Source: an uncultured Candidatus Binatia bacterium (GTDB taxonomy: Bacteria; Desulfobacterota; Binatia; Bin18). From it: 64,000 bases of DNA. The position numbers and the translations under genes are program-made. Positions 1 to 64,000 of this stretch are shown here, one piece after another. Under the pieces are notes generated by a model. It was not told the DNA's origin. It was given only the letters and a program-made list of their open reading frames with translations, and made no database searches. How positions within the stretch are numbered: the stretch's first letter is position 1; each line of letters opens with the position of its first letter. The DNA is taken from contig CBDBDK010000001.1 of NCBI GenBank assembly GCA_965203745.1, positions 1,955,328-2,019,327 on the forward strand, given 5' to 3'.

Positions 1-714
1 TTTTCCGATAAGAACCAGGATGGCCGGATTCAGTATTATAATGATCGTAATCCTGCCTTTGCCGAGCGCGCGACAGCGCAAGGCTGGAAGGGCAACGAGT
101 TGTACATCGACCGCGATATTATCGTGCTTGCCAACCCGGAAATTGCCCAACTACCGGCCTGGATCGTCGCCTTGGTTGCGGCGGGCGGTCTGGCGGCCGC
201 CCTGTCTACCGCGGCCGGCCTGCTGCTCGTCCTGTCGATGTCGGTTTCCCATGATCTGATGAAAAAGGTGATCCGCCCGGATATCACCGAGCAGCAAGAG
301 CTCCGCTATGCCCGTCTCGCCGCGGCCGGAGCGGTGATTATCGCCGGCTATTTCGGTATTTACCCGCCGGGGTTTGTCGCTCAGGTCGTGGCGTTTGCCT
401 TCGGCCTGGCCGCTTCGAGCTTCTTCCCGGTGATTGTCCTGGGGATTTTCTCCAAACGCCTGAACCGAGCCGGGGCGATTGCCGGCATGATCTGCGGCAT
501 GAGTTTTACCACGGCCTATATTATCTATTTCAAATTTATCAGCCCCGAAGCCAATACCGCCGAGCACTGGCTCTGGGGTATCTCGCCCGAAGGCATTGGC
601 GGGGTTGGCATGCTCATCAACTTTGGCGTCGCGCTTGTCCTGTCCTCGTTCACCAGCCCGCCACCAATCGCGGTCCAGGACATGGTTGAAAAGATTCGCG
701 TGCCGCGGAGTTAA
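1..714 (+). CDS. sodium:solute symporter (SSS) family protein, C-terminal part (5' end outside window)
   Basis: Frame 1 is open from nt 1 to the stop at 714. Multiple TM helices and G/A-rich motifs are typical of SSS/ActP-like symporters. Confidence 0.65.
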   Translation, partial: FSDKNQDGRIQYYNDRNPAFAERATAQGWKGNELYIDRDIIVLANPEIAQLPAWIVALVAAGGLAAALSTAAGLLLVLSMSVSHDLMKKVIRPDITEQQELRYARLAAAGAVIIAGYFGIYPPGFVAQVVAFAFGLAASSFFPVIVLGIFSKRLNRAGAIAGMICGMSFTTAYIIYFKFISPEANTAEHWLWGISPEGIGGVGMLINFGVALVLSSFTSPPPIAVQDMVEKIRVPRS

Positions 715-734
715 ATAACAGGAGATCGCCGAGA

Positions 735-1100
735 TCATGGCAGCGGGAGGGAACGGACGCGAATACGGTTTTTTTCCACAACAACAATCGCTCCGGTTTG
801 GAGATCATCCTCAATCGCTGGCAGTATTTCCAGCAGGATGGCTGCCAAGCGCTCCGGACGATTGTCTTGGAGACGGAGAGATACCACGCTAGGCTGGGTG
901 TAGTGGGTACTCGCAAGAAGGGCCGAGTAATCAAGGTCTTGGGTGATTACGGTCTGTCTATCGAGGCGGGCACGTTCAAGAATAAGAGAATCCGGGGCAT
1001 CTTGGGGGAGGATATCGCTGACGCGGATAATATCGTGCCCACTCGTTTTAAGAATAGTGACGGTACGAGGGGAGATGTGATGATCGGCCAAGTAACGCAC
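735..1100 (-). CDS. DUF5615 (PIN-like) putative toxin
   Basis: 121 aa ORF. Sequence character of DUF5615/Mut7-C-like PIN proteins. Lies 3 nt downstream of the DUF433 partner in the same orientation. Confidence 0.55.
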   Translation of the reverse strand: MRYLADHHISPRTVTILKTSGHDIIRVSDILPQDAPDSLILERARLDRQTVITQDLDYSALLASTHYTQPSVVSLRLQDNRPERLAAILLEILPAIEDDLQTGAIVVVEKNRIRVRSLPLP

Positions 1101-1103
1101 GAT

Positions 1104-1364
1104 CTAAGAAGGGTAGGCCCGCGACTGCTCAGAGGCTAACCACGCACCGTAGGCAGCCGCCTGTTGAACATCTTCTTCGCTCAGTTCTGGATACTCGTGC
1201 GCGATTTCCTGGCACGACATGCCTGAGGCGATCATGCGGAGAATGAGTGAGACTGTAATCCGGGTGCTTGTCACAGTCGGCTGTCCTAGACAAATATTAG
1301 GGTCTACACTGATTCGGTTAAACGTCATGGCTGACAGCCTACCCGGTTCTATTGTGACCGACAA
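1104..1364 (-). CDS. DUF433 putative antitoxin
   Basis: 86 aa ORF. DUF433-like motif (ICLGQPTV...ILRMIASGMSCQEIAHEYPELSEEDVQQAAAY). Tight pairing with the DUF5615 ORF. Confidence 0.6.
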   Translation of the reverse strand: MSVTIEPGRLSAMTFNRISVDPNICLGQPTVTSTRITVSLILRMIASGMSCQEIAHEYPELSEEDVQQAAAYGAWLASEQSRAYPS

Positions 1365-1402
1365 GCGTTTAGAGGTGGCGGATTGAAGGTTGAAAAAAGA
1401 TG

Positions 1403-1475
<73 letters not shown>

Positions 1476-1675
1476 ACACAGTGGGGCATCCTCTTAGCAG
1501 TTAATCCAGTTTCTTGGCAAGCCCTATTACGGGGTTTACAAGAGACGAGGCTCAAACCGTTGACGTTGATGAGTCGGTGATGATAGCGCCTGGAGGAGAG
1601 ACGGACGATTTGACCAATGGCGGACAGCGCATCAACATTTAGTGATAGTGACGTTGGGCGGGGAGGGACGCAGCA

Positions 1676-2347
1676 ATGTCGGGGAAACAAGGCGCCGGAC
1701 ACAACACGCCACTGATATCGGTGATCCTACCGACTTTTGATCGAGCGGATTTATTGCCACGGAGTATTGCATCGGTGCTGGCCCAGACGTTCACGGACTG
1801 GGAGCTGATCGTCATCGACGATGGGAGCACCGATAATACGGCCGAAGTTGTCGCGACGTGGCAGAAACAGTCGGCCCAGATTCGCTATGTCCGCCAGGTA
1901 AATCAGGGGGTTGGGGCCGCGCGCAACCGTGGCGTTGCGGAAGCCCGTGGGGAATATATCGCCTGTCTCGACAGTGATGACGAATACCGGCCTGCCCATT
2001 TGGAGACGCGGCTCGAACTGTTGCGTCGGCATGACCTTGATTTGATTCAAGGCGGCGTCCAGGTCGCTGGCAAGCAGTGGGTCGTCGATTTCTTTGATCC
2101 GACCAAGCTTATCCGTATATCCGAATGTGTGATCGGCGGGACGCTGTTCGGAAAGCGCACGGTCTTTACCGAGTTGGGTGGATTTTGTGACCTGAACTAT
2201 GGGGAAGACCTTGACCTGTGGGAACGGGCTCAAAAAGCGTTTAAGGCCAAGACCTTTCGCGAGCCAGTGACTTATATCCTCCACGAAACGCCCAATAGTC
2301 TGCGCATGGTTCGGTTTGAGGAGTGGGCGGCCCGGCAATCTGAATAG
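1676..2347 (+). CDS. glycosyltransferase family 2
   Basis: ISVILPTFDRADLL...LIVIDDGS...DSDD motifs typical of GT-A family 2. Confidence 0.75.
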   Translation: MSGKQGAGHNTPLISVILPTFDRADLLPRSIASVLAQTFTDWELIVIDDGSTDNTAEVVATWQKQSAQIRYVRQVNQGVGAARNRGVAEARGEYIACLDSDDEYRPAHLETRLELLRRHDLDLIQGGVQVAGKQWVVDFFDPTKLIRISECVIGGTLFGKRTVFTELGGFCDLNYGEDLDLWERAQKAFKAKTFREPVTYILHETPNSLRMVRFEEWAARQSE

Positions 2348-2386
2348 TCGGCTGACACGGCCACAGCGTACGCCTGAGCGTGTTGG

Positions 2387-3103
2387 TTATGCTGTAGGGC
2401 GACTCTCGTCTGCGGCTGGGACGCGGTCTCTCAGGCAATACACCCCCAGATAGAACAGGGGCGTGTCGAGCAGGGCAAAGACGAGCTTAAACGCATACGA
2501 GGACAGCGCCAGCGGAACAAGTTTGTCAATTGAATCCACGGCTGAGCCCAGTGCCCCGGAAGCATACAGAATTGACGAGATGAGAAACGTATCAACGATC
2601 TGGCTGAGCATGGTCGAGCCGTTATTGCGCAGCCACAAATGTCGCCCCTTGGTGAGCTGTTGCCAGAAATGGAAGAGGTGCACGTCAACGGACTGAGCGA
2701 CCAGATAGGCAATCATAGAGGCGACAACGCCCGGCTTCATAAAGGCGTACACCGCGTCAAACGTCGCGGTTGCCCCCGATACGCCCGAGGCATCCGGCAA
2801 CACGTGACCGAACCACATCAGGAAAAGCATGAAGAAATTCATGCAAAAACCAACCCAGACGATGGACTGCGCTCGCCGCCGGCCGTAGAGTTCGCTGATC
2901 AGGTCGGTGGCCAAAAAGGTAAAGGGATAAGCCAACAGCCCGGCCGGAATGACAAACCAGCCCAGATCGACGAACTTCGTAATCCCGACAACATTCCCCA
3001 AGGTGAGCGAGGTGAGGAAAATGCCAGCCAGAAAGGAGTAGAGAACCTCGCGGGTATGCGCCGACCAAGCCCGACCAGTCGGAGTGCGCGTGTCGTGCGG
3101 CAT
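2387..3103 (-). CDS. yhhQ: queuosine precursor transporter (YhhQ/DUF165 family)
   Basis: 238 aa polytopic membrane protein with YhhQ/VUT-family sequence character. Sits 10 nt downstream of gshB. Confidence 0.7.
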   Translation of the reverse strand: MPHDTRTPTGRAWSAHTREVLYSFLAGIFLTSLTLGNVVGITKFVDLGWFVIPAGLLAYPFTFLATDLISELYGRRRAQSIVWVGFCMNFFMLFLMWFGHVLPDASGVSGATATFDAVYAFMKPGVVASMIAYLVAQSVDVHLFHFWQQLTKGRHLWLRNNGSTMLSQIVDTFLISSILYASGALGSAVDSIDKLVPLALSSYAFKLVFALLDTPLFYLGVYCLRDRVPAADESRPTA

Positions 3104-3113
3104 TGGATGTCAG

Positions 3114-4076
3114 TTACGCACGGGGACGCGACCGCTCTGCCACCTGCCGCTCGGCAAAATCAATGACTTGGGCTTCCAGGCAGGTCTGGTTGAGCCGATC
3201 AATTTCCTGCACCCCGGTGGGGCTGGTGACATTGACCTCGGTCAGGTAGTCACCAATGATGTCGAGCCCGACAAAATACAACCCGTCCCTTTGGAGAAAC
3301 GGGGCGACGGCTCGACATATCTCTTGATCGCGATCGGTGATATCCGCCTTGACGCAGGTTCCACCCACGTGGATATTGCCCCGATTTTCATCGGCCCGAG
3401 GCACCCGCAGGGTACAACCGATAGGTTCGCCGTTCAGGGCGATAAGACGCTTGTCACCCTGACGGACTTCCGGGATATACTGCTGGGCAATGATGGCCTC
3501 GCGGCCGTCCTGAGTCAGGGTTTCGAGGATAGAGTTCAGATTCCGGTCATCCTTACGGACATAAAAAATACCGGCCCCGCCATGGCCGTCTATGGGTTTG
3601 ATAATCATCTCTCCGCCCAGCTCATCCAGAAAAGCCTTGAGACGTTTTGCGTCGTGGGTGATCAAGGTAGCGGGGATGACGCTGGGAAAGTTGAGAGCGT
3701 ACAGTTTCTCGTTTGCCGCGCGCAGGCCGGCGGGCCGATTGAGGACAACCGCGCCTTCATTCTGGGCAAGGTCGAGCAGTTGGGTCGCGTGCAGATAGGC
3801 AATATCAAAGGGGGGGTCTTTGCGCATAAAAATCGCGTCAAACTCACCCAACGGGCCCGTGTGTTCTGCGCCAAAGGTAAAATGGTTGTTCAGCTCTCGG
3901 CGCAGTTCGATCCGGCGGGCTCGACCCATGGCGCGCGCACGTTCAATAAACAGGTCGGACATTTCCAGATACCAGACCTCGTGGCCACGGGCCTGCGCCT
4001 CAAGCATGAAAACAAAGGTGGTGTCTTTGTCTATCAGGACGTGGTGAATCGGGTCCATAATAAAGGCGAAACGCAT
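3114..4076 (-). CDS. gshB: glutathione synthetase
   Basis: The N-terminus MRFAFIMDPI... and the ATP-grasp region (IIKPIDGHGGAGIF, EVNVTSPTG) match prokaryotic GshB. The start was chosen at the internal Met (MRFAF) and the ORF extends to 4112. Confidence 0.85.
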   Translation of the reverse strand: MRFAFIMDPIHHVLIDKDTTFVFMLEAQARGHEVWYLEMSDLFIERARAMGRARRIELRRELNNHFTFGAEHTGPLGEFDAIFMRKDPPFDIAYLHATQLLDLAQNEGAVVLNRPAGLRAANEKLYALNFPSVIPATLITHDAKRLKAFLDELGGEMIIKPIDGHGGAGIFYVRKDDRNLNSILETLTQDGREAIIAQQYIPEVRQGDKRLIALNGEPIGCTLRVPRADENRGNIHVGGTCVKADITDRDQEICRAVAPFLQRDGLYFVGLDIIGDYLTEVNVTSPTGVQEIDRLNQTCLEAQVIDFAERQVAERSRPRA

Positions 4077-4167
4077 CATGCTGCCTCCTCTTAGCCGGCG
4101 CGCTCCCATCAAACCGAAGAAGGATTTACTCTGTCCACAGGTGCGGCATGCTAGGCAGTCGTCGGGT

Positions 4168-4914
4168 TTAAGGCAAGGGGGAATGGATATCGCGCCACAG
4201 AAACTGACACAGGGCGACAGCCGTTATACTCGCCGTCTCCGCCCGCAGCACCGAAGTGCCCAGACTGACCGACACAAACCCGGCGGCCTGGGCCTGCTCG
4301 ACTTCTTCAGGAGCAAAGCCGCCTTCTGGACCGACCAGAATATGGAGGGCATCGAACTGAGTAGAGTTTTGCGCAAACTCCTTGAGGTGCAGAGTCCGCT
4401 CTCGTTCTGAGAAAATCAGCTTCCCTGAAGGAGCCGGAACAGAGTGCATGAGCTCAGGAAAAGGCTGCGGCGGACGAATCTCGGGCGGCGAGCTGCCTGA
4501 CTGTTTTGCTGCGGCGCGAGCGATGTGCTGCCAGCGCGCTAGACGTTCAGCCCGTTTGCCGTCAGGAATACGGGCAACCGTAAAGGCCGAGACAAAAGGG
4601 GCAATGGCGTGAACGCCGAGTTCGGTGGCTTTTTCAATCACGAGATCCATTCTGCGTCCCTTGAGCGTTCCCTGAGCCAGTGTGAGATGAAAGGCCTGGG
4701 TTGCGGGAGGGGCGTGTTTTGTAATACCGACCTCGGCATGGGTCGGTGCGATATGGAGAATCTCACCGTGATAGGTTACTCCTCTTTCATCGTACAGGGT
4801 GATGCGTGCACCACGCCCGAGCCGCAGGACGTGTCGCAGATGGTGAAACTCTGCTCCGCTGAGCTGAGCCCGATCTTGAGTGATGGCCTGGGATGAAATG
4901 AAGAAGCGTCGCAT
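4168..4914 (-). CDS. rsmE: 16S rRNA (uracil1498-N3)-methyltransferase
   Basis: 248 aa. RsmE-like PUA N-terminus plus a SPOUT C-terminus (ILVGPEGGFAPEE). Confidence 0.8.
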   Translation of the reverse strand: MRRFFISSQAITQDRAQLSGAEFHHLRHVLRLGRGARITLYDERGVTYHGEILHIAPTHAEVGITKHAPPATQAFHLTLAQGTLKGRRMDLVIEKATELGVHAIAPFVSAFTVARIPDGKRAERLARWQHIARAAAKQSGSSPPEIRPPQPFPELMHSVPAPSGKLIFSERERTLHLKEFAQNSTQFDALHILVGPEGGFAPEEVEQAQAAGFVSVSLGTSVLRAETASITAVALCQFLWRDIHSPLP

Positions 4915-4915
4915 A

Positions 4916-5851
4916 TCATCTACTGTCCGGTCGGTCGGAGCCCCGACGTAAGACCAGGGTTGCCCAGTCGTCTTTGGCGCGGTGTTCTACCAGCGTCCAG
5001 TCTGGTGCGCAGAATGCCTCAAGCACGGCCTCGGACTGGTCGCTCTGGATACCGGATAAGATGGCGTGGCCGGAATGTGTCAATATTTGGGTGAGCGTCG
5101 GACAGAATACGATCAGTGTTGCGGCAAAAAGATTGGCGACGACCAATTGAAAAGGTGACGGAAGTTCGTTGAGGCTGGCAGCGCTGATATGGACGGCTGG
5201 CGCGACGCCGTTCACCAGTGCGTTTTTCTGCGCTTCTTCGCGCGCGATCGGGTCGATATCCGTTGCCCAAATTGACGGAGTTCCCAGCTTGGCTAAGGCA
5301 ATAGCAAGAATTCCAGAGCCGGTTCCCAGATCGAGGGCTCGCGCCGGAGGACCATACGTGTCACACAACGCTTCGAGCGCTTCCAGACAGGTGTGTGTGG
5401 TCGCGTGATGACCCGTGCCGAAGGCCATGCTGGGGTTCATCTCAATGACCTCTCGCTTCGATTGCGCAGGTCGGACCTCCCAGGGTGGGAGGATAAGCAG
5501 GCGTTGTCCAACCGGGAGGGGCGGGAAGTGGGTTTTCCAGCGCTCTTGCCAAGTGTCACTGGCAATGACCTCACACGCAGGAATGCAAGTGACTAGGGCG
5601 GGGTACTCGGTGGCGATACGCCGGAGATGTTTCGTGAGGCTTGTCAACAACGCCCCGGAGTCCCGGTCTGCGGGGAAAAAACCTTGGACGAGCGTCCAGG
5701 CTGGCGGTGGCGTGTCCGGCTTCCACTCCCCCTCAGCAATACCAATTGAGCCGAGTTCGACCAGAAAATAGGAGACGGCCTCAACCGCCTCAGTGGGGAC
5801 GGACACCGCAACACGCAGCCATTGCTCTGCGCCCATAACGTATGCACTCAA
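4916..5851 (-). CDS. prmA: ribosomal protein L11 methyltransferase
   Basis: 311 aa. PrmA motifs (ALDLGTGSGILAIALAKLG; FGTGHHATT). Confidence 0.85.
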   Translation of the reverse strand: MSAYVMGAEQWLRVAVSVPTEAVEAVSYFLVELGSIGIAEGEWKPDTPPPAWTLVQGFFPADRDSGALLTSLTKHLRRIATEYPALVTCIPACEVIASDTWQERWKTHFPPLPVGQRLLILPPWEVRPAQSKREVIEMNPSMAFGTGHHATTHTCLEALEALCDTYGPPARALDLGTGSGILAIALAKLGTPSIWATDIDPIAREEAQKNALVNGVAPAVHISAASLNELPSPFQLVVANLFAATLIVFCPTLTQILTHSGHAILSGIQSDQSEAVLEAFCAPDWTLVEHRAKDDWATLVLRRGSDRPDSR

Positions 5852-5883
5852 ACATCTGCATGGCTACTGGAGGATGTGTTCAC

Positions 5884-8508
5884 TCATTGGCCCACAATAA
5901 CCAGTGTCTGCTCGGCTGGATTGAGATAGGTATTGGCAACCCGTTGTACGTCCGTCTGCGTCACCTGCTGGATATGGTCGAGGTAGAGACGCCCATGCGT
6001 ATGCCCGAGGCCGTACAGTTCGTTGAAGGCCAATTCTTCAGATTGCGCGGCATTTGATTGGAGGGAAATCTCATAGCTGCCGGTCATATATTTCTTGGCC
6101 CGCTCAAGCTCGTCCGCCGTGACTTTCTCCTGGCGGAGGCGTTCCAACTCTGTTTGTGTGGCGATCACCGCTTCGTCCACGCTGCCTGGGTCTGTGCCCA
6201 AGTACACGCCAAACGTCCCTGGGGCGAGTCCTTCAACACTGAACGCGGTCACAGAATAGGCCAGGGCGCGCTGTTCCCGCACCTCATAGAACAGCCGCCC
6301 CCCTTGGCGAGACAGGATGGTATCGAGGACCTTCAGCGCATAGCGGTCAGGATTGTCGAGGGTGACGCCTTGGAATCCCAGGACCACGTGGGCTTGTCGT
6401 TTCTCCACTCTTTTGGTTGCGTTCCGCGCACCGCTTGGGCGAGCCTCTGGCGCTGGGGCAGAGGGTGGCGTGACTGCGGGGAGGCTCGATAATCCGGCAC
6501 TCAGGCGGTCAATCAGGTACGTCGTCTCAACGTCGCCAACAACACTCAGCACCAGGCGTTTAGGGTCGAGGAGGGTTTTGTAGTAAGTGGCAACCTGCTC
6601 TTGGGTCATGGCACCGATACTGACTTCGCTGCCGAGGGTCAGCAGGCGATAGGGATGCGTCTCGTACAAGGTCTGGTAAAAGAGATCAAACGCAATCTGA
6701 GCGAGATCATCTTCGCGATTTTTGAGTGCCAGTAAAATTTCACGACGACGTTTTTCTATTTCACCGGCTGGAAAAGTCGGGTGGAGTAGGGTCTCAAGGA
6801 AAATATCAATGCCTTCATCAACGTGGGTCGTGAGAAACGAGCCCGATAAGCCTAAGCTATTCCGTCCGGAAAAACCGTTTAAGCCGCCCGCCAACGATTC
6901 AACCGCTTCCGCCAGACTGAGGCGTGAGAACTGTTGGCTGCCACGAGTCAGCATGCCGGCAATAAAATTGCTGATGCCAGCGTTGTGTTCGCTTTCAAAC
7001 AAGAGGCCACCGAGCGTTGCCGCTTGAACTGCCATGACCGGAACGCCGTGGTGTTCCTTCACTAGCAGACGAACGCCGTTATCGAGGCGAATGGCTGTCA
7101 CCGCGCTGCCGCTCGCCCCGTTCGTTCCCGCTGAAGCGGCAGCCTTGCTGACCGGCTGGTCGAGGCGACGGCACAATTGTGTGATGTCCTCGGCGGTCGG
7201 GAGACTGGCGCCCTGCGTTTTCCCCAGGATGACGGCGTTGAGCCCGGTCGGAGAGAGGTATTGGCGTGCGACGCGCTGAATGTCCTGAGGTGTGACCGAG
7301 GCCAAGCCGTTGAGATAGCGCTGCTCATAGTCGGGGTCAGAGAAGACCGTGAGAAAATACCCCAGTTGGCGGGCCTGGCCTTGGACGGTTTCCCGTCGGT
7401 AAACAAAATCACTGGCTAAATTCGTTCGAGCCCGGTCGAGTTCTGCCTGGGTTACAGGCGTGTGTTTGTACTGGAAGAGCAGGGCCAAACTCTGTTCGAA
7501 CGCTGGCCGAATCTGCTCGTGTTCCAGGGCTGCCGCCAGGATGAACAGACCCGAATCGGCCGGCGTATAGGCACTGGCCGTAATCCAGTTGACCAATTCC
7601 TGTTCGGCCTGGAGCTTTTGGACCAGGGTCGAGCTTTCTCCGCCGCCCACGATAAAGCTGAGGAGGTCAAGGGCAAAAATATCTGCATGTTCAGCCGGCG
7701 GGAGAGGAAAGCCCATATACAGGTAGAACTCCTCGACGTTCATATCCACGATGGAGAGGCGCAGTTCGGTCTGGGCCGGTTCGGTCGGACGAGGACGGAC
7801 GGGAAGTTGCACGGAGGGGCTCTGGTCAAAGAGTCGTTGGACTTCTTGTCGAGCTTTTTCCCGATCAATATCTCCAACGATTACCACCGTCATATTATTG
7901 GGATGGTACCAGCGCTGGTAGAAGTGCACGACGCGCTCGCGATTGAGCGCTTCAATGGTTGCGCGATAGCCAATAATCGGACGACCGTACGGGTGCTGTG
8001 TATAGGCAACCTCAAACAGCTCGGTTGCCGCTCGCGTGGTGGGTGAATCCTCGCCACGCTTCCATTCTTCCATCACGACCTGGAGTTCTTTGTCCAGTTC
8101 GCGTGGATCAAAAGTCGAGTTTTGGATGGCATCGGTCAGAATATCGAGACCGTCTGAAAAATGTCGGGAGGCAAGGACGATGTGGTAGACGGTATGATCC
8201 GCAGTGGTAAACGCGTTGATGCTGCCACCGGATGATTCAATTTCAGAAGCGATGGCTCCGACCGGACGCCGCCGGGTACCCTTAAAGAGCATGTGTTCAT
8301 GGACGTGGGCGGCGCCGGCAACATCGGGAGTCTCATCCGCACTACCGGCCTTGACCCATATCTGGATGGCGACGACGGGCGCAAAATGGTCTTCTTGAAC
8401 GGCGACGCGAAGGCCGTTTTCGAGCGTAAAAAGAAGACGATCTGGATTCTGTTGCAGGTCGGTTGTGGGGTTCGAAGCGACGTTCGACATGGCCCCTCTG
8501 TGTTTCAC
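5884..8508 (-). CDS. M16 family zinc peptidase (pitrilysin-like, tandem M16 units)
   Basis: 874 aa. Inverted zinc motif HEHMLFKGT (HxxEH). The second half repeats the M16 fold. Confidence 0.8.
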   Translation of the reverse strand: MKHRGAMSNVASNPTTDLQQNPDRLLFTLENGLRVAVQEDHFAPVVAIQIWVKAGSADETPDVAGAAHVHEHMLFKGTRRRPVGAIASEIESSGGSINAFTTADHTVYHIVLASRHFSDGLDILTDAIQNSTFDPRELDKELQVVMEEWKRGEDSPTTRAATELFEVAYTQHPYGRPIIGYRATIEALNRERVVHFYQRWYHPNNMTVVIVGDIDREKARQEVQRLFDQSPSVQLPVRPRPTEPAQTELRLSIVDMNVEEFYLYMGFPLPPAEHADIFALDLLSFIVGGGESSTLVQKLQAEQELVNWITASAYTPADSGLFILAAALEHEQIRPAFEQSLALLFQYKHTPVTQAELDRARTNLASDFVYRRETVQGQARQLGYFLTVFSDPDYEQRYLNGLASVTPQDIQRVARQYLSPTGLNAVILGKTQGASLPTAEDITQLCRRLDQPVSKAAASAGTNGASGSAVTAIRLDNGVRLLVKEHHGVPVMAVQAATLGGLLFESEHNAGISNFIAGMLTRGSQQFSRLSLAEAVESLAGGLNGFSGRNSLGLSGSFLTTHVDEGIDIFLETLLHPTFPAGEIEKRRREILLALKNREDDLAQIAFDLFYQTLYETHPYRLLTLGSEVSIGAMTQEQVATYYKTLLDPKRLVLSVVGDVETTYLIDRLSAGLSSLPAVTPPSAPAPEARPSGARNATKRVEKRQAHVVLGFQGVTLDNPDRYALKVLDTILSRQGGRLFYEVREQRALAYSVTAFSVEGLAPGTFGVYLGTDPGSVDEAVIATQTELERLRQEKVTADELERAKKYMTGSYEISLQSNAAQSEELAFNELYGLGHTHGRLYLDHIQQVTQTDVQRVANTYLNPAEQTLVIVGQ

Positions 8509-8580
8509 ACCCCCGGAGGGGAGTCAAGGAATATATGGGCAGGAGGAGTGCAGATAAAAGAGCAGGCGGGGAGTCCTGCC

Positions 8581-8664
8581 TGCGAGGAGGGGGACTTGAA
8601 CCCCCACGGGTGTTACCCCACTAGTCCCTCAAACTAGCGCGTCTACCAGTTCCGCCATCCTCGC
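8581..8664 (-). tRNA. tRNA-Leu (anticodon GAG)
   Basis: The reverse complement reads GCGAGGATGGCGGAACTGGTAGACGCGCTAGTTTGAGGGACTAGTGGGGTAACACCCGTGGGGGTTCAAGTCCCCCTCCTCGCA. It has a long variable arm and anticodon loop TTGAGGG. Confidence 0.85.
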
Positions 8665-8762
8665 GAAAATAGGACACTTTCACCATAAAGATAAATGTGG
8701 ACGGAGGATAATACCGCGCTCTTTTGAGCTGGTCTAGGGGGGCAAGGGGACGCGGTTATCCC

Positions 8763-10169
8763 CTAGACCACAGGCATTGGTGTTGGTGGCATGGCCGAAG
8801 GAGCGGGCTGCTCGGATTGATGCCGCCACCACCGCCGGAACGTGCCTTTGGCAACCCGTCCCATAACCGCCGGCGTAAAGAAGCTGGAGGGTGGCTTGAG
8901 CATCTGAAGGACTTCCCCGACGTGACGTCGGAGGGTCATGTCTTCGATAGCGGCCATGAAGAGGGCATTCATATAGGGGCCAACAAGACGTGCGCCTTTT
9001 GGACGCTCGCCTTCCGTTGTCGGCAAGCTAAAGTCGGCCCCGGTTGCGAGACCCCATGGGGCGGCCTGAACTCCGGCCTGGGCTTTAAAGAAATGCCGCG
9101 ACAGATCCGGATGCGTCGGACCGTATTTTGTGAGACACTCGTCTAGCGCGCCGGCCGAGAGGGTGCCAGTTGTCATGCCTTGTCCATACACCGGATTAAA
9201 CGCGCAGGTGGAATCTCCTACGGCAATAAAGCCGTCCACACGTGTTTTCCATTTTTCATACCGACGGAATCGGTTCGCCATTTTCCGGTAGGCATAGACC
9301 GAAGAGATAGGCTCGGCGAGACGTACCGCGTCGGCCACGACCGGAGAGCGCAGTTGCGAGAGCGCCGCTGTAAATTCCTTCTCGTCCTTGGGCGGATAGT
9401 GTTTGGAGACTCCTGCCAGGGTGACAATCCAGCGGTTGCGTTCGACGGGGAAGAGCACGCCGGCCAGGGGATGTTCCGGCAGTTTCAGGTCGAGCCAAAC
9501 GCCCTTCCACCACCAGTCCTTGGGGAGGTGGTCTGGCGCTTGATACCAACGCGAACTATAGCCTGTATGCGCATCCACAATAGTCTCAGGCGGAGGCGCA
9601 ATGCCGAGCTCCTGGAGCCAGTTCGGCGCTTTTGACGCCCGCCCACTGGCGTCAACGACCAAGTCGGCCCGAATCGAAGTGGGTTCATCTGCGTCGCGTG
9701 GTACGAGATGCACGGTATCAATGCGCGGCTGGCCATCGGCAGCCATGCTCAGGCCGGTCACCCTCGTTTGAGCGCAGATCTCAACATTGGGCAGCTTGCA
9801 GAACAACTCACGGACGGTTGATTCAATCAGATGACGACTGGCGAACAGCGTCAGCATGCCGGTGGGACGACGGGGTTCCCAGCCCCAGTTCCGGAGCGTG
9901 GCAAAGTCGTTGCCAAAGTCAATCTCATGCGCCCCGCGCTCAAGCATCAGAGTGTCAAAGCCTGGGAAGAGACGGTTGAGTTCTCGCCGTCCGCGTACGA
10001 GTAAGGCATGAACGTGGCGACTCTGCGGAACCCCGGCACGTTCCCGTGCGCCGTCCGGGCAGGCATCCCGGTCCAGGACGGTCACTCTGTCGAAATGAGA
10101 GCTGAGTATGCGCGCGGTGCACAAGCCGGCCATGCTGCCACCAATGACGACCGCGTGAGTATGAGACAT
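8763..10169 (-). CDS. FAD-dependent oxidoreductase/monooxygenase family protein
   Basis: 468 aa. N-terminal dinucleotide-binding motif VVIGGSMAGL. Typical length for flavin monooxygenase/reductase-like proteins. Confidence 0.6.
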   Translation of the reverse strand: MSHTHAVVIGGSMAGLCTARILSSHFDRVTVLDRDACPDGARERAGVPQSRHVHALLVRGRRELNRLFPGFDTLMLERGAHEIDFGNDFATLRNWGWEPRRPTGMLTLFASRHLIESTVRELFCKLPNVEICAQTRVTGLSMAADGQPRIDTVHLVPRDADEPTSIRADLVVDASGRASKAPNWLQELGIAPPPETIVDAHTGYSSRWYQAPDHLPKDWWWKGVWLDLKLPEHPLAGVLFPVERNRWIVTLAGVSKHYPPKDEKEFTAALSQLRSPVVADAVRLAEPISSVYAYRKMANRFRRYEKWKTRVDGFIAVGDSTCAFNPVYGQGMTTGTLSAGALDECLTKYGPTHPDLSRHFFKAQAGVQAAPWGLATGADFSLPTTEGERPKGARLVGPYMNALFMAAIEDMTLRRHVGEVLQMLKPPSSFFTPAVMGRVAKGTFRRWWRHQSEQPAPSAMPPTPMPVV

Positions 10170-10300
10170 GCGTTGCTCCTGTGTGCCTATTGCTGCAAGA
10201 TCATGTAAGGTCGAGTCGGTGTCGGACGGCTTGGGCCAACTTGCGCTCGTCTAAGGCCCTGCGCACGCGACACGCGAGTTCCACCCGGCGCGCTCAAGGA

Positions 10301-10786
10301 TTAATTGCTCGGTGTTGCCGCTGGTGCTTCGGCCTGCGGCTCTTCGCTTTCGGATACCGCTGGCGCTGCCGATTCTGAGGTGGCTTCCGCTCCGCGTTCC
10401 GTGTCCGCTCCTGCCTCGGTCTCGGTCAGCGGAGGGGCGACAGATTGAGCGTCTGAGACTTGGCCTTCCACTGTGTCAGCCGGGGGCATCCCGTCGGTTG
10501 CCTCTTGGGGGATCGTTGGGGCAGGAACGTCGTCGAACAAACTCTGCGAGGTTTGACGTGCGAGCCCATAGGTCATGACCAGCGAGGTCAACATAAAGAG
10601 GATGGCGATGCCGGTGGTCAGCTTTGTTAGAAAATTACCTGCTCCGGAACTGCCAAAGACGGTTTCACTCGATCCGCCGCCGAACACGGCTCCCATGTCA
10701 GCCCCTTTGCCGGTTTGTAAAAGCACGACCGCGATCAGAAAAATACAGGCGAAAACATGCAGACCAATCAGGGCTGTATACATCAT
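10301..10786 (-). CDS. secG: preprotein translocase subunit SecG (with acidic/Ala-rich C-terminal extension)
   Basis: N-terminal 75 aa match SecG (LLQTGKGADMGAVFGGGSSETVFGSSGAGNFLTK). The C-terminal ~85 aa are low-complexity E/A/T/S-rich. Confidence 0.8.
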   Translation of the reverse strand: MMYTALIGLHVFACIFLIAVVLLQTGKGADMGAVFGGGSSETVFGSSGAGNFLTKLTTGIAILFMLTSLVMTYGLARQTSQSLFDDVPAPTIPQEATDGMPPADTVEGQVSDAQSVAPPLTETEAGADTERGAEATSESAAPAVSESEEPQAEAPAATPSN

Positions 10787-10797
10787 GAGAGCACACC

Positions 10798-11559
10798 CTA
10801 CTCAAAATGAACGATACGGGCAAATGAGTCCGCTTGCAAGCTGGCCCCACCGACCAACGCGCCATCAATATCGGGCTGGGCCAACAGTCTATCGACGTTG
10901 TCCGGCTTGACGCTGCCGCCGTATACAATGCGGACCGTCGCAGCACTGGACTGACCGGCGAGTTCGACGAGCGTCTGCCGAATGGTCGCATGCACCTCCT
11001 GGGCCTGTTCCGGCGAAGCGGTCTTCCCTGTACCAATGGCCCAGATTGGCTCATAGGCCAGGACGAGGGTCGCAATGGCTTGAGCGGTCTGACCCGCCAG
11101 ACCGGCCCGAATCTGATGCGAGATCACGGTGAACATATCGCCGCGCTCGCGCTCGGCTAAGGTTTCTCCCACACACATGATGGGTGTCAGGCCGTCACGC
11201 TGGGCGGCTGTAACTTTTTGGGCGACCTGTTCGTCGGTTTCTCCATAATACTGGCGACGTTCCGAATGCCCGATAATAACGTACCGGCAGCCAACCGCCT
11301 TCAGCATCGGCCCGGACACCTCGCCGGTGAACGCGCCGTGCGTCTCTGCGTGGAGATTCTGGGCCGAGAGACGGATCGGGCTGCCGCGTAGCGCTCTAGC
11401 CGCGGTTTCCAAGGCGGTAAAGGGGGGAGCGACCACAACCTCCCGATCCGAGAGCGTTGCGGGCAGCTGCACGACTAGGGCTGAGAGCAGCTCAGCCGTC
11501 TCAGCCGGCGTTTTATGCATCTTCCAGTTGCCGGCAATAAGGGGTAGCCGCGTGGCCAT
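10798..11559 (-). CDS. tpiA: triosephosphate isomerase
   Basis: Motifs IAGNWKMHKT, AYEPIWAIGTGKTA, YGGSVKP. The start is set at MATRLP. The longer ORF to 11625 would overlap gap. Confidence 0.9.
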   Translation of the reverse strand: MATRLPLIAGNWKMHKTPAETAELLSALVVQLPATLSDREVVVAPPFTALETAARALRGSPIRLSAQNLHAETHGAFTGEVSGPMLKAVGCRYVIIGHSERRQYYGETDEQVAQKVTAAQRDGLTPIMCVGETLAERERGDMFTVISHQIRAGLAGQTAQAIATLVLAYEPIWAIGTGKTASPEQAQEVHATIRQTLVELAGQSSAATVRIVYGGSVKPDNVDRLLAQPDIDGALVGGASLQADSFARIVHFE

Positions 11560-11567
11560 GAGGTTGC

Positions 11568-12572
11568 CTAGAGTTGGTTCCCAATGAACAGGGTCATATC
11601 GCGCATACGATTGGAGAATCCCCACTCATTATCGTACCAGGAAAGGACTTTCACAAAATTGTCGTCCATCACCTTGGTGAGGGCCGCGTCAAAAATCGAC
11701 GAATGTGGATTTCCGTTGAAATCAACGGAGACCAACTCTTCCTCGCAATATTGTAATACACCCTTGAGCGGCCCTTCGGCTGCGGTGCGCATGGCAGCGT
11801 TGACTGCGTCTGCCGAGGCGGTTCTGCCGAGTTCAGCGACCAGATCGACGACCGAGACGTTCGCGGTTGGGACACGGACGGCCATACCATCGAGTTTCCC
11901 CTTGAGTTCCGGGAGCACCTCGCCCACGGCGCGGGCAGCACCGGTTGAGGTCGGAATCATCGACTGTGCCGCAGCTCGTGCTCTGCGAATGTCCGAGTGG
12001 GGCAGGTCCAGGATGCGCTGGTCGTTGGTATAGGCGTGGACGGTCGTCATCAGGCCATGCGTGATACCAAAAGATTCGTGCAGGACTTTGGCCACGGGGG
12101 AGAGACAATTGGTCGTACACGATGCATTCGAGATAATATGATGTGAGGTGGGGTCGTAATTCGTATGGTTGACACCATAGCAGACCGTAATGTCAGGATT
12201 TTTAGCGGGTGCAGAAATAATGACCTTTTTGGCGCCGGCCGATAGATGCAATGAAGCCTGCTCACGTGCGGTGAACAGGCCGGTTGATTCAAGAGCAATG
12301 TCGACACCAAGATTCCCCCAGGGCAGCTTACCTGGGTCACGCTCCTGAATGATCTCAATCCTTTTGCCATTGACCATCAAGGCGTTGTCTTCGGCAATAA
12401 TATCAGCGTCAAGCTGACCGTGGACAGAGTCATAGCGCAACAAATGTGCCAGGGTTTTGGCATCTGTGATGTCATTAATGGCAACAAACTCAAGTTTGGG
12501 TTCGTTGAGACTGGCACGAAAAACGTTGCGCCCAATACGGCCAAATCCATTGATTCCTACACGTATCGCCAT
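11568..12572 (-). CDS. gap: glyceraldehyde-3-phosphate dehydrogenase (type I)
   Basis: INGFGRIGR N-terminus. Active site SNASCTTNCL and other canonical GAPDH motifs. Confidence 0.92.
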   Translation of the reverse strand: MAIRVGINGFGRIGRNVFRASLNEPKLEFVAINDITDAKTLAHLLRYDSVHGQLDADIIAEDNALMVNGKRIEIIQERDPGKLPWGNLGVDIALESTGLFTAREQASLHLSAGAKKVIISAPAKNPDITVCYGVNHTNYDPTSHHIISNASCTTNCLSPVAKVLHESFGITHGLMTTVHAYTNDQRILDLPHSDIRRARAAAQSMIPTSTGAARAVGEVLPELKGKLDGMAVRVPTANVSVVDLVAELGRTASADAVNAAMRTAAEGPLKGVLQYCEEELVSVDFNGNPHSSIFDAALTKVMDDNFVKVLSWYDNEWGFSNRMRDMTLFIGNQL

Positions 12573-12875
12573 GGTCGCCTCTTTTGTATGGTAGTGACTT
12601 CGCCAAGTCTTCTTTCATACTTTCGCGCCCGGTGAAAGCCCATCATGTCAAAGTGGCTAACCCCAGGAAAACGATTGACTCGATTCCCCTCATATATTAG
12701 TCCTACCAATTAATGAGTATGATTTGAGGCTTCCCCGATCACGAGAGGAACCGAAGCCCCCAATATGTGCCAACCGATATGTGTGGAGGGTGGGTAGCGG
12801 ATTATGGATGGTTTTCTTGGGCGTTTTGCGATTCAAGCCGACGTTCCGCTTCGGCAGTCCTACAGCATTATCGAT

Positions 12876-13550
12876 ATGGTTATCGGCTCAGGGCCGGTGG
12901 TCCTGGCCGTCCTCTATATCCTCTTGGGTTTCTCCATCGTAAGCTGGGGCATCATGCTCTATAAATTCCGCCAACTGCGTCAAGCCAGGCGGGAGTCTGA
13001 GCGCTTTACTACGATATTTTGGGAGACCAAGAATCTCCCCGCTATCCACACTGCGGCCCTCGAAATGAAGGAGAGTCCACTCGCCCAGGTCTTTCGAGCG
13101 GGCTATCAAGAACTCATGCGGCTCACCCGGACGAGGAAGCCGCCCGAAGCGCCCGCCGAGCCCGTTCCGCTGACCATTCCGGAAGAAGGCGGGATTGATA
13201 ATATCGAGCGAGCTATGCGCCGGGCCGTGCGCGAGCAGGTGACCCGTTTGGAGCGCGCCCTGACTTTCCTGGCCACAACGGCTAGCACCGCGCCATTTAT
13301 TGGTCTCTTTGGAACAGTCTGGGGTATTATGAATGCCTTCCGGGGCTTGAGCCTGACTCGGACCTCGACCATTCAAGCCGTCGCGCCCGGCATTGCTGAG
13401 GCCCTGATTGCAACCGCGATCGGCCTTGCCGCTGCGATTCCATCGGTGATGGCGTATAATCACTTCAGTCGAAAGGTCCGCGTCCTTGCAACGGACATGG
13501 AGAATTTCTCGGCTGAATTCCTCAATATTGCCGAACGTCACTTTCTCTAA
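12876..13550 (+). CDS. tolQ: Tol-Pal system protein TolQ (MotA/TolQ/ExbB proton channel)
   Basis: Aligns with E. coli TolQ from MVIGSGPVVLAVLYILLGFSIVSW through FIGLFGTVWGIMNAF and VAPGIAEALIATAIGL. The upstream in-frame start at 12804 is possible. Confidence 0.8.
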   Translation: MVIGSGPVVLAVLYILLGFSIVSWGIMLYKFRQLRQARRESERFTTIFWETKNLPAIHTAALEMKESPLAQVFRAGYQELMRLTRTRKPPEAPAEPVPLTIPEEGGIDNIERAMRRAVREQVTRLERALTFLATTASTAPFIGLFGTVWGIMNAFRGLSLTRTSTIQAVAPGIAEALIATAIGLAAAIPSVMAYNHFSRKVRVLATDMENFSAEFLNIAERHFL

Positions 13551-13568
13551 ACGAAGGGATGCCAGACC

Positions 13569-14006
13569 ATGGCTTTTGAGCAGTACAATGAAGGCAGCAT
13601 CTCGCATATCAATGTGACTCCTTTCGTTGATGTGATGTTGGTCCTGTTGGTCATCTTTATGGTGACCGCGCCTATCCTGCAGCAAGGCGTCAACGTCGAG
13701 TTGCCCGCTGTAGAAGCCGGCCCTCTTGTCTCCGATACAGAGGAGCAGTTGGTTGTGGCGATAGATGGTGAGGGGCGTATCCACTTGAACGATGCTCCCC
13801 TCGATCTTGGCGCTTTAGGTGAAAAACTAACCGCAATTGTGAAGCTGCGGGCAGATCGGACCGTCTATCTCCGAGCAGATAAAGACGTGGCGTATGGCAG
13901 GGTTGTTGCGGTCATGGCGGCAATACGGGGCGCAGGTATAACCAAGCTGGGCATGGTGACCGAGCCACTGCCGGACTCGGACTCCACACAGCAAAACCAA
14001 GCCTGA
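13569..14006 (+). CDS. tolR: Tol-Pal system protein TolR (ExbD/TolR family)
   Basis: INVTPFVDVMLVLLVIFMVTAPI is a TolR/ExbD hallmark. 145 aa. Confidence 0.8.
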   Translation: MAFEQYNEGSISHINVTPFVDVMLVLLVIFMVTAPILQQGVNVELPAVEAGPLVSDTEEQLVVAIDGEGRIHLNDAPLDLGALGEKLTAIVKLRADRTVYLRADKDVAYGRVVAVMAAIRGAGITKLGMVTEPLPDSDSTQQNQA

Positions 14007-14009
14007 ACC

Positions 14010-14948
14010 GTGAGCGAAAAAAACCAAAAAAGGCCAAGCCCGCGTAAGGCATCGCCCAGCGTACCGCCCAAGGATAAGCGGCTCGGTCGGATGGTAATGC
14101 TTTCCGGGCTGCTCCACGCAGTGCTCCTCCTGGCCCTGGTCTCTGCGGCCGATCCTTCCCGCTCAAAGTCCCGGACGCCCCAGAGCTATACCGTCTCTCT
14201 GGTTGCTCCGGCTGCCTTGGAGCCCGCCCCCGCGCCTCCGCCCGTCCCCAAGCCGCAGCCGCCGAAGGTGGAGGCCGAGAAGCCAAAAGTCGGGACCAAG
14301 AAGCCGAAGGTCGAATCCAAGAAGCCAAAAGTCGAGACCAAGAAACCAAAAAGAGAAAAAGTAGAAAAGAAACCCAAGGTAGCCAAGCCTGAAGAGAAAA
14401 AGCCGGTGAACATAGCTGCGAAGAAGAAACCGCGGCCAAAAAAAGCGCCGGCTCAAAAACCCGAGCGAGCCAAAGAACCGCAGCCGCCCAAAGAGCCCGA
14501 GGAGCGAGGCCCGAGCGCCGAGGAGCGCGAGCAGCAGATCGTGGCGGCCCTGGAACGGGTCCGGCAGCGGCTGCAGGCCGAGACCCCTCCAAGTACGGCG
14601 TCCGTGGGGCAGGGCGGCGGTGATACGCTGCGCGGACTCCCCTTTATCCTCTACACCCAGGAGGTGAAGCAGCGGGTGAAGCAAAGTTGGATCGTCGCTG
14701 AGCCCAAGCCTGGTCTCACGGCAGTGGTGCGGTTTGGTATCCTGGCCAATGGCGAGGTTGTCGAGGTGGAGCTGGCCGAACGATCCGGTGATATTGTTTT
14801 CGATGAATCCGCAATGCGCGCAGTGAGAAAGGCCAGTCCGCTTTCTCCCCCACCAGAGGCCTACCGGAACGAATTTACCCGGCAAAAGGTTGAGGTAGTT
14901 TTTGGCGAGACGCAGCGCGTTCGGTCGCAGCAGGTTCGGGGCGAGTGA
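14010..14948 (+). CDS. TolA-like/TonB-family protein with Lys/Pro-rich repeat linker and TonB-C domain
   Basis: N-terminal TM helix, a KKPKVE-type repeat linker, and a C-terminal TonB_C-like domain (VRFGILANGEVVEVELAERSGDIVFDESAMRAVRKAS). Its position between tolR and tolB also fits. Confidence 0.65.
   Translation: MSEKNQKRPSPRKASPSVPPKDKRLGRMVMLSGLLHAVLLLALVSAADPSRSKSRTPQSYTVSLVAPAALEPAPAPPPVPKPQPPKVEAEKPKVGTKKPKVESKKPKVETKKPKREKVEKKPKVAKPEEKKPVNIAAKKKPRPKKAPAQKPERAKEPQPPKEPEERGPSAEEREQQIVAALERVRQRLQAETPPSTASVGQGGGDTLRGLPFILYTQEVKQRVKQSWIVAEPKPGLTAVVRFGILANGEVVEVELAERSGDIVFDESAMRAVRKASPLSPPPEAYRNEFTRQKVEVVFGETQRVRSQQVRGE
14278..14361 (+). repeat. four tandem 21-nt repeats (AAGAAGCCRAARGTCGARWCC) inside tolA-like linker
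   Basis: gagaagccaaaagtcgggacc / aagaagccgaaggtcgaatcc / aagaagccaaaagtcgagacc / aagaaaccaaaaagagaaaaa, encoding a KKPKVE(S/T) periodicity. Confidence 0.6.
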
Positions 14949-14949
14949 A

Positions 14950-16251
14950 ATGAGCCGGGGAAGACCGCCGCTGCGGATGACTCGACTGGGGGTGCTGCTG
15001 ACGGTCATTGCGGCACTTGTTGTCTTTGCTCCGCCGGCTCCTGCACAAATACGTATTGAAGTGCCAAAACCCGGCGGGGCGGGAGTTCCGATCGCCCTTT
15101 CGCCCCTGTCGAACCCGGACTCCCACGCCGAGCAGCAAATCGGGGAAACCTTTGCCCGTACTGTTGCCAGGGATCTCACCCTCTCCGGTCTTTTCCGTGT
15201 GCTCGACCGGCGCGCGTATATCGAGGGGCCGGAGGGGTTTGTGCTCGACCGTATTAATTTTCAAAACTGGTCTGTCCTGGACGCCTTGGCCCTGGTCAAA
15301 GGCGGTTTTTGGCTGAACGGGGAACGGTTGACGATCGAGGCGCGCCTGTTCGATGTGACCCAGCAAAAACAGCTTGGCGGTAAACGGTATCTCGGACACA
15401 AAAGGGACGTACGCCGTATGGCGCACCGCTTTGCCGACCAGATCATGCTCTTCCTGACCGGCGAAGAAGGGCCTTTTAATTCAAAGATCGCTTTCATCTC
15501 GAATCGTGTTGATGGACGGGTCAAGGAAGTCTATGTGACTGACCTGAGTGGAAGCGAAGTGCGCCGGGTCACGCAGGACAGGACGCTGAGCCTCGGACCG
15601 AGTTGGAGTCCAACCGGGGCAGAACTCTTGTTTATTTCGTACAAGCAGGGTGGCCCCCATTCGTTTAAGCTCGATTTGGCGACGGGACGGTCGGTGCGGC
15701 TCGACGCCCGTGTTGCCTATGGAGTAAGCTGGTCGCCGGACGGTACCCGTATCGCTGTCAGTCTCGATCAGAACGGCAATGCCGATATCTTCTTGCTCTC
15801 GTCCCAAGGTCGGTTAATTCGTCGTTTAACCCACCACAGTGGTATCGACATCTCGCCCGCCTGGTCGCCAGACGGGCGCCAACTGGCGTTTTGCTCGAGC
15901 CGGAGTGGCAGCCCCCAGATTTATGTGATGGACATCGAAGCCGGACAGCCCGAGCGCATTACGTTTCAGAGCGCCTATAATACTGATCCCGCCTGGTCGC
16001 CAAAAGGCGACCGGATCGCCTATACGTCCCGCTCAGGCGGATTTCGGGTGATGGCGATCGACCCGAACGGTGGAGAAGCCACGCATATCGTCCGTGGTGA
16101 GCACCCCTCGTGGTCGCCGGACGGGCGCTATCTTGCTGTGACGCGGCGAGGGCGACTCTATCTGGTGAGTCGAGACGGTCAGAGTATACAGCAATTGACC
16201 GGGGGAAGTGGAAATGATACTAGTCCAGCGTGGTCACCACGCCTTCCATAA
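14950..16251 (+). CDS. tolB: Tol-Pal system beta-propeller protein TolB
   Basis: Repeated SPDG/WSPDG beta-propeller blades. ATG lies 1 nt after the tolA-like stop. The signal peptide begins MSRGRPPLRMTRLGVLLTVIAAL. Confidence 0.85.
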   Translation: MSRGRPPLRMTRLGVLLTVIAALVVFAPPAPAQIRIEVPKPGGAGVPIALSPLSNPDSHAEQQIGETFARTVARDLTLSGLFRVLDRRAYIEGPEGFVLDRINFQNWSVLDALALVKGGFWLNGERLTIEARLFDVTQQKQLGGKRYLGHKRDVRRMAHRFADQIMLFLTGEEGPFNSKIAFISNRVDGRVKEVYVTDLSGSEVRRVTQDRTLSLGPSWSPTGAELLFISYKQGGPHSFKLDLATGRSVRLDARVAYGVSWSPDGTRIAVSLDQNGNADIFLLSSQGRLIRRLTHHSGIDISPAWSPDGRQLAFCSSRSGSPQIYVMDIEAGQPERITFQSAYNTDPAWSPKGDRIAYTSRSGGFRVMAIDPNGGEATHIVRGEHPSWSPDGRYLAVTRRGRLYLVSRDGQSIQQLTGGSGNDTSPAWSPRLP

Positions 16252-16282
16252 GCACGCGTGGGACGAGGAAAAATGGTGAAGA

Positions 16283-16813
16283 ATGCGTGACAATAAATTC
16301 TGTGGTGGGTGGCTGATCAGTGTCCTCCTGCTCTCTCTGGGCTTGATCGGATGTCCGAAACAATCTCCCCAGCCGATGACCTATGGTCCGAGTACGGGCT
16401 CTGGTGCGCCAAGGGTGGATGAAACTGGGATCGGAGAGGACGAACGCACCCGAGAGCGTGTCCAGCAGGACGGGAAGGGCGGCCCCTTACAAGACGTCTT
16501 CTTTAGCTATGACTCGTTTGAGTTGTCCGAAGAGGCGCGGCAAACCCTGCAAGCCAATACCGACTGGCTGCAAAACAATACCGAGGTCAAGGTAGAAATC
16601 GAGGGGCATTGTGATGAGCGGGGAACGGCAGAATATAATCTCGCCCTTGGCGCAAAACGGGCTCGTGCAGCGCAGGATTATCTCATTACGTTAGGAGTCC
16701 CTGCTGAGCGGCTCTCCGTCATTAGTTACGGGGAAGAACTGCCCCAGTGTACTGACGCGAATGAATCATGTTGGCAGCGAAATCGACGCGGCCATTTCTC
16801 AGTCCTACGCTAG
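16283..16813 (+). CDS. pal: peptidoglycan-associated lipoprotein Pal (OmpA family)
   Basis: Lipobox LIGC. OmpA-C domain (FFSYDSFELSEEARQTLQANTDWL...IEGHCDERGTAEYNLALGAKRA). Confidence 0.85.
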   Translation: MRDNKFCGGWLISVLLLSLGLIGCPKQSPQPMTYGPSTGSGAPRVDETGIGEDERTRERVQQDGKGGPLQDVFFSYDSFELSEEARQTLQANTDWLQNNTEVKVEIEGHCDERGTAEYNLALGAKRARAAQDYLITLGVPAERLSVISYGEELPQCTDANESCWQRNRRGHFSVLR

Positions 16814-16848
16814 GCAACGGGCGTCAGCTCTGGCTCTACACACGTGCT

Positions 16849-17682
16849 GTGAGAGCTAGCCGTTGGCTGCTATGCCCTGTGCTGTTGCTAGGCTTCTGGC
16901 TTGCTGGATGCGCAACCCAAGCGGACCTGCAACAGGTGCAGAGCGAACGCCGGGCAATACGCACCCAGGTCGCCAATACGGACGCCTCAATCGACAGCCT
17001 GGGCCGCAAGGTCCAGCAACTGCAAGGCAAGCTTGAAGAGTTCGAGCATAATCTGACCCGCCTCTCTAAACGGGAGGGTGAAACCGTCCCATCCCTGCGT
17101 AAAATCGAGCAGCGCTTAGGCGCTCTTGAGGAACGGTTAGTCGTTGCTGAAGGACAACTGCGCTTTGCCAGACGCAGCCCCGAGCCTGGATTGGATGAAC
17201 CTGTCGGACCAAGCACTCAGACGACGACTACCTCCTCTCTCCCTTTCCCTATTGGGCCGCCGGGAATTCCTCCTGCCTCCATCAGCCCCCCTTCGACGAC
17301 TGATACTCCAGAGTGTCAAGACCTCTATCGAGAAGCAGTCCGGCTCTTTCAAGACCAAAGGTATCATCCTGCGATTCAGGAATTCCGCACCTTTCAACGT
17401 CGTTGCCCTGAATCACAAATGGCGGATGATGCACAGTATTGGATTGGCGAGAGCCACTACGTCCAGAATGATTATAATCGAGCCATCCTTGAGTTTAATG
17501 ATGTGCTCTCATACCGACGAGGTGATCGCGTCGCCGCAGCCCTCCTGCGACAAGCCCAGGCATTTCTTGCGATTGGAGATAAGACTGACGCACGCCTGAT
17601 CCTTCAGAAGCTCGTCAGCGACCATCCGTCAGCCGCCCAAACGGTGGAAGCACAAGCCATGCTCCAGACGCTTGGACGTTAG
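16849..17682 (+). CDS. ybgF: Tol-Pal system protein YbgF/CpoB (coiled coil + TPR)
   Basis: Signal peptide, a coiled-coil stretch (LQQVQSERRAIRTQVANTDASIDSLGRKVQQLQGKLEE), then C-terminal TPRs (AQYWIGESHYVQNDYNRAILEF). The start is ambiguous: ATG 16768 (overlapping pal), TTG 16771, or GTG 16849. Confidence 0.65.
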   Translation: MRASRWLLCPVLLLGFWLAGCATQADLQQVQSERRAIRTQVANTDASIDSLGRKVQQLQGKLEEFEHNLTRLSKREGETVPSLRKIEQRLGALEERLVVAEGQLRFARRSPEPGLDEPVGPSTQTTTTSSLPFPIGPPGIPPASISPPSTTDTPECQDLYREAVRLFQDQRYHPAIQEFRTFQRRCPESQMADDAQYWIGESHYVQNDYNRAILEFNDVLSYRRGDRVAAALLRQAQAFLAIGDKTDARLILQKLVSDHPSAAQTVEAQAMLQTLGR

Positions 17683-17717
17683 CATACCCGCCCCTGGACT
17701 TCTTCGGGGCACTGAGT

Positions 17718-18656
17718 ATGAAAATTATCCGACACGCCTCGCGCCACTCGCCATTCTCCCATCCGGTCATCGGTCTCGGCAATTTCGATGGGGTACACCT
17801 AGGCCACCGGATGATTCTCTCTCGGCTTGTTGAGGAAGCCAGAGCGCGCCAGGGGACCGCTCTGGCGATGACATTCTACCCTCACCCCCTTTCCGTGTTG
17901 CGGCCCGGAAGTCCACTGCCGCTGATTCTCGGTTTACGTGAGAAGCTCCAGAGGATTGCTGAGTTGGGTGTCGATGGGATCGTGTTACAGCGCTTCGGGC
18001 TCGACTTTTCCCGGCTCGCCCCCGAAGCGTTTGTGCGTCAATATCTGCTCGACTCAATTGGTGTCGAAAAGATTTTGGTCGGGCATAATTTCAGTTTTGG
18101 TCGAAACCGGTCCGGTAATGCACGTCTGCTCAGCTCTCTGGGAAAACAGTGGGGATTTGAGGTGGAGGTCATAGGGTCGGTAACTGTGGGGCGGCAAGAG
18201 GTTAGCAGTACCGCGGTGCGCTCACTGCTCCAAGCTGGCAAACTGCACGAGGCAACCGAGCTGCTGGAGCAACCGTATGTGGTCAGCGGCCGGGTTGTTA
18301 AGGGATTTCAGCGCGGTCGGCAGATCGGATTCCCGACTGCGAATATCCGTCCGCGGACACCAGTCCTGTTGCCGAATGGAGTGTACGCGGTCCGGGCCCG
18401 TGTGGACGACGGGGAGTATAATGCCGTAGCAAATGTTGGGGTGAATCCCACTTTTGGCGAAAATCAGAGAACGGTTGAAACGAACCTTTTTGACTTCTCT
18501 GCCGACCTGTACGGAAAACGTCTCCGGGTAAGCTTTGTCAGGCATCTTCGAGCAGAGCGGAAGTTCTCGTCGGTCGAAGAACTCGTGCAGCAGATACGAG
18601 AGGATGCTGACCAGGCTCGGAGCGTCCTCTCCTCAACGGGAAATACTCCCTCGTGA
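17718..18656 (+). CDS. ribF: bifunctional riboflavin kinase/FMN adenylyltransferase
   Basis: N-terminal FAD synthetase motif IGLGNFDGVHLGH. C-terminal riboflavin-kinase region (GFPTANI, NLFDFSADLYG). Confidence 0.9.
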   Translation: MKIIRHASRHSPFSHPVIGLGNFDGVHLGHRMILSRLVEEARARQGTALAMTFYPHPLSVLRPGSPLPLILGLREKLQRIAELGVDGIVLQRFGLDFSRLAPEAFVRQYLLDSIGVEKILVGHNFSFGRNRSGNARLLSSLGKQWGFEVEVIGSVTVGRQEVSSTAVRSLLQAGKLHEATELLEQPYVVSGRVVKGFQRGRQIGFPTANIRPRTPVLLPNGVYAVRARVDDGEYNAVANVGVNPTFGENQRTVETNLFDFSADLYGKRLRVSFVRHLRAERKFSSVEELVQQIREDADQARSVLSSTGNTPS

Positions 18657-19588
18657 CAGTTCAACATCTTCAGATTCCGCTCACCCAGGTCGGTCAGCGT
18701 TTAGACTTGGTGGTTGCCTCTCTGGCGGAAATCAGTCGGTCCCAGGCAAAGCTGTTCATTAGACGTGGCCATGTTTTGGTAGACGGAACTCCCCAAAAGG
18801 CGAGCTATCCCGTCCGCAGCGGTGAAGTCATAGAAATCGCTCCCCCTCTTTCTCAACCAACGACCGCCACACCGGAAGATATTCCGCTCGATATCTTATA
18901 TGAAGATGACAGTCTGGCCGCGATTAACAAACCGCCCGGTATGGTTGTGCATCCTGCCCCCGGTCAGTGGCACGGGACGGTGGTGAACGCCTTGCTGGCA
19001 TACTGGGGATGGAATGTTGAAGAAGCATCGCTCCGTCCGGGGATCGTCCATAGACTTGATAAGGATACGTCCGGCGTCTTGCTCGTCGCCAAGAATCAGA
19101 CGGCGTTGGAAGCCCTCGCTGAACAGTTTAAATCGAGACAGGTGCGCAAAACCTATCGAGCTGTCGTGGTCGGATGCCTGCCACAGCGTAAAGGGGAGAT
19201 TGCTTTCCCTATAGGTCGGCATCCACAGGACCGGAAGAAAATGTCCATCCACGCACGGAAGAGCCGTACGGCGGTCAGTCGGTATGAAGTTCTGGAGTCG
19301 TGTCGGAGTGTTTCCCTTGTCCAACTCTTTCCCACGACTGGCCGGACCCACCAACTGCGGGTTCATCTCGCTGCGCTCAACCACCCCATTATTGGGGATG
19401 GTTTGTATGGGTCACGGCGTATGGAGAAAACACTACCCTCTGAGATTCGGCACTTTCCTCGTCAAGCATTGCACGCTCAGGCGATTGAGTTCCTGCACCC
19501 CGAAGACCATACAGTGGTAACAATTCAGGCGCCTTATCCTGCTGACTTTGCCGGACTCCTGCTGGAACTGTCCTCTGTCTGGGAGTGA
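18653..19588 (+). CDS. rluD: 23S rRNA pseudouridine synthase, RluA family (RluD-like, S4 domain)
   Basis: S4 N-terminus (RLDLVVASLAEISRSQAKLFIRRGHVLVDG). Catalytic HRLDKDTSGVLLVAKN motif. Confidence 0.8.
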   Translation: MTVQHLQIPLTQVGQRLDLVVASLAEISRSQAKLFIRRGHVLVDGTPQKASYPVRSGEVIEIAPPLSQPTTATPEDIPLDILYEDDSLAAINKPPGMVVHPAPGQWHGTVVNALLAYWGWNVEEASLRPGIVHRLDKDTSGVLLVAKNQTALEALAEQFKSRQVRKTYRAVVVGCLPQRKGEIAFPIGRHPQDRKKMSIHARKSRTAVSRYEVLESCRSVSLVQLFPTTGRTHQLRVHLAALNHPIIGDGLYGSRRMEKTLPSEIRHFPRQALHAQAIEFLHPEDHTVVTIQAPYPADFAGLLLELSSVWE

Positions 19589-19597
19589 GTCTTTTCG

Positions 19598-19626
19598 TTG
19601 ACAGGTTGGTGATGGTGTATTATATG
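19598..19626 (+). promoter_or_regulatory. candidate sigma70 promoter for rho (TTGACA -35; weak -10 TATATG/TATTAT) followed by ~195-nt C-rich/G-poor leader
   Basis: Perfect TTGACA at 19598-19603. The downstream leader 19627-19821 is C-rich, as expected for rut-dependent rho autoregulation. Confidence 0.3.
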
Positions 19627-19821
19627 GAAATGTCGCTCAGAGGATAAATCGTCCTCTGTAGATCACTCTGAAAAAGAATTTCTCACCGGTCATACCGCTA
19701 TTTCTTGATGGTTTTTCCCCTAACACGGGCAATAGGCGTCCGAGGCGGATATGCCTTGGCAATGCGTAATACCAAGGATACGTCCCTCCAGTTTACTACT
19801 GCAGACAAGTAGGAGGAAGAT

Positions 19822-21150
19822 ATGGGTCGAACGACCGCAAAGAGTAATAATGCAAATGGACTCCAGGAGGTTCGCATTAATGGGGACGGCGAAGATGTCG
19901 GTCTGAACCTGAAGTCTCTGAAATCAAAAAAAATTGGCGAACTGGCGGAGATTGCACGAAATTTTGACGTTGAGGGAGCGTCCAGTCTTCGTAAACAAGA
20001 CTTGATCTTTTCTATTCTCCAGGCCCAGGCCGAGCAGAGTGGCTTTATCTACGGCGAGGGAGTGTTAGAGATTCTCTCTGACGGGTTCGGCTTTCTCCGT
20101 TCCCCTGACTACAATTATCTGCCAGGGCCGGATGACATTTATGTGTCACCGAGCCAGATTCGGCGGTTTAATCTCCGGACCGGAGACGTCGTGGCCGGGC
20201 AAATCCGGCCACCCAAGGAAGGCGAGCGTTATTTTGCGTTGCTGAAAGTCGAAGCGACGAACTATGAGGAGCCTGAACGCGCCCGAGATAAAATCCTTTT
20301 TGACAATTTGACGCCGCTCTACCCCGAGGAACAACTCCGGCTCGAACACAATCTTGAGGAGTATACAACGCGAACCATTGATCTTTTCACTCCCATAGGA
20401 AAAGGGCAGCGTGGCTTAATTGTTGCCGCTCCTCGTACGGGCAAGACCATGATGCTGCAAAGTTTGGCGCATGGCATTGTTCACAATCATAAAGAAGTCA
20501 TTTTGATTGTCTTACTGATTGACGAGCGACCGGAGGAAGTCACCGATATGCAGCGCTCAGTCCGGGCCGAGGTTGTGAGTTCGACGTTTGACGAACCGGC
20601 GAATCGGCACGTACAGGTGGCGGAGATGGTCTTAGAAAAAGCAAAACGTCTGGTCGAGCATGGAAAAGACGTTGTCGTCTTACTCGACAGCATTACCCGC
20701 TTAGCGCGCGCGAATAACGCTGTGGTTCCGCCGAGTGGGAAATTGCTGTCCGGTGGTGTGGATGCCAATGCCTTGCGGATGCCGAAAAAATTCTTTGGAG
20801 CGGCACGCAACATTGAAGATGGGGGAAGCTTAACTATTATTGGGACGGCCCTGGTCGATACCGGCAGTCGTATGGATGAAGTTATCTTTGAAGAATTCAA
20901 AGGGACTGGTAATATGGAAATCCACTTGGACCGCCGCCTGATGGATAAGCGGATTTTCCCTGCTATGGATATTGGCCGCTCCGGTACCCGCAAGGAAGAG
21001 ATGTTGCTGACGAAGAAGACCTTGGACCGAGTGCGGCTTCTCAGACAATTGTTAACCCAAATGAACGCGGTCGAAGCAATGGAATTTTTTATGGATAAAA
21101 TCCAGGGGACAAAGGATAATCAAGAATTTCTTGAATCCATGAATCAATAG
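19822..21150 (+). CDS. rho: transcription termination factor Rho
   Basis: 442 aa. N-terminal CSD-like RNA-binding domain and Walker A (AAPRTGKT). C-terminal motifs ([39 protein letters not shown]). A GGAGG RBS precedes the start. Confidence 0.95.
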
Positions 21151-21164
21151 CGCTCTCTGGCGCG

Positions 21165-21193
21165 TTGCAAAGATTTTTCGCCTTTGATATAAA
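21165..21193 (+). promoter_or_regulatory. candidate sigma70 promoter for rpsB-tsf (TTGCAA-N17-TATAAA)
   Basis: TTGCAA at 21165-21170, a 17-nt spacer, then TATAAA at 21188-21193, ~60 nt upstream of rpsB. Confidence 0.35.
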
Positions 21194-21252
21194 GCCCCTC
21201 CCCGAAATTAAGCATATTCCACGCATAGTTAAGAAAGAAAGGTGTCCGCTAC

Positions 21253-22107
21253 ATGGTTGAAATTACGATCAAGCAATTGCTTGAGGCTGGGGTTCACTTT
21301 GGCCACCAGACGAGTCGCTGGAACCCAAAGATGAAGCCCTATATTTTTGGTGCCCGTAACGGCATCCACATCATCGACTTGCAGCAGACCGTGGGTATGT
21401 TACGCGACGCGTGCGGCTTTATTCGCGATCTGGTCGCAGATGGTGGTCAGATTCTCTTTGTCGGGACCAAGAAGCAGGCGCAGGAGGTCGTGCGCGAAGC
21501 AGCCGAGCGGTGTGAAATGTTTTATGTCAATAACCGCTGGCTGGGTGGGATGTTAACGAACTTTCAAACCATTCGGAGGTCTATCGATCGACTGAAGCGC
21601 GTCGAAGAGATGCTCGAAACGGCCGCGATTGCTGACGCGCTGACGAAGAAAGAACTCTTAGGGATTAGCCGGGAGCGAGATAAGCTGATGAATGTGTTAG
21701 GTGGCATCAAAACGATGCGGAAGCTGCCTGATGCGATGTTTGTCGTTGACACCAAGAAGGAAGAAATCGCTGTGCGGGAGGCAAATAAGCTCGGTCTACC
21801 AGTTGTCGCGGCGATTGATTCAAACTGCGATCCGGATCTTATCACGCATAAAATCCCAGGGAATGATGACGCCATTCGGGCGATTCGTCTTTTTGTGGAC
21901 GCTATCGCTGACGCCTCCATAGAAGGGCGGACGCTGTATCAAGAGCAGCAACAAGGCGAAGGTGAAGCCCTTGACCAGGCGGACCAAGAAGAAACAGAAA
22001 CGCACGCTGGACCGGATATGACAGAAGCTCCCGTGCCATCTCCTGAGGCGCAAGCCGAAAACACTCCGGCAGAGGCGGCGTCTATTGAGGAAGGGGGCGA
22101 GGCGTGA
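21253..22107 (+). CDS. rpsB: 30S ribosomal protein S2
   Basis: Canonical S2 N-terminus ([19 protein letters not shown]). Acidic C-terminal tail. Confidence 0.95.
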
Positions 22108-22727
22108 GCGCTATTTCGATGGCCCAGGTAAAAGAACTGCGCGAACGGACAGGTGCGGGTATTGTCAACTGTAAAAAAGCGCTCGCCGAAAATAACGGCA
22201 ATATTGAAAAAGCCATTGACTTCCTTCGCGAAAAAGGATTGGCCGCTGCCGCAAAGCGGGCCGGACGCGCGGCAGAGCAGGGCGTGGTTGGCTCCTATAT
22301 TCACGGGGGCGGCAAGATCGGCGTCCTGGTTGAAGTGAATTGCGAGACTGACTTTGTCGCTCGGACTGAGGAGTTCCAGCAGCTTGTCAAAGATCTTGCG
22401 ATGCAGGTGGCTGCTGCAAACCCACGCTGCGTGCGTCGGGAAGACATTACTGAGGTAGAACTTGAGCGGGAACGGGCGGTCTACCAGACACAGGCCGAAG
22501 CGTCCGGAAAGCCGGTTCAGGTTATTGAGAAGATCGTTTCCGGAAAAGTCGAGAAGTTTTACAGCGAAGTGTGTTTGCTCGAACAAGCCTATATTCGGGA
22601 GCCGAGCAAAACTGTACAAGAAATTGTCAATGATGCGGTGAGTAAGACGGGCGAAAATATTGTTGTCCACCGATTTGCGCGTTTCCAGATCGGAGAGGCA
22701 AGCGCCACTGACGGGGGGACTGAGTAG
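22104..22727 (+). CDS. tsf: translation elongation factor Ts
   Basis: N-terminal UBA-like motif ([19 protein letters not shown]). Overlaps the rpsB stop by 4 nt. Confidence 0.9.
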
Positions 22728-22732
22728 GCCGC

Positions 22733-23464
22733 ATGGCGACAAAGTCTGCACCATACCAGCGCGTTCTCCTCAAGTTGGGAGGAGAGGCGCTCGCTGGCGA
22801 CCGAGGCTATGGGATTGACGATGTGGTCTTAGCGCGCATTGCCGGAGAGATCCAGGAGATTCATGCGCTAGGGTGTGAGATCGCTTTGGTCCTCGGTGGA
22901 GGAAATATACTGCGTGGAGTAGATGCGAGCTCAAGAGGGATTGCGCGAGCGACCGGCGATTACATGGGGATGCTGGCCACGGTGATCAATAGCCTAGCCA
23001 TGCAGGAAGCTTTGGAGAAGGTGGAGGTCCCCACGCGCGTGATGTCAGCTCTAACCGTATCGCAGGTGGCGGAACCGTATATTCGACGGCGTGCAACGCG
23101 CCATCTTGAGAAAGGACGTGTCGTTATTTTTGCCTCCGGTACCGGCAATCCGTATTTTACCACGGATACCGCTGCCAGCTTACGGGCGATGGAAATTGGA
23201 GCCCAGGCTATTTTCAAAGCAACCAAGGTTGATGGGATTTATAGCGCTGATCCGGTGAAAGATTCGACGGCCGAGCGGTATCAGAACCTGACCTATCTTG
23301 AAGTCTTACAGCAAAACCTCAAGGTCATGGACTCCACCGCGATATCATTGTGCATGGACAATCACCTCCCCATCATTGTGTTCAGTATGCTTGAGCCTGG
23401 GAATATCCAGCGCGTGGTACGTGGAGAGCCTATTGGAACGGTGGTCAATGGAGGGGAGCTATGA
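22733..23464 (+). CDS. pyrH: UMP kinase
   Basis: Motifs [40 protein letters not shown]. Confidence 0.95.
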
Positions 23465-24018
23465 GCGCCGAAGTTTTAGAACAGATGAAGCAAGAAATGG
23501 AGCAAACACTGGGGTCGCTCCGTGTCGAGTTTTCGAAAGTGCGCACCGGTCGGGCCTCCACGTCATTAATCGAAGGCGTGATGGTCGAGTATTACGGGTC
23601 CCCAACTCCACTCAATCAACTCGCCTCTTTGTCTGCACCAGAAGCTCGCCTCCTTGTTGTCCAGCCATACGAAAAAAATATCATCGGTGACGTGGAAAAG
23701 GCGATCTATCAGGCCGACTTAGGCCTGACTCCAGTCAACGATGGGAAAATCATTCGTGTCCCCATACCCGAACTCACCGAAGAACGGCGGAAAGATTTTG
23801 TCCGAAAGATTCGGAAAAGTGCAGAGGAGTACCGGATTTCTATGCGGAACCATCGACGCGATGCCAATGACTATCTCAAGGAAATGCAAAAGGATAAAGA
23901 AATTACCGAAGATGAATTGCACACCGCACAGGACCGTGTACAAAAGATGACGAATGAGTATATCGAAAAACTTGACCATATCCTCAAGCTGAAAGAGGAA
24001 GAGTTGATGGCGGTATAA
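23461..24018 (+). CDS. frr: ribosome recycling factor
   Basis: 185 aa. RRF motifs ([19 protein letters not shown]). Confidence 0.95.
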
Positions 24019-24081
24019 GGGGATAGTGTCTTCCCGCGACTGGTCATGTGAACAATCTATTCTAACCTGCTGTTTATACGC

Positions 24082-24843
24082 GTGAGCGTTATCCTTGAGA
24101 AAGACCAATTGCCCCGTCATGTTGCCATTATTATGGATGGTAATGGGCGGTGGGCACAGCGACGCGGACTGAGCCGTATCGAGGGCCACAAGCGTGGGAA
24201 AGAGGCGGTCCGCAATATTGTCGAGACGAGTCGTGGTATCGGACTCTCGTATCTCACCCTGTACGCGTTTTCTTCGGAGAACTGGCAGCGGCCGCCCCGT
24301 GAGGTTCGTGCGCTCATGGGGCTCCTCAATCGCTACCTTCGGACGGAACTGCGCCGTATGATGCGGTATAATATCCGCCTGCGGGCCATTGGTGATCTGG
24401 GCCGCCTGCCAGCGACGGTTCGGAAATCTCTGCTTGACGTTATTGCCGCAACACGAGACAACACCGGACTGACTGTTGTACTCGCCGTGAGCTACAGTGC
24501 TCGGGAAGAAATCGTTGCCGCCGTACAGACCCTGGCGACGGCCGTACAGGCGGGACAACTGCGGCCATTCGAGATTGATCAGCAGGCGATCGAACAATCT
24601 TTGTGGACGGCAGATATCCCCGCTCCAGACCTCCTTATTCGGACGAGTGGAGAGTTCCGGATCAGTAACTTCATGCTCTGGCAGTTGGCCTACACGGAAC
24701 TCTATGTGACCGATACCCTGTGGCCAGACTTCGACCGCGACGCCTTCTTGCAGGCATTGGCAGATTATCAGCAGCGGGATCGGCGTTTCGGTCGGACGGC
24801 CGAGCAACTGATTGAGACTGAGCTCAAACGTGCTGCGCACTAG
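24082..24843 (+). CDS. uppS: isoprenyl transferase (undecaprenyl-diphosphate synthase)
   Basis: HVAIIMDGNGRWA; LTLYAFSSENWQRP; RTSGEFRISNFMLWQLAYTELY. Confidence 0.9.
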   Translation: MSVILEKDQLPRHVAIIMDGNGRWAQRRGLSRIEGHKRGKEAVRNIVETSRGIGLSYLTLYAFSSENWQRPPREVRALMGLLNRYLRTELRRMMRYNIRLRAIGDLGRLPATVRKSLLDVIAATRDNTGLTVVLAVSYSAREEIVAAVQTLATAVQAGQLRPFEIDQQAIEQSLWTADIPAPDLLIRTSGEFRISNFMLWQLAYTELYVTDTLWPDFDRDAFLQALADYQQRDRRFGRTAEQLIETELKRAAH

Positions 24844-25621
24844 GCTCCTGACCGCCGCGGTCGCGCTTCCCCTTCTCATCTTCCTGATACACTCGGCGCC
24901 GGAATGGGGCTTTTCGAGTGCCATTCTGGTGCTGACTGGTGTCGGCCTATATGAATATTTCTCACTCACGCGAGCCCAATACTCACTCTCTCCGGTCATC
25001 GGCGGACTGTGGGGCATGCTTGTCGCACTCAGCATGCTATCGGGCGATGCTCGGCTCATCGGCGCTGCACTGACCCTTGGTTTTATGCTGGTTTTTATCC
25101 TGAATCTTCGAGATCGTCAGCCAGCACGAGGACTCCAGACAACGAGCCTCTGCGTACTTGGTGTGGTGTATATTGGGTTTCTTTTTCCACACTTACTGTG
25201 GATACACCGCGGCCCGGAAGGCGCGGGATGGATTTTTTTCATACTGCTTGTAGCCATGCTTGGAGACACCGGAGGATATGCCGTTGGACGAATATGGGGA
25301 AAACGGAAACTGCTGCCGCATATCAGCCCCAGCAAAACCATAGAGGGGAGTGTCGGATCAATAGGCGGGAACTGCGTCGCTGCCCTCGTTGCCTGGCAGT
25401 ATCTCCTGCCCAATCGCTCTGCGCTCGAATTAGTACTACTTGCGCTTCTGATGGGAGTGCTCGCCCAGTTGGGCGACCTGTGTGAGTCTGCCTTGAAGCG
25501 GGCCTGCGGCGCAAAAGACTCAGGCCGTCTCTTTCCCGGCCACGGCGGAGTGCTCGATCGTATCGATAGTTTACTTTTCCCCGGTGCCTTTATCTATTAC
25601 TATAATACGCTGTGGCACTAA
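24812..25621 (+). CDS. cdsA: phosphatidate cytidylyltransferase
   Basis: Polytopic protein with C-terminal CdsA motif (KRACGAKDSGRLFPGHGGVLDRIDS). TTG start at 24812 overlaps the uppS end. The exact start is uncertain. Confidence 0.8.
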   Translation: MRLSSNVLRTRLLTAAVALPLLIFLIHSAPEWGFSSAILVLTGVGLYEYFSLTRAQYSLSPVIGGLWGMLVALSMLSGDARLIGAALTLGFMLVFILNLRDRQPARGLQTTSLCVLGVVYIGFLFPHLLWIHRGPEGAGWIFFILLVAMLGDTGGYAVGRIWGKRKLLPHISPSKTIEGSVGSIGGNCVAALVAWQYLLPNRSALELVLLALLMGVLAQLGDLCESALKRACGAKDSGRLFPGHGGVLDRIDSLLFPGAFIYYYNTLWH

Positions 25622-25652
25622 ATATGGCCCGAAAACTGAGGAGTACGTGGGC

Positions 25653-26723
25653 ATGGATCTTTCGACTTTTGATGTTGCGCTACGAGTGGTTATTGTCTTT
25701 GGGTTAATCATTTTTGTGCACGAATTGGGACACTTCCTGACCGCCAAATGGGCCGGCGTTGGAGTTGAGCGATTCTCGCTCGGCTTTGGGCCGAAACTCA
25801 TCGGTCGTAAGATCGGCGAAACGGAGTATTTACTCAGCGCCATTCCTCTGGGCGGCTATGTGAAGATGATAGGAGAGGAAATCGGTGAGGAGGTGGATGA
25901 AGATGATCTGTCCCGTTCCTTTACCCATAAATCCTTGCCAAAACGCTTTCTGATTGTCTCTGCCGGGCCATTGGCCAACTTTCTGATGGCTTTTGTCGTC
26001 TTTAGTCTGGCCTTTGCCCAATTTGGCGTCAATGTCCCGATCGATCAACCCACGGTTGGCGGAGTTGTGCCGAACATGCCCGCGGAAACGGCCGGCCTAG
26101 AACCGGAAGACGAAATCCTCAAAGTCGATGGGGTTACCGTCCACACCTGGGAGGAACTAGCTGAGCAGATTCAGCACAGTAATGGGAATGAGATTGACCT
26201 TGTCATTAAAAAGGCGAACCGTGGCCAGATTATCGCCGCAACGGTCACCCCCCAACTGCGTGACAACCCCGTCGGCGGGCAAGTCTACGTGATTGGTATT
26301 GAGCGAGCCTTTACGAATGAAGCTGTCACCATAGGACGAGCGATAACGCTTGGAGCTGAGCAAACCTGGCTGTGGACGCACCTCATTCTGGACAGCGTTG
26401 TCAAGCTCATAAGTGGAGAGGTTTCGACCAAGGAGCTGGGCGGCCCTATTCTCATTGCACAGGTGGCTGGACAGCAGGCGCGTTTGGGATTGGATTATTT
26501 GCTACGCTTCACGGCCATCGTGAACGTCAACTTAGCCATCTTTAATCTTCTGCCTATCCCCATCCTTGACGGTGGCCATCTGTTGCTGATGCTCATCGAA
26601 CTCCTCATCGGCCGCCCGTTGAGTAATCGTTCCAAAGAGATGGCCTTACGCGTCGGTTTCCTGGTCATCGTCTCGCTCATCGTCCTGGTCTTCTACAACG
26701 ATATTTCACGACTGGTCAGCTGA
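25653..26723 (+). CDS. rseP: RIP site-2 zinc metalloprotease RseP
   Basis: HELGHF HExxH in TM1, a PDZ segment, and a C-terminal LDGG-type motif (NLLPIPILDGGHLL). The start is set at the MDLSTF Met after the cdsA stop. Confidence 0.85.
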   Translation: MDLSTFDVALRVVIVFGLIIFVHELGHFLTAKWAGVGVERFSLGFGPKLIGRKIGETEYLLSAIPLGGYVKMIGEEIGEEVDEDDLSRSFTHKSLPKRFLIVSAGPLANFLMAFVVFSLAFAQFGVNVPIDQPTVGGVVPNMPAETAGLEPEDEILKVDGVTVHTWEELAEQIQHSNGNEIDLVIKKANRGQIIAATVTPQLRDNPVGGQVYVIGIERAFTNEAVTIGRAITLGAEQTWLWTHLILDSVVKLISGEVSTKELGGPILIAQVAGQQARLGLDYLLRFTAIVNVNLAIFNLLPIPILDGGHLLLMLIELLIGRPLSNRSKEMALRVGFLVIVSLIVLVFYNDISRLVS

Positions 26724-26732
26724 TCTCTTGAC

Positions 26733-27443
26733 ATGCTCGTTCTCGGCATAGACGCGGCTACCCCGATCGCGAGCGTTGGCCTGATACAGGACGGCAGTAT
26801 TCTGGCGGAACAGTCAGGTGGCGCTGCGACGAGTCACGCGGAAAATCTTTTAGCGTTGACCCATCGCGTCCTTGACCGGGCACACGTCAGCCTGTCGGAG
26901 GTCGCAGGTATAGGGGTGACGATTGGCCCTGGAGCCTTCTCCGGTCTGCGCATCGCGCTCGGCACGACAAAAGGTTTTGCCTATGCCCTGTCTCAACGAG
27001 TTGCCGGCGTCTCGACGCTCCTCACGCTTGCCTATGCAGTGACCCATTGGACAGACCGCCTGTGCGTTGTGCTGGACGCTCGCAAACGTGAAGTGTATGC
27101 CGCCTGCTTCGCCCGTGACGCGGACGGGCACATTACCCGTCTGACTGACGATATGGTCCTTGCGCCCGAAGAGTTGGCCAACCAAATCAGTGGGCCATGC
27201 CTCTTTGTTGGGGATGGCGTTGAGCGTTACGGTGAAATAATTCGGGAACACTGCGGGCACCATATGGAGGTTCTGCCGCTTGCTGCTGTCCCGCCACGCG
27301 GCAGCACTGTCGCCCGCTTAGCTTGGATGCGCTTCAAACAGGGAGATCACGACGACGTATCACAACTCGTCCCGCAGTATATCCGTCGTTCTGACGCGGA
27401 ACGCAACCGGATGAAACAGCGTTCTGGGAAGTCAGGTTTATGA
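26733..27443 (+). CDS. tsaB: tRNA threonylcarbamoyladenosine biosynthesis protein TsaB
   Basis: MLVLGIDAATPIASVGL..., an inactive Kae1/YeaZ-like fold, 236 aa. Confidence 0.8.
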   Translation: MLVLGIDAATPIASVGLIQDGSILAEQSGGAATSHAENLLALTHRVLDRAHVSLSEVAGIGVTIGPGAFSGLRIALGTTKGFAYALSQRVAGVSTLLTLAYAVTHWTDRLCVVLDARKREVYAACFARDADGHITRLTDDMVLAPEELANQISGPCLFVGDGVERYGEIIREHCGHHMEVLPLAAVPPRGSTVARLAWMRFKQGDHDDVSQLVPQYIRRSDAERNRMKQRSGKSGL

Positions 27444-27628
27444 AGAAGAATTGTCCCTGGCGCTCTCCCGATAAGTGAAGAGGGGTCGAGACTCCTCCAA
27501 GACGACAAGAGCGGGCCTTTCCGCACCCTTCTGGCCTAGACAGGCTGTAGGAATTTTGGCATCCTGCCCCAAAATCTTGCCGAATAAGGCGATATCTCAA
27601 CGGATTGAGATGGGGACAGCCGTCCTGA

Positions 27629-28627
<999 letters not shown>

Positions 28628-28670
28628 CTCTCCACCATCAGGGAAGAGGGCCACAGTAAGGTAAGAGGGT

Positions 28671-29834
28671 ATGAATATCCACGAATACCAAGCAAAAGAG
28701 ATATTACGGAAAAATGGGGTGGCTGTGTTAGAAGGCCGAGTCGCCACCACCCCGGACGAAGCCGAAGCCGCTGCCAAGGAACTGGGCGGCGGGCTGTGTG
28801 TCGTCAAGGCCCAGATTCACGCCGGTGGGCGAGGCAAAGCCGGTGGAGTCAAGCTCGCCAAGACGCCACCGGAAGCCCGGGCACACGCGACGGCTCTGCT
28901 GGGTTCAACTCTGGTTACCCACCAAACCGGACCCGAAGGGAAAGAAGTCCAAAAGATCTTTGTTGAGCAGGGCTGCGATATTGATCAAGAGTTCTATCTC
29001 GGTATGGTCATTGACCGCGCGACCGCACGGGTCACGGTGATGGCCAGCTCTGAGGGAGGCGTGGAAATTGAAGAGGTGGCCGAGCGCTCGCCCGAGAAGA
29101 TTCTCCGCGCCACCATCGATCCCGCCGTCGGCTTCGGGGATTTCCAGGGCCGCCAACTCGCCTATGGTCTGGGCTTGCCCAAGGACTCGGTCAACAAAGC
29201 CGTGGCTTTCATGCGCGGCTTATACCGGGCATTTTCCGAGAGCGACGCCTCTATGGCTGAGATTAATCCGCTGGTGCTGACGAAGTCCGGCGATCTTGTC
29301 GCTCTGGACGCCAAGATGGGCTTTGATGACAACGCGCTGTTCCGTCACGCCGATATCCGTGAGATGCGGGATGTGACTGAGGAAAACGAGAAAGAGGTCG
29401 CGGCGTCCAAGTTTGACCTCAACTATATTGCGCTCGACGGCAACATCGGCTGCATGGTCAATGGGGCTGGGCTGGCGATGGCGACCATGGATATCATCAA
29501 ACACTACGGGGCTGAGCCGGCGAATTTTCTGGATGTAGGCGGGGGGGCGACCACGGAAAAAGTCACCGAGGCGTTCAAGATCATTCTGTCGGACGAGAAT
29601 GTCAAAGGCGTTTTGGTCAATATTTTCGGTGGGATTATGCGTTGCGATGTGGTGGCTAACGGAGTGGTTGAAGCCGCCAGGCAAGTCAATCTGTCGGTCC
29701 CCTTGGTCGTTCGCTTGGAAGGCACGAATGTTGAACTGGGGAAAACGATTCTGGCCGAGTCGGGGCTCGATATTATTCCTGCCGACGATCTGGCCGACGG
29801 CGCGGAGAAGATCGTCGAGGCGATTGGCGCGTAG
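28671..29834 (+). CDS. sucC: succinate--CoA ligase [ADP-forming] subunit beta
   Basis: [18 protein letters not shown]-terminus. ATP-grasp and CoA-ligase motifs ([18 protein letters not shown]). Confidence 0.95.
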
Positions 29835-29895
29835 TCGAGGCACCCGCTCAACCGTTCGTATCAATCTGTAGGGTGAGAAATCGAGGAGCACGCTC

Positions 29896-30765
29896 GTGAG
29901 CATTCTTGTTGATAAAAACACCAAGGTCCTGACGCAGGGAATTACCGGCTCAACCGGCCAACTGCACACCCGGGGCTGTCGAGACTACGGCACCCAGATG
30001 GTGGCGGGGGTCACGCCTGGTCGAGGCGGTACGGATTTCGAAGGTATTCCTATTTTTAATACGGTTGTGGAGGCGGTTGCGGAAACGGGGGCAAACGCTT
30101 CCGTGATCTATGTGCCGCCGCCGTTTGCTGCTGACGCCATTCTGGAAGCGGTCGATGCCGAAGTGGAGTTGGTGATCTGCATTACCGAGGGGATCCCGGT
30201 GCTCGATATGGTCCGGGTCAAGCGCTACTTGGCCGGCAAAAAATCCCGCTTGATTGGTCCGAACTGTCCCGGAGTGATTACCCCGGGTGAATGCAAGATT
30301 GGGATCATGCCGGGGTATATTCACACCCCCGGATCAATCGGTGTGGTGTCGCGCAGTGGAACCTTAACCTATGAAGCTGTCCATCAACTCACCCAGTTGG
30401 GGATCGGTCAGTCGTCGTGCGTCGGGATAGGCGGCGACCCGGTAAACGGAACCGGCTTTATCGACGTCTTACAGCTCTTTCAAGATGATCCCCAAACCGA
30501 AGGCGTGGTCCTGATTGGTGAAATTGGTGGTTCGGCAGAAGAGGAAGCCGCTGCGTTCATTAAAGAGCGTATGACCAAGCCGGTCGCGGCGTTTATTGCC
30601 GGTCAAACGGCCCCCAAAGGCAAGCGTATGGGACATGCTGGGGCGATTATTGCCGGTGGGAAGGGAACCGCGGCCGAGAAGGTCCAAGCCTTCAGGGACG
30701 CCGGTGTGGCTATTATTTCGAGTCCGGCTGAGATGGGCAAAACTATGGCGGCCGCCATGGGATAA
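29896..30765 (+). CDS. sucD: succinate--CoA ligase subunit alpha
   Basis: [11 protein letters not shown]...[11 protein letters not shown]. Phosphohistidine loop MGHAGAII. Confidence 0.95.
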
Positions 30766-30806
30766 GGGATTCGGATGAGCCCTGACAGCGCAGTTTACAA
30801 AATAGG

Positions 30807-30834
30807 GTAGGGGCGGTTCACAAACCGCCCCTAC
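30807..30834 (+). terminator. GC-rich hairpin downstream of sucD (candidate terminator, no U-tract)
   Basis: gtaggggcggtt-caca-aaccgcccctac forms a perfect 12-bp stem with a 4-nt loop, 42 nt after the sucD stop. Confidence 0.4.
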
Positions 30835-30840
30835 AGCTTC

Positions 30841-31941
30841 ATGTCAACGGACCAGACACCTCGCGCCTTGTTTCAGCAGGGCGAACGCGCCCGTCTGAAA
30901 AGTCGCTTTGCCGAGGCGCTGGAGTTCTACCGACAGGCACGTCAGGCTGCAAAAGCCGCAAACCTGGGGGAATGCGAACTTGATGCCCACCTCGGTATTG
31001 GCGATTGCTTGCGCATGCAAGGACAATTTGGGTTCGCCAAACGCGCCTATGAACGGGCTAGTCGCTTGGCTGGTCGCTTGACTGATATAGAAGGAGAGGC
31101 GGAGGGTCTGGCTGGTATCGGCCTGAGTGTCCGCGCCCAGGGAAATCCTCAGCGGGCCTTACCATATCTGGCCGAGGCGCGGACCCTCTACCGTCAAGCA
31201 CGGGTGTACGACCGTGAAGGCTTTATTGTCTGGGCCATGGGGGGGACGTATCGCTTCTGTGGTGACCTCAAAAAAGCGCTGAGCCATTTCAAACAAGCCC
31301 TCAGACTCGCCGAGCGGGAGGGCGACCCGCTCGGAGCCGGATATGCGCTGTGCGGTCTGGGGGGCGCGTCGCGTCTCATGGGTCGATTTGCGGATACCCA
31401 GAACTATTACGCCGAAGCAAACGAGGTGTTTGAGGTTGAAGACGATGTGTACGGCCGGGCCTATTCATACTGCGGCCTTGGCAATGCGGCCCGTATGCGT
31501 CAAGAATTTACGACTGCCTTGCGGCTCTTTGCAAAAGCCGAGCGCTTATACCGGCGGATTGGCGATAAGGCGAGCTTTGCCTATACGGTCTGGGCGATGG
31601 CCACGGTCTTCAAAATGCAGGGCGACTATGAACGTAGCCGAGCGACATTCGGCCAGGCACAACGACTCTTCCGCGAAACGCGCGACATGCGCGGGACGGT
31701 CTACTGTCGTCTGGGAACCGGGGAATTAGCGTTTTTACAGGGAAAACACAAACGCGCGAAGGCTGCATTTGCTCGCTGTTATGACGAGGCCCAGCGCTGT
31801 GGTTACCGGGCAGAAGCCTGCCATGCGCTTACCGGTCTTGCCCTGGTAGCGGAGAGCCCCGACTGGCGGGCGGTGAAACACGCCTATCGAGGCTGTGGCT
31901 TGTACTTCACTCCGCTCCCCCCTCCGCTCAATCTGCCCTGA
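30841..31941 (+). CDS. tetratricopeptide repeat protein
   Basis: 366 aa with reiterated 34-aa units (A..Y.....L..........A.GLG). Confidence 0.6.
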   Translation: MSTDQTPRALFQQGERARLKSRFAEALEFYRQARQAAKAANLGECELDAHLGIGDCLRMQGQFGFAKRAYERASRLAGRLTDIEGEAEGLAGIGLSVRAQGNPQRALPYLAEARTLYRQARVYDREGFIVWAMGGTYRFCGDLKKALSHFKQALRLAEREGDPLGAGYALCGLGGASRLMGRFADTQNYYAEANEVFEVEDDVYGRAYSYCGLGNAARMRQEFTTALRLFAKAERLYRRIGDKASFAYTVWAMATVFKMQGDYERSRATFGQAQRLFRETRDMRGTVYCRLGTGELAFLQGKHKRAKAAFARCYDEAQRCGYRAEACHALTGLALVAESPDWRAVKHAYRGCGLYFTPLPPPLNLP

Positions 31942-32008
31942 GAGTGCGAACATTGACCCCTGTAGTGGGCATGGATAGACTTCTCATGCAGTACAAGAAA
32001 GGACGCGT

Positions 32009-32425
32009 ATGACGGAACGAACCCTCTCTATTGTGAAGCCTGACGCGGTCAAGAAGAATGTCATTGGTGAGATTCTCCGCCGCTTTGAAGCAGCCGGGCT
32101 CAAAATCGTTGCCACCAAAATGGTTTCCCTGACGAAAGCCGAAGCCGAGGGCTTTTATGCGGTCCATAAAGAACGCCCATTTTTTGGGAGCCTGACAGAC
32201 TTCATGTCCTCAGGTCCGATTCTCGTCTCCGTTCTTGAGGGCGAGGGGGCCATTCAAGCTCACCGGGAAATTATGGGTACGACCAACCCGGCTGAGGCGG
32301 ATGAGGGTACGATTCGGAAGGATTTTGCCACAAACATCGAACAGAACGCCGTGCATGGCTCCGATGCGCCCGAAACGGCCCAATGGGAGGTCGGTTATTT
32401 TTTTAGTGGGCTGGACTTGGCTTAA
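32009..32425 (+). CDS. ndk: nucleoside-diphosphate kinase
   Basis: [12 protein letters not shown]...NAVHGSD active-site His motif. Confidence 0.95.
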
Positions 32426-32466
32426 GGAGCCTTTTCGGGCCTGGTGGCTGCGTACTCTATGCCTGT

Positions 32467-33504
32467 TTGATCGGTATGGACCTTAAAGATTGCACCCAAG
32501 ACGAACTCGCCCGCTGGCTGACTGCGCGCGGACACAAATCCTTCCGGGCACAGCAAGTTTTGAAATGGGTGCATCAACACCGGCTCACAGACGTGGGGCA
32601 GATGAGCAATATACCCCTGGCCCTGCGCGAGGAGTTGGCCCAGCATTTTCAGCTTGCCCGTCTGGACTGTAGCCGGCACACTGCGGCGGCTGATGGGACG
32701 GAGAAATATCTCTTTACCCTTACCGATGGACGCCGGATTGAGAGCGTTTTTATTCCGAGTGAGAACCGCCGGACGCTCTGCATCTCTTCCCAGGTCGGCT
32801 GTGCCATGGGCTGTCAATTTTGTGCGACCGCCCAAGTACGGCCTGTACGTGACCTAACTGTTGGGGAAATCGTCAGCCAAATCTGGGAGGTCCAGTACCG
32901 ACGGCCCCAACACGAAGCGGTGACCAACGTCGTCTTTATGGGTATGGGCGAACCGTTGGCGAACTACGATCAGGTCGTGAAGGCCATCACGATTCTGACG
33001 GCAGCCTGGGGGTATCAGCTCTCCCCTCGCCGCATCACCGTATCGACGGTTGGATTAGTACCGCAAATGCAGCGCCTGTTGCACGACACCCAGGTCAACC
33101 TCACCATCTCCTTAAGCGCAACAACCGATGCCGTGCGGAACGCCCTTATGCCGATTAATCGGCGCTACCCTCTGGCGACGGTGTTGGAGGCCTGTCGGTC
33201 CCTGCCCGTAGCCCCGCGCAACCGTATGACCTTTGCGTATACCCTGTTGGACGGGCTGAACGATAGTCCAGCTGACGCAAAACGCCTAGTGTCCCTCCTG
33301 CATGGCATCCGGGCCAAGGTCAACCTGATTCCGTTTAATTCTTTCCCTGGGGCGTCATTTGCCCCCTCGTCGCGCGAGCGGCTCGTACGGTTCCGTCAAA
33401 TCTTGCTCGACCGGGGCATCTATGCCAGCATTCGCGAAAACCGCGGCCAGGATGTACAGGCCGCCTGTGGGCAACTGGCCGCCCCCCTGGAGCAAGTGGC
33501 CTAG
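32467..33504 (+). CDS. rlmN: 23S rRNA (adenine2503-C2)/tRNA methyltransferase, radical SAM
   Basis: CISSQVGCAMGCQFCAT (CxxxCxxC). RlmN C-terminal motifs. Confidence 0.9.
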   Translation: MIGMDLKDCTQDELARWLTARGHKSFRAQQVLKWVHQHRLTDVGQMSNIPLALREELAQHFQLARLDCSRHTAAADGTEKYLFTLTDGRRIESVFIPSENRRTLCISSQVGCAMGCQFCATAQVRPVRDLTVGEIVSQIWEVQYRRPQHEAVTNVVFMGMGEPLANYDQVVKAITILTAAWGYQLSPRRITVSTVGLVPQMQRLLHDTQVNLTISLSATTDAVRNALMPINRRYPLATVLEACRSLPVAPRNRMTFAYTLLDGLNDSPADAKRLVSLLHGIRAKVNLIPFNSFPGASFAPSSRERLVRFRQILLDRGIYASIRENRGQDVQAACGQLAAPLEQVA

Positions 33505-33518
33505 GGAAAGGGACAGTC

Positions 33519-34379
33519 ATGATCACGCTGGGTGTTATTGGTGGCAGCGGTCTGTATCAGATGGACGGCGTCGAGCATGGCGAATGGGTGAGCGTTGAGA
33601 CGCCGTTTGGTGCGCCGTCGGACGAATATTTTGTCGGCGAATTAGACGGTGTCCGCGTGGTTTTCCTGCCTCGCCACGGCCGTGGCCACCGGATCCTGCC
33701 CTCCGAGCTGAATTTCCGCGCCAATATCTATGGGATGAAAACGCTGGGCGTGCGGCGCTTGATTGCCGTGGGTGCGGTGGGCAGTTTGAAACAGGAGATT
33801 GCGCCCGGCCATATTGTCATCCCCGACCAGTTCATCGACCGGACCCGTGGGCGCATCAGTACCTTCTTTGGCCGGGGCATTGTCGCCCACGTCGCCTTCG
33901 CCGACCCGGTGTGTCCGCTCTTATCTCAGTCTTTGGTTGAGGTCAGTGACAGCCTGGACATAGCTGTTCACCACGGGGGGACGTATATCTGCATGGAAGG
34001 CCCGCAATTTTCCACACGGGCCGAATCTTTTCTGTATCGGAGCTGGGGCGCTGACATCATCGGGATGACGAATCTCCAAGAAGCTAAGCTCGCGCGTGAA
34101 GCCGAAATCTGTTTTGCCACCCTGGCTATGGCAACCGATTACGACTGCTGGAATACCGAGGCCGGCGATGTGGTGATAGAAGAGGTGCTGGCAATTCTGA
34201 ACAAAAACGTTGTCACCGCTCAACGCATTGTCCGGGACACTGCCCAGCGGCTGTCTCCCGAGCAGGTGTGCGGCTGTGAGGCGGCGCTCGCAGATGCGAT
34301 CATCACCGACCGGGCGATGATTCCAGAAACGGTCAAAAACGACCTTGAGCCGATTATTGGGAAATATATCAATGGATAA
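33519..34379 (+). CDS. mtnP: S-methyl-5'-thioadenosine phosphorylase
   Basis: ITLGVIGGSGLY...FLPRHGRGH...IIGMTNLQEAKLAREAEICFATLAMATDYD. Confidence 0.85.
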   Translation: MITLGVIGGSGLYQMDGVEHGEWVSVETPFGAPSDEYFVGELDGVRVVFLPRHGRGHRILPSELNFRANIYGMKTLGVRRLIAVGAVGSLKQEIAPGHIVIPDQFIDRTRGRISTFFGRGIVAHVAFADPVCPLLSQSLVEVSDSLDIAVHHGGTYICMEGPQFSTRAESFLYRSWGADIIGMTNLQEAKLAREAEICFATLAMATDYDCWNTEAGDVVIEEVLAILNKNVVTAQRIVRDTAQRLSPEQVCGCEAALADAIITDRAMIPETVKNDLEPIIGKYING

Positions 34380-34395
34380 ACGCCAAGAGGACGTC

Positions 34396-35295
34396 ATGAG
34401 TATTGTGGTTGTCGGTTCGGTCGGATTGGATTCTATTGAAACGCCGTCCGGTAGGGCTGACGAAGTCCTAGGGGGCTCGGCAGCCTATTTCGCGGTTGCG
34501 GCGAGTTATTTTACGACAGTGAACGTTGTTGCCGTTATTGGTGAAGACTTTCCCTCAGATGCGCAGGCAACCCTGACCGCACCGAATATCAACCTGGACG
34601 GATTGGAAGTAGGGGCAGGGCGGACGTTTCGGTGGACTGGCCGCTATCACGAAAATCTCAACATCCGAGACACATTAGATCTCCAGATGAATGTGGTCGC
34701 GGACTTCGCTCCAAAGCTGCCCGAACAGTATCGCCATACGCCTTTTGTGTTTCTGGGGAATATCGACCCTGGCTTGCAGAGCCAGGTGTTAGACCAAACC
34801 GACGGCGCACGCCTGATCGGCTGCGACACGATCAGTCACTGGATTGAGCATGAACGTGCGGCGCTCGAAGCCGTGCTGAAACGTGTCGATGTGCTGGTCA
34901 TCAACGATGAAGAGGCGGGTATGCTCAGCGGCGAGTCCAATGTCGTGAAAGCCGCACGCCGGATTTTGGACATGGGGCCAAAGACACTGCTCGTCAAGCG
35001 GGGTGAGTATGGGGTGTTGCTGTTTTCTCCCCAGTCGGTTTTCGCCGTCCCCGCCTACCCCTTGGAAGACGTGGTTGATCCGACCGGGGCCGGTGACTCC
35101 TTTGCCGGCGGATTTCTCGGCTATTTGGCCGAGTCGAACGACACGTCTGAGGCCGGACTGCGCAAAGCTATTGTCTACGGCAGTGTGGTGGCTTCGTTCA
35201 CGGTCGAAGATTTCAGCCTGCGGCGTCTGCACGCCCTGAGCCGGGATGACATTGAACAGCGTCATCGCCAGTTCGTGAGTCTGACCCAATTCTAG
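34396..35295 (+). CDS. PfkB-family carbohydrate/nucleoside kinase
   Basis: Ribokinase-like fold. C-terminal DPTGAGDSFAGGFL motif. The start is set at the MSIVVVGS Met, clear of the mtnP end. Confidence 0.7.
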   Translation: MSIVVVGSVGLDSIETPSGRADEVLGGSAAYFAVAASYFTTVNVVAVIGEDFPSDAQATLTAPNINLDGLEVGAGRTFRWTGRYHENLNIRDTLDLQMNVVADFAPKLPEQYRHTPFVFLGNIDPGLQSQVLDQTDGARLIGCDTISHWIEHERAALEAVLKRVDVLVINDEEAGMLSGESNVVKAARRILDMGPKTLLVKRGEYGVLLFSPQSVFAVPAYPLEDVVDPTGAGDSFAGGFLGYLAESNDTSEAGLRKAIVYGSVVASFTVEDFSLRRLHALSRDDIEQRHRQFVSLTQF

Positions 35296-35315
35296 CTCGC
35301 TGGCACCGAATCGCT

Positions 35316-36254
35316 ATGGACCTTTCCATCGTCGTCCCGATCTATAATGAGGTCGATAATCTGCGTCCGTTGTGTGAGCGGGTCCATGCCGTCCTGGCAC
35401 CGACGGACTGGAGTTACGAACTCATCCTCATTGACGACGGCAGTCAGGACGGGAGTAGTGAGCTGCTCGCTGAGCTGCATGCCGAGGACGATAGGCTCAA
35501 AGTTCTTCGCTTTCGACGCAACTTCGGCCAGACTGCTGCGCTGGCTGCGGGGTTTGAATACGCCCATGGTGACGTCATTGTTTCGCTGGACGGCGACCTC
35601 CAGAATGATCCCATCGATATCCCGCGTTTGCTGGCAAAGCTGGACGAGGGGTATGACCTGGTGAACGGCTGGCGTGTCAATCGGCAAGATCCGTTTTTGC
35701 ACCGGCGTCTCCCGTCCCAGATCGCCAATCATATGATCTCGCTCACAACGCGGGTCAAACTGCACGATTATGGCTGTACGCTCAAGGCGTTCCGACGTGA
35801 GGTGGCAAAGGGCCTCAAGCTGTACGGAGAAATGCACCGGTTTATCCCAGCGCTGGCCGGGGACATGGGAGCGAGGATTGCCGAGCTTCCGGTCACCCAT
35901 CATGCGCGCACGCACGGCACCTCAAAATACGGCTTAACCCGAACGTTATGGGTCGTGCTGGATTTACTGACCGTTAAATTCATGTCGAGCTATGCGACCC
36001 GCCCGAGTCATTTATTTGGCTTTCTGGGTTTGATTGCCGTCCTCGTTGGCGGGGGGATCACAGCCGTCCTGGGGATACAACGCCTCCTGTTTGACGTGCA
36101 ATTAGCAAACCGTCCCATTTTACTCCTGGGGATTCTCCTGCTTGTCACCGGTATCCAGCTTGTGACCACCGGCTTAATTGCTGAGATGCTGTCCCGCACC
36201 TACCACGAGAGTCAGGAAAAGCCCGTCTACTGGATTAAGGACGTGTTAGAATAA
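35316..36254 (+). CDS. polyprenol-phosphate glycosyltransferase, GT2 (Dpm1/ArnC/GtrB-like)
   Basis: [10 protein letters not shown]...[12 protein letters not shown]...[10 protein letters not shown], then two C-terminal TM helices. Confidence 0.8.
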
Positions 36255-36318
36255 GAAAAGACGGATTTTACTGCTGCCGAGCGTTGAGGCCCAAGCGCAA
36301 ATTGAAAGGAGAAGAGTC

Positions 36319-37260
36319 ATCGCACGCATCTTAATCACCGGAGGGGCCGGGTTTATCGGTTCGCATCTGTGTGAGCGTTTCTTGGCCGACGGGGATGAAG
36401 TGGTATGTCTGGACAACCTCATTACTGGCGATATGGACAATGTGGCGCACCTGTTTGTCAACCCGCGCTTTTCCTTTGTCCATCAGGATGTGACGAACTA
36501 TATTTACGTCAGTGGCCATATTGATGCAATTCTCCACTTTGCCTCACCGGCGAGCCCGATCGATTACCTTGAACTGCCGATTCAGACCCTGAAAGTAGGC
36601 TCGCTCGGCACGCATAAAGGACTCGGCCTGGCCCGGGTGAAAGCCGCCCGTTTTCTGCTCGCTTCGACCTCCGAGGTCTATGGCGACCCGCTCGTCCATC
36701 CTCAGCCGGAAGATTATTGGGGCAATGTGAATCCGATCGGCCCGCGGGGCGTGTATGACGAGGCAAAGCGGTTTGCCGAAGCCCTGACCATGGCCTACCA
36801 TCGCAGTCATGGCGTGGCGACCCGTATTGTCCGTATTTTTAATACCTATGGCCCCCGTATGCGTCTCGGGGACGGCCGCGTTGTGCCCAATTTCATCACT
36901 CAAGCGCTACGGGGAGAAGCGTTAACGGTGTATGGCGACGGGAGTCAAACCCGGAGTTTTTGTTTTGTGGACGATTTAGTCGAGGGTATCGTCCGCCTCC
37001 TTCGCTCAGAGTGTGCCCAACCCGTGAATCTGGGGAATCCGTACGAATTATCCGTCCGGGAATTTGCCGAGACGATTATTCGGCTGACCGGGAGTTCCAG
37101 CCCCATTGCGTTTGAGCCTTTGCCGGTGGATGACCCGAAAGTCCGCCAACCCGATGTGAGTACTGCCCGTCGGCTATTGGATTGGGAGCCCCGTGTCTCC
37201 CTCGAAGACGGCCTCAGCAAAACAATCGCCTACTTCCAGGAAAAGCTAGGGGTCCGTTAG
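36319..37260 (+). CDS. UDP-glucuronate decarboxylase-like NAD-dependent epimerase/dehydratase (UXS/ArnA-C-like); non-canonical start
   Basis: [15 protein letters not shown] Rossmann loop, YDEAKR catalytic motif, ~45-50% UXS-like character. The Rossmann motif lies upstream of the first ATG/GTG/TTG (TTG 36382). A perfect AAGGAG SD sits 7 nt before in-frame ATC 36319, and an in-frame stop is at 36247. Confidence 0.65.
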
Positions 37261-37326
37261 ATTCTAGCTTCTGAGAGAAGGGGAACGGGAGAGGTAACGT
37301 TAGGACTCAGGAGAGGACGTAGGGCA

Positions 37327-38247
37327 ATGAGGATAATGGTAACCGGGGGAGCGGGCTTTATTGGCTCTCATGTCGCGGAAATCTATCTCGGGGCGGGCCA
37401 CGAAGTCTGGATTGTCGACGACCTGTCAAGCGGTAAGCCGACCAATGTTCCATCTGACGCGTACCTCGTCCAAGCGAATATCACAGATGCCGCAGTGCGG
37501 CGGCTCCTGGTTGACGAACGGATTGAGGTGGTCAACCACCATGCGGCGCAAATGGACGTCCGTCGCTCGGTTGCCGACCCGCTGTTTGATGCCCGGGTGA
37601 ATATTCTCGGACTGCTCAATATTCTTGAAGGTGCGCGGCAGGCCCAGTGCCAGCGTATTATCTTTGCGTCTTCTGGCGGGACGGTATACGGGGAACAAGA
37701 CACCTTTCCGGCAACCGAAGACCATGCCACCCATCCAATTAGTCCGTATGGAGTCAGTAAGTTAGCTGGAGAACGGTATCTGTATTTTTACCACAGAGAG
37801 TATGGCCTTCCGTCGCTGAGCCTGCGCTATGCGAACGTATATGGGCCGCGGCAGGACCCTCATGGCGAAGCCGGTGTAGTGGCTATTTTCACTCAGCGCC
37901 TGCTGACGGGAGAGACGATTACGATTAACGGTGACGGCCAGCAGACGCGCGACTATGTGTTTGTCGCCGACGTGGCCCAGGCGAACTTGGCGGCACTGAC
38001 TGCCGACTACTCAGGTGCGATCAATATCGGTACGGGCCTTGAGACGACGGTAAATACCTTGGCCGAGCATTTACAGCGGATAACCAACTCACGTGATCGG
38101 GCACGCCACGGCGCCGCCAAGCCAGGCGAACAACGCCGCAGTGTCTTGTCTTGGAGCCGAGCCTCGGACACGCTGAACTGGAAGCCACTGGTGCCGCTTG
38201 CCGACGGACTTGAGCAAACAGTCGCCTCCCTACGGACAGCAGTATGA
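37327..38247 (+). CDS. NAD-dependent epimerase/dehydratase (GalE-like UDP-sugar 4-epimerase family)
   Basis: [33 protein letters not shown] (YxxxK) motifs. Confidence 0.8.
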
Positions 38248-40076
38248 ATATTGGACAGATTCGAAACTTTAGCATTATTGCCCATATCGATCATGGCAAA
38301 TCGACACTGGCCGACCAGCTCCTCTCCCAGACGGGCTCGATTAGTGAGCGTGAAAGCGGGGCACAGTTTCTGGACACCATGGAGCTTGAGCAGGAGCGGG
38401 GCATCACGATTAAAGCCCGGACCGTCCGCCTGCGCTATCAGGCTCAGGACGGTGCCGAGTATCATCTGAACCTGATTGATACCCCCGGTCATGTTGATTT
38501 CGCCTATGAGGTTTCGCGCAGTTTGTCCGCCTGCGAAGGTGCCATCCTGGTCGTTGACGCGACCCAGGGGGTCGAGGCGCAAACGCTGGCCAACACCTAT
38601 CTTGCGCTGGATCATCAGCTTGAAATTTTCCCCGTTATTAACAAAATCGATCTGCCCAGCGCCGAACCTGAACGCGTTCGGCAAGAGCTCGAAGACATCA
38701 TCGGACTGGATGGTAGTGATGCGGTTTTAACCAGCGCAAAAGAGGGCAGAGGGATTGCCGATGTGCTGGAAGGTATCCTGCGGTTTATGCCTCCTCCTCA
38801 AGGGGACCCCAGTGCGCCGGTCAAAGCGCTGCTTTTTGACAGCTGGTTTGATCCCTACCAGGGAGCCGTTGTGCTCGTCCGGGTCTTCGACGGAGTACTG
38901 AGGCCCGGTATGTCCATTCGGCTCATGTCGAGCGGCAAGGAATATGAAGTCGGACAGGTTGGGGTCTTCGCTCCGCACGCTCAAGCCGTCAAAGCGCTCG
39001 GGCCAGGCGAAGTGGGTTTTCTCACGGCCGGTATTAAAGAGGTCCGTGAAGCCCGTGTCGGTGACACGATTACAGGAGCCCAGCGTCCTACTACGGTCAT
39101 GTTGCCGGGCTTTAAGGCCGCGAAACCTATGGTTTTTAGTGGTTTGTATCCGGTTGAATCGAAACACTATGAAGCGCTGCGCGACGCGGTCGAAAAACTC
39201 CGTTTGAACGATGCCGCTTTTTCGTACGAGAAAGAAACCTCGCTGGCCCTTGGCTTTGGTTTTCGCTGTGGTTTCCTGGGCCTGCTCCATATGGAAATCG
39301 TCCAGGAGCGTTTGGAACGAGAGTTCGGCCTCGATTTAATTACCACCACACCAACAGTTGAGTATCAAGTCCTGACGCTTGATGGGGAAATCTTACTTGT
39401 AGAGAACCCGTCCTCCCTCCCGCCGGTACAGGAAATCGAGTCCGTCCAAGAGCCTTTTATCCTGGCGAGTATTCATGTGCCCGAAGAATACGTCGGCAAT
39501 GTCATGCGGCTCTGTCAGGAGCGGCGTGGAGAACAACGTGCCATGAAATACTTGGGGGCTTCGCGTGTCGCCTTGGAGTATGAGCTGCCGCTCAACGAGA
39601 TTGTGGTTGATTTCTATGACCGGATCAAATCGATCAGCCGTGGCTATGCCTCGTTTGATTATGAATTTCTGGACATGCGTCCGGCCAACTTAGTGAAGAT
39701 TGATATCCGCATTAATGGCGATATGGTCGATGCCTTGTCCCTAATCGTCCATGCCGATTACGCCTATAGTCGTGGACGCGAGCTCGTGCAAAAAATGCGT
39801 GCCCTGATCCCGCGCCAAATGTTCGAGGTGGCTGTCCAGGCCGCTATCGGGACTCGGGTAATCGCCCGAGAAACTGTGAAGGCCTTGCGCAAAAATGTCA
39901 CCTCCAAATGCTATGGTGGGGATATAACCCGTAAACGAAAGCTGCTAGAGAAACAGAAAGAAGGAAAACGCCGGATGAAACAGGTTGGACGGGTGGAAAT
40001 TCCCCAAGAGGCCTTCCTGGCGTTGCTTCAGGTGGGCGAGAGCGAGACAAAGAGTAAACGTGTCTCTTCAAAATAG
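38244..40076 (+). CDS. lepA: translation elongation factor 4
   Basis: [27 protein letters not shown], and the LepA-specific C-terminal domain. 610 aa. Confidence 0.95.
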
Positions 40077-40135
40077 ATAGGAAGTGTTGGACACGTTTAC
40101 TCTATTTGCAACGGCGAGGGTAGAGAGTAGCGGAT

Positions 40136-40867
40136 ATGGCCAGAGGAAAAACATCAGTCCCAGGGTCGGCAGGCTCTGTCGGCCTGGCGAACCAGCAGAC
40201 AGGCAGCAGACTGCTACCCACGTCGACAACCCCCAAAAAACAGAAATCGGCCGTTCGTGAATACGCCGAAGCACTGCTCTTCGCCCTTGTGCTGGCGCTC
40301 CTTATCCGGAGCTTTATCGTGCAGGCGTTCAAAATTCCGTCTGGCTCCATGCTGCCGACGCTCCAGATTGGAGATCATATTCTGGTCAGCAAGTTTGCCT
40401 ATGGGCTGCGCTTACCGTATCCCTTTGAAACCCTGGTGTTCGAGTGGACTCGACCAGAGCCTGGAGACATCGTCGTTTTTGTTTATCCAAAAGATGGAAC
40501 CAAAGACTTTATTAAGCGGGTCGTCGCCGTCGCTGGTGACGAGGTGCGAATTCGCAATAAGAAGCTTTTTGTCAACGGCGTAGCGGATGAGAGTCCGTAT
40601 GCCCATTTTGCCAATCCTGACCGTATTATTCCCGGTCCTCGTGATAATTATCCGCCTCTACTTCCTGACAGGTCCAATGAATCTGTTGTCGTGCCACCCG
40701 GTAAATTATTTGTCATGGGGGATAACCGGGACCACAGCCACGATAGCCGCTTCTGGGGCTTTGTTGATGCGCAGGACGTGAAAGGTAAGGCCTTTCTGAT
40801 ATATTGGTCGTGGGACGGCCAGGACCGCTGGGTACGGTGGGAGCGACTCGGAGCACTTATTTACTAG
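40136..40867 (+). CDS. lepB: signal peptidase I
   Basis: SGSMLPTL (Ser box), VKRVVAVAGD (Lys box), GDNRDHSHDSRFWG. Confidence 0.85.
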   Translation: MARGKTSVPGSAGSVGLANQQTGSRLLPTSTTPKKQKSAVREYAEALLFALVLALLIRSFIVQAFKIPSGSMLPTLQIGDHILVSKFAYGLRLPYPFETLVFEWTRPEPGDIVVFVYPKDGTKDFIKRVVAVAGDEVRIRNKKLFVNGVADESPYAHFANPDRIIPGPRDNYPPLLPDRSNESVVVPPGKLFVMGDNRDHSHDSRFWGFVDAQDVKGKAFLIYWSWDGQDRWVRWERLGALIY

Positions 40868-40964
40868 TATAAAAAGTAAACACGCCCAGCCTTTCCACGG
40901 ATTTTGTAGGGTGCCTTTGCTTTTTCGTCCATCTGGGGAAGTCAGAGTGCCAAGGCTCGAAAAC

Positions 40965-42677
40965 ATGTTGCTTGAGAGTGGCAAAGTCTCTCAGGATGAC
41001 TTGCGCCGCATCCAGCTCGTGCAGCAGGAGCGCGGAGAAACGCTTGAGCGTTTACTGGTCGAACTCGGCTTCATGTCTGAGGACGACCTTCTCCCAGTCC
41101 TGGCTGAATACTACCATGCCCCCCTCATGAGTGCGCGGGACTTTCCGCAGCAGCCGCCTCCCTTGTCCGAGATGAATACCGATTTTCTGCGCCAAGCGCG
41201 GGTCTGTCCCCTGGCGGTTCAGGATGGTGGACTGACTATTGCCATGGCTGACCCTGGCGATTTCTACGTTATTGAGGCCCTAGAGAAGGCAACGAAGCTG
41301 CGTCTTGCACCCCGCTTGGCGCGCGAGCGCGATATTCTTGAGACCTTGAATATCTATTATGCTGACGGGGTCCCGGACGGTCAGTCCGACGGTCAGGAGG
41401 TCGGCTCGGTCGAGTACCTGGAAGATGATCAAGAAGATGAAGCCCATCTGCGGGATCTCGCGAGTGAGGCTCCAGTCATTCGGCTCGTGAATATGCTCAT
41501 CGCCCGGGCGATGGAGCAGCGTGCGTCGGATATTCATATCGAGCCGTTTGAAAAGGAACTCCGTGTGCGCTACCGCATTGACGGGATTCTGCACGATGTC
41601 GAAGCACCGCCTCGTAAGCTGCAAGCTGCTCTTATTTCACGGGTCAAGCTTATGGCCAAGCTCAATATTGCGGAACGGCGCCTGCCGCAAGACGGGCGTA
41701 TCAAGCTACGGATGTTGGGGCGGGAGGTAGATCTGCGGGTTTCAACCCTGCCGACTCTGTATGGCGAAAGCGTTGTGCTGCGTATCCTCGACCGCTCGAG
41801 TATTGATGTCAGCCTCGAATCGCTGGGTTTTCCCGAAGATACCTTGTCCGCATTCGAAAACCTCATTTTTCAGCCGTACGGGATGATTCTGGTCACCGGT
41901 CCCACGGGAAGTGGCAAAACAACCACCCTGTATGGAGCCCTGGACAAAATTAACTCGCCCGAGAAAAAAATTATTACGATTGAAGATCCGGTTGAATACC
42001 AGCTCAACGGCGTCAACCAGATTCATGTCAAGTCACAAATCGGGCTGACCTTTTCCGCCGGGCTGCGTTCCATTGTTCGTCAGGACCCGGATGTGATCAT
42101 GATCGGTGAGATTCGCGATTACGAAACGGCGGAAATCGCAATCCAGTCTGCCCTGACTGGTCACCTGGTCTTCTCGACCTTGCATACCAATGATGCCGCC
42201 GGCGCGATATCACGTCTCCTGGAAATGGGAGTGGAAGATTATTTACTGGCTTCGTCCCTGCTCGGCGTAATGGCCCAGCGGCTGGTGAGACAGCTTTGTC
42301 CGGCGTGTCGCCAGCCGGTCGACGAACGAGTCTCGGGCCCTCACCTGGAGTTGCCAACGAACGGGTACGCGCCTGAGCCCGCGCTCTCGTATGAGGCCGG
42401 GGAGTGTGAAGCATGTGCCATGACCGGCTACCGAGGCCGGAAGGGAATTTTCGAACTCATGCTCGTTGATGAAGGCTTACGCCAACTCATTTTGAAGCGC
42501 TCATCAGCCGATATGCTGAAGGAGTACGCAGTTGGGAATGACATGCGTACGCTCCGAGATGATGGCTGGCACAAAGTCCGCGCCGGCATTACCACAGTGT
42601 CGGAAGTGATGCGTGTCACACAAGACGAACTGTCTTCTCCTGAAGAATATGACGCCGGTGTCGAAGAGCCGGCCTGA
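40965..42677 (+). CDS. GspE/PilB-family secretion ATPase with N-terminal T2SSE_N/MshEN-like domain and C-terminal tetra-Cys motif
   Basis: Walker A VTGPTGSGKTTTLY, Asp box, His box. CPACRQ...CEAC zinc-binding motif. N-terminal MshEN-like helix pair (ERLLVELGFMSEDDLLPVLAEYY). The start is set at MLLESGK. Confidence 0.85.
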   Translation: MLLESGKVSQDDLRRIQLVQQERGETLERLLVELGFMSEDDLLPVLAEYYHAPLMSARDFPQQPPPLSEMNTDFLRQARVCPLAVQDGGLTIAMADPGDFYVIEALEKATKLRLAPRLARERDILETLNIYYADGVPDGQSDGQEVGSVEYLEDDQEDEAHLRDLASEAPVIRLVNMLIARAMEQRASDIHIEPFEKELRVRYRIDGILHDVEAPPRKLQAALISRVKLMAKLNIAERRLPQDGRIKLRMLGREVDLRVSTLPTLYGESVVLRILDRSSIDVSLESLGFPEDTLSAFENLIFQPYGMILVTGPTGSGKTTTLYGALDKINSPEKKIITIEDPVEYQLNGVNQIHVKSQIGLTFSAGLRSIVRQDPDVIMIGEIRDYETAEIAIQSALTGHLVFSTLHTNDAAGAISRLLEMGVEDYLLASSLLGVMAQRLVRQLCPACRQPVDERVSGPHLELPTNGYAPEPALSYEAGECEACAMTGYRGRKGIFELMLVDEGLRQLILKRSSADMLKEYAVGNDMRTLRDDGWHKVRAGITTVSEVMRVTQDELSSPEEYDAGVEEPA

Positions 42678-42737
42678 TTCGTCTAAACCTTTTTATTCGT
42701 CCGCGTCCGGTTTTCCGAGGCGCTTGGGCCGGTGCGC

Positions 42738-43679
42738 TTATGCTTTCCTACTCCTCTTCAGATGCTTTCGGGATCGCTGCCCCTTGGCCAAGTTCACCTC
42801 AGCGACTTCATTCGGACCAGCGGTCCACGTCCGATGATGTCGCCAGACGAGGGGGTCATGGCCGGGAATGAGGCGCTCGAGTTCGCGGCTCAAGGTCTTA
42901 CGAATATGCTCATAGGTAAAGAGTTGGTTAAACGGATTGCCCTGATTATAGCCGGGCGGCCACATCTTCTCGATATTTGAGTACCAATACACCGCATCAC
43001 CGGCGATGGCAAAAAGACCGTTGCGGGTTTGGACTTCAAACCACTGCGTGCCAAAGGTATGGGAATCCTTGGCCAAGTGAGCGGTAATGCCCGGCAAGAC
43101 TTCAACATCCCCCTCAATCAACGTGGCCCTGTCCTGACTGATCGCTATTGCCACGTTATGAATATCCTGCGGGTCAAGCGAGGACAGAATCCAGCTTCTC
43201 TCTCCCCCACCAAAATCTTTTGGCAAGGACAGGGTACGCAGCCAGCCCATGTACTCGTCCAGTTGAATATACAGGTGCGCGTTTGGAAAGGCTGAGAAAT
43301 TGCCAATATGATCAAAATGCAAATGCGTCACCAGAAGAGTATCCACATCTGTTGGGGTGAGTCCGATTTTTGCCAGTACGGTTGAGGGGTCTTCCCACCC
43401 AAAGAAGCGATAGCGCGACAGCCAGTCTTGGTTGCCGAACCCGGCATCAACCAGCACCACGTGTTTTTTCTGACCTTGCGCCCCCCCGACGAGCACGGTG
43501 TAGAGCATGGGAATCTGGATCGTGCCCTGGTTGCTCATGAGTCCTGAGCCACCAAAGAAGTCGTACGGCATGTCAGCCTGGCAATAGGCCAAGGTCCAGA
43601 TGGAATAATCCGTTGGCGGCTTTTCGCCTACCAGGTTTTGCGATTGAACCGCCCGCTTTCTTTTTTTGACCGCTGGCAT
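42738..43679 (-). CDS. MBL-fold metallo-hydrolase (lactonase-like)
   Basis: THLHFDHIGN (HxHxDH) and downstream His/Asp ligands. 313 aa. Confidence 0.7.
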   Translation of the reverse strand: MPAVKKRKRAVQSQNLVGEKPPTDYSIWTLAYCQADMPYDFFGGSGLMSNQGTIQIPMLYTVLVGGAQGQKKHVVLVDAGFGNQDWLSRYRFFGWEDPSTVLAKIGLTPTDVDTLLVTHLHFDHIGNFSAFPNAHLYIQLDEYMGWLRTLSLPKDFGGGERSWILSSLDPQDIHNVAIAISQDRATLIEGDVEVLPGITAHLAKDSHTFGTQWFEVQTRNGLFAIAGDAVYWYSNIEKMWPPGYNQGNPFNQLFTYEHIRKTLSRELERLIPGHDPLVWRHHRTWTAGPNEVAEVNLAKGQRSRKHLKRSRKA

Positions 43680-43984
43680 GGAGGCTTCCCTTCCTTGACT
43701 GCTCCATACTCATCATGAAGTGTCCCAGCGGACAAGCTACGATCAAAACTTCTGGTGTCCCACCGAACGACAGGTGAAAGCGTGGGGTTGCCGTGATAAT
43801 TTTTCTGAGGGCTCGTCTTGTCGCTCGTCGGATATTTCGATAGTGTCATCAAAACTTTGCGGCTTCGCGCACGAAGAGCGACGGTAAGCGGAACGTTCCT
43901 GAGATGCAAAATAAGGACAGGGGGCGCTCTATCGGCTCACCGCATGGATGCAATGCGCGGAAGTCAGACCAGAAAGGAGTTGGT

Positions 43985-45106
43985 ATGCGCATTGGTATTC
44001 AGATGGTGCTTCAAAACCATAAGGAGCACGATGATCGGGTGATGTACAAGAACGAGACCCGCCTCGCGATTGAATCCGAGGAGATGGGGTTCGATATCGT
44101 GTGGCCGGTGGAGCATCACTTTTTTGACTACTCCATTTGCCCGGATAATATGCAGTATCTGAGCTATATCGCCGCCAGGACGGAAAAACTGGAATTGGCC
44201 ACTGGCGCTATCATCGTGCCGTGGAATAACCCCATGCGGGCGGTGGAAAAAATGGTCCTGCTCGACCACCTGTCGGACGGACGGGCGGTCCTCGGCCTCG
44301 GACGCGGCCTTGCCCGGCGTGAGTATGCGGGTTTTGGCGTGGACATGGGCGAAGCGCGTGACCGTTTTAACGAGGCCGCAGAAATTATCGTGAAGGGCCT
44401 GGAAGACGGCTTTGTTGAAGCCGACACCAAATACTACAAGCAGCATCGCATCGAGGTGCGCCCCCGACCGATTAGGAGCTTCAAAGATAGACGCTACATG
44501 GTGTGCATGTCGCCCGAGTCTTTTGAGGTCGCGGCTCGGCTCGGTCTGGGAGCCATGATGTTCTCTCAGATGACCTGGGATAAAGTTGCCGACGGCATCA
44601 ACAATTACCGTGAGCTGTATCGCCAGTATAATAACGGCGAAGAGGCGCCTCCGGTGAACTGCGCCGACTTTGTCGTCTGCTCGCACGATGCCAAGAAGGC
44701 GGAAGCAATCGCGCGGGAAAAAATCGTGGGCTACTACTTCAGCGTGATGGAGCACTACGAGATGCTGGGCGACCACTTCGCGCAGACGGGCAAATCCTAC
44801 GCCCACTATGCCGAGGCGGCCAAGATGATGCGGGAAGCCGGCAATGAAGCCATTCTGGAAGACTTTCTGGCTGCCAATCTATGGGGCACGCCAGACATGA
44901 TCATCGAGAAGCTGGAAACACGGCGTGGCCAGATCGGTGAATTTGAGGTCAACGGCTGCTTCAGCTTCCAGAGCCAGCCGTTTGATCAGGTCGAAGACAG
45001 CATGCGTCTCTTTGCCAAAGAAGTTGGTCCGATGATGCATGCCTGGACTCCGCAAGCCAAAGCACCGGTCGATGTGGCCGCTGCTGAAGCTCGCGTTGGC
45101 AAGTAA
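43985..45106 (+). CDS. LLM-class (luciferase-like) flavin-dependent oxidoreductase
   Basis: MRIGIQM...TIM-barrel LLM signature (FDIVWPVEHHF, LGLGRG). AAAGGAG RBS sits 6 nt before the ATG at 43985. Confidence 0.75.
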   Translation: MRIGIQMVLQNHKEHDDRVMYKNETRLAIESEEMGFDIVWPVEHHFFDYSICPDNMQYLSYIAARTEKLELATGAIIVPWNNPMRAVEKMVLLDHLSDGRAVLGLGRGLARREYAGFGVDMGEARDRFNEAAEIIVKGLEDGFVEADTKYYKQHRIEVRPRPIRSFKDRRYMVCMSPESFEVAARLGLGAMMFSQMTWDKVADGINNYRELYRQYNNGEEAPPVNCADFVVCSHDAKKAEAIAREKIVGYYFSVMEHYEMLGDHFAQTGKSYAHYAEAAKMMREAGNEAILEDFLAANLWGTPDMIIEKLETRRGQIGEFEVNGCFSFQSQPFDQVEDSMRLFAKEVGPMMHAWTPQAKAPVDVAAAEARVGK

Positions 45107-45121
45107 ATCTTCTCTTTAACC

Positions 45122-45150
45122 AGACGGGCGGAGTCATCCTCCGTCCGTCT
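45122..45150. terminator. strong hairpin between convergent LLM and YdjM-like genes (candidate bidirectional terminator)
   Basis: agacgggcggag-tcatc-ctccgtccgtct forms a 12-bp stem with one G.U pair. No clear U-tract on either side. Confidence 0.35.
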
Positions 45151-45171
45151 GTCGTCTACAATCCTACGCCC

Positions 45172-45690
45172 TCATTCCGGTCCATTCCCACGTAGCGAGC
45201 GACTGACTGGCGTCATGAGGCAGAGCAGCCCATGGATGCCGAGCCACAGCCGGTCAAGAGTACCACCCGGCAGCCAGCGGACATTGCCATAGTCGATGAT
45301 GTCCCACCACAGATGACTTGCTAGGCCGACTCCATACCCGGCCACCAGGATATGCAGGAAGCGCGCCTGTCGTCTGACCAGCAGGACCAGGACAAAGAAA
45401 GATATACTGCTGTGGAAGAGGGGGTTGCGATGGCCGCCGATACCCAGCAGCCGGATATCCAGGTCAGGGAAGACCGTTCCCAGGTAGCACGGCACAAGGG
45501 CTGCGAGAGAAACGCCGACTGCCTGACCGATATTGGCCCGGTTGCCGCCGTTTGCCGCCATATAGCCCAGGAGCAGCAGGATACCGACCAGGCTGTGCTC
45601 AAGCCCGGTCAGCGCTCTTTTGCCCGAAGAAGCCGAGTATACCCCAGTTGGGCACCAAGGCCATGCCGAAGGCCACGGCAAGCGTGACAA
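45172..45690 (-). CDS. membrane-bound metal-dependent hydrolase, YdjM-like (PF04307)
   Basis: Aligns with E. coli YdjM from VFPDLDIRLLGIGGHRNPLFHS to LASHLWWDIIDYGNVRWLPG. Confidence 0.55.
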   Translation of the reverse strand: MSRLPWPSAWPWCPTGVYSASSGKRALTGLEHSLVGILLLLGYMAANGGNRANIGQAVGVSLAALVPCYLGTVFPDLDIRLLGIGGHRNPLFHSSISFFVLVLLVRRQARFLHILVAGYGVGLASHLWWDIIDYGNVRWLPGGTLDRLWLGIHGLLCLMTPVSRSLRGNGPE

Positions 45691-45758
45691 GGACCCTGAT
45701 GACCTGCTTCCCTTGAGCCATCTCCATCTCGTCTATGGAGCTATTGCCCCAATCTCGA

Positions 45759-46379
45759 TTAGCCATTTTTTCGTTGTATCCAATACTGTGGAGGTTCGGC
45801 CGAGAGGAGGCTATGGCCGGTGAGGCGACACCAGGCGGGAATATCCGCTGGCGCGCCGGGGTCTTGGGCAATGAGGACCAGGACTTGGCCTGGGTGCATG
45901 GACTTGAGACGTAGGCGGAGTTTCAAAACCAGCTCGCCGCAGGCCATGTCTCCAGCATCCCAGGTGCCGTTTGGGGCGGCTGGGATGTCCGCTGCCGGCG
46001 TTGCCATGTGAGTCTGGGGTTGTGAGGGAGTGGCGGGCCAGATACAGGCGGGCTGTTCAATGGATTGGTCTTCTTGTTGGCTTGCCCAGTTCCAACCGCT
46101 GCGGTAGCAGGTCTGGCGGCGGATATAACTGTAAGCGTCTCTCAAGAAATCTGCTGGTGAACGTCCTAAGCCACTGGCAAGGCAGGCGGTACAGTGCGGG
46201 GTTGTTTTGAATCCGGTTACGACGCTCAGGACGTATTCGTGGAAGCAAATAGACCGTGAGCAGCGAAAGCAGGTTGGATTGCTGAGCTGGGTGAGTTCTT
46301 TGAGGATTTCGACCGTGCGCTGTTCCTCGGCGTCCAGGTCGTCATCGATAGCAGGGAAGGGGGGCTGGTCGGGTTTCAT
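45759..46379 (-). CDS. hypothetical protein with C-terminal TusA-like domain (CPxP replaced by CGEL) and Cys-rich N-terminal region
   Basis: The C-terminal 70 aa align with E. coli TusA (DAGDMACGELVL...VLVLIAQDPGAPADIPAWCRLTGHSLL...YWIQRKNG). The N-terminus carries CxxC....H....HCxxC. Confidence 0.5.
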   Translation of the reverse strand: MKPDQPPFPAIDDDLDAEEQRTVEILKELTQLSNPTCFRCSRSICFHEYVLSVVTGFKTTPHCTACLASGLGRSPADFLRDAYSYIRRQTCYRSGWNWASQQEDQSIEQPACIWPATPSQPQTHMATPAADIPAAPNGTWDAGDMACGELVLKLRLRLKSMHPGQVLVLIAQDPGAPADIPAWCRLTGHSLLSAEPPQYWIQRKNG

Positions 46380-46870
46380 TGTGTCTGGTCGGCTTTCCTG
46401 AATTCGTTCTCTAAAAAGTCGGAAAAACTCGCGCTAAACCGTCGTGGTGTCGAGGCAAACCACTCCCGAATTCCCTTTTGGGTAAAATATTGGCGTAAGG
46501 TTTCACACCAGCGCTCCCACTGTCCCTGGTCTAAGGCTCCCTGGGTGTATTGATAGAAGAAGTTTTCACCAGCGGAGAAGGAATAATACATGATCAGATC
46601 AAAACGGTGTCGCTCGTCTTCGGCCAGCGCGGTGTAGTCTTCCGATCCAACGCGTAAAATCCGAGAAAGATCAGGATTCTCGGCCACCAGAGCAATATAG
46701 TCGAGTCGGGTGGTTGTCAGGGCGTGATGGGTGGAGTTGCGGACCGCGCGCGTATTCTGCCGTACCTGGATGGCGAGATAGACCAGCGAGACGATGACGC
46801 CAACCGCACTTACGATCTCGGCAACTGCCCCAATAGCTTTGAAATCCATACTCCTGCGCATACTGACCAT
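46376..46870 (-). CDS. hypothetical membrane-anchored protein
   Basis: 164 aa with one N-terminal TM helix (AIGAVAEIVSAVGVIVSLVYLAI). Its stop overlaps the start of the TusA-like ORF (ATGA), suggesting translational coupling. No family recognised. Confidence 0.35.
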   Translation of the reverse strand: MVSMRRSMDFKAIGAVAEIVSAVGVIVSLVYLAIQVRQNTRAVRNSTHHALTTTRLDYIALVAENPDLSRILRVGSEDYTALAEDERHRFDLIMYYSFSAGENFFYQYTQGALDQGQWERWCETLRQYFTQKGIREWFASTPRRFSASFSDFLENEFRKADQTQ

Positions 46871-47021
46871 TTTTGACAGCTTGGTGCAAGTTCGTTATGG
46901 CAGCAACGATCTTGACCCTGGCACCCAGAGGGCTTATCGTGCCCGCGAAACAGTACGTGCGCTGATATGAAGAGTAAACGTATCCTCCAATAGACAGGTA
47001 GATGCTGGACACGTTCACTCT

Positions 47022-48251
47022 TTGCGGAACGATATGGGAACACAGGACAGTCAACCTGGTGGGCCACTGGCCGGTATCCGGGTCATTGAATGTGGCGTTC
47101 TTCTGGCCGGCCCGTTTTGTGCCCGTCTGCTCGCCGACTTCGGGGCTGAAGTCATTAAAGTCGAAGCCCCCCACAAGGGCGACCCCATGCGCACGGTCGG
47201 CCAGTCTCTGGTGGACGGCAAAAGTCTGTGGTGGCCGAGCGTGGCCCGCAATAAGAAATGTATTTCCCTCAACCTGCGTGACCCCGAAGGACAGGAGCTG
47301 CTGCGCCGCCTGGTCTGTCAATCCGATGTTCTGGTGGAAAATTTTCGTCCCGGAGTGTTTGAAGAATGGGGCCTCGGCTATGAGGTCCTGCGTGAGTTGA
47401 ACCCGGGTCTCGTCTTTGCCCGCGTCTCCGGGTACGGCCAAACCGGCCCGTATCGGGAAAAACCCGGCTTTGCCGCGGTAGCCGAGGCCTTTGGCGGGCT
47501 GCGCCATCTGGTCGGCTTTCCGGACCGGCCTCCCTGTCGGGTGGGTATCAGCATTGGTGACTCCCTGGCTGGTATGTTTGCCGCGCTGGGCACGCTGATG
47601 GCGCTCTACAATCGTGATGTCAACGGCGGAACCGGCCAGGTGATCGATACGGCTTTATATGAAGCCGTGTTTGCCGTGCTGGAGGCGACCCTGACGGAAT
47701 ACGAAAAAACCGGCTACCAGCGGACACGGACCGGGACCCTCCTGCCTGGGTTTGCGCCGTCCAACCTCTATCCGTGTAAAAACGAGCAGTGGATTGTGAT
47801 TGCCGCCAACACCGATGGTCTGTTCAGGCGGCTGTGTACCCTCATGGGTCGAGAAGAATTGCTCACTGACCCCCGTTTCGAGAACCAGGTCGTGCGGGCT
47901 GAAAACCGTGAGGCCATCGATGCTATTGTCTCAGACTGGACGGCGACCTATGAGCTGTCAGCATTGCTGCCGCGGGTCGAGGGCGCAACCATTCCCGCCG
48001 GTCCGGTCTACAGCATAGCAGATATCGTTCACGACCCGCATTTTGCGGCGCGCGACATGCTGGTTTCCCTGCACGACCGGGTCCTGGGTGAACTCAAAAT
48101 GCCCGGCATCGTCCCCAAACTCAGCGAGACTCCCGGCGAGGCCCGTTGGTCGGGACCGGCAATCGGAGAACATAACCAAGAGGTCTATTCTGGTTTATTA
48201 CATTTTAGCTCAGATGAACTGGCCGCCCTGACCGCACGCGGCGTCATTTGA
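47022..48251 (+). CDS. family III CoA-transferase (CaiB/BaiF), paralog 1
   Basis: GIRVIECGVLLAGPFCARLLADFGAEVIKVE N-terminal signature. ~400 aa. Confidence 0.8.
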   Translation: MRNDMGTQDSQPGGPLAGIRVIECGVLLAGPFCARLLADFGAEVIKVEAPHKGDPMRTVGQSLVDGKSLWWPSVARNKKCISLNLRDPEGQELLRRLVCQSDVLVENFRPGVFEEWGLGYEVLRELNPGLVFARVSGYGQTGPYREKPGFAAVAEAFGGLRHLVGFPDRPPCRVGISIGDSLAGMFAALGTLMALYNRDVNGGTGQVIDTALYEAVFAVLEATLTEYEKTGYQRTRTGTLLPGFAPSNLYPCKNEQWIVIAANTDGLFRRLCTLMGREELLTDPRFENQVVRAENREAIDAIVSDWTATYELSALLPRVEGATIPAGPVYSIADIVHDPHFAARDMLVSLHDRVLGELKMPGIVPKLSETPGEARWSGPAIGEHNQEVYSGLLHFSSDELAALTARGVI

Positions 48252-48282
48252 ACAATCAAAGCCTCAACAAAGGAGGACTGTT

Positions 48283-49488
48283 ATGGCTGAACAACTCCTG
48301 TCAGGGATTAACGTCGTTGAGTGCGGCAATCTGGTTTCTGCCGCTTATACCGGCAAGCTGCTCGCCGACTTTGGTGCGGATGTGGTCAAAGTCGAAGAGT
48401 TGGGCGGTGACGTCTCCCGACAACGCGGCCCCTTTCCCGGCGATACCCCGCATGCCGAGAAGAGCGGTCTGTTCCTATACCTGAACGCCAATAAACAAGG
48501 CGTCACGCTGAATCTGCACGAACCCAAAGGGCAGGCGGTCTTGCAGAATTTATGTGCCCGGGCCGATATTCTGCTGCATAATTACAGCCCGCGCGAGATG
48601 CCCGAGGTCGGCCTGGATTACGAAAAACTGCGTCAGATCAATCCGGGCCTGATTATGACCTCGATTTCTTACTTTGGTCAGACCGGCCCGCACCGTGACT
48701 ATCACGGCTATGACCTGACGGCGAGTAACGCCGGAGGATGGGCGTTCATCAGCCCGGGTGCCTCCGATTACCCGGACCTGCCACCCCTCAAAGCGTTTGG
48801 CCATCAGACCGACTTTCAGGGCGGGGTGCACGCTGGCGTCGCAACGCTTGGCGCATATTACCATAAATGCCTGACGGGCGAAGGCCAGCACCTCGATGTC
48901 TCCGTCCAAGAGTGTATTGCTGCCATCCTGGAAATGAATTTTATGCACTACACCTATAGCGGTCTGGAAACATCGCGGCTGGGACGACGGTCCATCTATC
49001 CCTGGTGCATGCTCGACTGTAAAGACGGAAAACTCTTTGTGGTTTGTGTGGAAGAAGACCAGTGGCAGCGCTTTGTCGAGCTGATGGGCAACCCTGAATG
49101 GGCGACCCTGGAGATTTTTGCCGACCGCGTCGTCCGAGGGCAGAACTATGACGCCCTGATGCCCTTTCTTCAAGAGTTCGCCGCAGAGTGGACGGTTGCC
49201 GACCTGTATAAAGTCGGTCAAGAGCGCCGTATCTGTATGGCCCCGGTAAACACCATGTCAGACTTGATGGCCTCGGAGCATCTCAAGGCGCGTGAATTCT
49301 TTACGGAAATCAGTCATCAGGTCGCGGGCACGCTGCAATATCCGGGTGCCCCTTTTAAGGTGGAGGAGGTTGGCTATGCCGTGCGTCGTCCGGCGCCGCA
49401 GCTTGGCGAGCATAATAATGAGGTCTACGCCCGGATTGGATTCTCTCAGGCCGAGATCGATGAGCTGAAGCAGGGCGGGATTGTTTAA
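48283..49488 (+). CDS. family III CoA-transferase (CaiB/BaiF), paralog 2
   Basis: GINVVECGNLVSAAYTGKLLADFGADVVKVE. 401 aa. Confidence 0.8.
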   Translation: MAEQLLSGINVVECGNLVSAAYTGKLLADFGADVVKVEELGGDVSRQRGPFPGDTPHAEKSGLFLYLNANKQGVTLNLHEPKGQAVLQNLCARADILLHNYSPREMPEVGLDYEKLRQINPGLIMTSISYFGQTGPHRDYHGYDLTASNAGGWAFISPGASDYPDLPPLKAFGHQTDFQGGVHAGVATLGAYYHKCLTGEGQHLDVSVQECIAAILEMNFMHYTYSGLETSRLGRRSIYPWCMLDCKDGKLFVVCVEEDQWQRFVELMGNPEWATLEIFADRVVRGQNYDALMPFLQEFAAEWTVADLYKVGQERRICMAPVNTMSDLMASEHLKAREFFTEISHQVAGTLQYPGAPFKVEEVGYAVRRPAPQLGEHNNEVYARIGFSQAEIDELKQGGIV

Positions 49489-49514
49489 GGGAGCCGACCG
49501 CAAAGGAGAACGTC

Positions 49515-50732
49515 ATGGCACGACGACCGTTAGAAGGCATTCGCGTAACCGATTTTACCTGGGCCTGGGCAGGACCGTACTGTACGCTCCAAATGGCGCA
49601 TATGGGCGCGGAAGTGATTCGGATTGAGAGTGAAAAGCGTCCGTGCGTCACCCGTTTGATCCCGCCGTTTGCGGACAACGAACCTGGGCCGAACCGGGCC
49701 GGCTATTTCAACCAATACAGCCAGGGTAAGAAAAGCCTCCAGCTTGATCTGGCCCGGCCCGAGGCGTCTGAGATTGTCAAAAAACTCATTGCCAAGAGCG
49801 ATATTGTCGTGCAGAACTTCTCAACCGGGGCGATTAACCGCATGGGTTTTGGCTATGACACGCTCAAGGAACTCAAACCCGATATCATTATGATTTCAAT
49901 CTGCGGCTACGGGCAAACCGGTCCCGAACGCCACTATATGGGCTATGGGCCGGCTTCCGTTCCGTTGGCAGGAATCTCATCCTTGACCGGTTATCCAGGG
50001 GTTGGGCCGGCGGAGATCGGTATGTCGTATGGCGACCCGAACGCCGGCATCTTTGGTTCGTTTGCCGCCATGGCCGCGCTGGCCTATCGCCACCGCACCG
50101 GCAAGGGGATTCACGTTGACCTGGCATTATGGGAAGCCCTGCTCGTCCTGATGCCCGAAGGCATCATGGATTATATGATGAATCAGACCCAGCCTGAGCG
50201 CGACGGCAACCGGGATCGCTGGATGGCACCCCACGGCTGTTTTAAGTGTAAGGGCGACGCCGAGAAGTGGGTGACGATCGTGTGCGGTAGCGACGCGGAA
50301 TGGCAGGCCCTGTGTCAGGCCATCGGTCAACCGGAACTGGCCACGGATAAACGTTTTACCGATGCGGCAGCTCGGAAGGCGAACGAGGATGCGCTCGAAG
50401 AAATTATCACAGCCTGGACGAGCGAACGCGACCGCTGGGAGGTGACGGAGGTGCTGCAGAAAGCCGGCGTGGCTGCTTACCCGTCTCAGAGCAATAAAGA
50501 CTTGGCAACCAATCCGCATCTCGAAGAACGTGGCTATCTCGTGCAAAAAGAACATCCCGAATTCGGCAGACGCATCCACGCCGGCATCCCGTGGCAGATG
50601 AGCGGCTCTCCGTGCGAAGTGCAGGCCGCCGCCCCACAGCGTGGGCAACATACGGACTATGTGTTGCAGGAGCTTCTTGGCTATTCCGGCGACGAGGTGC
50701 AAAAGCTGCGAGACGAGCAGGTGTTGACCTAA
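49515..50732 (+). CDS. family III CoA-transferase (CaiB/BaiF), paralog 3
   Basis: GIRVTDFTWAWAGPYCTLQMAHMGAEVIRIE. 405 aa. Confidence 0.8.
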   Translation: MARRPLEGIRVTDFTWAWAGPYCTLQMAHMGAEVIRIESEKRPCVTRLIPPFADNEPGPNRAGYFNQYSQGKKSLQLDLARPEASEIVKKLIAKSDIVVQNFSTGAINRMGFGYDTLKELKPDIIMISICGYGQTGPERHYMGYGPASVPLAGISSLTGYPGVGPAEIGMSYGDPNAGIFGSFAAMAALAYRHRTGKGIHVDLALWEALLVLMPEGIMDYMMNQTQPERDGNRDRWMAPHGCFKCKGDAEKWVTIVCGSDAEWQALCQAIGQPELATDKRFTDAAARKANEDALEEIITAWTSERDRWEVTEVLQKAGVAAYPSQSNKDLATNPHLEERGYLVQKEHPEFGRRIHAGIPWQMSGSPCEVQAAAPQRGQHTDYVLQELLGYSGDEVQKLRDEQVLT

Positions 50733-50941
50733 CTCCGAGAGGGGAGGGTAGCCTGATTGCTGAACTGTGGGTGTAGGGCGGGTTGCGCTCGGGCCGACCT
50801 TCGCTCCATGAGAGCATGAGAAGAGTACCACCTTGCATCGGTGGTGGCTTGTGGCTAGGATCGCGGCAGTTCATATAACTGAACCTTCATTCAGCCATTC
50901 GGCCAAACTACTCTATAATTATTGAGAGAAGGGGACTCAGT

Positions 50942-52186
50942 ATGGCAGGCGCGTCACGTCAGGGTATGTTAGCTGGCTATAAAGTGCTGGACTTTACGCA
51001 GATTGTCGCCGGACCGACGACGACGCGCCTCCTGGCTGAAATGGGGGCTGAGGTCATTAAGGTTGAACAGGCTCCGAAAGGAGACCCGGCCCGCCTCAAC
51101 GGGATTCTGAAAAAAGGCCGGAGCGGCTATTTCATTCAGCACAATGTCTGCAAACAAAGCCTGTGTGTGAATCTCAAAACGGAGGAAGGGCGGGACATCG
51201 TACGCGGGCTCATTCCGCATATGGATGTGGTGGTCGAGAACTATAGTCCGGGTGCGATCAAACGGCTCGGTTTTGCCTATGAAGAACTGCAAGAGCTGAA
51301 CCCGCGTATCATCATGTGCTCGATCTCGGCCCTTGGTCAGACCGGCCCGCTGTCCCATGTGCCCGGCTATGATTTCATCGCCCAAGCGTATTCCGGCTTT
51401 AATGAAGTCACTGGCGAACGCGGCCGGGCGCCGGCCATGCCCCAGGCTGCGATTGGCGATGTGAGTACAGGAGTACATGCCTTCGGCGCGATTGCGTGTG
51501 CGCTGTTGCACCGTGAGCGGACAGGCGAAGGCCAGTATATCGACGTGTCGCTGCTCGATGCCTACATCCATTCGCACGACTTTACGATCCAGTCGCATAG
51601 CGCCTCGGGTGGCAAATTCGTCCCGACACGGAGTGGCGCTCACCATATGGGGCTGGCCCCGTGCGGTATTTTCCAGGCAAAAGATGGGTTCGTCGTCATC
51701 GTGGGTGCCCTGGACCATCAGTGGCAGGGCGTGGCGCGAACCATTGGACATCCGGAATTTGTGGAAGACCCGCGCTTCCGTACCAATCGGGATCGGGTCC
51801 ATCATAAAAAAGAACTCATCCAGGCTATTGAGGCCTGGCTCGACACCATGCCGAATCGGGAAGAGGCGGTCGCGGCTCTGCACCGTGAACGCGTGCCGGC
51901 CGCACCGGTTTTGACCATTCCGGAAGTGGTCAACCACCCCCATTTGCTTGAGCGGGAAGCCATCCGGCCGATACAGGATAAGGTGTTGGGTGATTTTGTT
52001 CTGCCTGGGTTTCCATTCCGATTTTCGAGCTCAGCTAGAACCGATGCCCCGTTTGAAGCGCCGGATTTGGGCGAACATAATGAGTCTGTCCTCCGCAATT
52101 ATCTGGCCTATACCGCTGACCAACTGGAGCGGTTAGCGCAGGACGGCATCCTTGTCAGCCGCCCAACTCCTGTAGAATACGAGTAA
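50942..52186 (+). CDS. family III CoA-transferase (CaiB/BaiF), paralog 4
   Basis: GYKVLDFTQIVAGPTTTRLLAEMGAEVIKVE. 414 aa. Preceded by a 209-nt spacer with a TATAAT-like element. Confidence 0.8.
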   Translation: MAGASRQGMLAGYKVLDFTQIVAGPTTTRLLAEMGAEVIKVEQAPKGDPARLNGILKKGRSGYFIQHNVCKQSLCVNLKTEEGRDIVRGLIPHMDVVVENYSPGAIKRLGFAYEELQELNPRIIMCSISALGQTGPLSHVPGYDFIAQAYSGFNEVTGERGRAPAMPQAAIGDVSTGVHAFGAIACALLHRERTGEGQYIDVSLLDAYIHSHDFTIQSHSASGGKFVPTRSGAHHMGLAPCGIFQAKDGFVVIVGALDHQWQGVARTIGHPEFVEDPRFRTNRDRVHHKKELIQAIEAWLDTMPNREEAVAALHRERVPAAPVLTIPEVVNHPHLLEREAIRPIQDKVLGDFVLPGFPFRFSSSARTDAPFEAPDLGEHNESVLRNYLAYTADQLERLAQDGILVSRPTPVEYE

Positions 52187-52199
52187 GGAAAGATATTTC

Positions 52200-53828
52200 A
52201 TGCACGGTAAACGCGGGTTCCGACCTGTAGTCAGTAGCGTCTTGGGTGGACTGTTACTCCTGGCGGTCTCGGCCAATATTTCTCCCTGTTACGGCTATTT
52301 CATGGACAAGCAGGTTGATAAGATCGTGAATGCCTGGTCACGCTTCGATCGTTTTCTGTCCACCTTTGATCCGGCCGGCCGCTACGTCCGCCAGCCCGTT
52401 GAACGGCAGGTCCCGGCCCTGACGTTCCGGGGCTTTCTCCGCCAGTGGTCCGATATCCAACTCTCGGGCGACCGCCGCGTCGGTAATCGACAGAAAGATT
52501 TCCGTTTTTCCCAGATGCAGAATCTGTTGGAATTGGAACTCCACTACCAAGTCTCACCCAATATCGAAATCACCAATATCAATAACTTCGTGTACGACAG
52601 CGTGTACAACTGGCAGGATTCTGCCGGTCTGTTTGCCCCCCGGACGAGCGAAAGCTTCCGCGCCTATCATAACTTCGAGCGTATCGTGCGCGAGTTATAT
52701 ATCAGCTATCGCACCCATAACCTCGACGTAGTCCTGGGCAAGCAGCAAATCGCCTGGGGCAAAATGGACGGCCAGTTTATTGACGTCATCAACGGCATGG
52801 ATAGACGCGAGTCCGTCCAGCTTGAGGCGAGCGACTACGAGTGGCGCCGGCTGCCGGCCTGGATGGCAAACGTGACCTATTTCTTTGGGGCAAATTCTCT
52901 CAACTTCCTGTGGATTCCGAACTTTGAGCAGGACCGCAATCCGGTTCCCGGCTCGCCGTGGTACTCGCCTCTGATTCCGCCTAGGGATACGGACACGAAA
53001 GCGATCCTGGACGGCCGGCAAGACGCGACCGGGGATCAGTTCAGAGAGACGAAGCGGCCGTCTACGGGCGACTTCGGGGACCATCAATACGGCCTGCGGC
53101 TTGATGTGTCCATGGAACCCCTCACCTGGGGTCTCATCTATTATTACGCCTGGAATAAAAACCCAACGTCCTTCATTGTTGACCGCGATATTGATGCTGC
53201 CGGAGACCCCTATCTGATCTTTCAGCCGCGTTTTACCCGCTTGCACCATCTGGGTATCACCGCCGACTATGCTTCCGCCCTCTCGAACATGCCGCTTGTC
53301 GGCGAACTGCCGATTGTGCTGCGGGTTGAGGGTTTGTGGACCAAAGACGTTCCCTTCGCCGACTTTGACCATCAGGATCGCGCACGGGACGGATATCTCA
53401 ACTCTGGGATCATTCGGCGTGACACCTTGCGGGCCGCGATTGCGCTGGAGTTCGCCTTTCCCGGTAATACCTCCGCGATTATACAGCCTTCCCTGTTGTA
53501 TACCTTTGACTGGCGTCGCAATCTCGGCGGTGGCTTTGGCGGAGGAATCGGAGATGAAATGAGCCTCCTTCCGGTTATGTTTATTGGACGTCCGTTTCGC
53601 TTCACCCGTGACCGTTTGCGCTTGGAGTTGACCGTCGTTCCAGTGATCAGTCTGCCGCAGAAGAAGTGGCAGGGCATAAAAACGAAATTTGTTTCGAGCT
53701 ATCGCTTTTCCCAATTTGTTACCGGTCGCCTCATTTATACGGCGTTCAGTAGCGGTGACCGGACTGACCTGTACGGTCAATATAATAAATGGGACAATAT
53801 CGGCTGGGAACTGAGCTACGAGTTCTGA
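52200..53828 (+). CDS. putative outer-membrane protein, DUF1302-like (signal peptide, C-terminal aromatic residue)
   Basis: 542 aa, signal peptide, a beta-rich low-hydrophobicity body, and the C-terminus ...WELSYEF (terminal Phe, an OMP signature). The family assignment is from memory of DUF1302/DUF1329 pairing. Confidence 0.5.
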   Translation: MHGKRGFRPVVSSVLGGLLLLAVSANISPCYGYFMDKQVDKIVNAWSRFDRFLSTFDPAGRYVRQPVERQVPALTFRGFLRQWSDIQLSGDRRVGNRQKDFRFSQMQNLLELELHYQVSPNIEITNINNFVYDSVYNWQDSAGLFAPRTSESFRAYHNFERIVRELYISYRTHNLDVVLGKQQIAWGKMDGQFIDVINGMDRRESVQLEASDYEWRRLPAWMANVTYFFGANSLNFLWIPNFEQDRNPVPGSPWYSPLIPPRDTDTKAILDGRQDATGDQFRETKRPSTGDFGDHQYGLRLDVSMEPLTWGLIYYYAWNKNPTSFIVDRDIDAAGDPYLIFQPRFTRLHHLGITADYASALSNMPLVGELPIVLRVEGLWTKDVPFADFDHQDRARDGYLNSGIIRRDTLRAAIALEFAFPGNTSAIIQPSLLYTFDWRRNLGGGFGGGIGDEMSLLPVMFIGRPFRFTRDRLRLELTVVPVISLPQKKWQGIKTKFVSSYRFSQFVTGRLIYTAFSSGDRTDLYGQYNKWDNIGWELSYEF

Positions 53829-53834
53829 CCGATT

Positions 53835-55187
53835 ATGAACGGGCGCTTTTTTTTCCTGACGATCTGGGCCTTGCTGTCCAGTCTGGCGTTCCCGGTCGCC
53901 GGGGCTGCCGAGCAGAACGGCGGTCCGCGCAAGACCTGGAAGACAGTAGAAGAACTGTCCGAGGCGGAAAAATCGCGCATTGATTTCCGGGTCGATACTC
54001 CCCGAGATGCCACGCTTCCGTATCTCCCGGCAGAGGCCTATCCCTTTCAGCCGCCCTATACCGCGGAAGAGATGGGCTATCGGGCCATGGAATTCCCCCA
54101 CATCGCCCGCTGGTCGCACGCCATGGCCGATGTGTTCGGTGCCATTACCAGCAACGGCTTCCTCGATGAAGGCATCACGTTGGCCTATAGCCACTATATG
54201 CCGGACGAGTATGGGGTGGCCGGCCAGCTCAGCGTGAGGCCGGGGGACGCCTATTTTCGAATGGTCTTCTTCTATACCTATCCGCCCGAGAACCAGGGTC
54301 TTCAGGACCTGTGGATCTTGAGACGGACGGACCAGGAGGAAACGACCAAACTGGACAATTTCATCTACAGTCCAAACCTGCGCCGCGTGCGCCGCCAGCC
54401 TCAGCCCCGCCGGGACGCGCGCTTCCCCAATAATGTCCAGACCTTTGACGATGTGGTAGGCCGCGACGCCTGGGAATTCTCGTGGCGCCTGCTGGGCACG
54501 GATGTGCTGTACGAGACGGTGCGTTTTCCCACCACCCGCCCAACGGTCACCCTGGCCAAGCCCGACGGGAGTTTTTATACGGTCCCGTCGGACCAGATTA
54601 AAATGCTGGGCGACACCTATTCGCACTATACGGCGGACGGCGGCGTGGCCTGTTATGTGGTTGAGGCGACTCGGCGGGAAGACTGGCTGCCCCATTACCG
54701 TATGAGCCGGTTGATATACTGGTTCGATCAGCACGGCTTCTATCCGCTGCGTATCGAGCAGTACGACAATGATAATCAACTGCGGATGATTGAGGTCCGA
54801 AACGCCTCTCTGGCCAACCCGGCCCTGGAAGAACGCGGCTATGCCGGCTTATTCACGCTCTATTACGATCTCGCCCTCGACCTGATGAGCTATAGCGCCC
54901 ACGACGCCCACTGGGTGAAGGAGTGGGCTCCAGAAGACCGAGAGACGATGTTTGAGCCCGACTTCATGCGTCGCAGTTGGCTCAAGTATCCACTCAAATC
55001 CCAGTCCCTGGTGTATTCTCCGGAGAAATTCTTCCTCCGCCCACACCTGTATCCAGATAAGTTTCCGCAAGACCGAAACGTTACTATCCCCACAGAGCTA
55101 GCCCAGCGCTACCGTTTGCAAGAAGAAGCCGGACATCTCGTCTTCGACAGTTCCTCTCCGCTCATTGAGGTCAAGGCGCCAGAGTAA
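53835..55187 (+). CDS. DUF1329-like periplasmic/OM-associated protein, paralog 1
   Basis: 450 aa with a signal peptide. Strongly similar to the next ORF (RKTWKTVEELSEAEKSRIDFRVDTPRDATLPYLPAEAYPFQPPYTAEEMGYRAMEFPH). Confidence 0.5.
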   Translation: MNGRFFFLTIWALLSSLAFPVAGAAEQNGGPRKTWKTVEELSEAEKSRIDFRVDTPRDATLPYLPAEAYPFQPPYTAEEMGYRAMEFPHIARWSHAMADVFGAITSNGFLDEGITLAYSHYMPDEYGVAGQLSVRPGDAYFRMVFFYTYPPENQGLQDLWILRRTDQEETTKLDNFIYSPNLRRVRRQPQPRRDARFPNNVQTFDDVVGRDAWEFSWRLLGTDVLYETVRFPTTRPTVTLAKPDGSFYTVPSDQIKMLGDTYSHYTADGGVACYVVEATRREDWLPHYRMSRLIYWFDQHGFYPLRIEQYDNDNQLRMIEVRNASLANPALEERGYAGLFTLYYDLALDLMSYSAHDAHWVKEWAPEDRETMFEPDFMRRSWLKYPLKSQSLVYSPEKFFLRPHLYPDKFPQDRNVTIPTELAQRYRLQEEAGHLVFDSSSPLIEVKAPE

Positions 55188-55195
55188 GGACCTCT

Positions 55196-56542
55196 ATGGC
55201 TCTCCGCGCGCAACAGTTCTTGTGGCTCGTTGTTTTCTGCCTGCTGTCTTCCGGTAGCATAGGGGTCGCGATTGTGGCGGCAGACCAAAGCAGTCTGATC
55301 TCACGGAAAACCTGGAAAACGGTTGCCGAGCTCACGGCCGAAGAAAAGAATGCGCTGGACCTCCGTAGTGATACGCCGCGGGATGCAAACGTCCCCTATC
55401 TGCCGGCCGAGTCCTTTCCGTTTCAACTCCCTTATACGGCTGAAGAAATGGCACTGCGAGCCATGGAGTTCCCACACTCGCCATTCTGGGACTGTGTCCT
55501 GATCGATATGGCTTTCTCGGTGACGAACTCGGGATTTATGGATCAGCGTGTGACGCTTATTCCCATCCTGTATTTTCCCGAGAATGGGTTCGGAGAACAT
55601 CTGTATGCCGCCCAGCCCGGCCAGGAAATCTATCGCTGGCTCTCCCAAAGCGTCTCTCCACCCGAACGGTATGGGAATCAGACCTTATGGATAGGCTATC
55701 GGACGGATCAAACGTTCCGGACGAAAATAGACATGTTTGCCTATTCCCCATCGCTCCGGCGAATCCGTCGTCAGCCCCAACCGCGCCGGGAAGACCGCTT
55801 ACCCAATAGCGCGGCAACGTTCGATAATTTGATCGGACGGGACGCCTGGGAATTCTCGTGGCGCATTCTCGGGACGGATATTTTGTATCAGACGGTGCGT
55901 TTTCCCAAGACGCGCCAAACCGCCGTGCTGACCGACGAAAACGGGCGGTATGTTGAGGTTGCCGCCAAAGACCTCTCCCTCATGGGTAAAGAATATCCGC
56001 TCTATACCGCAGACGGTGGAGTCAAATGCTTTGTGCTTGAAGCCATACCAAAGGCCGAATGGCTACGTGACTACTACGCCCATAAGCTGATTTACTGGGT
56101 TGACCAATATGCATTCTTTCCCTTGCGGATGGAAGAATATGACCGACAGGGGCAGTTGAGTTTTGTGAATACCCGGATTGCGACCCTGGCCAATCCAGAA
56201 CTTCAGGAACATGGCTATGCGGTCCAGTTTGACCTGTGGTGGGACGTGTCTATTGATTTCCTGTCCGCTTCGATCCACGGTTTTGTCCCGCAAACTTGGT
56301 CAGAGGAAGACAAAAAGATCTTCTTCAGCTCTGGATTTATGCGCCGCGAATGGTTCCTGGTGCCGCCCAAGGGTTTGATGAGTCTCAACTCGCCGGACGA
56401 ATTCTATCTGCGACCTCCACTCGAAGAGGAAAAATTCCCGGCCTCGCGCTCTATCGATTTGCCACCTGAAGTGCGGGCCTTGATTGAGGCCCAGGAGCGC
56501 GAGGGCAAGCTGGTATTCGAGGAAGGGCGGGGAGACGGCTAA
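55196..56542 (+). CDS. DUF1329-like periplasmic/OM-associated protein, paralog 2
   Basis: 448 aa with a signal peptide. Co-linear paralog of the previous ORF (RKTWKTVAELTAEEKNALDLRSDTPRDANVPYLPAESFPFQLPYTAEEMALRAMEFPH). Confidence 0.5.
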   Translation: MALRAQQFLWLVVFCLLSSGSIGVAIVAADQSSLISRKTWKTVAELTAEEKNALDLRSDTPRDANVPYLPAESFPFQLPYTAEEMALRAMEFPHSPFWDCVLIDMAFSVTNSGFMDQRVTLIPILYFPENGFGEHLYAAQPGQEIYRWLSQSVSPPERYGNQTLWIGYRTDQTFRTKIDMFAYSPSLRRIRRQPQPRREDRLPNSAATFDNLIGRDAWEFSWRILGTDILYQTVRFPKTRQTAVLTDENGRYVEVAAKDLSLMGKEYPLYTADGGVKCFVLEAIPKAEWLRDYYAHKLIYWVDQYAFFPLRMEEYDRQGQLSFVNTRIATLANPELQEHGYAVQFDLWWDVSIDFLSASIHGFVPQTWSEEDKKIFFSSGFMRREWFLVPPKGLMSLNSPDEFYLRPPLEEEKFPASRSIDLPPEVRALIEAQEREGKLVFEEGRGDG

Positions 56543-56563
56543 TGCCGACCTCCGCCGTGCGCC

Positions 56564-57679
56564 TTACTGCGTCTCGTGCGTGGCCTGCCAGGCGCGGCCC
56601 ATCGAGTCCGCGGCCAGAATGGCGTCGGCAACCATGTCGGGCTGCACGTCAAACGGCTCGTTATGGATGGTTTCGCCTTCGGCGGTCGCCCGCGTTGCTA
56701 CTTGTTCAAGCACGTCCTCAGGGAGCTCGGTGAGCCCGATCTCGGTCAGGGTGATAGGCAGGCCGACCGCGGATGAAAACTCCAGCACCGGATCGATAAC
56801 CGAGCGTGGCTGCCCTTCGAGCACCAACTGGGCCATCAGGCCGTAGGCGACTTTTTCCCCGTGATAATACGGGTGGGTGAGCGGGGCTGCGGTGAGGCCA
56901 TTGTGAATGGCATGGGCTGCGGCAAGACCCGAGGACTCGAAGCCTAAACCCGACAGCAGGGTGTTGGCTTCGACCACCCGCTCCAGGGCAGGATTGACAA
57001 CATTTCGTTCCACGGCCCGTTTGGCATCCGGGCCGTCTTCAACCAGGATATTGCAGCACAGCTCTGCCAGCTTTTCGGCGCTGCGCGTTGAGGCTCCACC
57101 ACGCATATTCTGGACGTGGCCGGCAACACAGGTTTTAGCCTCGAACCACGTAGCCAGCGCATCTCCCATCCCTGCCACAAGCAGTCTGGCCGGAGCTTGG
57201 GCGACGACATAGGTGTCCACAACAACCAAATCAGGGTTTTTTCGATAAAAGCGATATTCCTGGAACACTCCCTCGGGGGTATAGATCACCGACAGCGCGC
57301 TGCACGGTGCGTCGCTTGAAGCAATGCTTGGACAGTTAACGACGGGAAGGTCGAGGTCGTCCGCCGCTGCACGGGCCGCATCCAATACCTTACCGCCGCC
57401 CGCTCCAATAATAACCTGAGCCTTATTCTCCCGTGCTGTTTCTTTGATACGTTGGATTTCGGGATAGGAGCATTCCCCTCCGAACTGGTGGACGACGTGG
57501 GTGATGCCGGCATCGTTCAAATGTTTCTGCCAGACTTCTGAGAGCAGCCGAATGGCACTTTTCCCGGCAACGATACAGGCAGGCCCCTGTAGACCGATGC
57601 GCTGCATTTCCGTTCCTAGGGCTGCGGTGGCGTGTTTCCCCTGTACATAGTGGCTTGGGGCTGAAAAAACTGAGAGCAT
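56564..57679 (-). CDS. iron-containing alcohol dehydrogenase family (glycerol dehydrogenase GldA-like)
   Basis: GGGKVLD (GGGS-type) NAD motif and the metal-ligand region of group III ADH/GldA. 371 aa. Confidence 0.8.
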   Translation of the reverse strand: MLSVFSAPSHYVQGKHATAALGTEMQRIGLQGPACIVAGKSAIRLLSEVWQKHLNDAGITHVVHQFGGECSYPEIQRIKETARENKAQVIIGAGGGKVLDAARAAADDLDLPVVNCPSIASSDAPCSALSVIYTPEGVFQEYRFYRKNPDLVVVDTYVVAQAPARLLVAGMGDALATWFEAKTCVAGHVQNMRGGASTRSAEKLAELCCNILVEDGPDAKRAVERNVVNPALERVVEANTLLSGLGFESSGLAAAHAIHNGLTAAPLTHPYYHGEKVAYGLMAQLVLEGQPRSVIDPVLEFSSAVGLPITLTEIGLTELPEDVLEQVATRATAEGETIHNEPFDVQPDMVADAILAADSMGRAWQATHETQ

Positions 57680-57839
57680 ACATCCCTCCTTACCAAGTGC
57701 TGTTCCCGCAGATAGAGCAGGGTGAGAGCTTTTGCAGTATAAACTGAGACGTGTTGACGCGGCAAGCAGGAGAGGGCCAGTGGGACAAGCGGAAGACGCT
57801 ACGGTTCGGCAGAGAACGCTGCTTCTCTCAATCTCATCC

Positions 57840-57862
57840 GATATATCAGGTTCGGATATATC
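57840..57862. repeat. two copies of the palindrome GATATATC 15 bp apart, upstream of an extended -10 (TGCTATAAT 57882-57890)
   Basis: GATATATC at 57840-57847 and 57855-57862. TATAAT at 57885-57890 lies 7 nt before the ATG at 57898. Confidence 0.5.
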
Positions 57863-57897
57863 TTCCCGCTTTTGGTTCGAGTGCTATAATTGCCGCC

Positions 57898-59847
57898 ATG
57901 GCACGTACCCCTAGCGACCTTCCCGAAAATAAGGACGAAAGGGAAATTTTCTATCTACTGAAAGGGCGCTTGGACGACGAGTGGGTCTTCTGGCATGAAC
58001 CGGACCTGAAACGCTCCTACGACGACTCCAATCCCTATCGCCCGGACTTCATCCTGCTGCATCCCAGACGCGGGCTGTTTGTGCTGGAGGTCAAAGGATG
58101 GAATGCCTCCAGTATCCTGGACGTCAAGAAGAAGCAGCCTGATGACTTCGATAAAGGCAAGCAGATCGACAAGGTGCTGTACAAATTCGGCACCGGCGAC
58201 GAATGGGTTACCGCCCCTTTTGACCAGTTGAGGAATTACACCAGTTGGGTCAGGAATAGGTTGAAAGAACTGCCCCAGGTTAGCGGCAAGAAGGCCAACA
58301 AGCTGTTCAAGGGGGCGGTGTGTTTCGTACGGATTGCCAAAGACGATATCAGCGCAGGCGACCTTCTCAACTCCCATCTGGGTGAGTTACGCAAGGGCGT
58401 CCTGACCGGTAAGAGGAAGAGCGAGCAGGGATACTACGAGGGGGATTACCGACGCTGGAGAGCGCATCCCAACGAACTGCAACAAAGTCTTGCTGCCTCG
58501 CCGGATGAAGACCTACAACTCGATAAAATCTACGTCCAGATTCGGCAGATCATCCATCCAGAGTCCGTCATATCGATATTCTCTCCATCAGAGGCCGACA
58601 AGACAGACTCCAGCGAGCAGCGCCCGGAACCGGCAAGCTGTGTAGAGACGGATACCGAACCCCTCCCATGCATTCTTGACCTAGACCAGGAAGAAGTAGC
58701 CAAGGGGCACATCGGTCGAGGGCATCGTATTCTTTTCGGCGTCGCCGGTTCCGGTAAGACCGTAATCCTGATCGCCCGCGCCCGTTATCAGGCAATGCGT
58801 CACCCGGAACAGCAAATCCTTGTGCTGTGCTATAACAGGACGCTTTTCTGCTACATTGACGATGTCCTGAAGGCTCACCCGAACATTGACGTAAACACTT
58901 TTCATTCTTGGGCTCAGTCCGAATTCTCGAACTATTGGGACTTCACCGAAGACGAACGCGACAAGAATCTGCTGATACATCTGGAGCGGAAAGGGGTCAA
59001 GAAACAGTACGACTGTATCCTGATCGATGAATCCCAGGACTGGGATATCGCTTGGTTCAAGGCGATTCTGCATGCGGCCAAAGATGCGGAGGAGGGGGAT
59101 ATGCTGATCGTCGGCGATGGCAGCCAGTCCATCTACGCCAGGCAGCAGGGCTTTACCTGGAAGGCTTGTGGCATCAAGGCCAGGGGGCGGGTGATCAATC
59201 GTCGAGGCGGCAAAGTCGATACCTTCAGGAACTATCGTAACACGCCCGAAATCGTCGCACTGGCCACTTCCTTCGCCCAAGGTCTCATCTCGCAAAAGAA
59301 CACTACCTCCGAGGACGGTATGATGTCCCTATTGCCCGAGGCGAAGGACTGCGGCAAGCGGCCGAGCCACATTCTGCCGGTTATCTGCCGAGCCAAGAGC
59401 GAAGGGACCGAACTGGCCCTCGTCCATAAAGAAATACGGCACCTCCTAGAAAAGAAGCTGGTGACCCGACGCAGTGACATCGCCGTCATTTACCCTCGTG
59501 GTGACCGTGGGAAACGGCAGGACACACTGCGTAAGTTGACCAACGACCTGAACCGGCTTTACCGGACGGACTGGATCAGAGGAGGCCGGGTGAGGAATCA
59601 AGATAAAATACTAGTTGACACCATCAAAATATCCAATGTCTATCAAATCAAGGGACTGGAGTTTAAGGTGTGCTTCGTGGTCTTGGCAAACGATTTCTAC
59701 GACGAAGAGGGAGAACTTCTGTATGTGGCCTTGACCCGAGCCCAGGAGCGTCTCTACGTGACCCATCATAGGGACACGTTCCTGACTGGGAAACTGACTT
59801 CCGATATGACCCTCTATACGGATCAATTTCTTTTCTCTATGGCTTGA
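57898..59847 (+). CDS. NERD-domain (PD-(D/E)xK nuclease) / UvrD-like SF1 helicase fusion protein (Nhi-like candidate defence protein)
   Basis: NERD motif RPDFILLHPRRGLFVLEVKGW at the N-terminus. SF1 motifs follow: I GVAGSGKT, II IDESQD, III VGDGSQSIY, V KGLEFKVCFVV, VI VALTRAQERLYV. Confidence 0.75.
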   Translation: MARTPSDLPENKDEREIFYLLKGRLDDEWVFWHEPDLKRSYDDSNPYRPDFILLHPRRGLFVLEVKGWNASSILDVKKKQPDDFDKGKQIDKVLYKFGTGDEWVTAPFDQLRNYTSWVRNRLKELPQVSGKKANKLFKGAVCFVRIAKDDISAGDLLNSHLGELRKGVLTGKRKSEQGYYEGDYRRWRAHPNELQQSLAASPDEDLQLDKIYVQIRQIIHPESVISIFSPSEADKTDSSEQRPEPASCVETDTEPLPCILDLDQEEVAKGHIGRGHRILFGVAGSGKTVILIARARYQAMRHPEQQILVLCYNRTLFCYIDDVLKAHPNIDVNTFHSWAQSEFSNYWDFTEDERDKNLLIHLERKGVKKQYDCILIDESQDWDIAWFKAILHAAKDAEEGDMLIVGDGSQSIYARQQGFTWKACGIKARGRVINRRGGKVDTFRNYRNTPEIVALATSFAQGLISQKNTTSEDGMMSLLPEAKDCGKRPSHILPVICRAKSEGTELALVHKEIRHLLEKKLVTRRSDIAVIYPRGDRGKRQDTLRKLTNDLNRLYRTDWIRGGRVRNQDKILVDTIKISNVYQIKGLEFKVCFVVLANDFYDEEGELLYVALTRAQERLYVTHHRDTFLTGKLTSDMTLYTDQFLFSMA

Positions 59848-59974
59848 GATTGAATAGCAGCCCGCACTCGCTTCAGTGTGGACTCCCGATCTCCGTCCTC
59901 AATGGTCGGAAGCCGCGAGAGAAAGAGGGGGCAGGGGTCAGGGTGGAGAGACCCTAGCTTGCGTGCACTATACT

Positions 59975-60826
59975 ATGCGTCGGTTCCAAGGCTATGTGCT
60001 TTGTGGTGTTGTCCTGACTCTCTGGGCCGCAGGGTGTTCTGAATGGCCGGGTGAACCACCGAAGTTGAGCCAGCACGAATATAGCCATGTCCTCAGCACT
60101 GGGCCGTGCCCGCTCGGTGAGCGGAGCGGTCCGGGAGGTATGAGCGACGACGAGCAGACTGAACACGGGATTAAATATACGGTTCGGACGCCCGCCAACT
60201 ACAATCTAGGCATTCTTCACCCGCTCCTCATGGTCTATGCCCCTGCCGGCTCCAGTCGTTTTCGATCCGAGCATCTGACCGACCTGACTTTTGCGGCAAC
60301 GACGGCTGGCTTTGTCGTTGCCTATGCTGACTCACGCCGCCTTTCGCTCGAAGTCATTCTCGAACTCGGGACGATCCCGCGGCTTATTGCCAAAAAATGG
60401 TGCGTTGATGAGCGGCGGGTCTACCTGACCGGCCATTCTGACGGCGGAACAGTGGCCCTCGCTCTGGCCCTGTTGGACGAGACCCGCCACATCCCGGCTG
60501 CGGTGGCGCCAAGTGCCGCCGGGTTCAGGCGGGCCGACCTCGAAACCTTCTCGTGTCCCGAAACATTGTCTGCTCTGATTATGCACAGTGCCAACGACCA
60601 TCTTTTCCCCGGCTACGGGGCCGAGACGGCTTCTTGGTTGGCTGCGTGTAATCAGTGTCAGGCCGGTTTGATTGAGAAAGATAAAAATGGCTGTGGGGCC
60701 TACTCGGGATGCACAGCGCAAGGCAAAACTCTATACTGCGAAGGAACTGGTACCCATCGGCAGTGGCCTCCGCTCAATACGGCCCTCCTGTCGTTTTTTA
60801 TCGATATTGACCGCTCCCTTCACTAA
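59975..60826 (+). CDS. putative esterase, PHB-depolymerase (LpqC-like) alpha/beta-hydrolase family, lipoprotein-type signal
   Basis: The signal ends LWAAGC. Nucleophile elbow LTGHSDGG. ~280 aa. Confidence 0.5.
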   Translation: MRRFQGYVLCGVVLTLWAAGCSEWPGEPPKLSQHEYSHVLSTGPCPLGERSGPGGMSDDEQTEHGIKYTVRTPANYNLGILHPLLMVYAPAGSSRFRSEHLTDLTFAATTAGFVVAYADSRRLSLEVILELGTIPRLIAKKWCVDERRVYLTGHSDGGTVALALALLDETRHIPAAVAPSAAGFRRADLETFSCPETLSALIMHSANDHLFPGYGAETASWLAACNQCQAGLIEKDKNGCGAYSGCTAQGKTLYCEGTGTHRQWPPLNTALLSFFIDIDRSLH

Positions 60827-60916
60827 GTCGAGTTCCCACCCTGGAGTTGTCCCCACTCCCTCATCCTGCTATCTCAGGGCCTTTGGTCAATACTGAAATT
60901 CTGTAAGAACTGACCG

Positions 60917-61489
60917 ATGAGACGAGCCCGCCGAATCTCCTCTCTTCTCGCTGTTGTAGCGACGCTTTGCCTAGTGCTTCCCGTGTCATCCTGGGCACAT
61001 CGGGACAGAGGTCCCGGAGACCCATGCCGACGGGAGGTCGGGGCTTCGCTCTTGCATATTACGTTTTATCAAACGCAATTTGACCCGGTCACGGAGTATT
61101 GTGAAGAAATCCCGCGTGTGGGGAACGCCTTCCTGGTCGTGGACGTGACGCCCGATCTGTGGGAAATGCCGTTCGGTGTTGAACTCGTTGCTGCAGATGA
61201 ATCCGGACAGTCGAGTACGATCCTGTCCCTGCCTTTCCAAGTATATGAACGTGGCGTGGCCAACACTGAGGTTGTCGTGAAAGCGGGACTGCGCTACGAA
61301 GTGCGTGTCCTACTCGGGCTTGCGGAGGAACGCGAACCGCGCAAATTTTCATTTCCCTTTCAGGTTGCCGCATGGTATAAGGCCTTAGTCGGACCGGCGC
61401 TGATTGCCCTCGGGGTGGTTATCGTTCTTGCAGTCTCGGTGATTCGTTATAGGCTCACTGATCAGAGTAGAGAAGAACTGGCGAAATAA
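60917..61489 (+). CDS. hypothetical secreted protein with C-terminal TM anchor, immediately upstream of CuMMO operon (PmoD/CopC-like candidate)
   Basis: Signal peptide ends SSWA|H, so mature residue 1 would be His. Cys/His/Met-containing periplasmic domain. C-terminal helix ALVGPALIALGVVIVLAVSVI. Confidence 0.4.
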   Translation: MRRARRISSLLAVVATLCLVLPVSSWAHRDRGPGDPCRREVGASLLHITFYQTQFDPVTEYCEEIPRVGNAFLVVDVTPDLWEMPFGVELVAADESGQSSTILSLPFQVYERGVANTEVVVKAGLRYEVRVLLGLAEEREPRKFSFPFQVAAWYKALVGPALIALGVVIVLAVSVIRYRLTDQSREELAK

Positions 61490-61539
61490 AGAGAGAGAGT
61501 ATACAGTAGCATCGTTATTACTATCGAGGAGGGATAAGC

Positions 61540-62388
61540 ATGGCTCAGGCGCAAGCAGTACAAAATGCACCAAAAGGTTCCGGCGATGGTTCCATGACAA
61601 CTGGCAATCCCGCCAATCCGACTGATTGGTCAGTCGGCTGGCATCCTCTCTTCTGGGGGTGCGGGCTGATCATGCTGGCGAATGTCTTTTTCTGGTACTG
61701 GAACTACGCCTTTATGTTCACTGCCGGACTGAACTCAGCAAGCGCTGAATTCACGATGTATTACTGGACGCTGTTCTGGGGTGAATTGATTGTCTTAGGC
61801 GTATTCAGCGGAGTATGGTTGGGCTGGCTCATCCGGAATGGCCGGGCCATTCAAGGACAGGAATGCTCACCCGCCGAAGAAACGCGCCGGATTGCGATTT
61901 TGTGGAGCCTCGTTGGCGCGACGAGTCTGGCTATCTATCTGATGGCCAGCTTCTGGCCGAACTGGGATGGGTCGTGGCACCAAACCATGGTTCGTGACAC
62001 GGCATTCACCCCGACCCACATCCCGATGTTTTATTTTTTCTTCCCCCTCTCGGTTGTGTTGGCCGTCGGGACCTATATCTACGGGCGGTTCCATATCCCC
62101 GCGCTGTACGGAAAAGACAAGGGATTTCCCTGGTCGTTCTTTCTGCTGATCAGCGCCTGTGTACTCGAATGCATGGCAGTCGCTGCCAATGAGTGGGGCC
62201 ATAGCCTGTGGATATCTGAAGAAATCTTCTCTGTTCCGTTTCACTGGCCGTTTGTGATTTACGGCTGGCTTGCGGCGGGTATGTTTGCGGTGTGGGGCGA
62301 GACGCTAGTGCGCATGTTCGAGATAGAGAAGATCGAAGAGGATACCAACCCGGAAGCCTCGCTTGAGTCGCCGATCGCCGCCGATTAA
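61540..62388 (+). CDS. xmoC: copper membrane monooxygenase subunit C (PmoC/AmoC family)
   Basis: Matches PmoC/AmoC conserved blocks: SWHQTMVRDTAFTPTHI (cf. GTWHQTIVRDTDFTPSHI), NEWGHSLWISEEIF (cf. NEWGHTFWFMEELF), VPFHWPFVIYGW. GAGGAGG RBS. Confidence 0.85.
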   Translation: MAQAQAVQNAPKGSGDGSMTTGNPANPTDWSVGWHPLFWGCGLIMLANVFFWYWNYAFMFTAGLNSASAEFTMYYWTLFWGELIVLGVFSGVWLGWLIRNGRAIQGQECSPAEETRRIAILWSLVGATSLAIYLMASFWPNWDGSWHQTMVRDTAFTPTHIPMFYFFFPLSVVLAVGTYIYGRFHIPALYGKDKGFPWSFFLLISACVLECMAVAANEWGHSLWISEEIFSVPFHWPFVIYGWLAAGMFAVWGETLVRMFEIEKIEEDTNPEASLESPIAAD

Positions 62389-62451
62389 TGCAGCGGCGTG
62401 GGCGTGGATCGCTAAACATATCGAAAATCCTCGTGCAGAGAGGAAGGACGC

Positions 62452-63255
62452 ATGGCGACGGAAACCACCACCGTAACCGACATCGCAGATGCGGCGGAAC
62501 GGCAGAGGCGGCTTGAACTCAAAGAACTGCTCAACAAGAAATATAAGTGGGTTGATTGGAAGTGGGATCTTGTTTTCTGGACCACGGCAGTTTTCGTGGT
62601 AGCCGGTGCCGCTGACATCACCAAGCAGTTGTTTGCCGGTGACTGGGATTTCTGGACGGATTGGAAAGACCCACAGTGGTGGCCAGTAGTCACGGCCTTT
62701 GCCACCATCATCATCCCCTCGACGCTGCAATACATTCAGTGGACGGCTTGGCGCTTTCCGACTGGTGCGACCTACACCGCGTGTTGTTTGTTTTTTGCGG
62801 CCTGGGTTGGGCGGTATTTCCAGTGGGACCTCGCGGCGACCTACCCTATGAACTTCGTGTGGCCTGCCTCCGTCGTTTGCGCCGGGATTTTGATGGACTG
62901 GACCTTAATGAAAACCAAGAGCTTCATCCTCACCTCGTTGATCGGGGCTCATGTGTGGGCGATTGCGGTGTGGGCCTATAATTACGTTCCCTTGGCTGCC
63001 TTTCTCCAGCCGGCCCATTTTATGGATCATGTGGTGACGGTTGCTGATGTTCAGGGCATTGCCTATATCCGCTCTCAAACCCCGGAATACCTTCGGCTGA
63101 TTGAACGCGGCGCGTTGCGGAGTTTCCTGGGTGAGACGCAATACGTTTCGCTGGCCTTTGGCGGAACGGCGGCTTTTGCTGGCTACTGGATCGGTCAATT
63201 TATTGGCCGGTATCTGGCAGTGTGGCCGATTCGGCGCTATCTGAAAACTGTATGA
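62452..63255 (+). CDS. xmoA: copper membrane monooxygenase subunit A (PmoA/AmoA family)
   Basis: AGDWDFWTDWKDPQWWPVVT (cf. AmoA [20 protein letters not shown]). Also FPTGAT, YPMNFVWP, LMDWTL, QTPEYLRLIERGALRSF. Confidence 0.9.
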   Translation: MATETTTVTDIADAAERQRRLELKELLNKKYKWVDWKWDLVFWTTAVFVVAGAADITKQLFAGDWDFWTDWKDPQWWPVVTAFATIIIPSTLQYIQWTAWRFPTGATYTACCLFFAAWVGRYFQWDLAATYPMNFVWPASVVCAGILMDWTLMKTKSFILTSLIGAHVWAIAVWAYNYVPLAAFLQPAHFMDHVVTVADVQGIAYIRSQTPEYLRLIERGALRSFLGETQYVSLAFGGTAAFAGYWIGQFIGRYLAVWPIRRYLKTV

Positions 63256-63274
63256 GACGAATATGAGGTGCGGT

Positions 63275-63616
63275 ATGTCTTTCGAACCTCAGCAGCTCGC
63301 CGGATACGGAAGAGTCTGCTCTGTGCTCATGGCTCTTCTTGCCGGCCTGTCTCTGTTTCCTTCCCCCGTGTATGCGCACGGTATGAATATCTCTGAAATA
63401 GCCCCGCCCGTCATGACCGCAGGCGTTTTGGCGTTTGTGTGTTACTGGCTGGTGGTTTTGTGGCCGGCGTCGAAGGGTGTGGAGACGGACGGACGCGGAT
63501 CGCCGGAAACGGACCGGATTATTCGCATCAAGCGCAAGCCCCGCCTGCGCGTCATAGAAACCAAGTCTCAGCTCCCGGACGAACAGCCCGAACCCAGGAG
63601 AGCGGCGGATGGCTAA
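63275..63616 (+). CDS. small membrane protein encoded between CuMMO A and B subunit genes
   Basis: Signal peptide ends VYA|HG. One TM helix (VMTAGVLAFVCYWLVVLWPA). Basic/Pro-rich C-terminal tail. An alternative start is at 63263. Confidence 0.4.
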   Translation: MSFEPQQLAGYGRVCSVLMALLAGLSLFPSPVYAHGMNISEIAPPVMTAGVLAFVCYWLVVLWPASKGVETDGRGSPETDRIIRIKRKPRLRVIETKSQLPDEQPEPRRAADG

Positions 63617-63626
63617 GCGATTCGTG

Positions 63627-64000
63627 ACTGGCAGTGAAAGAGTAAGCGTGTCCTCCAATAGATATAAGATGCTGGGCACGTTTACTCTTTTTGGCGTGCT
63701 ATTCGTACTGGCCGTTGTTGCTGCCAATACGCCGCACGCCTTTGCTCACGGTGAGGCTGCCGACGAACCGTTTTTGAAAAACATGACCACGGCTTTCTTC
63801 AATGTCAGCGTGTCGCCGACTGAAATTGAGGTTGGAGAGCCGGTCAAGGTTACGGGGTCGGTCAAGATTCTCGAAACCTGGCCGCATACGCTGGAAACAC
63901 CGGAAATCGCTTCTATTATGCCGGTCGTTCCCGGACCAGTCTTTGTGCTCAAAGAGCGTTTTGTCAATGGAACGGCTGCGATCGGATCGTTCTTTGCCCA
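63627..64000 (+). CDS. xmoB: copper membrane monooxygenase subunit B (PmoB/AmoB family), 5' part (runs off window)
   Basis: Signal peptide ends AFA|HGEAADEPFL (cf. PmoB mature N-terminus HGEKSQAAF). WPHTLETPE and PGPVFVLKERFVNG (cf. PGPVFIRKESYIGG). Open to the window end. Confidence 0.75.

Follow-up and report, generated by a model that had tools for sequence, protein, structure and literature searches.

The envelope protein families DUF1302 and DUF1329 are without a biochemically defined function, and are predicted to form a transport complex consisting of a barrel and a periplasmic partner. The pair has been found in p-cresol, phenanthrene, and steroid gene clusters, in agreement with the original prediction for the locus described here that these proteins accompany genes for hydrophobic substrates. 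DUF1302/DUF1329 mutants of P. putida do not grow on Tween 20 or butyl stearate. In Pseudomonas and Shewanella the pair shows co-fitness with a protein of the RND exporter type; the role proposed first was export of a cell-wall component.

We analyzed a 64,000-nt stretch of a Candidatus Binatia chromosome (the whole of which is referred to as the window), in which such a pair follows four family III CoA-transferase genes (CT1 to CT4). The host is an uncultured soil bacterium, and DUF1302 orthologs 98% identical to that in the window are present on Candidatus Binatia chromosomes. No account of this cluster was found in the published literature searched, and the block combines known families in an arrangement not described before. 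The comparison covered 80 species-level genomes and 85 loci, including tiers T1 (22 species), T2 (14 species), and T3 (16 loci, among which L040-42, L044, L046, L047, and L086 carry the CoA-transferases).

Gene content and organization of the locus

Pfam and NCBIfam profile searches recovered each gene where the original prediction had placed it, including the luciferase-like oxidoreductase (LLM) and the four consecutive CoA-transferases, all full-length matches to CoA_transf_3 (323-431 bits). The predicted iron-type alcohol dehydrogenase was right as to superfamily, and is more exactly a GldA-type glycerol dehydrogenase. The features are as follows:

43985..45106, + strand: LLM, luciferase-like flavin oxidoreductase, 373 aa (PF00296, 190 bits)
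45172..45690, - strand: YdjM/DUF5942-like membrane protein (weak Pfam matches); variable neighbour, in some T1 loci only
45759..46379, - strand: protein with Cys-rich N-terminus and C-terminal TusA domain, divergent from CT1 (PF01206, 46.6 bits)
46376..46870, - strand: hypothetical 164-aa protein with N-terminal hydrophobic helix, no Pfam or NCBIfam match; variable, in six T1 loci only
46912..46940, + strand: putative sigma-70-like promoter of CT1-CT2-CT3 (TTGACC, 17 nt, TATCGT; from consensus scan)
47034..48251, + strand: CT1, family III CoA-transferase, 405 aa from ATG (PF02515, 431 bits)
48283..49488, + strand: CT2, family III CoA-transferase, proposed to pair with CT3 as a subunit (PF02515, 323 bits)
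49515..50732, + strand: CT3, family III CoA-transferase, BbsF-like (PF02515, 360 bits)
50833..50861, + strand: promoter-like element of CT4-DUF1302-DUF1329 (TTGCAT, 17 nt, TAGGAT; columns invariant in the T1 alignment)
50879..50894, no strand: operator-like inverted repeat CTGAA-N6-TTCAG, invariant in T1, sole exact copy in the window
50942..52186, + strand: CT4, family III CoA-transferase (PF02515, 383 bits)
52200..53828, + strand: DUF1302-like outer-membrane beta-barrel, ending in SYEF (PF06980, 43 bits, partial match)
53835..55187, + strand: DUF1329/LolA-like secreted protein a (PF07044, 42 bits; PF17131, 39 bits; signal peptide by eye)
55196..56542, + strand: DUF1329/LolA-like secreted protein b (PF17131, 41 bits; PF07044, 36 bits; signal peptide by eye)
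56564..57679, - strand: GldA-type glycerol/diol dehydrogenase, convergent with the operon (NF006941, 489 bits, cut-off 336)
57751..59847, + strand: NERD + UvrD-like helicase (Pfam)
59975..60826, + strand: alpha/beta-hydrolase lipoprotein (esterase; weak AXE1 and Abhydrolase_6 matches; lipobox LWAAGC, GHSDGG serine motif)
60917..61489, + strand: 190-aa protein with signal peptide and C-terminal transmembrane helix, no Pfam match
61540..64000, + strand: CuMMO operon (PF04896, PF02461) of amoC (61540-62388), amoA (62452-63255), a small ORF (63263-63616), and the amoB N-terminus (from 63609); amoB runs past the window end

The longest ORF of the LLM gene starts at 43904, but its relatives are called as the 373-aa form. 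Transcription of the block as one operon was ruled out, with three minus-strand genes between LLM and CT1 and a convergent GldA gene. The plus-strand genes form two units, CT1-CT2-CT3 and CT4-DUF1302-DUF1329a-DUF1329b, with gaps of 31, 26, 13, 6, and 8 bp within the units and 209 bp between them.

Each unit has its own promoter-like element, conserved across clades; these putative promoters were called on conservation, and the consensus scans were overall not above chance. Upstream of CT1, CTTGACCC...TATCGT/TATGTT is conserved in T1 and T3 loci. The element before CT4 escaped the consensus scan because of its weak -35, and recurs with the same architecture in T2 and T3. The inverted-repeat region behind it gave no Rfam match. 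In four T3 loci the repeat is found as GACTGAA-N6-TTCAGTC about 60 nt upstream of CT4, and L042 and L044 carry one-mismatch variants. Taken together, the two promoter-like elements and the inverted repeat are present in T1, T3, and partly T2.

Layers of conservation across genomes

The arrangement is not due to chance: the orthologs are not scattered but lie in synteny, with 22 species-level genomes sharing the gene order and more distant ones sharing part of it. The original prediction had treated the ~14-kb block as a single unit; the comparison instead splits it into three layers. The core, CT4-DUF1302-DUF1329, is present in 43/43 Binatia loci (defined by a DUF1302 identity of at least 60% and a CT4 match), including all 14 T2 species, and in each of these loci, which are of the window subtype, CT4 lies directly upstream of DUF1302 (13 bp gap). 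CT4 itself occurs in 22/22 T1 species, 14/14 T2 species, and 7/16 T3 loci. The extension adds CT1-CT2-CT3, and each of the four CoA-transferases is orthologous between two distant Binatia groups at 63-84% identity: in the seven T3 loci, CT1, CT2, and CT3 are 74-84% and CT4 is 63-66% identical to those in the window, in unchanged order. Lastly, a shell of the window-type LLM, GldA, and CuMMO occurs together only in one clade, the 22 T1 species, the full order of which is LLM-TusA-CT1-4-DUF1302-DUF1329-GldA-esterase-CuMMO. Eight other Binatia loci with a different DUF1302 subtype have no CoA-transferase nearby, and the adjacency of CoA-transferases and DUF1302 is therefore not background.

The flanking genes are more variable. 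LLM is kept in 18/22 T1 species and is not beside the block in L007 and L037; an LLM that adjoins the operon in distant relatives is just 24-25% identical to that in the window and hence not its ortholog. LLM is a clade-specific neighbour outside the ancient core. The TusA-domain gene is likewise found in 18/22 T1 species and is absent from T2-T4, GldA is found in 21/22 T1 species and 1/14 T2 species, and the alpha/beta-hydrolase lipoprotein in 19/22 T1 species. Only the window and L037 among the 85 loci contain the NERD/UvrD helicase, which is an insertion that varies between strains and does not belong to the system. A paralog of the 190-aa membrane protein comes after amoB in relatives.

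The block had also been called an island. With a GC content of 0.55-0.58, equal to the rest of the window, and housekeeping genes on its flanks, it is not a mobile island.

CoA-transferases and envelope proteins

CT1 to CT4 share 27-34% mutual identity, and all four keep the catalytic Asp. None reaches the cut-off of an NCBIfam equivalog (the best score is 288 bits, and the cut-offs are at least 413); they are not known enzymes. The nearest solved relatives are 4ed9 and YfdE for CT1 (75% identical to its T3 orthologs) and SUGCT (9br6, 236 bits) for CT4. The best solved matches of CT2 and CT3 are chains A and B, respectively, of 9fn0, a benzylsuccinate CoA-transferase, and the gene order agrees; CT3 aligns with 9fn0_B over its full length (261 bits, Asp aligned), and its homologs carry the JGI label "BbsF subunit." The analogy to BbsE is incomplete, however, because the Bbs chain has a Tyr where CT2 keeps the catalytic Asp. 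CT2 and CT3 orthologs lie side by side in L096 (56% and 62% identity); L098 and about ten protein clusters with lengths of 592-707 aa have them as a single fused ORF. Based on these fusions, CT2 and CT3 probably form a heteromer.

The barrel predicted for the DUF1302-like protein, with its C-terminal Phe, is borne out by an AF2 model (pLDDT 72) with about 18-20 strands, which matches the MOMP, OccK8, AlgE, and OccAB3 barrels in Foldseek (E around 1e-10 to 1e-13). The two DUF1329-like proteins are paralogs as predicted (48% identical), and the second copy is missing from some T1 species.

Proposed function and rival explanations

We propose that the functional core consists of the two adjacent transcription units, and that it takes up a hydrophobic carboxylic acid through the outer membrane and then traps it, without the use of ATP, as a CoA thioester. 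This reading, taken jointly with vertical inheritance of the block as a chromosomal gene cluster, has in our judgment about an even chance of being correct. The barrel and the LolA-like carriers would move a poorly soluble acid, possibly a dicarboxylate, a substituted succinate, or an acid freed from an ester by envelope alpha/beta-hydrolases, over the outer membrane and periplasm; its passage through the inner membrane would involve no dedicated transporter from this locus. In the cytoplasm, it may receive CoA from succinyl-CoA or acetyl-CoA through CT4, which would be coupled to the envelope proteins, through a BbsEF-type CT2/CT3 heteromer, or through CT1 as a separate enzyme, with the several transferases serving different acids or successive intermediates. 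In line with this reading, genes that recur near distant loci encode alpha/beta-hydrolase lipoproteins, BVMO, LLM, SDR, enoyl-CoA hydratase, acyl-CoA dehydrogenase, and AMP-ligase. Counting against it, the block in the window contains no inner-membrane transporter or beta-oxidation genes, and 27/30 gammaproteobacterial loci have the DUF pair without any CoA-transferase. Only one clade has LLM, GldA, the esterase, and CuMMO as fixed neighbours, and they are not demonstrably in one pathway with the core.

A more specific version of this reading, which we consider unlikely, is a Baeyer-Villiger/ester route, in which a flavin monooxygenase (LLM here, BVMO in relatives) would make an ester or lactone from a ketone, envelope hydrolases (alpha/beta lipoprotein, MBL) would open this product, GldA would oxidize the alcohol or diol part, and the four transferases would activate the (di)carboxylic acids, with DUF1302/DUF1329 importing the ester or acid. 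T1 has an LLM adjoining the block, and in T3 loci L040, L046, and L086 DUF1329 is directly followed by a different LLM; yet the LLMs of different tiers are not orthologous, L007 and L037 lack one beside the block, and the family has probably expanded in Binatia ("multiple ladA homologues"), which makes chance adjacency plausible. The nearest solved relative of the window LLM is LuxA-like (8cbb, 129 bits), LuxA being an aldehyde-to-acid monooxygenase, and no NCBIfam cut-off was reached. Consistent with the route, five T3 and six T4 loci have a BVMO-type FMO no more than 10 kb away, non-homologous alpha/beta-hydrolase lipoproteins are encoded inside the T3 operon (in the CT3/CT4 gap) and beside the T1 block, and the P. 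putida phenotype was seen on esters. Against it, GldA is essentially confined to T1, and the block has no flavin reductase or aldehyde dehydrogenase.

It had been suggested that the block handles the products of the neighbouring CuMMO, i.e., that hydrocarbon, alcohol, acid, and CoA ester are successive steps of one pathway. The block adjoins amoCAxB in 20/22 T1 species-level genomes, with GldA and the esterase in between, and the CuMMO of Binatales, which in relatives has the gene order CAxB plus a multicopper oxidase, groups with hydrocarbon monooxygenases, and the literature gives it neither a substrate nor a downstream route. However, the CT1-4/DUF operon in T3 Binatia has no CuMMO within 10 kb, T2 has the core without CuMMO, and the close relative L022 (in the 78-80% identity tier) keeps LLM-CT1-4-DUF-GldA and is followed by a transposase-like sequence instead of CuMMO. 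The nearest CuMMO relatives (three other lineages, AmoA 74-79% identical) never lie beside this block, and neighbour a Zn-ADH, an Amidohydro_2 amidohydrolase, FeS_assembly_P (DUF59), and a MimR-type regulator. In the window, CuMMO is 3.9 kb from the block, beyond the helicase insertion, the lipoprotein esterase, and the small membrane protein, with the convergent GldA gene also in between, and small gaseous substrates would not need an outer-membrane uptake system. The link is thus only positional, a functional link is not supported, and the suggested pathway appears quite improbable.

Finally, it is highly unlikely that DUF1302/DUF1329 are envelope-biogenesis or export parts (for cell-wall lipid or outer-membrane vesicles) unconnected to the CoA-transferases, with the order an accident kept by linkage: although co-fitness with BNR and RND proteins, together with pleiotropic phenotypes, had led to the proposal of an export role, the proteins were found in Delftia nanopods, and most gammaproteobacterial loci lack a CoA-transferase, the invariable position of CT4 in the Binatia loci and the promoter- and operator-like region common to several clades argue against it, the window has no BNR or RND gene, and a family III CoA-transferase independently adjoins the pair in three T4 loci (L064, L078, and L082).

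Gene content and conservation among relatives

All of the genes named in the original prediction were recovered by ORF listing and profile searches, and the block and its 3' neighbors are organized as follows.

43985-45106, forward strand: LLM, a luciferase-like flavin oxidoreductase (PF00296, 190 bits); relatives all call the 373-aa form, whereas the longest ORF would extend it back to 43904
Between LLM and CT1, reverse strand: three genes, encoding a YdjM/DUF5942-like membrane protein, a Cys-rich protein with a TusA domain, and a 164-aa hypothetical protein
47034-48251, forward strand: CT1, the first of four family III CoA-transferases
48283-49488, forward strand: CT2
49515-50732, forward strand: CT3, followed by a gap of 209 bp
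50942-52186, forward strand: CT4
52200-53828, forward strand: DUF1302, a putative outer-membrane barrel
53835-55187, forward strand: DUF1329a, a LolA-like secreted protein
55196-56542, forward strand: DUF1329b, its paralog
56564-57679, convergent with the CT and DUF genes: GldA, Fe-ADH superfamily (NF006941, 489 bits against a cut-off of 336)
Between GldA and amoC: a NERD/UvrD helicase, an alpha/beta-hydrolase lipoprotein, and a 190-aa protein
59975-60826: the alpha/beta-hydrolase lipoprotein (esterase), with lipobox LWAAGC and motif GHSDGG
60917-61489: the 190-aa protein; it carries a signal peptide and, at its C-terminus, a transmembrane helix
61540 to past the window end: the copper monooxygenase (CuMMO) operon, consisting of amoC (from 61540), amoA, a small ORF, and amoB (from about 63609)

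The genes from CT1 to CT3 and from CT4 to DUF1329b form two groups with internal gaps of 6-31 bp. GldA had been described as an iron-type alcohol dehydrogenase; it does belong to that superfamily, and more exactly it passes the NCBIfam cut-off for the glycerol-dehydrogenase subfamily and fails those of the glycolaldehyde reductase and propanediol dehydrogenase equivalogs. The TusA-domain protein (206 aa, 45759-46379, reverse strand) is divergent from CT1 and kept only in the CuMMO-bearing clade; its N-terminal half is Cys-rich, and its C-terminal TusA-like domain has Cys-Gly in place of the usual Cys-Pro.

The block is not a mobile, horizontally acquired island. Its GC content (0.55-0.58) is like that of its flanks, which carry housekeeping genes (LepA, LepB, SucCD), and it is present in 22/22 species of the closest tier of relatives (T1, below). 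The helicase is the sole insertion in the block region. This NERD and UvrD-type gene (57751-59847) occurs, among the 85 related loci, otherwise only in L037 (71% identity); the insertion is recent, and the gene may serve in defence or repair.

An exact-sequence look-up of the window DUF1302 protein gave no record; its homologs and a scan of one genome per species assign the window to Candidatus Binatia. We then mapped the window proteins by tblastn onto 85 loci and grouped related loci into four tiers by the identity of DUF1302.

T1 (at least 78%; 22 species-level genomes): LLM-TusA-CT1-4-DUF1302-DUF1329(x1-2)-GldA-esterase-hyp-amoCAxB-hyp-multicopper oxidase, essentially intact
T2 (64-75%; 14 genomes): CT4-DUF1302-DUF1329 in 14/14
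T3 (about 60%; 16 genomes): CT1-CT2-CT3-(hydrolase)-CT4-DUF1302-DUF1329 in seven loci, the remainder having another DUF subtype
T4 (50-56%; 28 genomes): Gammaproteobacteria, many of them Porticoccaceae, with the DUF pair only

The closest DUF1302 orthologs (98% identical) lie on complete Candidatus Binatia chromosomes of 4-6 Mb. CT4 is present in all 22 T1 genomes, CT2, CT3, DUF1329, and GldA in 21 each, CT1 and AmoA in 20 each, and LLM in 18. Upstream of CT4 in T2 are genes encoding either an OmpA-like protein, a histidine kinase, and a sigma-54 response regulator, or HMGL-like, Zn-ADH, and amidohydrolase proteins; no CuMMO was found in the T2 loci. The seven T3 loci (L040-42, L044, L046, L047, and L086) have the order [sigma-54 regulator]-CT1-CT2-CT3-[secreted alpha/beta-hydrolase]-CT4-DUF1302-DUF1329x2, with CT1, CT2, and CT3 74-84% and CT4 63-66% identical to those of the window. 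A Baeyer-Villiger monooxygenase (BVMO) gene lies on the opposite strand in these T3 loci, from which GldA and CuMMO are absent; in three of them (L040, L046, and L086) a 398-aa LLM lies 3' of the CT/DUF array. The neighbors in T4 encode LLM, BVMO, SDR, enoyl-CoA hydratase, AMP-ligase, and MFS proteins, and YtkA-like and DUF5667 genes often lie 3' of the DUF pair; in L060, L061, L073, L074, L082, and L088 these form with DUF1302-DUF1329 a four-gene module that is absent from the window. In eight other Binatia loci, where DUF1302 is of a different subtype, the vicinity holds no CoA-transferase gene, so the adjacency of the CoA-transferase is not a mere effect of family abundance.

Some Binatia-type CT4-DUF1302-DUF1329 loci (L021, L030, L034, L038, and L055) come from public MAG records bearing the title "uncultured Enterobacteriaceae" or "Klebsiella pneumoniae"; these taxonomic labels are probably wrong.

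Relationships of the four CoA-transferases

CT1-CT4 match PF02515 above its gathering score, at 323-431 bits and over profile positions 1-366 of 366; they are ancient paralogs, with a mutual identity of 27-34%. The column of the catalytic Asp is invariant in their four-way alignment (D176 in CT1) and aligns with the Asp of 9fn0_B; we take it to correspond to Asp169 of Frc (Frc numbering). Against the NCBIfam equivalogs for Frc, YfdE, CaiB, succinate-glutarate, succinyl-CoA:mesaconate, and Mct, their best scores of 215-288 bits did not reach any of the cut-offs (413-750).

The best solved relatives of CT1 are 4ed9 (239 bits) and YfdE (4hl6, 232 bits), and that of CT4 is human SUGCT (9br6, 236 bits). 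CT1 and CT4 resemble homodimeric, dicarboxylate-specific family III enzymes of the SUGCT/YfdE type, and retain the catalytic Asp; however, because they score far under the equivalog cut-offs, specificity cannot be transferred from SUGCT or YfdE.

CT2 and CT3 show a different relationship. CT2 scores 180 bits to chain A of 9fn0 and 125 to chain B, and CT3 scores 261 bits to chain B (full length, Asp aligned) and 100 to chain A. This structure is BbsEF, the succinyl-CoA:(R)-benzylsuccinate CoA-transferase, which likewise consists of two distinct family III subunits encoded by adjacent genes, and the order E-then-F is that of CT2-CT3. Homologs of CT3 carry the label "BbsF subunit" from JGI pipelines. 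Nevertheless, the identity between the two systems is only about 30-40% (estimated by eye from the alignments), and 9fn0_A has a Tyr at the catalytic position, whereas CT2 has an Asp, which led us to reject CT2 as a catalytically dead BbsE-like subunit. The host of CT2 and CT3 has an O2-dependent monooxygenase, and the pair is joined by two more transferases and by envelope genes; benzylsuccinate synthase, the bbs beta-oxidation operon, and other bbs genes were not found in the window or in the T1-T3 loci. Because the Asp missing from chain A is present in CT2, we refer to CT2/CT3 as BbsEF-like in their presumed way of working, and not as members of the BbsEF family.

In L096, a locus of another lineage, a CT2 ortholog (56% identity) lies directly 5' of a CT3 ortholog (62%). 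Further, CT2-like and CT3-like sequences are fused in one frame via a short linker in L098 and in about 10 protein clusters (592-707 aa). As orthologs are fused elsewhere, CT2 and CT3 likely form a heteromer. The L098 fusion (9683-12097 of that locus) has in-frame stops in its N-terminal part that resemble assembly (long-read indel) errors; further fused proteins are P0329, P0331, P0335, P0338, P0351, and P0354, from metagenomic lineages.

The envelope pair and shared regulatory sequence

DUF1302 matches PF06980 at 43.2 bits (gathering score 23.2) over part of its length (residues 108-388 of 542), and nearly all of its homologs carry a precomputed PF06980 annotation. It has a signal peptide and ends in SYEF, i.e., in the terminal Phe expected of a barrel. 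Its AF2 model (pLDDT 72) contains a large barrel of about 20 strand elements, for which Foldseek returned MOMP, OccK8, AlgE, and OccAB3 (TMt 0.50-0.56). In agreement with published predictions for the family, DUF1302 is thus predicted to be a large beta-barrel. The two LolA-like genes, DUF1329a and DUF1329b, start 6 and 8 bp 3' of the preceding gene, respectively.

DUF1302/DUF1329 is a widespread outer-membrane system without a solved structure or a defined substrate, predicted to be a complex of an outer-membrane barrel and a periplasmic partner. Gene clusters for the breakdown of p-cresol, phenanthrene, and steroids repeatedly contain the pair, and P. putida mutants in DUF1302/DUF1329 do not grow on Tween 20 and butyl stearate. 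The adjacency of DUF1302 and DUF1329 in the window is that of PP_0765/PP_0766 of P. putida and of clusters in Shewanella, Kangiella, and P. stutzeri; the Pseudomonas-type pair is a predicted transport complex of the outer membrane and periplasm, with a genetic link to hydrophobic-ester utilization and with fatty-acid genes close by. Compared with this type, the subtype in the window is divergent (43 bits to PF06980), and DUF1329 is doubled. The window pair is 50-56% identical to the farthest of the loci compared, which are from Gammaproteobacteria MAGs (e.g., Porticoccaceae). Furthermore, we read it as co-transcribed with a family III CoA-transferase, which is unreported for Pseudomonas systems. 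A BNR-repeat protein, a COG1033 RND protein, and a LuxR regulator were not found among the window ORFs scanned, and could be encoded elsewhere in the genome.

Three elements were identified in the non-coding sequence of the block.

46912-46940: sigma-70-like TTGACC-17-TATCGT, 5' of CT1, conserved in T1 and T3
50833-50861: promoter-like TTGCAT-17 nt-TAGGAT, 5' of CT4
50879-50894: inverted repeat CTGAA-N6-TTCAG, the only exact copy in the window

The last ~115 nt 5' of CT4 are 92-97% identical across T1, even where the gap is otherwise filled by an RDD gene, a toxin-antitoxin pair, or a regulator. T3 loci, and in variant form those of T2, have CTTGC[AG], ~17 nt, and TAnnAT 5' of CT4, and GACTGAA-N6-TTCAGTC ~60 nt 5' of its start codon; the arms of the repeat are conserved and its spacer is variable, which makes it operator-like. 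The non-coding stretch 50828-50941, whose counterpart is found 5' of CT4 in L040, L041, L044, L046, and L047, is conserved above expectation, and the promoter-like element and repeat are common to Binatia clades in which CT4 is only ~65% identical. Judged from this footprint, the stretch is probably a binding site for a regulator. We conclude that the block has two transcription units, of which CT4-DUF1302-DUF1329 is the older and more widely kept.

Because T2 and T3 loci have a sigma-54 response regulator upstream, sigma-54 promoters were sought window-wide. The motif TGGCAC-N5-TTGCW occurred 19 times against 30 expected, i.e., below chance; one match, at 46919, coincides in part with the conserved sigma-70-like promoter, and no GG-N10-GC site was found 5' of CT4. 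Sigma-54 control in the window was therefore rejected. A scan of 43600-61600 for consensus promoters and terminators did not exceed shuffled sequence, leaving phylogenetic footprinting alone as informative, and Rfam gave no match on the block at E up to 1, and thus no known riboswitch.

The CT3-CT4 gap is an insertion hot spot in relatives (L001 8105-8530, L005 7826-8333, L022 ~7820, and in L041 and L042), where it holds an RDD membrane protein, a ParE/antitoxin pair, a sigma-54 regulator fragment, a two-component cassette, or a secreted alpha/beta-hydrolase. In the window it is empty (50733-50827) and shows no RDD-protein remnant, merely being without the insertion of the relatives.

Proposed function and the neighboring CuMMO

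Given the literature on the DUF pair, the obligatory linkage to CT4, and the shared regulatory sequence, our best reading is the uptake of hydrophobic acids followed by their trapping through CoA transfer, on which our confidence is evenly balanced. A carboxylic acid of hydrophobic or amphipathic character, or one that envelope hydrolases release from an ester, would cross the outer membrane inward and then the inner membrane, and would be trapped as its CoA thioester; CT1 and CT2/CT3 might admit further acids or process later intermediates. The likeness of the transferases to enzymes of dicarboxylates and substituted succinates hints at dicarboxylic or branched acids as possible substrates. 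Weak points of this reading are that no inner-membrane transporter or beta-oxidation genes were found at the block, and that the import direction is presumed, an export role having been proposed for the DUF1302/DUF1329 family.

Long-chain fatty acids are taken up through FadL and FadD by vectorial thioesterification. The logic would be the same here, with an outer-membrane channel for a hydrophobic acid and cytoplasmic CoA trapping in place of a dedicated inner-membrane pump. However, the window proteins are unrelated to FadL and FadD, activation would proceed by ATP-free CoA transfer instead of an acyl-CoA synthetase, and a periplasmic LolA-like carrier is added. Similarly, the dca dicarboxylate cluster of Acinetobacter combines the DcaP porin with the DcaIJ CoA-transferase, an outer-membrane channel gene clustered with a dicarboxylate-activating enzyme; unlike the window system, DcaP belongs to another porin family, DcaIJ is a family I transferase, and dca has beta-oxidation enzymes, which are absent here. 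DcaP-family porins are reported to be required for carboxylic-acid catabolism (PMC12338516).

A further elaboration, which we regard as doubtful, is that CT4-DUF1302-DUF1329 would be a dedicated import-and-trap unit in which a CoA-transferase replaces the acyl-CoA synthetase of FadL/FadD, and which in the CuMMO clade would feed hydrophobic (di)carboxylic acids via CT1 and CT2/CT3; such acids could be products of hydrocarbon oxidation or derive from esters and plant polyesters. Were this so, DUF1302/DUF1329 would gain a first defined substrate class, and the orphan CuMMO of Binatales a downstream route.

A more specific form of uptake and CoA trapping, a Baeyer-Villiger/ester route, draws on the recurrence of LLM, BVMO, and hydrolase genes near these loci, although these neighbors are non-orthologous; we consider the route improbable. 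The window LLM is most similar to LuxA-like proteins (8cbb, 129 bits; NF052254, 132 bits). No model of the LadA/NtaA/DszA branch was among its listed matches, which speaks against a LadA-type long-chain alkane monooxygenase. LLM as a conserved pathway member was rejected, since the LLMs of different tiers, at 24-25% identity, are not orthologs.

The original prediction suggested that the block processes products of the neighboring CuMMO. This enzyme is one of the "putative pmoA Binatales", which group with hydrocarbon monooxygenases and for which no substrate is established. We find such a role very unlikely: the adjacency is limited to T1; L022 (in the 78-80% tier) keeps LLM-CT1-4-DUF-GldA, but 3' of it there is transposase-like sequence in place of a CuMMO; the AmoA proteins nearest to it outside T1 (74-79% identical) lie among other genes, never beside this block; and a convergent gene, and in this strain the helicase insertion too, separates the block from the operon. 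A shared pathway is thus conceivable, at rather low probability, only as a clade-specific add-on.

In the searched literature we found no paper that describes this cluster or links Binatia/Binatota to DUF1302/DUF1329 or these transferases. All components are of known families, and the logic of a channel with CoA activation is already known from FadL/FadD and dca; new are the constant association of CT4, DUF1302, and DUF1329, preceded by an operator-like repeat, the run of four transferases, and the fused CT2-CT3 relatives. A DUF subtype hard-wired to a CoA-transferase under a shared conserved regulatory sequence provides a concrete hypothesis, the uptake of an acid and its subsequent CoA activation, and the four enzymes are suited to expression and screening. 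With the CT2-CT3 fusions, two-subunit family III transferases gain a new lineage beyond anaerobic aromatic degradation. In the Binatia, a soil class that is abundant and uncultured, the ancient part of the locus can be told apart from mere neighbors of an orphan CuMMO, which guards against over-reading the neighborhood.

A set of Zn-ADH, Amidohydro_2, DUF59, and MimR-type accessory genes is known from actinobacterial propane/acetone monooxygenase clusters. Near the nearest AmoA lineages outside T1, Zn-ADH is present in 3/3, Amidohydro_2 and FeS_assembly_P (DUF59) in 2/3, and a MimR-type sigma-54 regulator in 1/3, which by analogy points to short-chain alkanes or ketones as possible substrates of this CuMMO clade; a GMC oxidoreductase is also present in 1/3. 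The closest non-Binatia relatives of the CuMMO are L092/L093, L094/L095, and L090/L091. Two distant paralogs (~27-36% identical) of the type of the 190-aa protein flank amoCAxB, followed by a multicopper oxidase (in L001, at 16612-17184 and 20604-21176); they have no Pfam match and are possibly accessory proteins of the PmoD kind. Where relatives lack the helicase, GldA points away from the esterase-hyp-amoCAxB unit and may have a control region in common with it; acetol or diols formed by a monooxygenase could be substrates of a GldA-type enzyme. In L022, GldA remains with the CT/DUF block although no CuMMO follows.

Follow-up and report, generated by a model that had tools for sequence, protein, structure and literature searches.

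Among the closest described systems are Nhi (S. epidermidis SERP2475; Bari et al. 2022) and the Nhi-like proteins (Millman et al. 2022), in which a PD-(D/E)xK nuclease is joined to a DUF2075 (PF09848) helicase. The structural relatives of the DUF2075 helicase belong to SF1B (Dda, Upf1, and Dna2). Earlier surveys have marked the NERD+UvrD family both as an accessory of type III CRISPR and as an auxiliary CRISPR gene; in the former survey it forms the type III CRISPR accessory cluster 187 (C3a187), with Dole_0738 as the representative (Shah et al. 2019). No experiment on any member of the NERD+UvrD family was found in the literature searched, and a search for STM2767 was likewise without relevant result. 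Here we analysed one gene within a 64-kb stretch of DNA (64,000 nucleotides, hereafter the window) from a Candidatus Binatia bacterium. The gene encodes an intact representative of the NERD+UvrD family, which is widespread and experimentally uncharacterised, and in this lineage it is a dispensable accessory gene, vertically inherited at one chromosomal site.

The original prediction had described an ORF of about 650 codons that fuses an N-terminal NERD/PD-(D/E)xK nuclease to a full set of SF1A helicase motifs. The fusion ORF was confirmed, with an exact length of 649 amino acids plus the stop codon, and both Pfam and the motif positions agreed with the claimed architecture. The features of the gene are as follows.

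57882..57890, plus strand: extended -10-like element TGCTATAAT, read from the sequence, ending 7 nt 5' of the ATG
57898..59847, plus strand: NERD-UvrD-like nuclease-helicase, complete ORF (ORF list, Pfam and PADLOC matches, AF2 model)
57928..58326, plus strand: NERD / PD-(D/E)xK nuclease domain, aa 11-143
57997-57999, 58045-58047, 58087-58089, and 58093-58095, plus strand: nuclease catalytic residues E34, D50, E64, and K66, respectively
58333..58677, plus strand: helical linker, aa 146-260 (pLDDT profile and secondary structure, conserved columns)
58681..59772, plus strand: SF1A UvrD/Rep-type helicase core, aa 262-625 (Pfam, motif positions, PDB sequence matches, Foldseek)
58681-58701, plus strand: helicase motif Q, aa 262-268
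58738-58761, plus strand: helicase motif I/Walker A, aa 281-288
58825-58845, plus strand: helicase motif Ia, aa 310-316
59020-59043, plus strand: helicase motif II (DESQD), aa 375-382
59110-59136, plus strand: helicase motif III (GDGSQSIY), aa 405-413
59224-59244, plus strand: helicase motif IV (YR), aa 443-449
59647-59664, plus strand: helicase motif V, aa 584-589
59725-59760, plus strand: helicase motif VI, aa 610-621

The NERD domain (Pfam PF08378) was detected at aa 11-143 with 36.4 bits against a cutoff of 22.1; it includes the quoted motifs RPDFILL (aa 48-54) and LEVKGW (aa 63-68), and the four catalytic residues are all intact. The linker carries a conserved H220-P221-E222, ends in a disordered stretch at about aa 225-258, and is the part of the protein where dN/dS peaks, at up to 0.7. 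In the region of aa 262-625, the Pfam models AAA_19, UvrD-helicase, UvrD_C, and UvrD_C_2 each scored above cutoff, and the SF1A motif set is complete and of UvrD type. The AF2 model of the 649-aa protein gave a pLDDT of 86 and a pTM of 0.87. A longer ORF from GTG at 57751 exists; since M1-A2 is conserved in at least 90% of 48 homologs, the ATG at 57898 was taken as the true start. The TGCTATAAT element at 57882..57890 might be a promoter that gives a leaderless mRNA, as judged from its sequence and position, and it was not conserved upstream of the orthologs when the orthologous upstream regions were compared. No -35/-10 pair was detected on the plus strand near the gene by a consensus scan; the promoter-like sites (4 versus 1.6 expected) were all on the minus strand, and terminator-like sites were not in excess over the shuffle expectation.

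The best match in the defence databases was the candidate model PADLOC PDLC01087 ('C3a187, NERD+UvrD'), matched over its full length at 6.1e-65 (aa 13-633 of the protein aligned to profile positions 18-553 of 559), and both halves of the protein matched C3a187 separately. The NERD domain and the UvrD-type helicase domains lie in one polypeptide, and this architecture is common to the listed homologs. The C3a187 cluster was defined on three genes adjoining type III cas cassettes, whereas no cas gene was found here in the 64-kb window or in the 10 kb beyond each of its ends. Around homologs, Cas1 was observed as one among 150 neighbours, in addition to cas1-cas2 about 6 kb away on a Euhalothece plasmid. 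At E <= 1e-30 the family consists of 3,312 clusters of 50% identity, mostly of 600-650 aa and matched over the full length, with a patchy distribution over Bacteria and Archaea. Homologs are present on conjugative and other plasmids, and about 10 IMG/VR proviruses carry family members; no match was found in the 50,697 phage records of INPHARED.

With Nhi and the Nhi-like proteins the gene shares a single-protein and partnerless organisation, an N-terminal PD-(D/E)xK nuclease, an SF1 helicase, a similar length, and the same proposed logic of coupling between motor and nuclease. The C-terminal glyoxalase-like domain of Nhi is missing from the protein here. The original prediction had named Gabija GajB and Hachiman HamB as further comparators, and the gene belongs to neither system. 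Gabija likewise combines a UvrD-type NTPase with a nuclease, and the GajB HMM gave partial matches (6.7e-16 for the helicase half, 6.1e-15 for the whole protein), limited to the region of motifs II-IV (for example, profile positions 159-255 of 502). Gabija consists, however, of two genes and its GajA nuclease is of TOPRIM/OLD type instead of PD-(D/E)xK; with a partial GajB match and no GajA-like gene nearby in the window, the gene does not belong to Gabija. Hachiman was rejected because the helicase here is SF1 of UvrD type, not SF2 DExH, and neither HamA (DUF1837) nor HamB was present among the listed PADLOC matches or the window genes. The RTasNERD-Hel protein associated with DRT/UG34 also carries an N-terminal NERD and a C-terminal helicase (HMM match of 7.8e-19 for the whole protein and 6.2e-08 for NERD alone), but it works beside a reverse transcriptase; the match here is partial and no RT domain was found in the window, so this assignment was also rejected. 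The comparison with Can2/Card1-type CRISPR ancillary nucleases and other PD-(D/E)xK defence nucleases covered the nuclease domain only (identity, 8-12%). The Can2/Card1-type nucleases are fused to a cOA-sensing CARF, in contrast to the fusion with a helicase here.

The flanks of the gene and the segment compared between genomes are as follows.

56564..57679, minus strand: Fe-dependent alcohol/glycerol dehydrogenase (Fe-ADH), left flank (PF00465; 95-97% identical in related genomes)
57800..60018, no strand: 2.2-kb segment missing from genomes L114 and L116 (blastn breakpoints)
59972..60826, plus strand: predicted lipoprotein of alpha/beta-hydrolase type, right flank (AXE1, 23.7 bits)

The Fe-ADH gene lies outside the system and was used as the anchor for synteny and empty-site analysis. 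It is divergent from the nuclease-helicase gene, as had been described, but the downstream genes, including a copper monooxygenase amoCAB-like cluster, are on the same strand as the gene and not convergent. The metabolic surroundings in the original prediction were borne out: the window is otherwise core or metabolic, and no defence island was detected, the other 58 window genes being metabolic or housekeeping with generic PADLOC matches only. The gene also stands alone as claimed, without a conserved partner in 80 loci of homologs, in which recurring neighbours were confined to Rhodanobacteraceae-type loci. The lipoprotein gene is not a partner, because it is kept in the empty loci of L114 and L116.

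Orthologs were found at the same site, between Fe-ADH and the copper monooxygenase cluster, in four related genomes. For three genome pairs, the dS of the gene (0.38, 0.59, and 0.50) equals that of the flanks, indicating vertical co-inheritance of a gene that has not moved between lineages since they split, and recent horizontal transfer or allelic replacement was rejected. In contrast, the dN/dS of the gene was 0.28-0.42 versus 0.01-0.10 for the flanks (approximately 3-30-fold, about tenfold being typical), with omega below 1 in every domain. The segment missing from L114 and L116 spans about 98 bp upstream, the complete gene, the spacer of 124 bp that follows it, and roughly 16 codons from the start of the next gene. 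Its breakpoints by blastn are 57799/60019 in L114 and 57805/60020 in L116, with 57-62 bp in place of the segment. Both genomes are nested in the occupied clade, and one of them is the sister of the window. In a third lineage (L007 and L008), the catalytic core of the nuclease is removed by an in-frame deletion, which in L007 takes out aa 22-86. The empty sites together with this deletion indicate that the gene is dispensable and weakly constrained. Conserved synteny of a housekeeping helicase had been set by the original prediction against its own reading; the synteny was indeed observed in four genomes, but the two absences and the loss of the nuclease core indicate that the gene is not housekeeping. 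Apart from its first 50 residues, the downstream gene follows the phylogeny of the flanks. Rapid evolution, loss, and deletion are compatible with any accessory gene under weak selection, a redundant repair enzyme among them.

With respect to composition, the gene had been described as low in GC and rich in AGG/AGA codons, both taken as signs of horizontal acquisition. The GC content is 53.7%, while the genes of the window average 56.5% (sd 2.5; z = -1.2 for the gene), with 8 of 58 genes lower, and GC3 is 66.6% versus 63.2% (z = +0.8). A GC anomaly was rejected on both values; the lower GC is attributable to amino-acid composition (rich in K/D, poor in A/G/P) and not to synonymous sites. The codon claim was correct: AGG/AGA accounted for 14 of the 50 Arg codons (28%) versus 9.1% in the other 58 window genes (Fisher p = 1.7e-4), the gene is the strongest outlier in codon usage among 59 window genes (z = 5.9), and the AGR bias is 28-39% in all orthologs. 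An accessory gene with atypical codons thus stands from the claim of horizontal acquisition, but neither a recent event nor a GC anomaly does. For annotation, GC was a poor test of foreignness here, and codon usage, dN/dS, and empty-site comparison were informative.

Elsewhere, the immediate neighbours of homologs include Cas1, type I and type IV REases, DndF, DpdF (twice), DarG, PsyrT, PD-T7-1, and HNH. Such neighbours are a minority, approximately 10% of 150 among the matches listed (best 25 families), a figure to be read as semi-quantitative. Family members adjoin defence genes more often than the control set, for which the listed defence matches came from two kinase-like proteins; the frequency is moderate. 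The anti-phage role in the original prediction is thus favoured by neighbourhoods elsewhere, but not by a defence island at the gene's own locus. Defence is the likeliest candidate function. Taken as a whole, our best explanation, to which we give a probability of about 0.55, is an intact NERD+UvrD member encoded by a solitary and dispensable accessory gene, most likely a stand-alone enzyme of anti-phage or anti-plasmid conflict. In this scheme the ATP-driven helicase would load on foreign DNA that is invading or replicating, at single-stranded stretches or at ends, and the motor would translocate 3'->5' as UvrD-type motors do, a polarity suggested by family resemblance only. The DNA would then be fed to the NERD active site and cleaved, the nuclease substrate also being proposed only from resemblance within the family. 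The protein would be functionally analogous to Nhi, Gabija, or Hachiman, with a helicase of different lineage.

In a broader form, which we propose tentatively and at somewhat less than even odds, the NERD+UvrD family (more than 3,000 clusters in Bacteria and Archaea) would be a bona fide single-protein immune system with an SF1A motor, an independent solution parallel to Nhi. In this uncultured lineage of methylotrophs or alkane oxidisers, it would be a presence/absence polymorphism that has long persisted at one fixed site of the core genome, not in a defence island. Should the family be defensive, the catalogue would gain a compact nuclease-helicase system, encoded by one gene and built on a UvrD-type motor, with thousands of members; if not, the gene encodes an ordinary accessory enzyme of repair type.

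The latter case, in which an accessory enzyme serves DNA repair or recombination, for example at ends, flaps, or stalled forks, and has no defence role, is unlikely in our judgement but has to be weighed seriously. The protein would be a compact analogue of AddA/RecB or Dna2, which likewise unite an SF1 motor with a PD-(D/E)xK nuclease in a single chain. Its PDB sequence matches were to UvrD and AddA only, AddA being one of only three, and the partial matches in NCBIfam were to PcrA, HelD, AddA, RecB, and UvrD. The nuclease of AddA/RecB is, however, C-terminal and that of the present protein N-terminal, and AddA/RecB are much larger and work within complexes in core repair, unlike the protein here. 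The NCBIfam equivalog scores were far under the cutoffs (PcrA, 39 versus 911; UvrD, 27 versus 1144; Rep, 23 versus 951), and the gene is missing at the orthologous site in L114 and L116; a housekeeping UvrD/PcrA/Rep was rejected on these grounds. The location in a core-genome region without defence neighbours, the vertical inheritance, the retention of homologs on 112 Ralstonia megaplasmid (chromid) records, and a paralog group of about 40% identity whose housekeeping surroundings include endonuclease III and RNase T are all consistent with repair. They are opposed by the absence from the sister of the window and from another nested relative, the nuclease-core loss in the third lineage, the elevated dN/dS relative to the neighbours, the patchy distribution that includes plasmids and proviruses, and the R-M, Cas, Dnd, Dpd, and TA genes near homologs elsewhere.

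It is improbable that the gene is mobile-element cargo or what remains of such an element, a selfish single-gene cassette, whose nuclease-helicase serves the maintenance or transfer of the element instead of host defence. The clean 2.2-kb presence/absence indel with the same breakpoints in two genomes and the atypical codon usage persisting in all orthologs would fit such an origin, as would the homologs on conjugative plasmids that adjoin recombinase, integrase, and partition genes and those at the ends of provirus calls. Neither integrase, transposase, tRNA target, nor terminal inverted repeat was found, however, in or beside the segment, around which inverted repeats were at chance level only and no Rfam element was found; by Pfam, the protein has no relaxase or replication-initiator domain. 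A weak and degenerate direct repeat (57756-57811 versus 59909-59967) is marginal, as 1.75% of 2,000 shuffles scored as high when compared with the left flank and 7.6% when compared with the empty site. The equality of dS between gene and flanks also argues against movement since the lineages split.

The original prediction had assigned the gene to the Nhi family, and this did not hold. A true Nhi or Nhi-like member, acting as a bipolar helicase and nuclease that senses phage replication intermediates or SSB as Nhi does, is highly improbable. The domain order is identical (an N-terminal PD-(D/E)xK followed by an SF1 helicase, in about 600-650 aa), and NERD is given as the nuclease domain of Nhi-like systems in a review. 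The defining helicase of Nhi and Nhi-like proteins is DUF2075, however, and that of the present protein is UvrD/Rep SF1A, so the gene is neither. PF09848 (DUF2075, Schlafen group 3) scored 18.4 bits, under the cutoff of 24, over profile positions 8-89 of 354, that is, the P-loop region only, whereas UvrD-family models exceeded their cutoffs, and motifs III and IV are of UvrD type. No family named Nhi was among the PADLOC matches listed, and at E <= 10 the N-terminal half matched only C3a187 and RTasNERD-Hel. The Foldseek matches were to PcrA, UvrD, and Rep, and also to SLFN11, a eukaryotic relative of DUF2075 type, which came on top; as the TM-scores for SLFN11 and UvrD are equally low (about 0.4), whole-chain Foldseek does not discriminate SF1A from SF1B. 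The combination of a nuclease with an SF1 helicase is thus by itself not equal to Nhi in annotation.

That the gene is functionally tied to the neighbouring copper membrane monooxygenase cluster, for instance by regulating or maintaining that operon, is hardly credible and is effectively refuted by the empty-site genomes: the position directly upstream of the amoCAB-like cluster is kept in four genomes and in three of them only 22-47 nt separate the stop codon and the following ATG, but L114 and L116 retain the neighbours without the gene (amoC/amoA being visible on L116 only, as the L114 contig ends earlier), the more distant L119, L122, and L172 have Fe-ADH adjoining the cluster without it, and outside the clade no homolog is linked to such operons.

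Returning to the preferred reading of a solitary conflict enzyme, the Binatia locus provides a natural experiment with occupied, empty, and nuclease-deleted alleles in otherwise collinear genomes. The three alleles are usable in metagenomic time series for detection of phage-linked selection. Retention of the helicase ORF at omega below 1 in the lineage with the deleted nuclease core would hint at an activity independent of the nuclease.

The NERD-UvrD gene was confirmed as an open reading frame and its product as the nuclease-helicase fusion proposed in the original prediction, with both the NERD and the UvrD-type domains scoring above the Pfam cutoffs. The features of the locus are as follows.

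56564-57679 (-), Fe-ADH gene, divergent on the left flank
57882-57890, extended -10-like sequence
57898-59847 (+), NERD-UvrD gene in the ORF list, 649 aa
aa 11-143 of the product, NERD domain (PF08378; 36.4 bits, cutoff 22.1)
aa 262-625 of the product, AAA_19, UvrD-helicase, UvrD_C and UvrD_C_2 domains (each above cutoff)
59972-60826 (+), lipoprotein/hydrolase gene on the right flank

An alternative in-frame GTG start is located upstream at 57751. The ATG at 57898 was taken as the true start, since an alignment of 48 homologs showed M1-A2 to be kept in at least 90% of them and the orthologs begin there too. In homolog alignments, E34, D50, E64 and K66 of the nuclease were invariant or nearly so across the family, and the helicase motif set Q, I, Ia, II, III, IV, V and VI was complete. 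The AlphaFold2 model was confident (pLDDT 86, pTM 0.87), with a helical linker and a disordered hinge connecting the nuclease and the helicase. Whole-chain structure matches were PcrA, UvrD, Rep and, equally, SLFN11, all with TM-scores of about 0.4. These analyses showed that one chain carries a predicted PD-(D/E)xK active site together with the full SF1A ATPase/translocase motif set.

The top PADLOC match was the full-length model PDLC01087 "C3a187, NERD+UvrD" (6.1e-65), while the GajB and DRT-associated helicase models matched only in part and all housekeeping helicase equivalogs scored far below cutoff. C3a187 corresponds to cluster 187 in Shah et al. (2019), a candidate type III CRISPR accessory of three members, not characterised experimentally; a 2023 survey also counts NERD and UvrD among putative CRISPR auxiliary genes. 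The protein had been proposed as a candidate Nhi-like system. Nhi and Nhi-like proteins are both defined as a PD-(D/E)xK nuclease with a DUF2075 (PF09848) helicase, the structural relatives of which are SF1B enzymes. PF09848 matched the P-loop region only (18.4 bits; cutoff 24), and the UvrD type is seen at motifs III (GDGSQSIY) and IV (YR). Membership in Nhi was thus rejected: the design is comparable, but the family is different. At E <= 1e-30, the NERD+UvrD family comprises 3,312 50%-identity clusters, mostly of 600-650 aa and aligned end to end, forming a large and uniform family. Its members are named "3'-5' exonuclease", "NERD domain-containing protein" or "AAA family ATPase" in databases, and no published characterisation of any member was found in the literature searched. 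The gene adds one more member to a candidate family that, though catalogued before, is uncharacterised.

The nearest genome match was a Candidatus Binatia MAG. Orthologs of 79, 72 and 67% identity were detected in three other genomes at the identical site, with the Fe-ADH gene on one side and the monooxygenase cluster on the other. Horizontal acquisition had been proposed from the composition. With the 59 gene calls within the window as reference, the supposed GC deviation disappeared: GC was 53.7% against a gene mean of 56.5% (sd 2.5, z = -1.2), and GC3 was 66.6% against 63.2% (z = +0.8). The lower GC is attributed to the amino-acid make-up of the protein, in which Lys and Asp are abundant and Ala, Gly and Pro scarce. 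The codon deviation was, in contrast, genuine, as the codon usage was the most deviant among the 59 genes (z = 5.9) and 14 of its 50 Arg codons were AGG or AGA, compared with 9.1% elsewhere (p = 1.7e-4); this bias persists in orthologs at 32-39%. As to timing, Nei-Gojobori estimates for three genome pairs gave a dS of 0.38, 0.59 and 0.50 for the NERD-UvrD gene, within the range of the flanking genes (about 0.2-0.6, one outlier of 1.17), indicating that it co-diverged with its neighbours and was neither recently transferred nor replaced by another allele. The dN/dS was 0.33, 0.28 and 0.42 against 0.01-0.10 for enzyme-coding flanks, and the flanking proteins were 84-99% identical between genomes (92-99% for enzymes). 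The gene is far less constrained than its neighbours; omega was below 1 in every domain, tightest in helicase domain 1A (0.14-0.34).

Metagenomes scanned with the Fe-ADH gene as anchor yielded empty sites in contigs from two close relatives (L114 and L116), where Fe-ADH directly abuts the lipoprotein gene. For L114, homology to the window ends at 57799 and picks up again at 60019; for L116 the corresponding positions are 57805 and 60020. Just 57-62 bp separate the blocks. Neighbour joining on 3,624 flank positions placed L114 as sister to the window genome (100% bootstrap), L116 within the gene-carrying clade, and the related locus L007 at the base; the lipoprotein/hydrolase gene minus its first 50 residues gave the same tree. 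The simplest reading, favoured because of the dS result, is presence in the common ancestor followed by two losses or by replacement with an empty allele. Whether lost or replaced, the gene is dispensable, its absence being judged on 8-15 kb of the two contigs; these genomes may carry a copy elsewhere. A third allele, found in two independent assemblies (L007 and L008), has in both an identical in-frame deletion of residues 22-86, which takes out E34, D50, E64 and K66 and leaves the other 584 codons open.

L007:10001-11755 and L008:10001-11755, nuclease-deleted ortholog

This series of occupied, empty and nuclease-deleted alleles is what the comparison adds, and demonstrates accessory status. 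Neither a mobility gene, convincing terminal repeats nor an Rfam element was found within the variable segment; a degenerate direct repeat flanking it was marginal, with 1.75% of 2,000 shuffled sequences reaching its score. The start of the lipoprotein/hydrolase gene is haplotype-specific over its first 16 or so codons (signal peptide) and upstream region (59940-60018), reading MR[RQ]F... in helicase-carrying genomes and MSR[LI]... in both empty ones, and the remainder agrees with the genome tree.

The family context was sampled at 80 loci of GTDB species representatives, covering Methanoregula, Verrucomicrobiota, Planctomycetota, cyanobacteria, Clostridium, Rhodanobacteraceae and Burkholderiales. 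Clustering of six ORFs on each side revealed no partner that recurred outside a single family-level group; the gene is therefore a one-gene unit, stand-alone as anticipated. Among 150 immediate neighbours at 45 diverse loci, unrelated metabolic genes predominate, and strong PADLOC matches included Cas1, type I and type IV restriction enzymes, DndF, two DpdF, DarG, PsyrT, PD-T7-1 and HNH nucleases. For 150 control neighbours of Fe-ADH genes, the best 25 of 73 matched PADLOC families all came from two kinase-like proteins, a semi-quantitative comparison resting on these best 25. Homologs are carried on plasmids of Euhalothece (near other UvrD-like genes, kinases, VapC and cas1-cas2), E. coli and Vibrio, the last conjugative. 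About ten occur in IMG/VR proviruses, mostly close to the ends of the retrieved regions, and none in the phage collection. The closest relatives outside Binatia, of about 40% identity, are gammaproteobacterial and lie among housekeeping genes beside toxin-antitoxin fragments (PIN, ParD-like, HicB-like).

L009:7168-9829 and L010:9573-9776, paralog group of Pseudohongiella and a relative

Between these genomes the paralogs differ in position by two genes, suggesting a small variable islet.

In this genome the NERD-UvrD gene is solitary and in core territory. Judged from sequence comparison, the protein probably serves in defence (probability about 0.55), because the gene is dispensable, the protein evolves rapidly, the distribution is patchy and plasmid-borne, the nuclease has defence-type structural relatives, and defence neighbours are enriched. 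On the same grounds, a role in accessory repair is less likely. By analogy with UvrD, Rep and PcrA, the motor would translocate 3'->5' along single-stranded DNA at the expense of ATP and, as in nuclease-helicase defence enzymes, might deliver the substrate to the NERD nuclease, so that foreign or aberrant DNA is broken down in a processive or end-dependent manner. A perfect extended -10, TGCTATAAT, ends 7 nt upstream of the ATG, and the start codon has no Shine-Dalgarno sequence, together suggesting a leaderless transcript. TGCTATAAT was not conserved in the orthologs' upstream regions.

The remaining 58 window genes have metabolic or housekeeping roles, including ribosomal protein S2, TIM, GAPDH, LepA, four CoA-transferases, DUF1302/DUF1329 and an amoCAB-like cluster, and gave only generic PADLOC matches. 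The genes downstream of the NERD-UvrD gene are co-directional with it, not convergent as first described. Three further codon-usage outliers, all lacking a Pfam match, may be more accessory genes or mis-called ORFs.

798-1139 (+), AGA/AGG 50% of Arg codons
17144-17599 (+), 40%
23719-25059 (-), 31%
47022-56542, four tandem CoA-transferase family III paralogs, then one DUF1302 and two DUF1329 genes
61540-64000, continuing in L001:13644-21913, copper membrane monooxygenase operon (amoC, amoA, small ORF, amoB)
L116:9080-12515 (MKWU01000040.1), group II intron
L116:9384-11060, intron ORF (RVT_N, RVT_1, GIIM and HNH domains)

The monooxygenase operon, of a type already described in Binatota (PMC8262859), is followed after amoB by a multicopper oxidase and a PQQ dehydrogenase. 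The CoA-transferase block is collinear in all related genomes, with one DUF1329 copy only in the relative L005, and the group II intron of L116 is inserted in that genome's counterpart of the second DUF1329 gene.

Follow-up and report, generated by a model that had tools for sequence, protein, structure and literature searches.

A CuMMO operon from uncultured Candidatus Binatia with genes for a PmoD-family protein and a conserved small membrane protein

The last stretch of the 64,000-nucleotide DNA segment analysed here (the window) appears to hold the 5' part of a copper membrane monooxygenase (CuMMO; pMMO/AMO/HMO superfamily) operon from an uncultured Candidatus Binatia bacterium, an explanation of the region as a whole that we consider probable. 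CuMMOs control the oxidation of methane, ammonia and short alkanes, and both their active site and their full subunit composition are still debated. The locus is a real CuMMO cluster and a further copy of a published Binatota type. Its layout is itself not new, because Murphy et al. 2021 reported the "CAxB" order and pmoD genes in Binatota. What is new here is the nature of the two extra genes: one encodes a copper protein of the PmoD type, the other a conserved membrane protein of small size, possibly a fourth subunit that had gone unrecognised.

A divergent CuMMO with conserved copper ligands

Five open reading frames lie on the + strand between positions 60917 and 64000, as had been claimed: ORF190, XmoC (61540..62388, 282 aa), XmoA (62452..63255, 267 aa), a small protein that we call x, and the 5' part of XmoB (63609..64000, first 130 codons), which continues past the window end. 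Because the intergenic gaps are, in operon order, 50, 63 and 19 nt and are followed by an 8-nt overlap between x and xmoB, we regard the genes as a tight operon; a promoter and terminator scan of positions 59800-64000 gave no interpretable signal. The monooxygenase genes run C-A-x-B on a single strand, with one added gene between A and B. An earlier note on this DNA had called the layout unusual, and while the order is real, its novelty did not hold up against the CAxB Binatota operons described by Murphy et al. 2021.

The Pfam matches of the three subunits (XmoC to AmoC, E=1.2e-42; XmoA to AMO, E=1.2e-52; the XmoB fragment to Monooxygenase_B, E=1.8e-16) all exceed the gathering scores and lie far beyond chance, and the XmoB fragment also matches NCBIfam AmoB_BACT (E=8e-22). 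Together with NCBIfam matches to all three, they bear out the C, A and B identities proposed in the earlier note. The complete xmoB, whose retrieval from beyond the window that note had proposed, was obtained from a 233-kb contig, L001, that is 99.56% identical by blastn to the last 8 kb of the window. This contig provides a full XmoB of 436 aa and the genes 3' of the window; XmoB past residue 130 and all downstream genes are thus described from this near-identical sequence outside the window. The xmoB start codon is the ATG at 63609, which has AGGAG 8 nt 5' of it and overlaps the end of x, including its stop codon, by 8 nt.

By alignment, XmoCAB retains all of the CuB, CuC and CuD ligands. 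When XmoC is aligned to Methylocystis PmoC (4PHZ), the CuC motif (D-x3-H ... H) is kept as DGSWH..PTH and the CuD motif (N-x3-H ... H) as NEWGH..FHW. Predicted cleavage of the XmoB signal peptide at AFA|HGE would leave a copper-binding His at the mature N-terminus. Full-length L001 XmoB matches M. capsulatus PmoB (3RGB) at E=3e-56, with equivalents of the CuB ligands His33, His137 and His139 present as AHGE in the window and WHVH in L001 XmoB; the bis-His site is absent from L001 XmoB in this alignment. The locus therefore combines the three subunit families, the C-A-B order with x inserted and the ligands of all three copper sites, as a CuMMO does.

The enzyme is nonetheless divergent from canonical pMMO and AMO, as the earlier note had proposed. 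XmoC and XmoA fall outside the canonical bacterial equivalogs of NCBIfam, reaching 157 bits against a cut-off of 319 and 193 against 290, respectively; the 78 bits of the XmoB fragment against a cut-off of 336 are not a meaningful comparison, since 117 of 436 residues were scanned. XmoA has 36% identity with PmoA of M. capsulatus and 42% with HmoA of M. chubuense NBB4. Close affiliation with the actinobacterial HMO of the NBB4 type was not found either, NBB4 HmoA itself being 40% identical to M. capsulatus PmoA. Much nearer are the homologues of Carbonactinospora, Lentzea, Dormibacteraeota and Caldinitratiruptor (65-72%), and many Candidatus Binatia (Binatota) genomes encode an XmoA that is 97-99% identical, which identifies the host and agrees with the earlier guess that had included Binatota. 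Our clade placement of XmoA uses these pairwise identities together with Murphy et al. 2021.

The top-scoring NCBIfam models for the three subunits are bacterial AmoA, AmoB and AmoC, as might be expected of an ammonia monooxygenase. However, the scores are about half of the cut-offs, the clade is unrelated to known nitrifiers, and no hydroxylamine oxidoreductase was found in the 17.8-kb cluster, where an alcohol dehydrogenase follows instead. We therefore consider ammonia oxidation by this enzyme highly improbable.

PmoD-family proteins, downstream genes and substrate

ORF190 (60917..61489, + strand, 190 aa) belongs to the PmoD family of periplasmic copper proteins and, within it, to the Cx9H class. 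A profile built from 38 homologues matches PmoD of Methylocystis sp. Rockwell (PDB 6CPD; Fisher et al. 2018) at E=1.5e-11, and the AF2 model (pLDDT 84), which contains a helix at residues 2-19, nine strands forming a cupredoxin-like beta-sandwich and a helix at 153-189, has 6cpd_A as its top PDB match in Foldseek (E=3e-8, target-normalised TM 0.74). Searches of Pfam and NCBIfam with ORF190 and x had returned a single match, to TraD (E=0.018), that we judged spurious. Cleavage of the ORF190 signal peptide is predicted at A27|H28, so that the mature protein would begin with an invariant His, and the C-terminus carries a TM anchor. Cys residues C37 and C62 are invariant in 38/38 sequences and align with Cys41 and Cys65 of PmoD. 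Thus, ORF190 has the domain architecture, the two Cys and the significant similarity to PmoD by which PmoD/AmoD proteins are recognised.

ORF190 and Rockwell PmoD share a signal peptide, the cupredoxin-like fold, the two invariant Cys, a His at Cys+10 and a C-terminal TM helix, and both are encoded in CuMMO operons. They differ in gene position, the ORF190 gene being 5' of xmoC and the Rockwell gene after the B gene, and in one copper ligand: Leu45 of ORF190 occupies the site of the CuA ligand Met49. ORF190 therefore belongs to the C-x9-H-xn-C class (C37-x9-H47) rather than conforming to the CuA-forming motif C-x7-M-x-H-xn-C, and its paralogue after xmoB is likewise C-x9-H. PmoD proteins of this class bind copper without forming CuA (Fisher et al. 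2018). Among Binatia loci, the ORF190 gene precedes xmoC in 31/31 of the close ones and 23/39 of the distant ones, and soil relatives encode fusions of PmoD to the copper chaperone SCO1. PmoD-type proteins are thus not confined to the classical methane and ammonia oxidisers, and their presence in Binatia, SCO1-fused in some relatives, bears on how copper is delivered to CuMMOs.

In L001, xmoB is followed by the second PmoD-like gene and then by genes for a multicopper oxidase, a membrane-anchored cupredoxin (242 aa, with an azurin-like C-x4-H-x4-M loop) and a lanthanide-type PQQ alcohol dehydrogenase. The last of these scores 595 bits against TIGR03075 (cut-off 480), which places it in the methanol/ethanol family, and its sequence contains a DYD motif and a CC pair. 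From this 99.6%-identical contig we infer a full cluster of pmoD-like, xmoC, xmoA, x, xmoB, pmoD-like, multicopper oxidase, cupredoxin and PQQ dehydrogenase genes. We propose that XmoCAB would form the usual trimeric membrane enzyme and hydroxylate a small apolar substrate with O2, that the periplasmic PQQ dehydrogenase would oxidise the resulting alcohol, and that the two PmoD paralogues and the multicopper oxidase would acquire and load copper. The SCO1 domain fused to PmoD in soil relatives may serve the same copper-loading purpose.

In regard to the substrate, gene neighbourhoods and relatedness suggest that C2-C4 alkanes are somewhat likelier than methane, in line with the earlier note, which had raised a hydrocarbon-oxidising enzyme as a possibility. 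The loci of the XmoA relatives at 65-72% identity contain genes for a MimR-type activator, a Zn-ADH, an amidohydrolase and DUF59 proteins. Such neighbours are typical of propane and acetone monooxygenase clusters, and it is because these relatives sit in neighbourhoods of this type, and because Murphy et al. 2021 (PMC8262859) place most Binatota PmoA in the bmoA/SAR324 clade, that we lean toward alkanes. Against this leaning, the identity of XmoA to the sole characterised hydrocarbon enzyme, NBB4 HMO, is just 42%, barely above the 36% to pMMO.

Alternatively, the enzyme may be a true pMMO and the host a methanotroph that passes methanol to the lanthanide-type XoxF-like dehydrogenase. Fisher et al. 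2018 found PmoD only in the genomes of methane and ammonia oxidisers, and not in Mycobacterium or Nocardioides; this distribution, set beside PmoD homologues that flank the operon and the adjacent XoxF-like PQQ dehydrogenase, argues for methane. The full set of pMMO copper ligands is retained as well, and a published study took pmoA transcripts of sponge Binatota to indicate methanotrophy and a methane sink. On the other side, XmoA is just 36% identical to PmoA and scores far under the NCBIfam equivalog cut-offs, the nearest non-Binatia relatives are those with propane/acetone-type neighbourhoods, Murphy et al. tie only TUSC-type Binatota enzymes to methane, and the PmoD copies are Cx9H rather than of the CuA class tied to growth on methane. 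On balance, we find a methanotrophic pMMO doubtful, and short alkanes remain our preferred substrates.

An oxygenated C2-C3 compound such as acetone would have a precedent in verrucomicrobial PmoCAB3, an acetone-oxidising pMMO homologue (PMC8630023). A GldA-like glycerol/1,2-propanediol dehydrogenase gene (489 bits) lies just 5' of the operon, and the relatives adjoin MimR-type regulators. Yet these are hints from gene neighbourhood only, and the opposite strand carries the GldA-like gene, which a helicase insertion parts from the operon in this strain, so we regard such a substrate as improbable.

The small protein encoded between xmoA and xmoB

The protein x (ORF113; 63275..63616, + strand, 113 aa) is a single-helix membrane protein, conserved and under selection, whose gene lies between xmoA and xmoB. 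Its ATG at 63275 has a GAGG 6 nt upstream (an alternative ATG at 63263 would give 117 aa), and it has no Pfam or NCBIfam match. A signal peptide ending in an invariant A|H is followed by a periplasmic stub of about 10 residues (HG..E..PP), one TM helix (..CYW.V.LWP) and a basic, low-complexity cytoplasmic tail. The AF2 model, of low confidence (pLDDT 66), shows two helices, at residues 8-26 and 44-61, and adds little else; TM helices in the models of both ORF190 and x agree with the earlier description of two extra membrane or periplasmic proteins.

The possibility that x is a chance reading frame or a plain spacer might be raised by its lack of a family-database match and its low-complexity tail, but it is effectively refuted by conservation. 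In 81/87 sequences, x fills the gap between xmoA and xmoB with its frame and motif preserved, while XmoA identity ranges from 73 to 99%; the A, H, P, Y, W and P columns, six in all, do not vary; a Shine-Dalgarno sequence is present; and dN/dS is 0.24, which indicates purifying selection and is ten times the XmoA value. The family has 100 representatives among 1.84 billion proteins, none of them annotated. Even divergent members keep xmoA and xmoB as neighbours, Caldinitratiruptor has a significant homologue between A and B (E=1e-8), one locus (L090) carries a tandem duplication of x, and in two lineages (L051 and P0305) x is fused in frame to XmoB. We discarded an apparent XmoA-x fusion (P0355) that looks like a frameshifted read, as well as two long repetitive proteins (P0398 and P0399) that match the AHAHGG stretch only.

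These features make x a candidate supernumerary CuMMO subunit or copper-handling helper. It has the supernumerary-subunit trait of a small protein with one TM helix after the signal peptide. A bolder reading, which we rate as less likely than not, is that x is an operon-encoded fourth subunit of the HMO-like CuMMO branch, with its helix packed on XmoC/XmoB and its His-Gly-Gly...Asp-Glu stub at the periplasmic membrane surface near a copper site, and that the small ORFs following hmoB in Mycolicibacterium, Rhodococcus, Carbonactinospora and Lentzea are its homologues. Both the in-frame fusions and the translational coupling point to x being made 1:1 with a structural subunit, and the position of the most conserved block (CYW..LWP), inside the TM helix, speaks for helix packing and not for a soluble metal site. 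Coupling would allow x to be co-produced with XmoB and inserted, N-terminus outside, beside the enzyme as a supernumerary helix, which could place the conserved His/acidic stub at the periplasmic membrane surface near a copper site. In an hhalign comparison of the x profile with the actinobacterial ORFs, the HGG..DE region was aligned with a probability of 11.6% (P=0.0026); because this probability is so low we do not claim homology, and a local HMM search with x did not recover these ORFs.

A different role, as a membrane-tethered periplasmic copper chaperone or assembly factor that hands copper to XmoB/XmoC or aids XmoB insertion and then departs, is also conceivable. Cleavage at the invariant A|H would expose a mature His1 as in the His brace of PmoB, the operon is rich in copper handling (two PmoD, a multicopper oxidase and, in relatives, SCO1), and the tenfold higher dN/dS relative to XmoA fits a nonstructural protein. 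However, the XmoB fusions and translational coupling favour a 1:1 structural role, the best-kept block lies in the membrane, and in the actinobacterial look-alikes, which lack a signal peptide, the His is not at the N-terminus. We rate a transient helper as rather unlikely and keep x as a candidate fourth subunit.

With cryo-EM in native membranes, additional single-helix subunits of unassigned function have lately come to light in pMMO and AMO (PMC11725843, PMC12804982). A protein such as x, whose gene invariably sits between xmoA and xmoB and which in some cases is joined to XmoB, would make the role of such helices directly accessible to genetics. A possible counterpart of x also adjoins the only CuMMO that has been expressed recombinantly; if x is a fourth subunit and the actinobacterial ORFs are homologous, the tractable NBB4/M. 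smegmatis system already contains it.

Comparison with known systems

The Binatota operons of Murphy et al. 2021 (mBio, PMC8262859) are the closest match. They come from the same phylum, have CAB, CAxB and CAxxB orders with a hypothetical 'x', keep the equivalents of PmoB His33/137/139, include pmoD in 5/11 genomes, and leave methane and short alkanes undecided there too. In the available text x is left as a 'hypothetical protein', to which we add a family, a motif and fusions, and a PmoD gene 5' of xmoC and PmoD-SCO1 fusions do not appear. The earlier note had held that placement in a well-characterised clade with the same accessory genes would count against its reading; this applies in part, as the clade has been described and not biochemically characterised. 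The resemblance to NC10 that the note had suggested is correct for 'Ca. Methylomirabilis oxyfera', in which pmoC (Damo_2451) and pmoA (Damo_2450) are separated from pmoB (Damo_2448) by one locus tag, Damo_2449 (PMC6094997), a likeness of locus tags alone.

HmoCAB of Mycolicibacterium chubuense NBB4, which acts on C2-C4 alkanes, is a CuMMO specific to neither methane nor ammonia, and XmoA/B/C are 42/34/36% identical to HmoA/B/C. Its order is C-A-B, its neighbours are an NDMA-dependent methanol dehydrogenase and an SDIMO, and genomes of this type have no PmoD, whereas the Binatia operon has two. A small ORF after B in NBB4 (MYCCH_RS28755) resembles x in its H-G-G-x4-D-E stub, single TM helix and basic tail, but it lies after B instead of between A and B, has no signal peptide and is not significantly similar to x.

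By description, x can also be likened to the supernumerary helices of pMMO and AMO (PMC11725843, PMC12804982) and to archaeal AmoX, which are precedents for small, single-TM, CuMMO-associated proteins. The gene for AmoX, like that for x, is a neighbour of the A-subunit gene, amoA. A further likeness is the predicted outside position of the N-terminus of x, as in the Methylocystis Rockwell helix; unlike the bacterial cryo-EM helices of 23 and 46 residues, which are encoded elsewhere in the genome, x is encoded within the operon.

Operon layout and catalytic subunits

Five tightly packed ORFs fill window positions 60917-64000 on the plus strand, and our ORF calls on that strand reproduce the coordinates and sizes reported in the earlier note. 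ORF190 (60917-61489) is followed by XmoC (282 aa; 61540-62388; Pfam AmoC, E=1.2e-42), XmoA (267 aa; 62452-63255; Pfam AMO, E=1.2e-52), the small ORF x (113 aa; 63275-63616, or 117 aa if translation begins at the ATG at 63263) and the 5' part of XmoB, which runs from an ATG at 63609 to beyond the window end (Pfam Monooxygenase_B, E=1.8e-16; NCBIfam AmoB_BACT, E=8e-22). These family matches bear out the proposal that the core ORFs are subunits C, A and B of a copper membrane monooxygenase (CuMMO). A GAGG lies upstream of the ATG of x at 63275, and the XmoB start, with AGGAG 8 nt upstream, forms an 8-nt overlap with the stop codon of x. The suggested divergence from canonical pMMO and AMO also holds: NCBIfam equivalog scores reach about half of their cut-offs, and XmoA is 36% identical to Methylococcus capsulatus PmoA and 42% identical to HmoA from the hydrocarbon monooxygenase of Mycolicibacterium chubuense NBB4. 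The earlier note's comparison of the C-A-small-B order with NC10 bacteria holds for the locus tags.

An identical XmoA protein is present on several public contigs. One of these, the 233-kb contig L001, matches the final 8 kb of the window at 99.56% identity (blastn), and we used it as a stand-in for the part of the cluster beyond the window end. Its full-length XmoB (436 aa; L001 11158-12468) aligns with residues 24-428 of M. capsulatus PmoB (E=3e-56) and retains equivalents of His33, His137 and His139 (AHGE, WHVH), while the bis-His site is missing in the same alignment. The bis-His site of PmoB is dispensable. XmoC retains the ligands of CuC (DGSWH...PTH) and of CuD (NEWGH...FHW), and judged by these ligands the catalytic subunits look functional.

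A scan with one genome per species yielded 370 relatives, of which the best 80 come nearly all from metagenome-assembled genomes labeled Candidatus Binatia, Binataceae or "Deltaproteobacteria", with XmoA identities of 73-99%. Binatia is a class within the candidate phylum Binatota, and Murphy et al. 2021 (PMC8262859) assign such genes to two Binatota orders, Bin18 and Binatales, and describe the organizations CAB, CAxB and CAxxB, PmoB histidines that are conserved, a split into two phylogenetic types and a substrate left between candidates. Transcription of pmoA by sponge-associated Binatota has also been reported. The operon is real, its earlier interpretation is correct, and it is another member of this published kind.

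PmoD paralogues and downstream genes

ORF190 has no useful family match in Pfam or NCBIfam, but a profile built from 38 homologues matches the PmoD crystal structure 6CPD (E=1.5e-11). Its AlphaFold model (pLDDT 84), in which a sandwich of nine strands lies between a signal helix and a helix at the C-terminus, likewise has 6CPD as the top structural match among PDB entries (E=3e-8; TM 0.74 on target). The family-defining cysteines C37 and C62 are invariant and His47 corresponds to ligand His51 of PmoD; because Leu replaces the CuA ligand Met49, ORF190 falls into the C-x9-H-xn-C class. According to Fisher et al. 2018, proteins of this class bind copper but form no CuA center, and PmoD occurs only in methane and ammonia oxidizers, being absent from Mycobacterium and Nocardioides. 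ORF190 is a PmoD-family protein of the Cx9H class, an identification that adds to the published operon description; the relevant passages of Murphy et al. 2021 (PMC8262859) record pmoD in 5/11 Binatota genomes.

The gene downstream of xmoB (L001 12428-13075) encodes a paralogue of ORF190 of the same C-x9-H class. The protein truly begins 5' of the annotated start codon, and this extension supplies a signal peptide. The gene is followed on L001 by a multicopper oxidase (564 aa), a 242-aa protein and a PQQ dehydrogenase of the methanol/ethanol family (561 aa; TIGR03075, 595 bits). The 242-aa protein, a putative cupredoxin, reads as having an N-terminus rich in His, a C-x4-H-x4-M loop resembling that of azurin and an anchor at its C-terminus, with a weak Pfam match to Cu-oxidase_2 alone. 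Besides a vicinal Cys pair, the dehydrogenase carries a D-Y-D motif; in PQQ dehydrogenases this motif marks lanthanide-dependent enzymes.

In soil Binataceae, the PmoD upstream of xmoC is fused to an SCO1/SenC copper-chaperone domain with a CPGVC motif (L049 7820-8989 and L060 7858-9072, two contigs of relatives; Pfam E=7e-16 and 9e-20), an arrangement that supports a putative role of PmoD in copper delivery. Separately, four secreted proteins of the L001 operon are predicted, by the -3/-1 rule, to have His as the first residue once the signal peptide is removed. They are ORF190 (WA↓HRDRG; 8465-9037), x (YA↓HGMN; 10824-11165) and XmoB (FA↓HGEA; 11158-12468), whose genes correspond to 60917-64000 in the window, and the downstream PmoD (WG↓HGGV; 12428-13075).

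Upstream genes and candidate substrates

On the plus strand upstream of the operon lie genes for a luciferase-like monooxygenase (43904-45106), four paralogous family-III CoA-transferases (47022-52186), and a DUF1302 protein followed by two DUF1329/LolA-like proteins (52200-56542); this block (43904-56542) plausibly serves uptake and activation of hydrophobic or carboxylated substrates. A GldA-like iron-type alcohol dehydrogenase follows on the minus strand (56564-57679; 489 bits, cut-off 336, for the glycerol/1,2-propanediol dehydrogenase model PRK09423), and is conserved beside the CuMMO cluster in many loci. In the close strain L003 its place is taken by two minus-strand genes (3513-4916), one encoding a T2SS GspG-like pseudopilin; dehydrogenase fragments still detectable there by tblastn suggest that the gene was disrupted. 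Between this dehydrogenase and the esterase gene, a plus-strand gene for a NERD-domain, UvrD-like SF1 helicase (57751-59847) is present in the window strain, L001 and L003, whereas contig L002 and the majority of other Binatia loci lack it; this insertion beside the operon spans roughly 2.2 kb and varies between strains. The esterase, an alpha/beta-hydrolase of 316 aa (59876-60826, plus strand) with a weak AXE1 match and a lipoprotein-like N-terminus, is encoded directly 5' of ORF190, a position conserved in most marine-type Binatia loci.

We agree with the earlier note that the substrate is not readable from sequence. Several lines nevertheless point towards short alkanes or C3 oxygenates. 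The genes of XmoA relatives with identities of 65-72% adjoin those for MimR-type activators, Zn-ADH, amidohydrolase and DUF59 proteins, a set typical of propane/acetone monooxygenase clusters. The upstream luciferase-like monooxygenase, CoA-transferases, DUF1302/DUF1329 proteins and GldA-like dehydrogenase point the same way, as does the phylogeny of Murphy et al. 2021 (PMC8262859), where the majority of Binatota sequences group with bmoA and SAR324. Methane, for which the PmoD genes and the XoxF-like PQQ dehydrogenase in the cluster speak, is a substantial but less probable alternative; C2-C4 alkanes would be the favored substrates, with slightly better than even chances.

The small ORF between xmoA and xmoB

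The sole universal accessory gene of the Binatia CuMMO clade is x. When relatives are split by XmoA identity to the window (at least 85% versus 73-85%, the latter mostly soil Binataceae), x is present in 34/34 and 42/46, the upstream PmoD in 31/31 and 23/39, the downstream PmoD in 25/31 and 0/40, the multicopper oxidase in 24/27 and 1/33, the cupredoxin in 26/27 and 1/33, and the PQQ dehydrogenase in 25/27 and 0/28. Across 87 sequences examined, x lies between xmoA and xmoB in 81, the exceptions being truncated or frameshifted contigs.

Its architecture does not vary: a signal peptide with an invariant Ala-His end precedes a short stub, HGG...E.GPP, and the hydrophobic helix that follows contains CYW.V.LWP and leads into a basic tail; six columns are invariant among 28 diverse members. 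The window's x has the predicted mature start HGMNISE... Among close strains dN/dS is 0.24 for x and 0.025 for XmoA, so x is a selected coding gene under less constraint than XmoA. AlphaFold models only two helices, signal peptide and transmembrane, at low confidence.

A word-indexed search returned 343 clusters, all "hypothetical", and an HMMER search run exhaustively against 1.84 billion representatives returned just 100 members; xmoA or xmoB adjoins both divergent members with readable contigs. A significant homologue occupies the same position in Caldinitratiruptor, outside Binatia (E=1e-8), and one relative carries x in two tandem copies, the "CAxxB" of Murphy et al. On contig L051 (about 10790-12390) and in protein P0305, whose sequences clearly differ from each other, x is naturally fused to XmoB, with no intervening stop codon. 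The topology agrees with such a fusion, as the tail of x, which is cytoplasmic, leads into the XmoB signal sequence. We infer that x is a conserved candidate fourth component of CuMMO, a point that, like the identity of ORF190, goes beyond the published operon description. Supernumerary helices have recently been discovered in pMMO and AMO (PMC11725843, PMC12804982), as have archaeal AmoX/Y/Z.

A small unannotated ORF also lies directly 3' of hmoB in actinobacteria, namely M. chubuense NBB4, Rhodococcus WAY2, M. dioxanotrophicus, Carbonactinospora and Lentzea. Such ORFs lie at L093 7101-7316, L094 7078-7359, L095 5577-5873, L088 8145-8372 and L092 7048-7338, in hmoCAB operons that include the experimentally expressed one of NBB4. 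These ORFs share the pattern M...LAHGGQ(L/M)T(G/S)DE..., one helix and RRTR, and in several of the hmoCAB operons a second small membrane ORF follows. Our full-text literature search, of incomplete coverage, found no published description of the x family or of the post-hmoB small ORF. Unlike x, the post-hmoB ORFs lack a signal peptide, so that their His is not N-terminal, and a profile-profile comparison with x was not significant (probability 11.6%). The H-G-G-x4-D-E spacing is nonetheless identical in the two groups, and a wider family joining Binatia x with the actinobacterial ORFs is possible, as a lead only.
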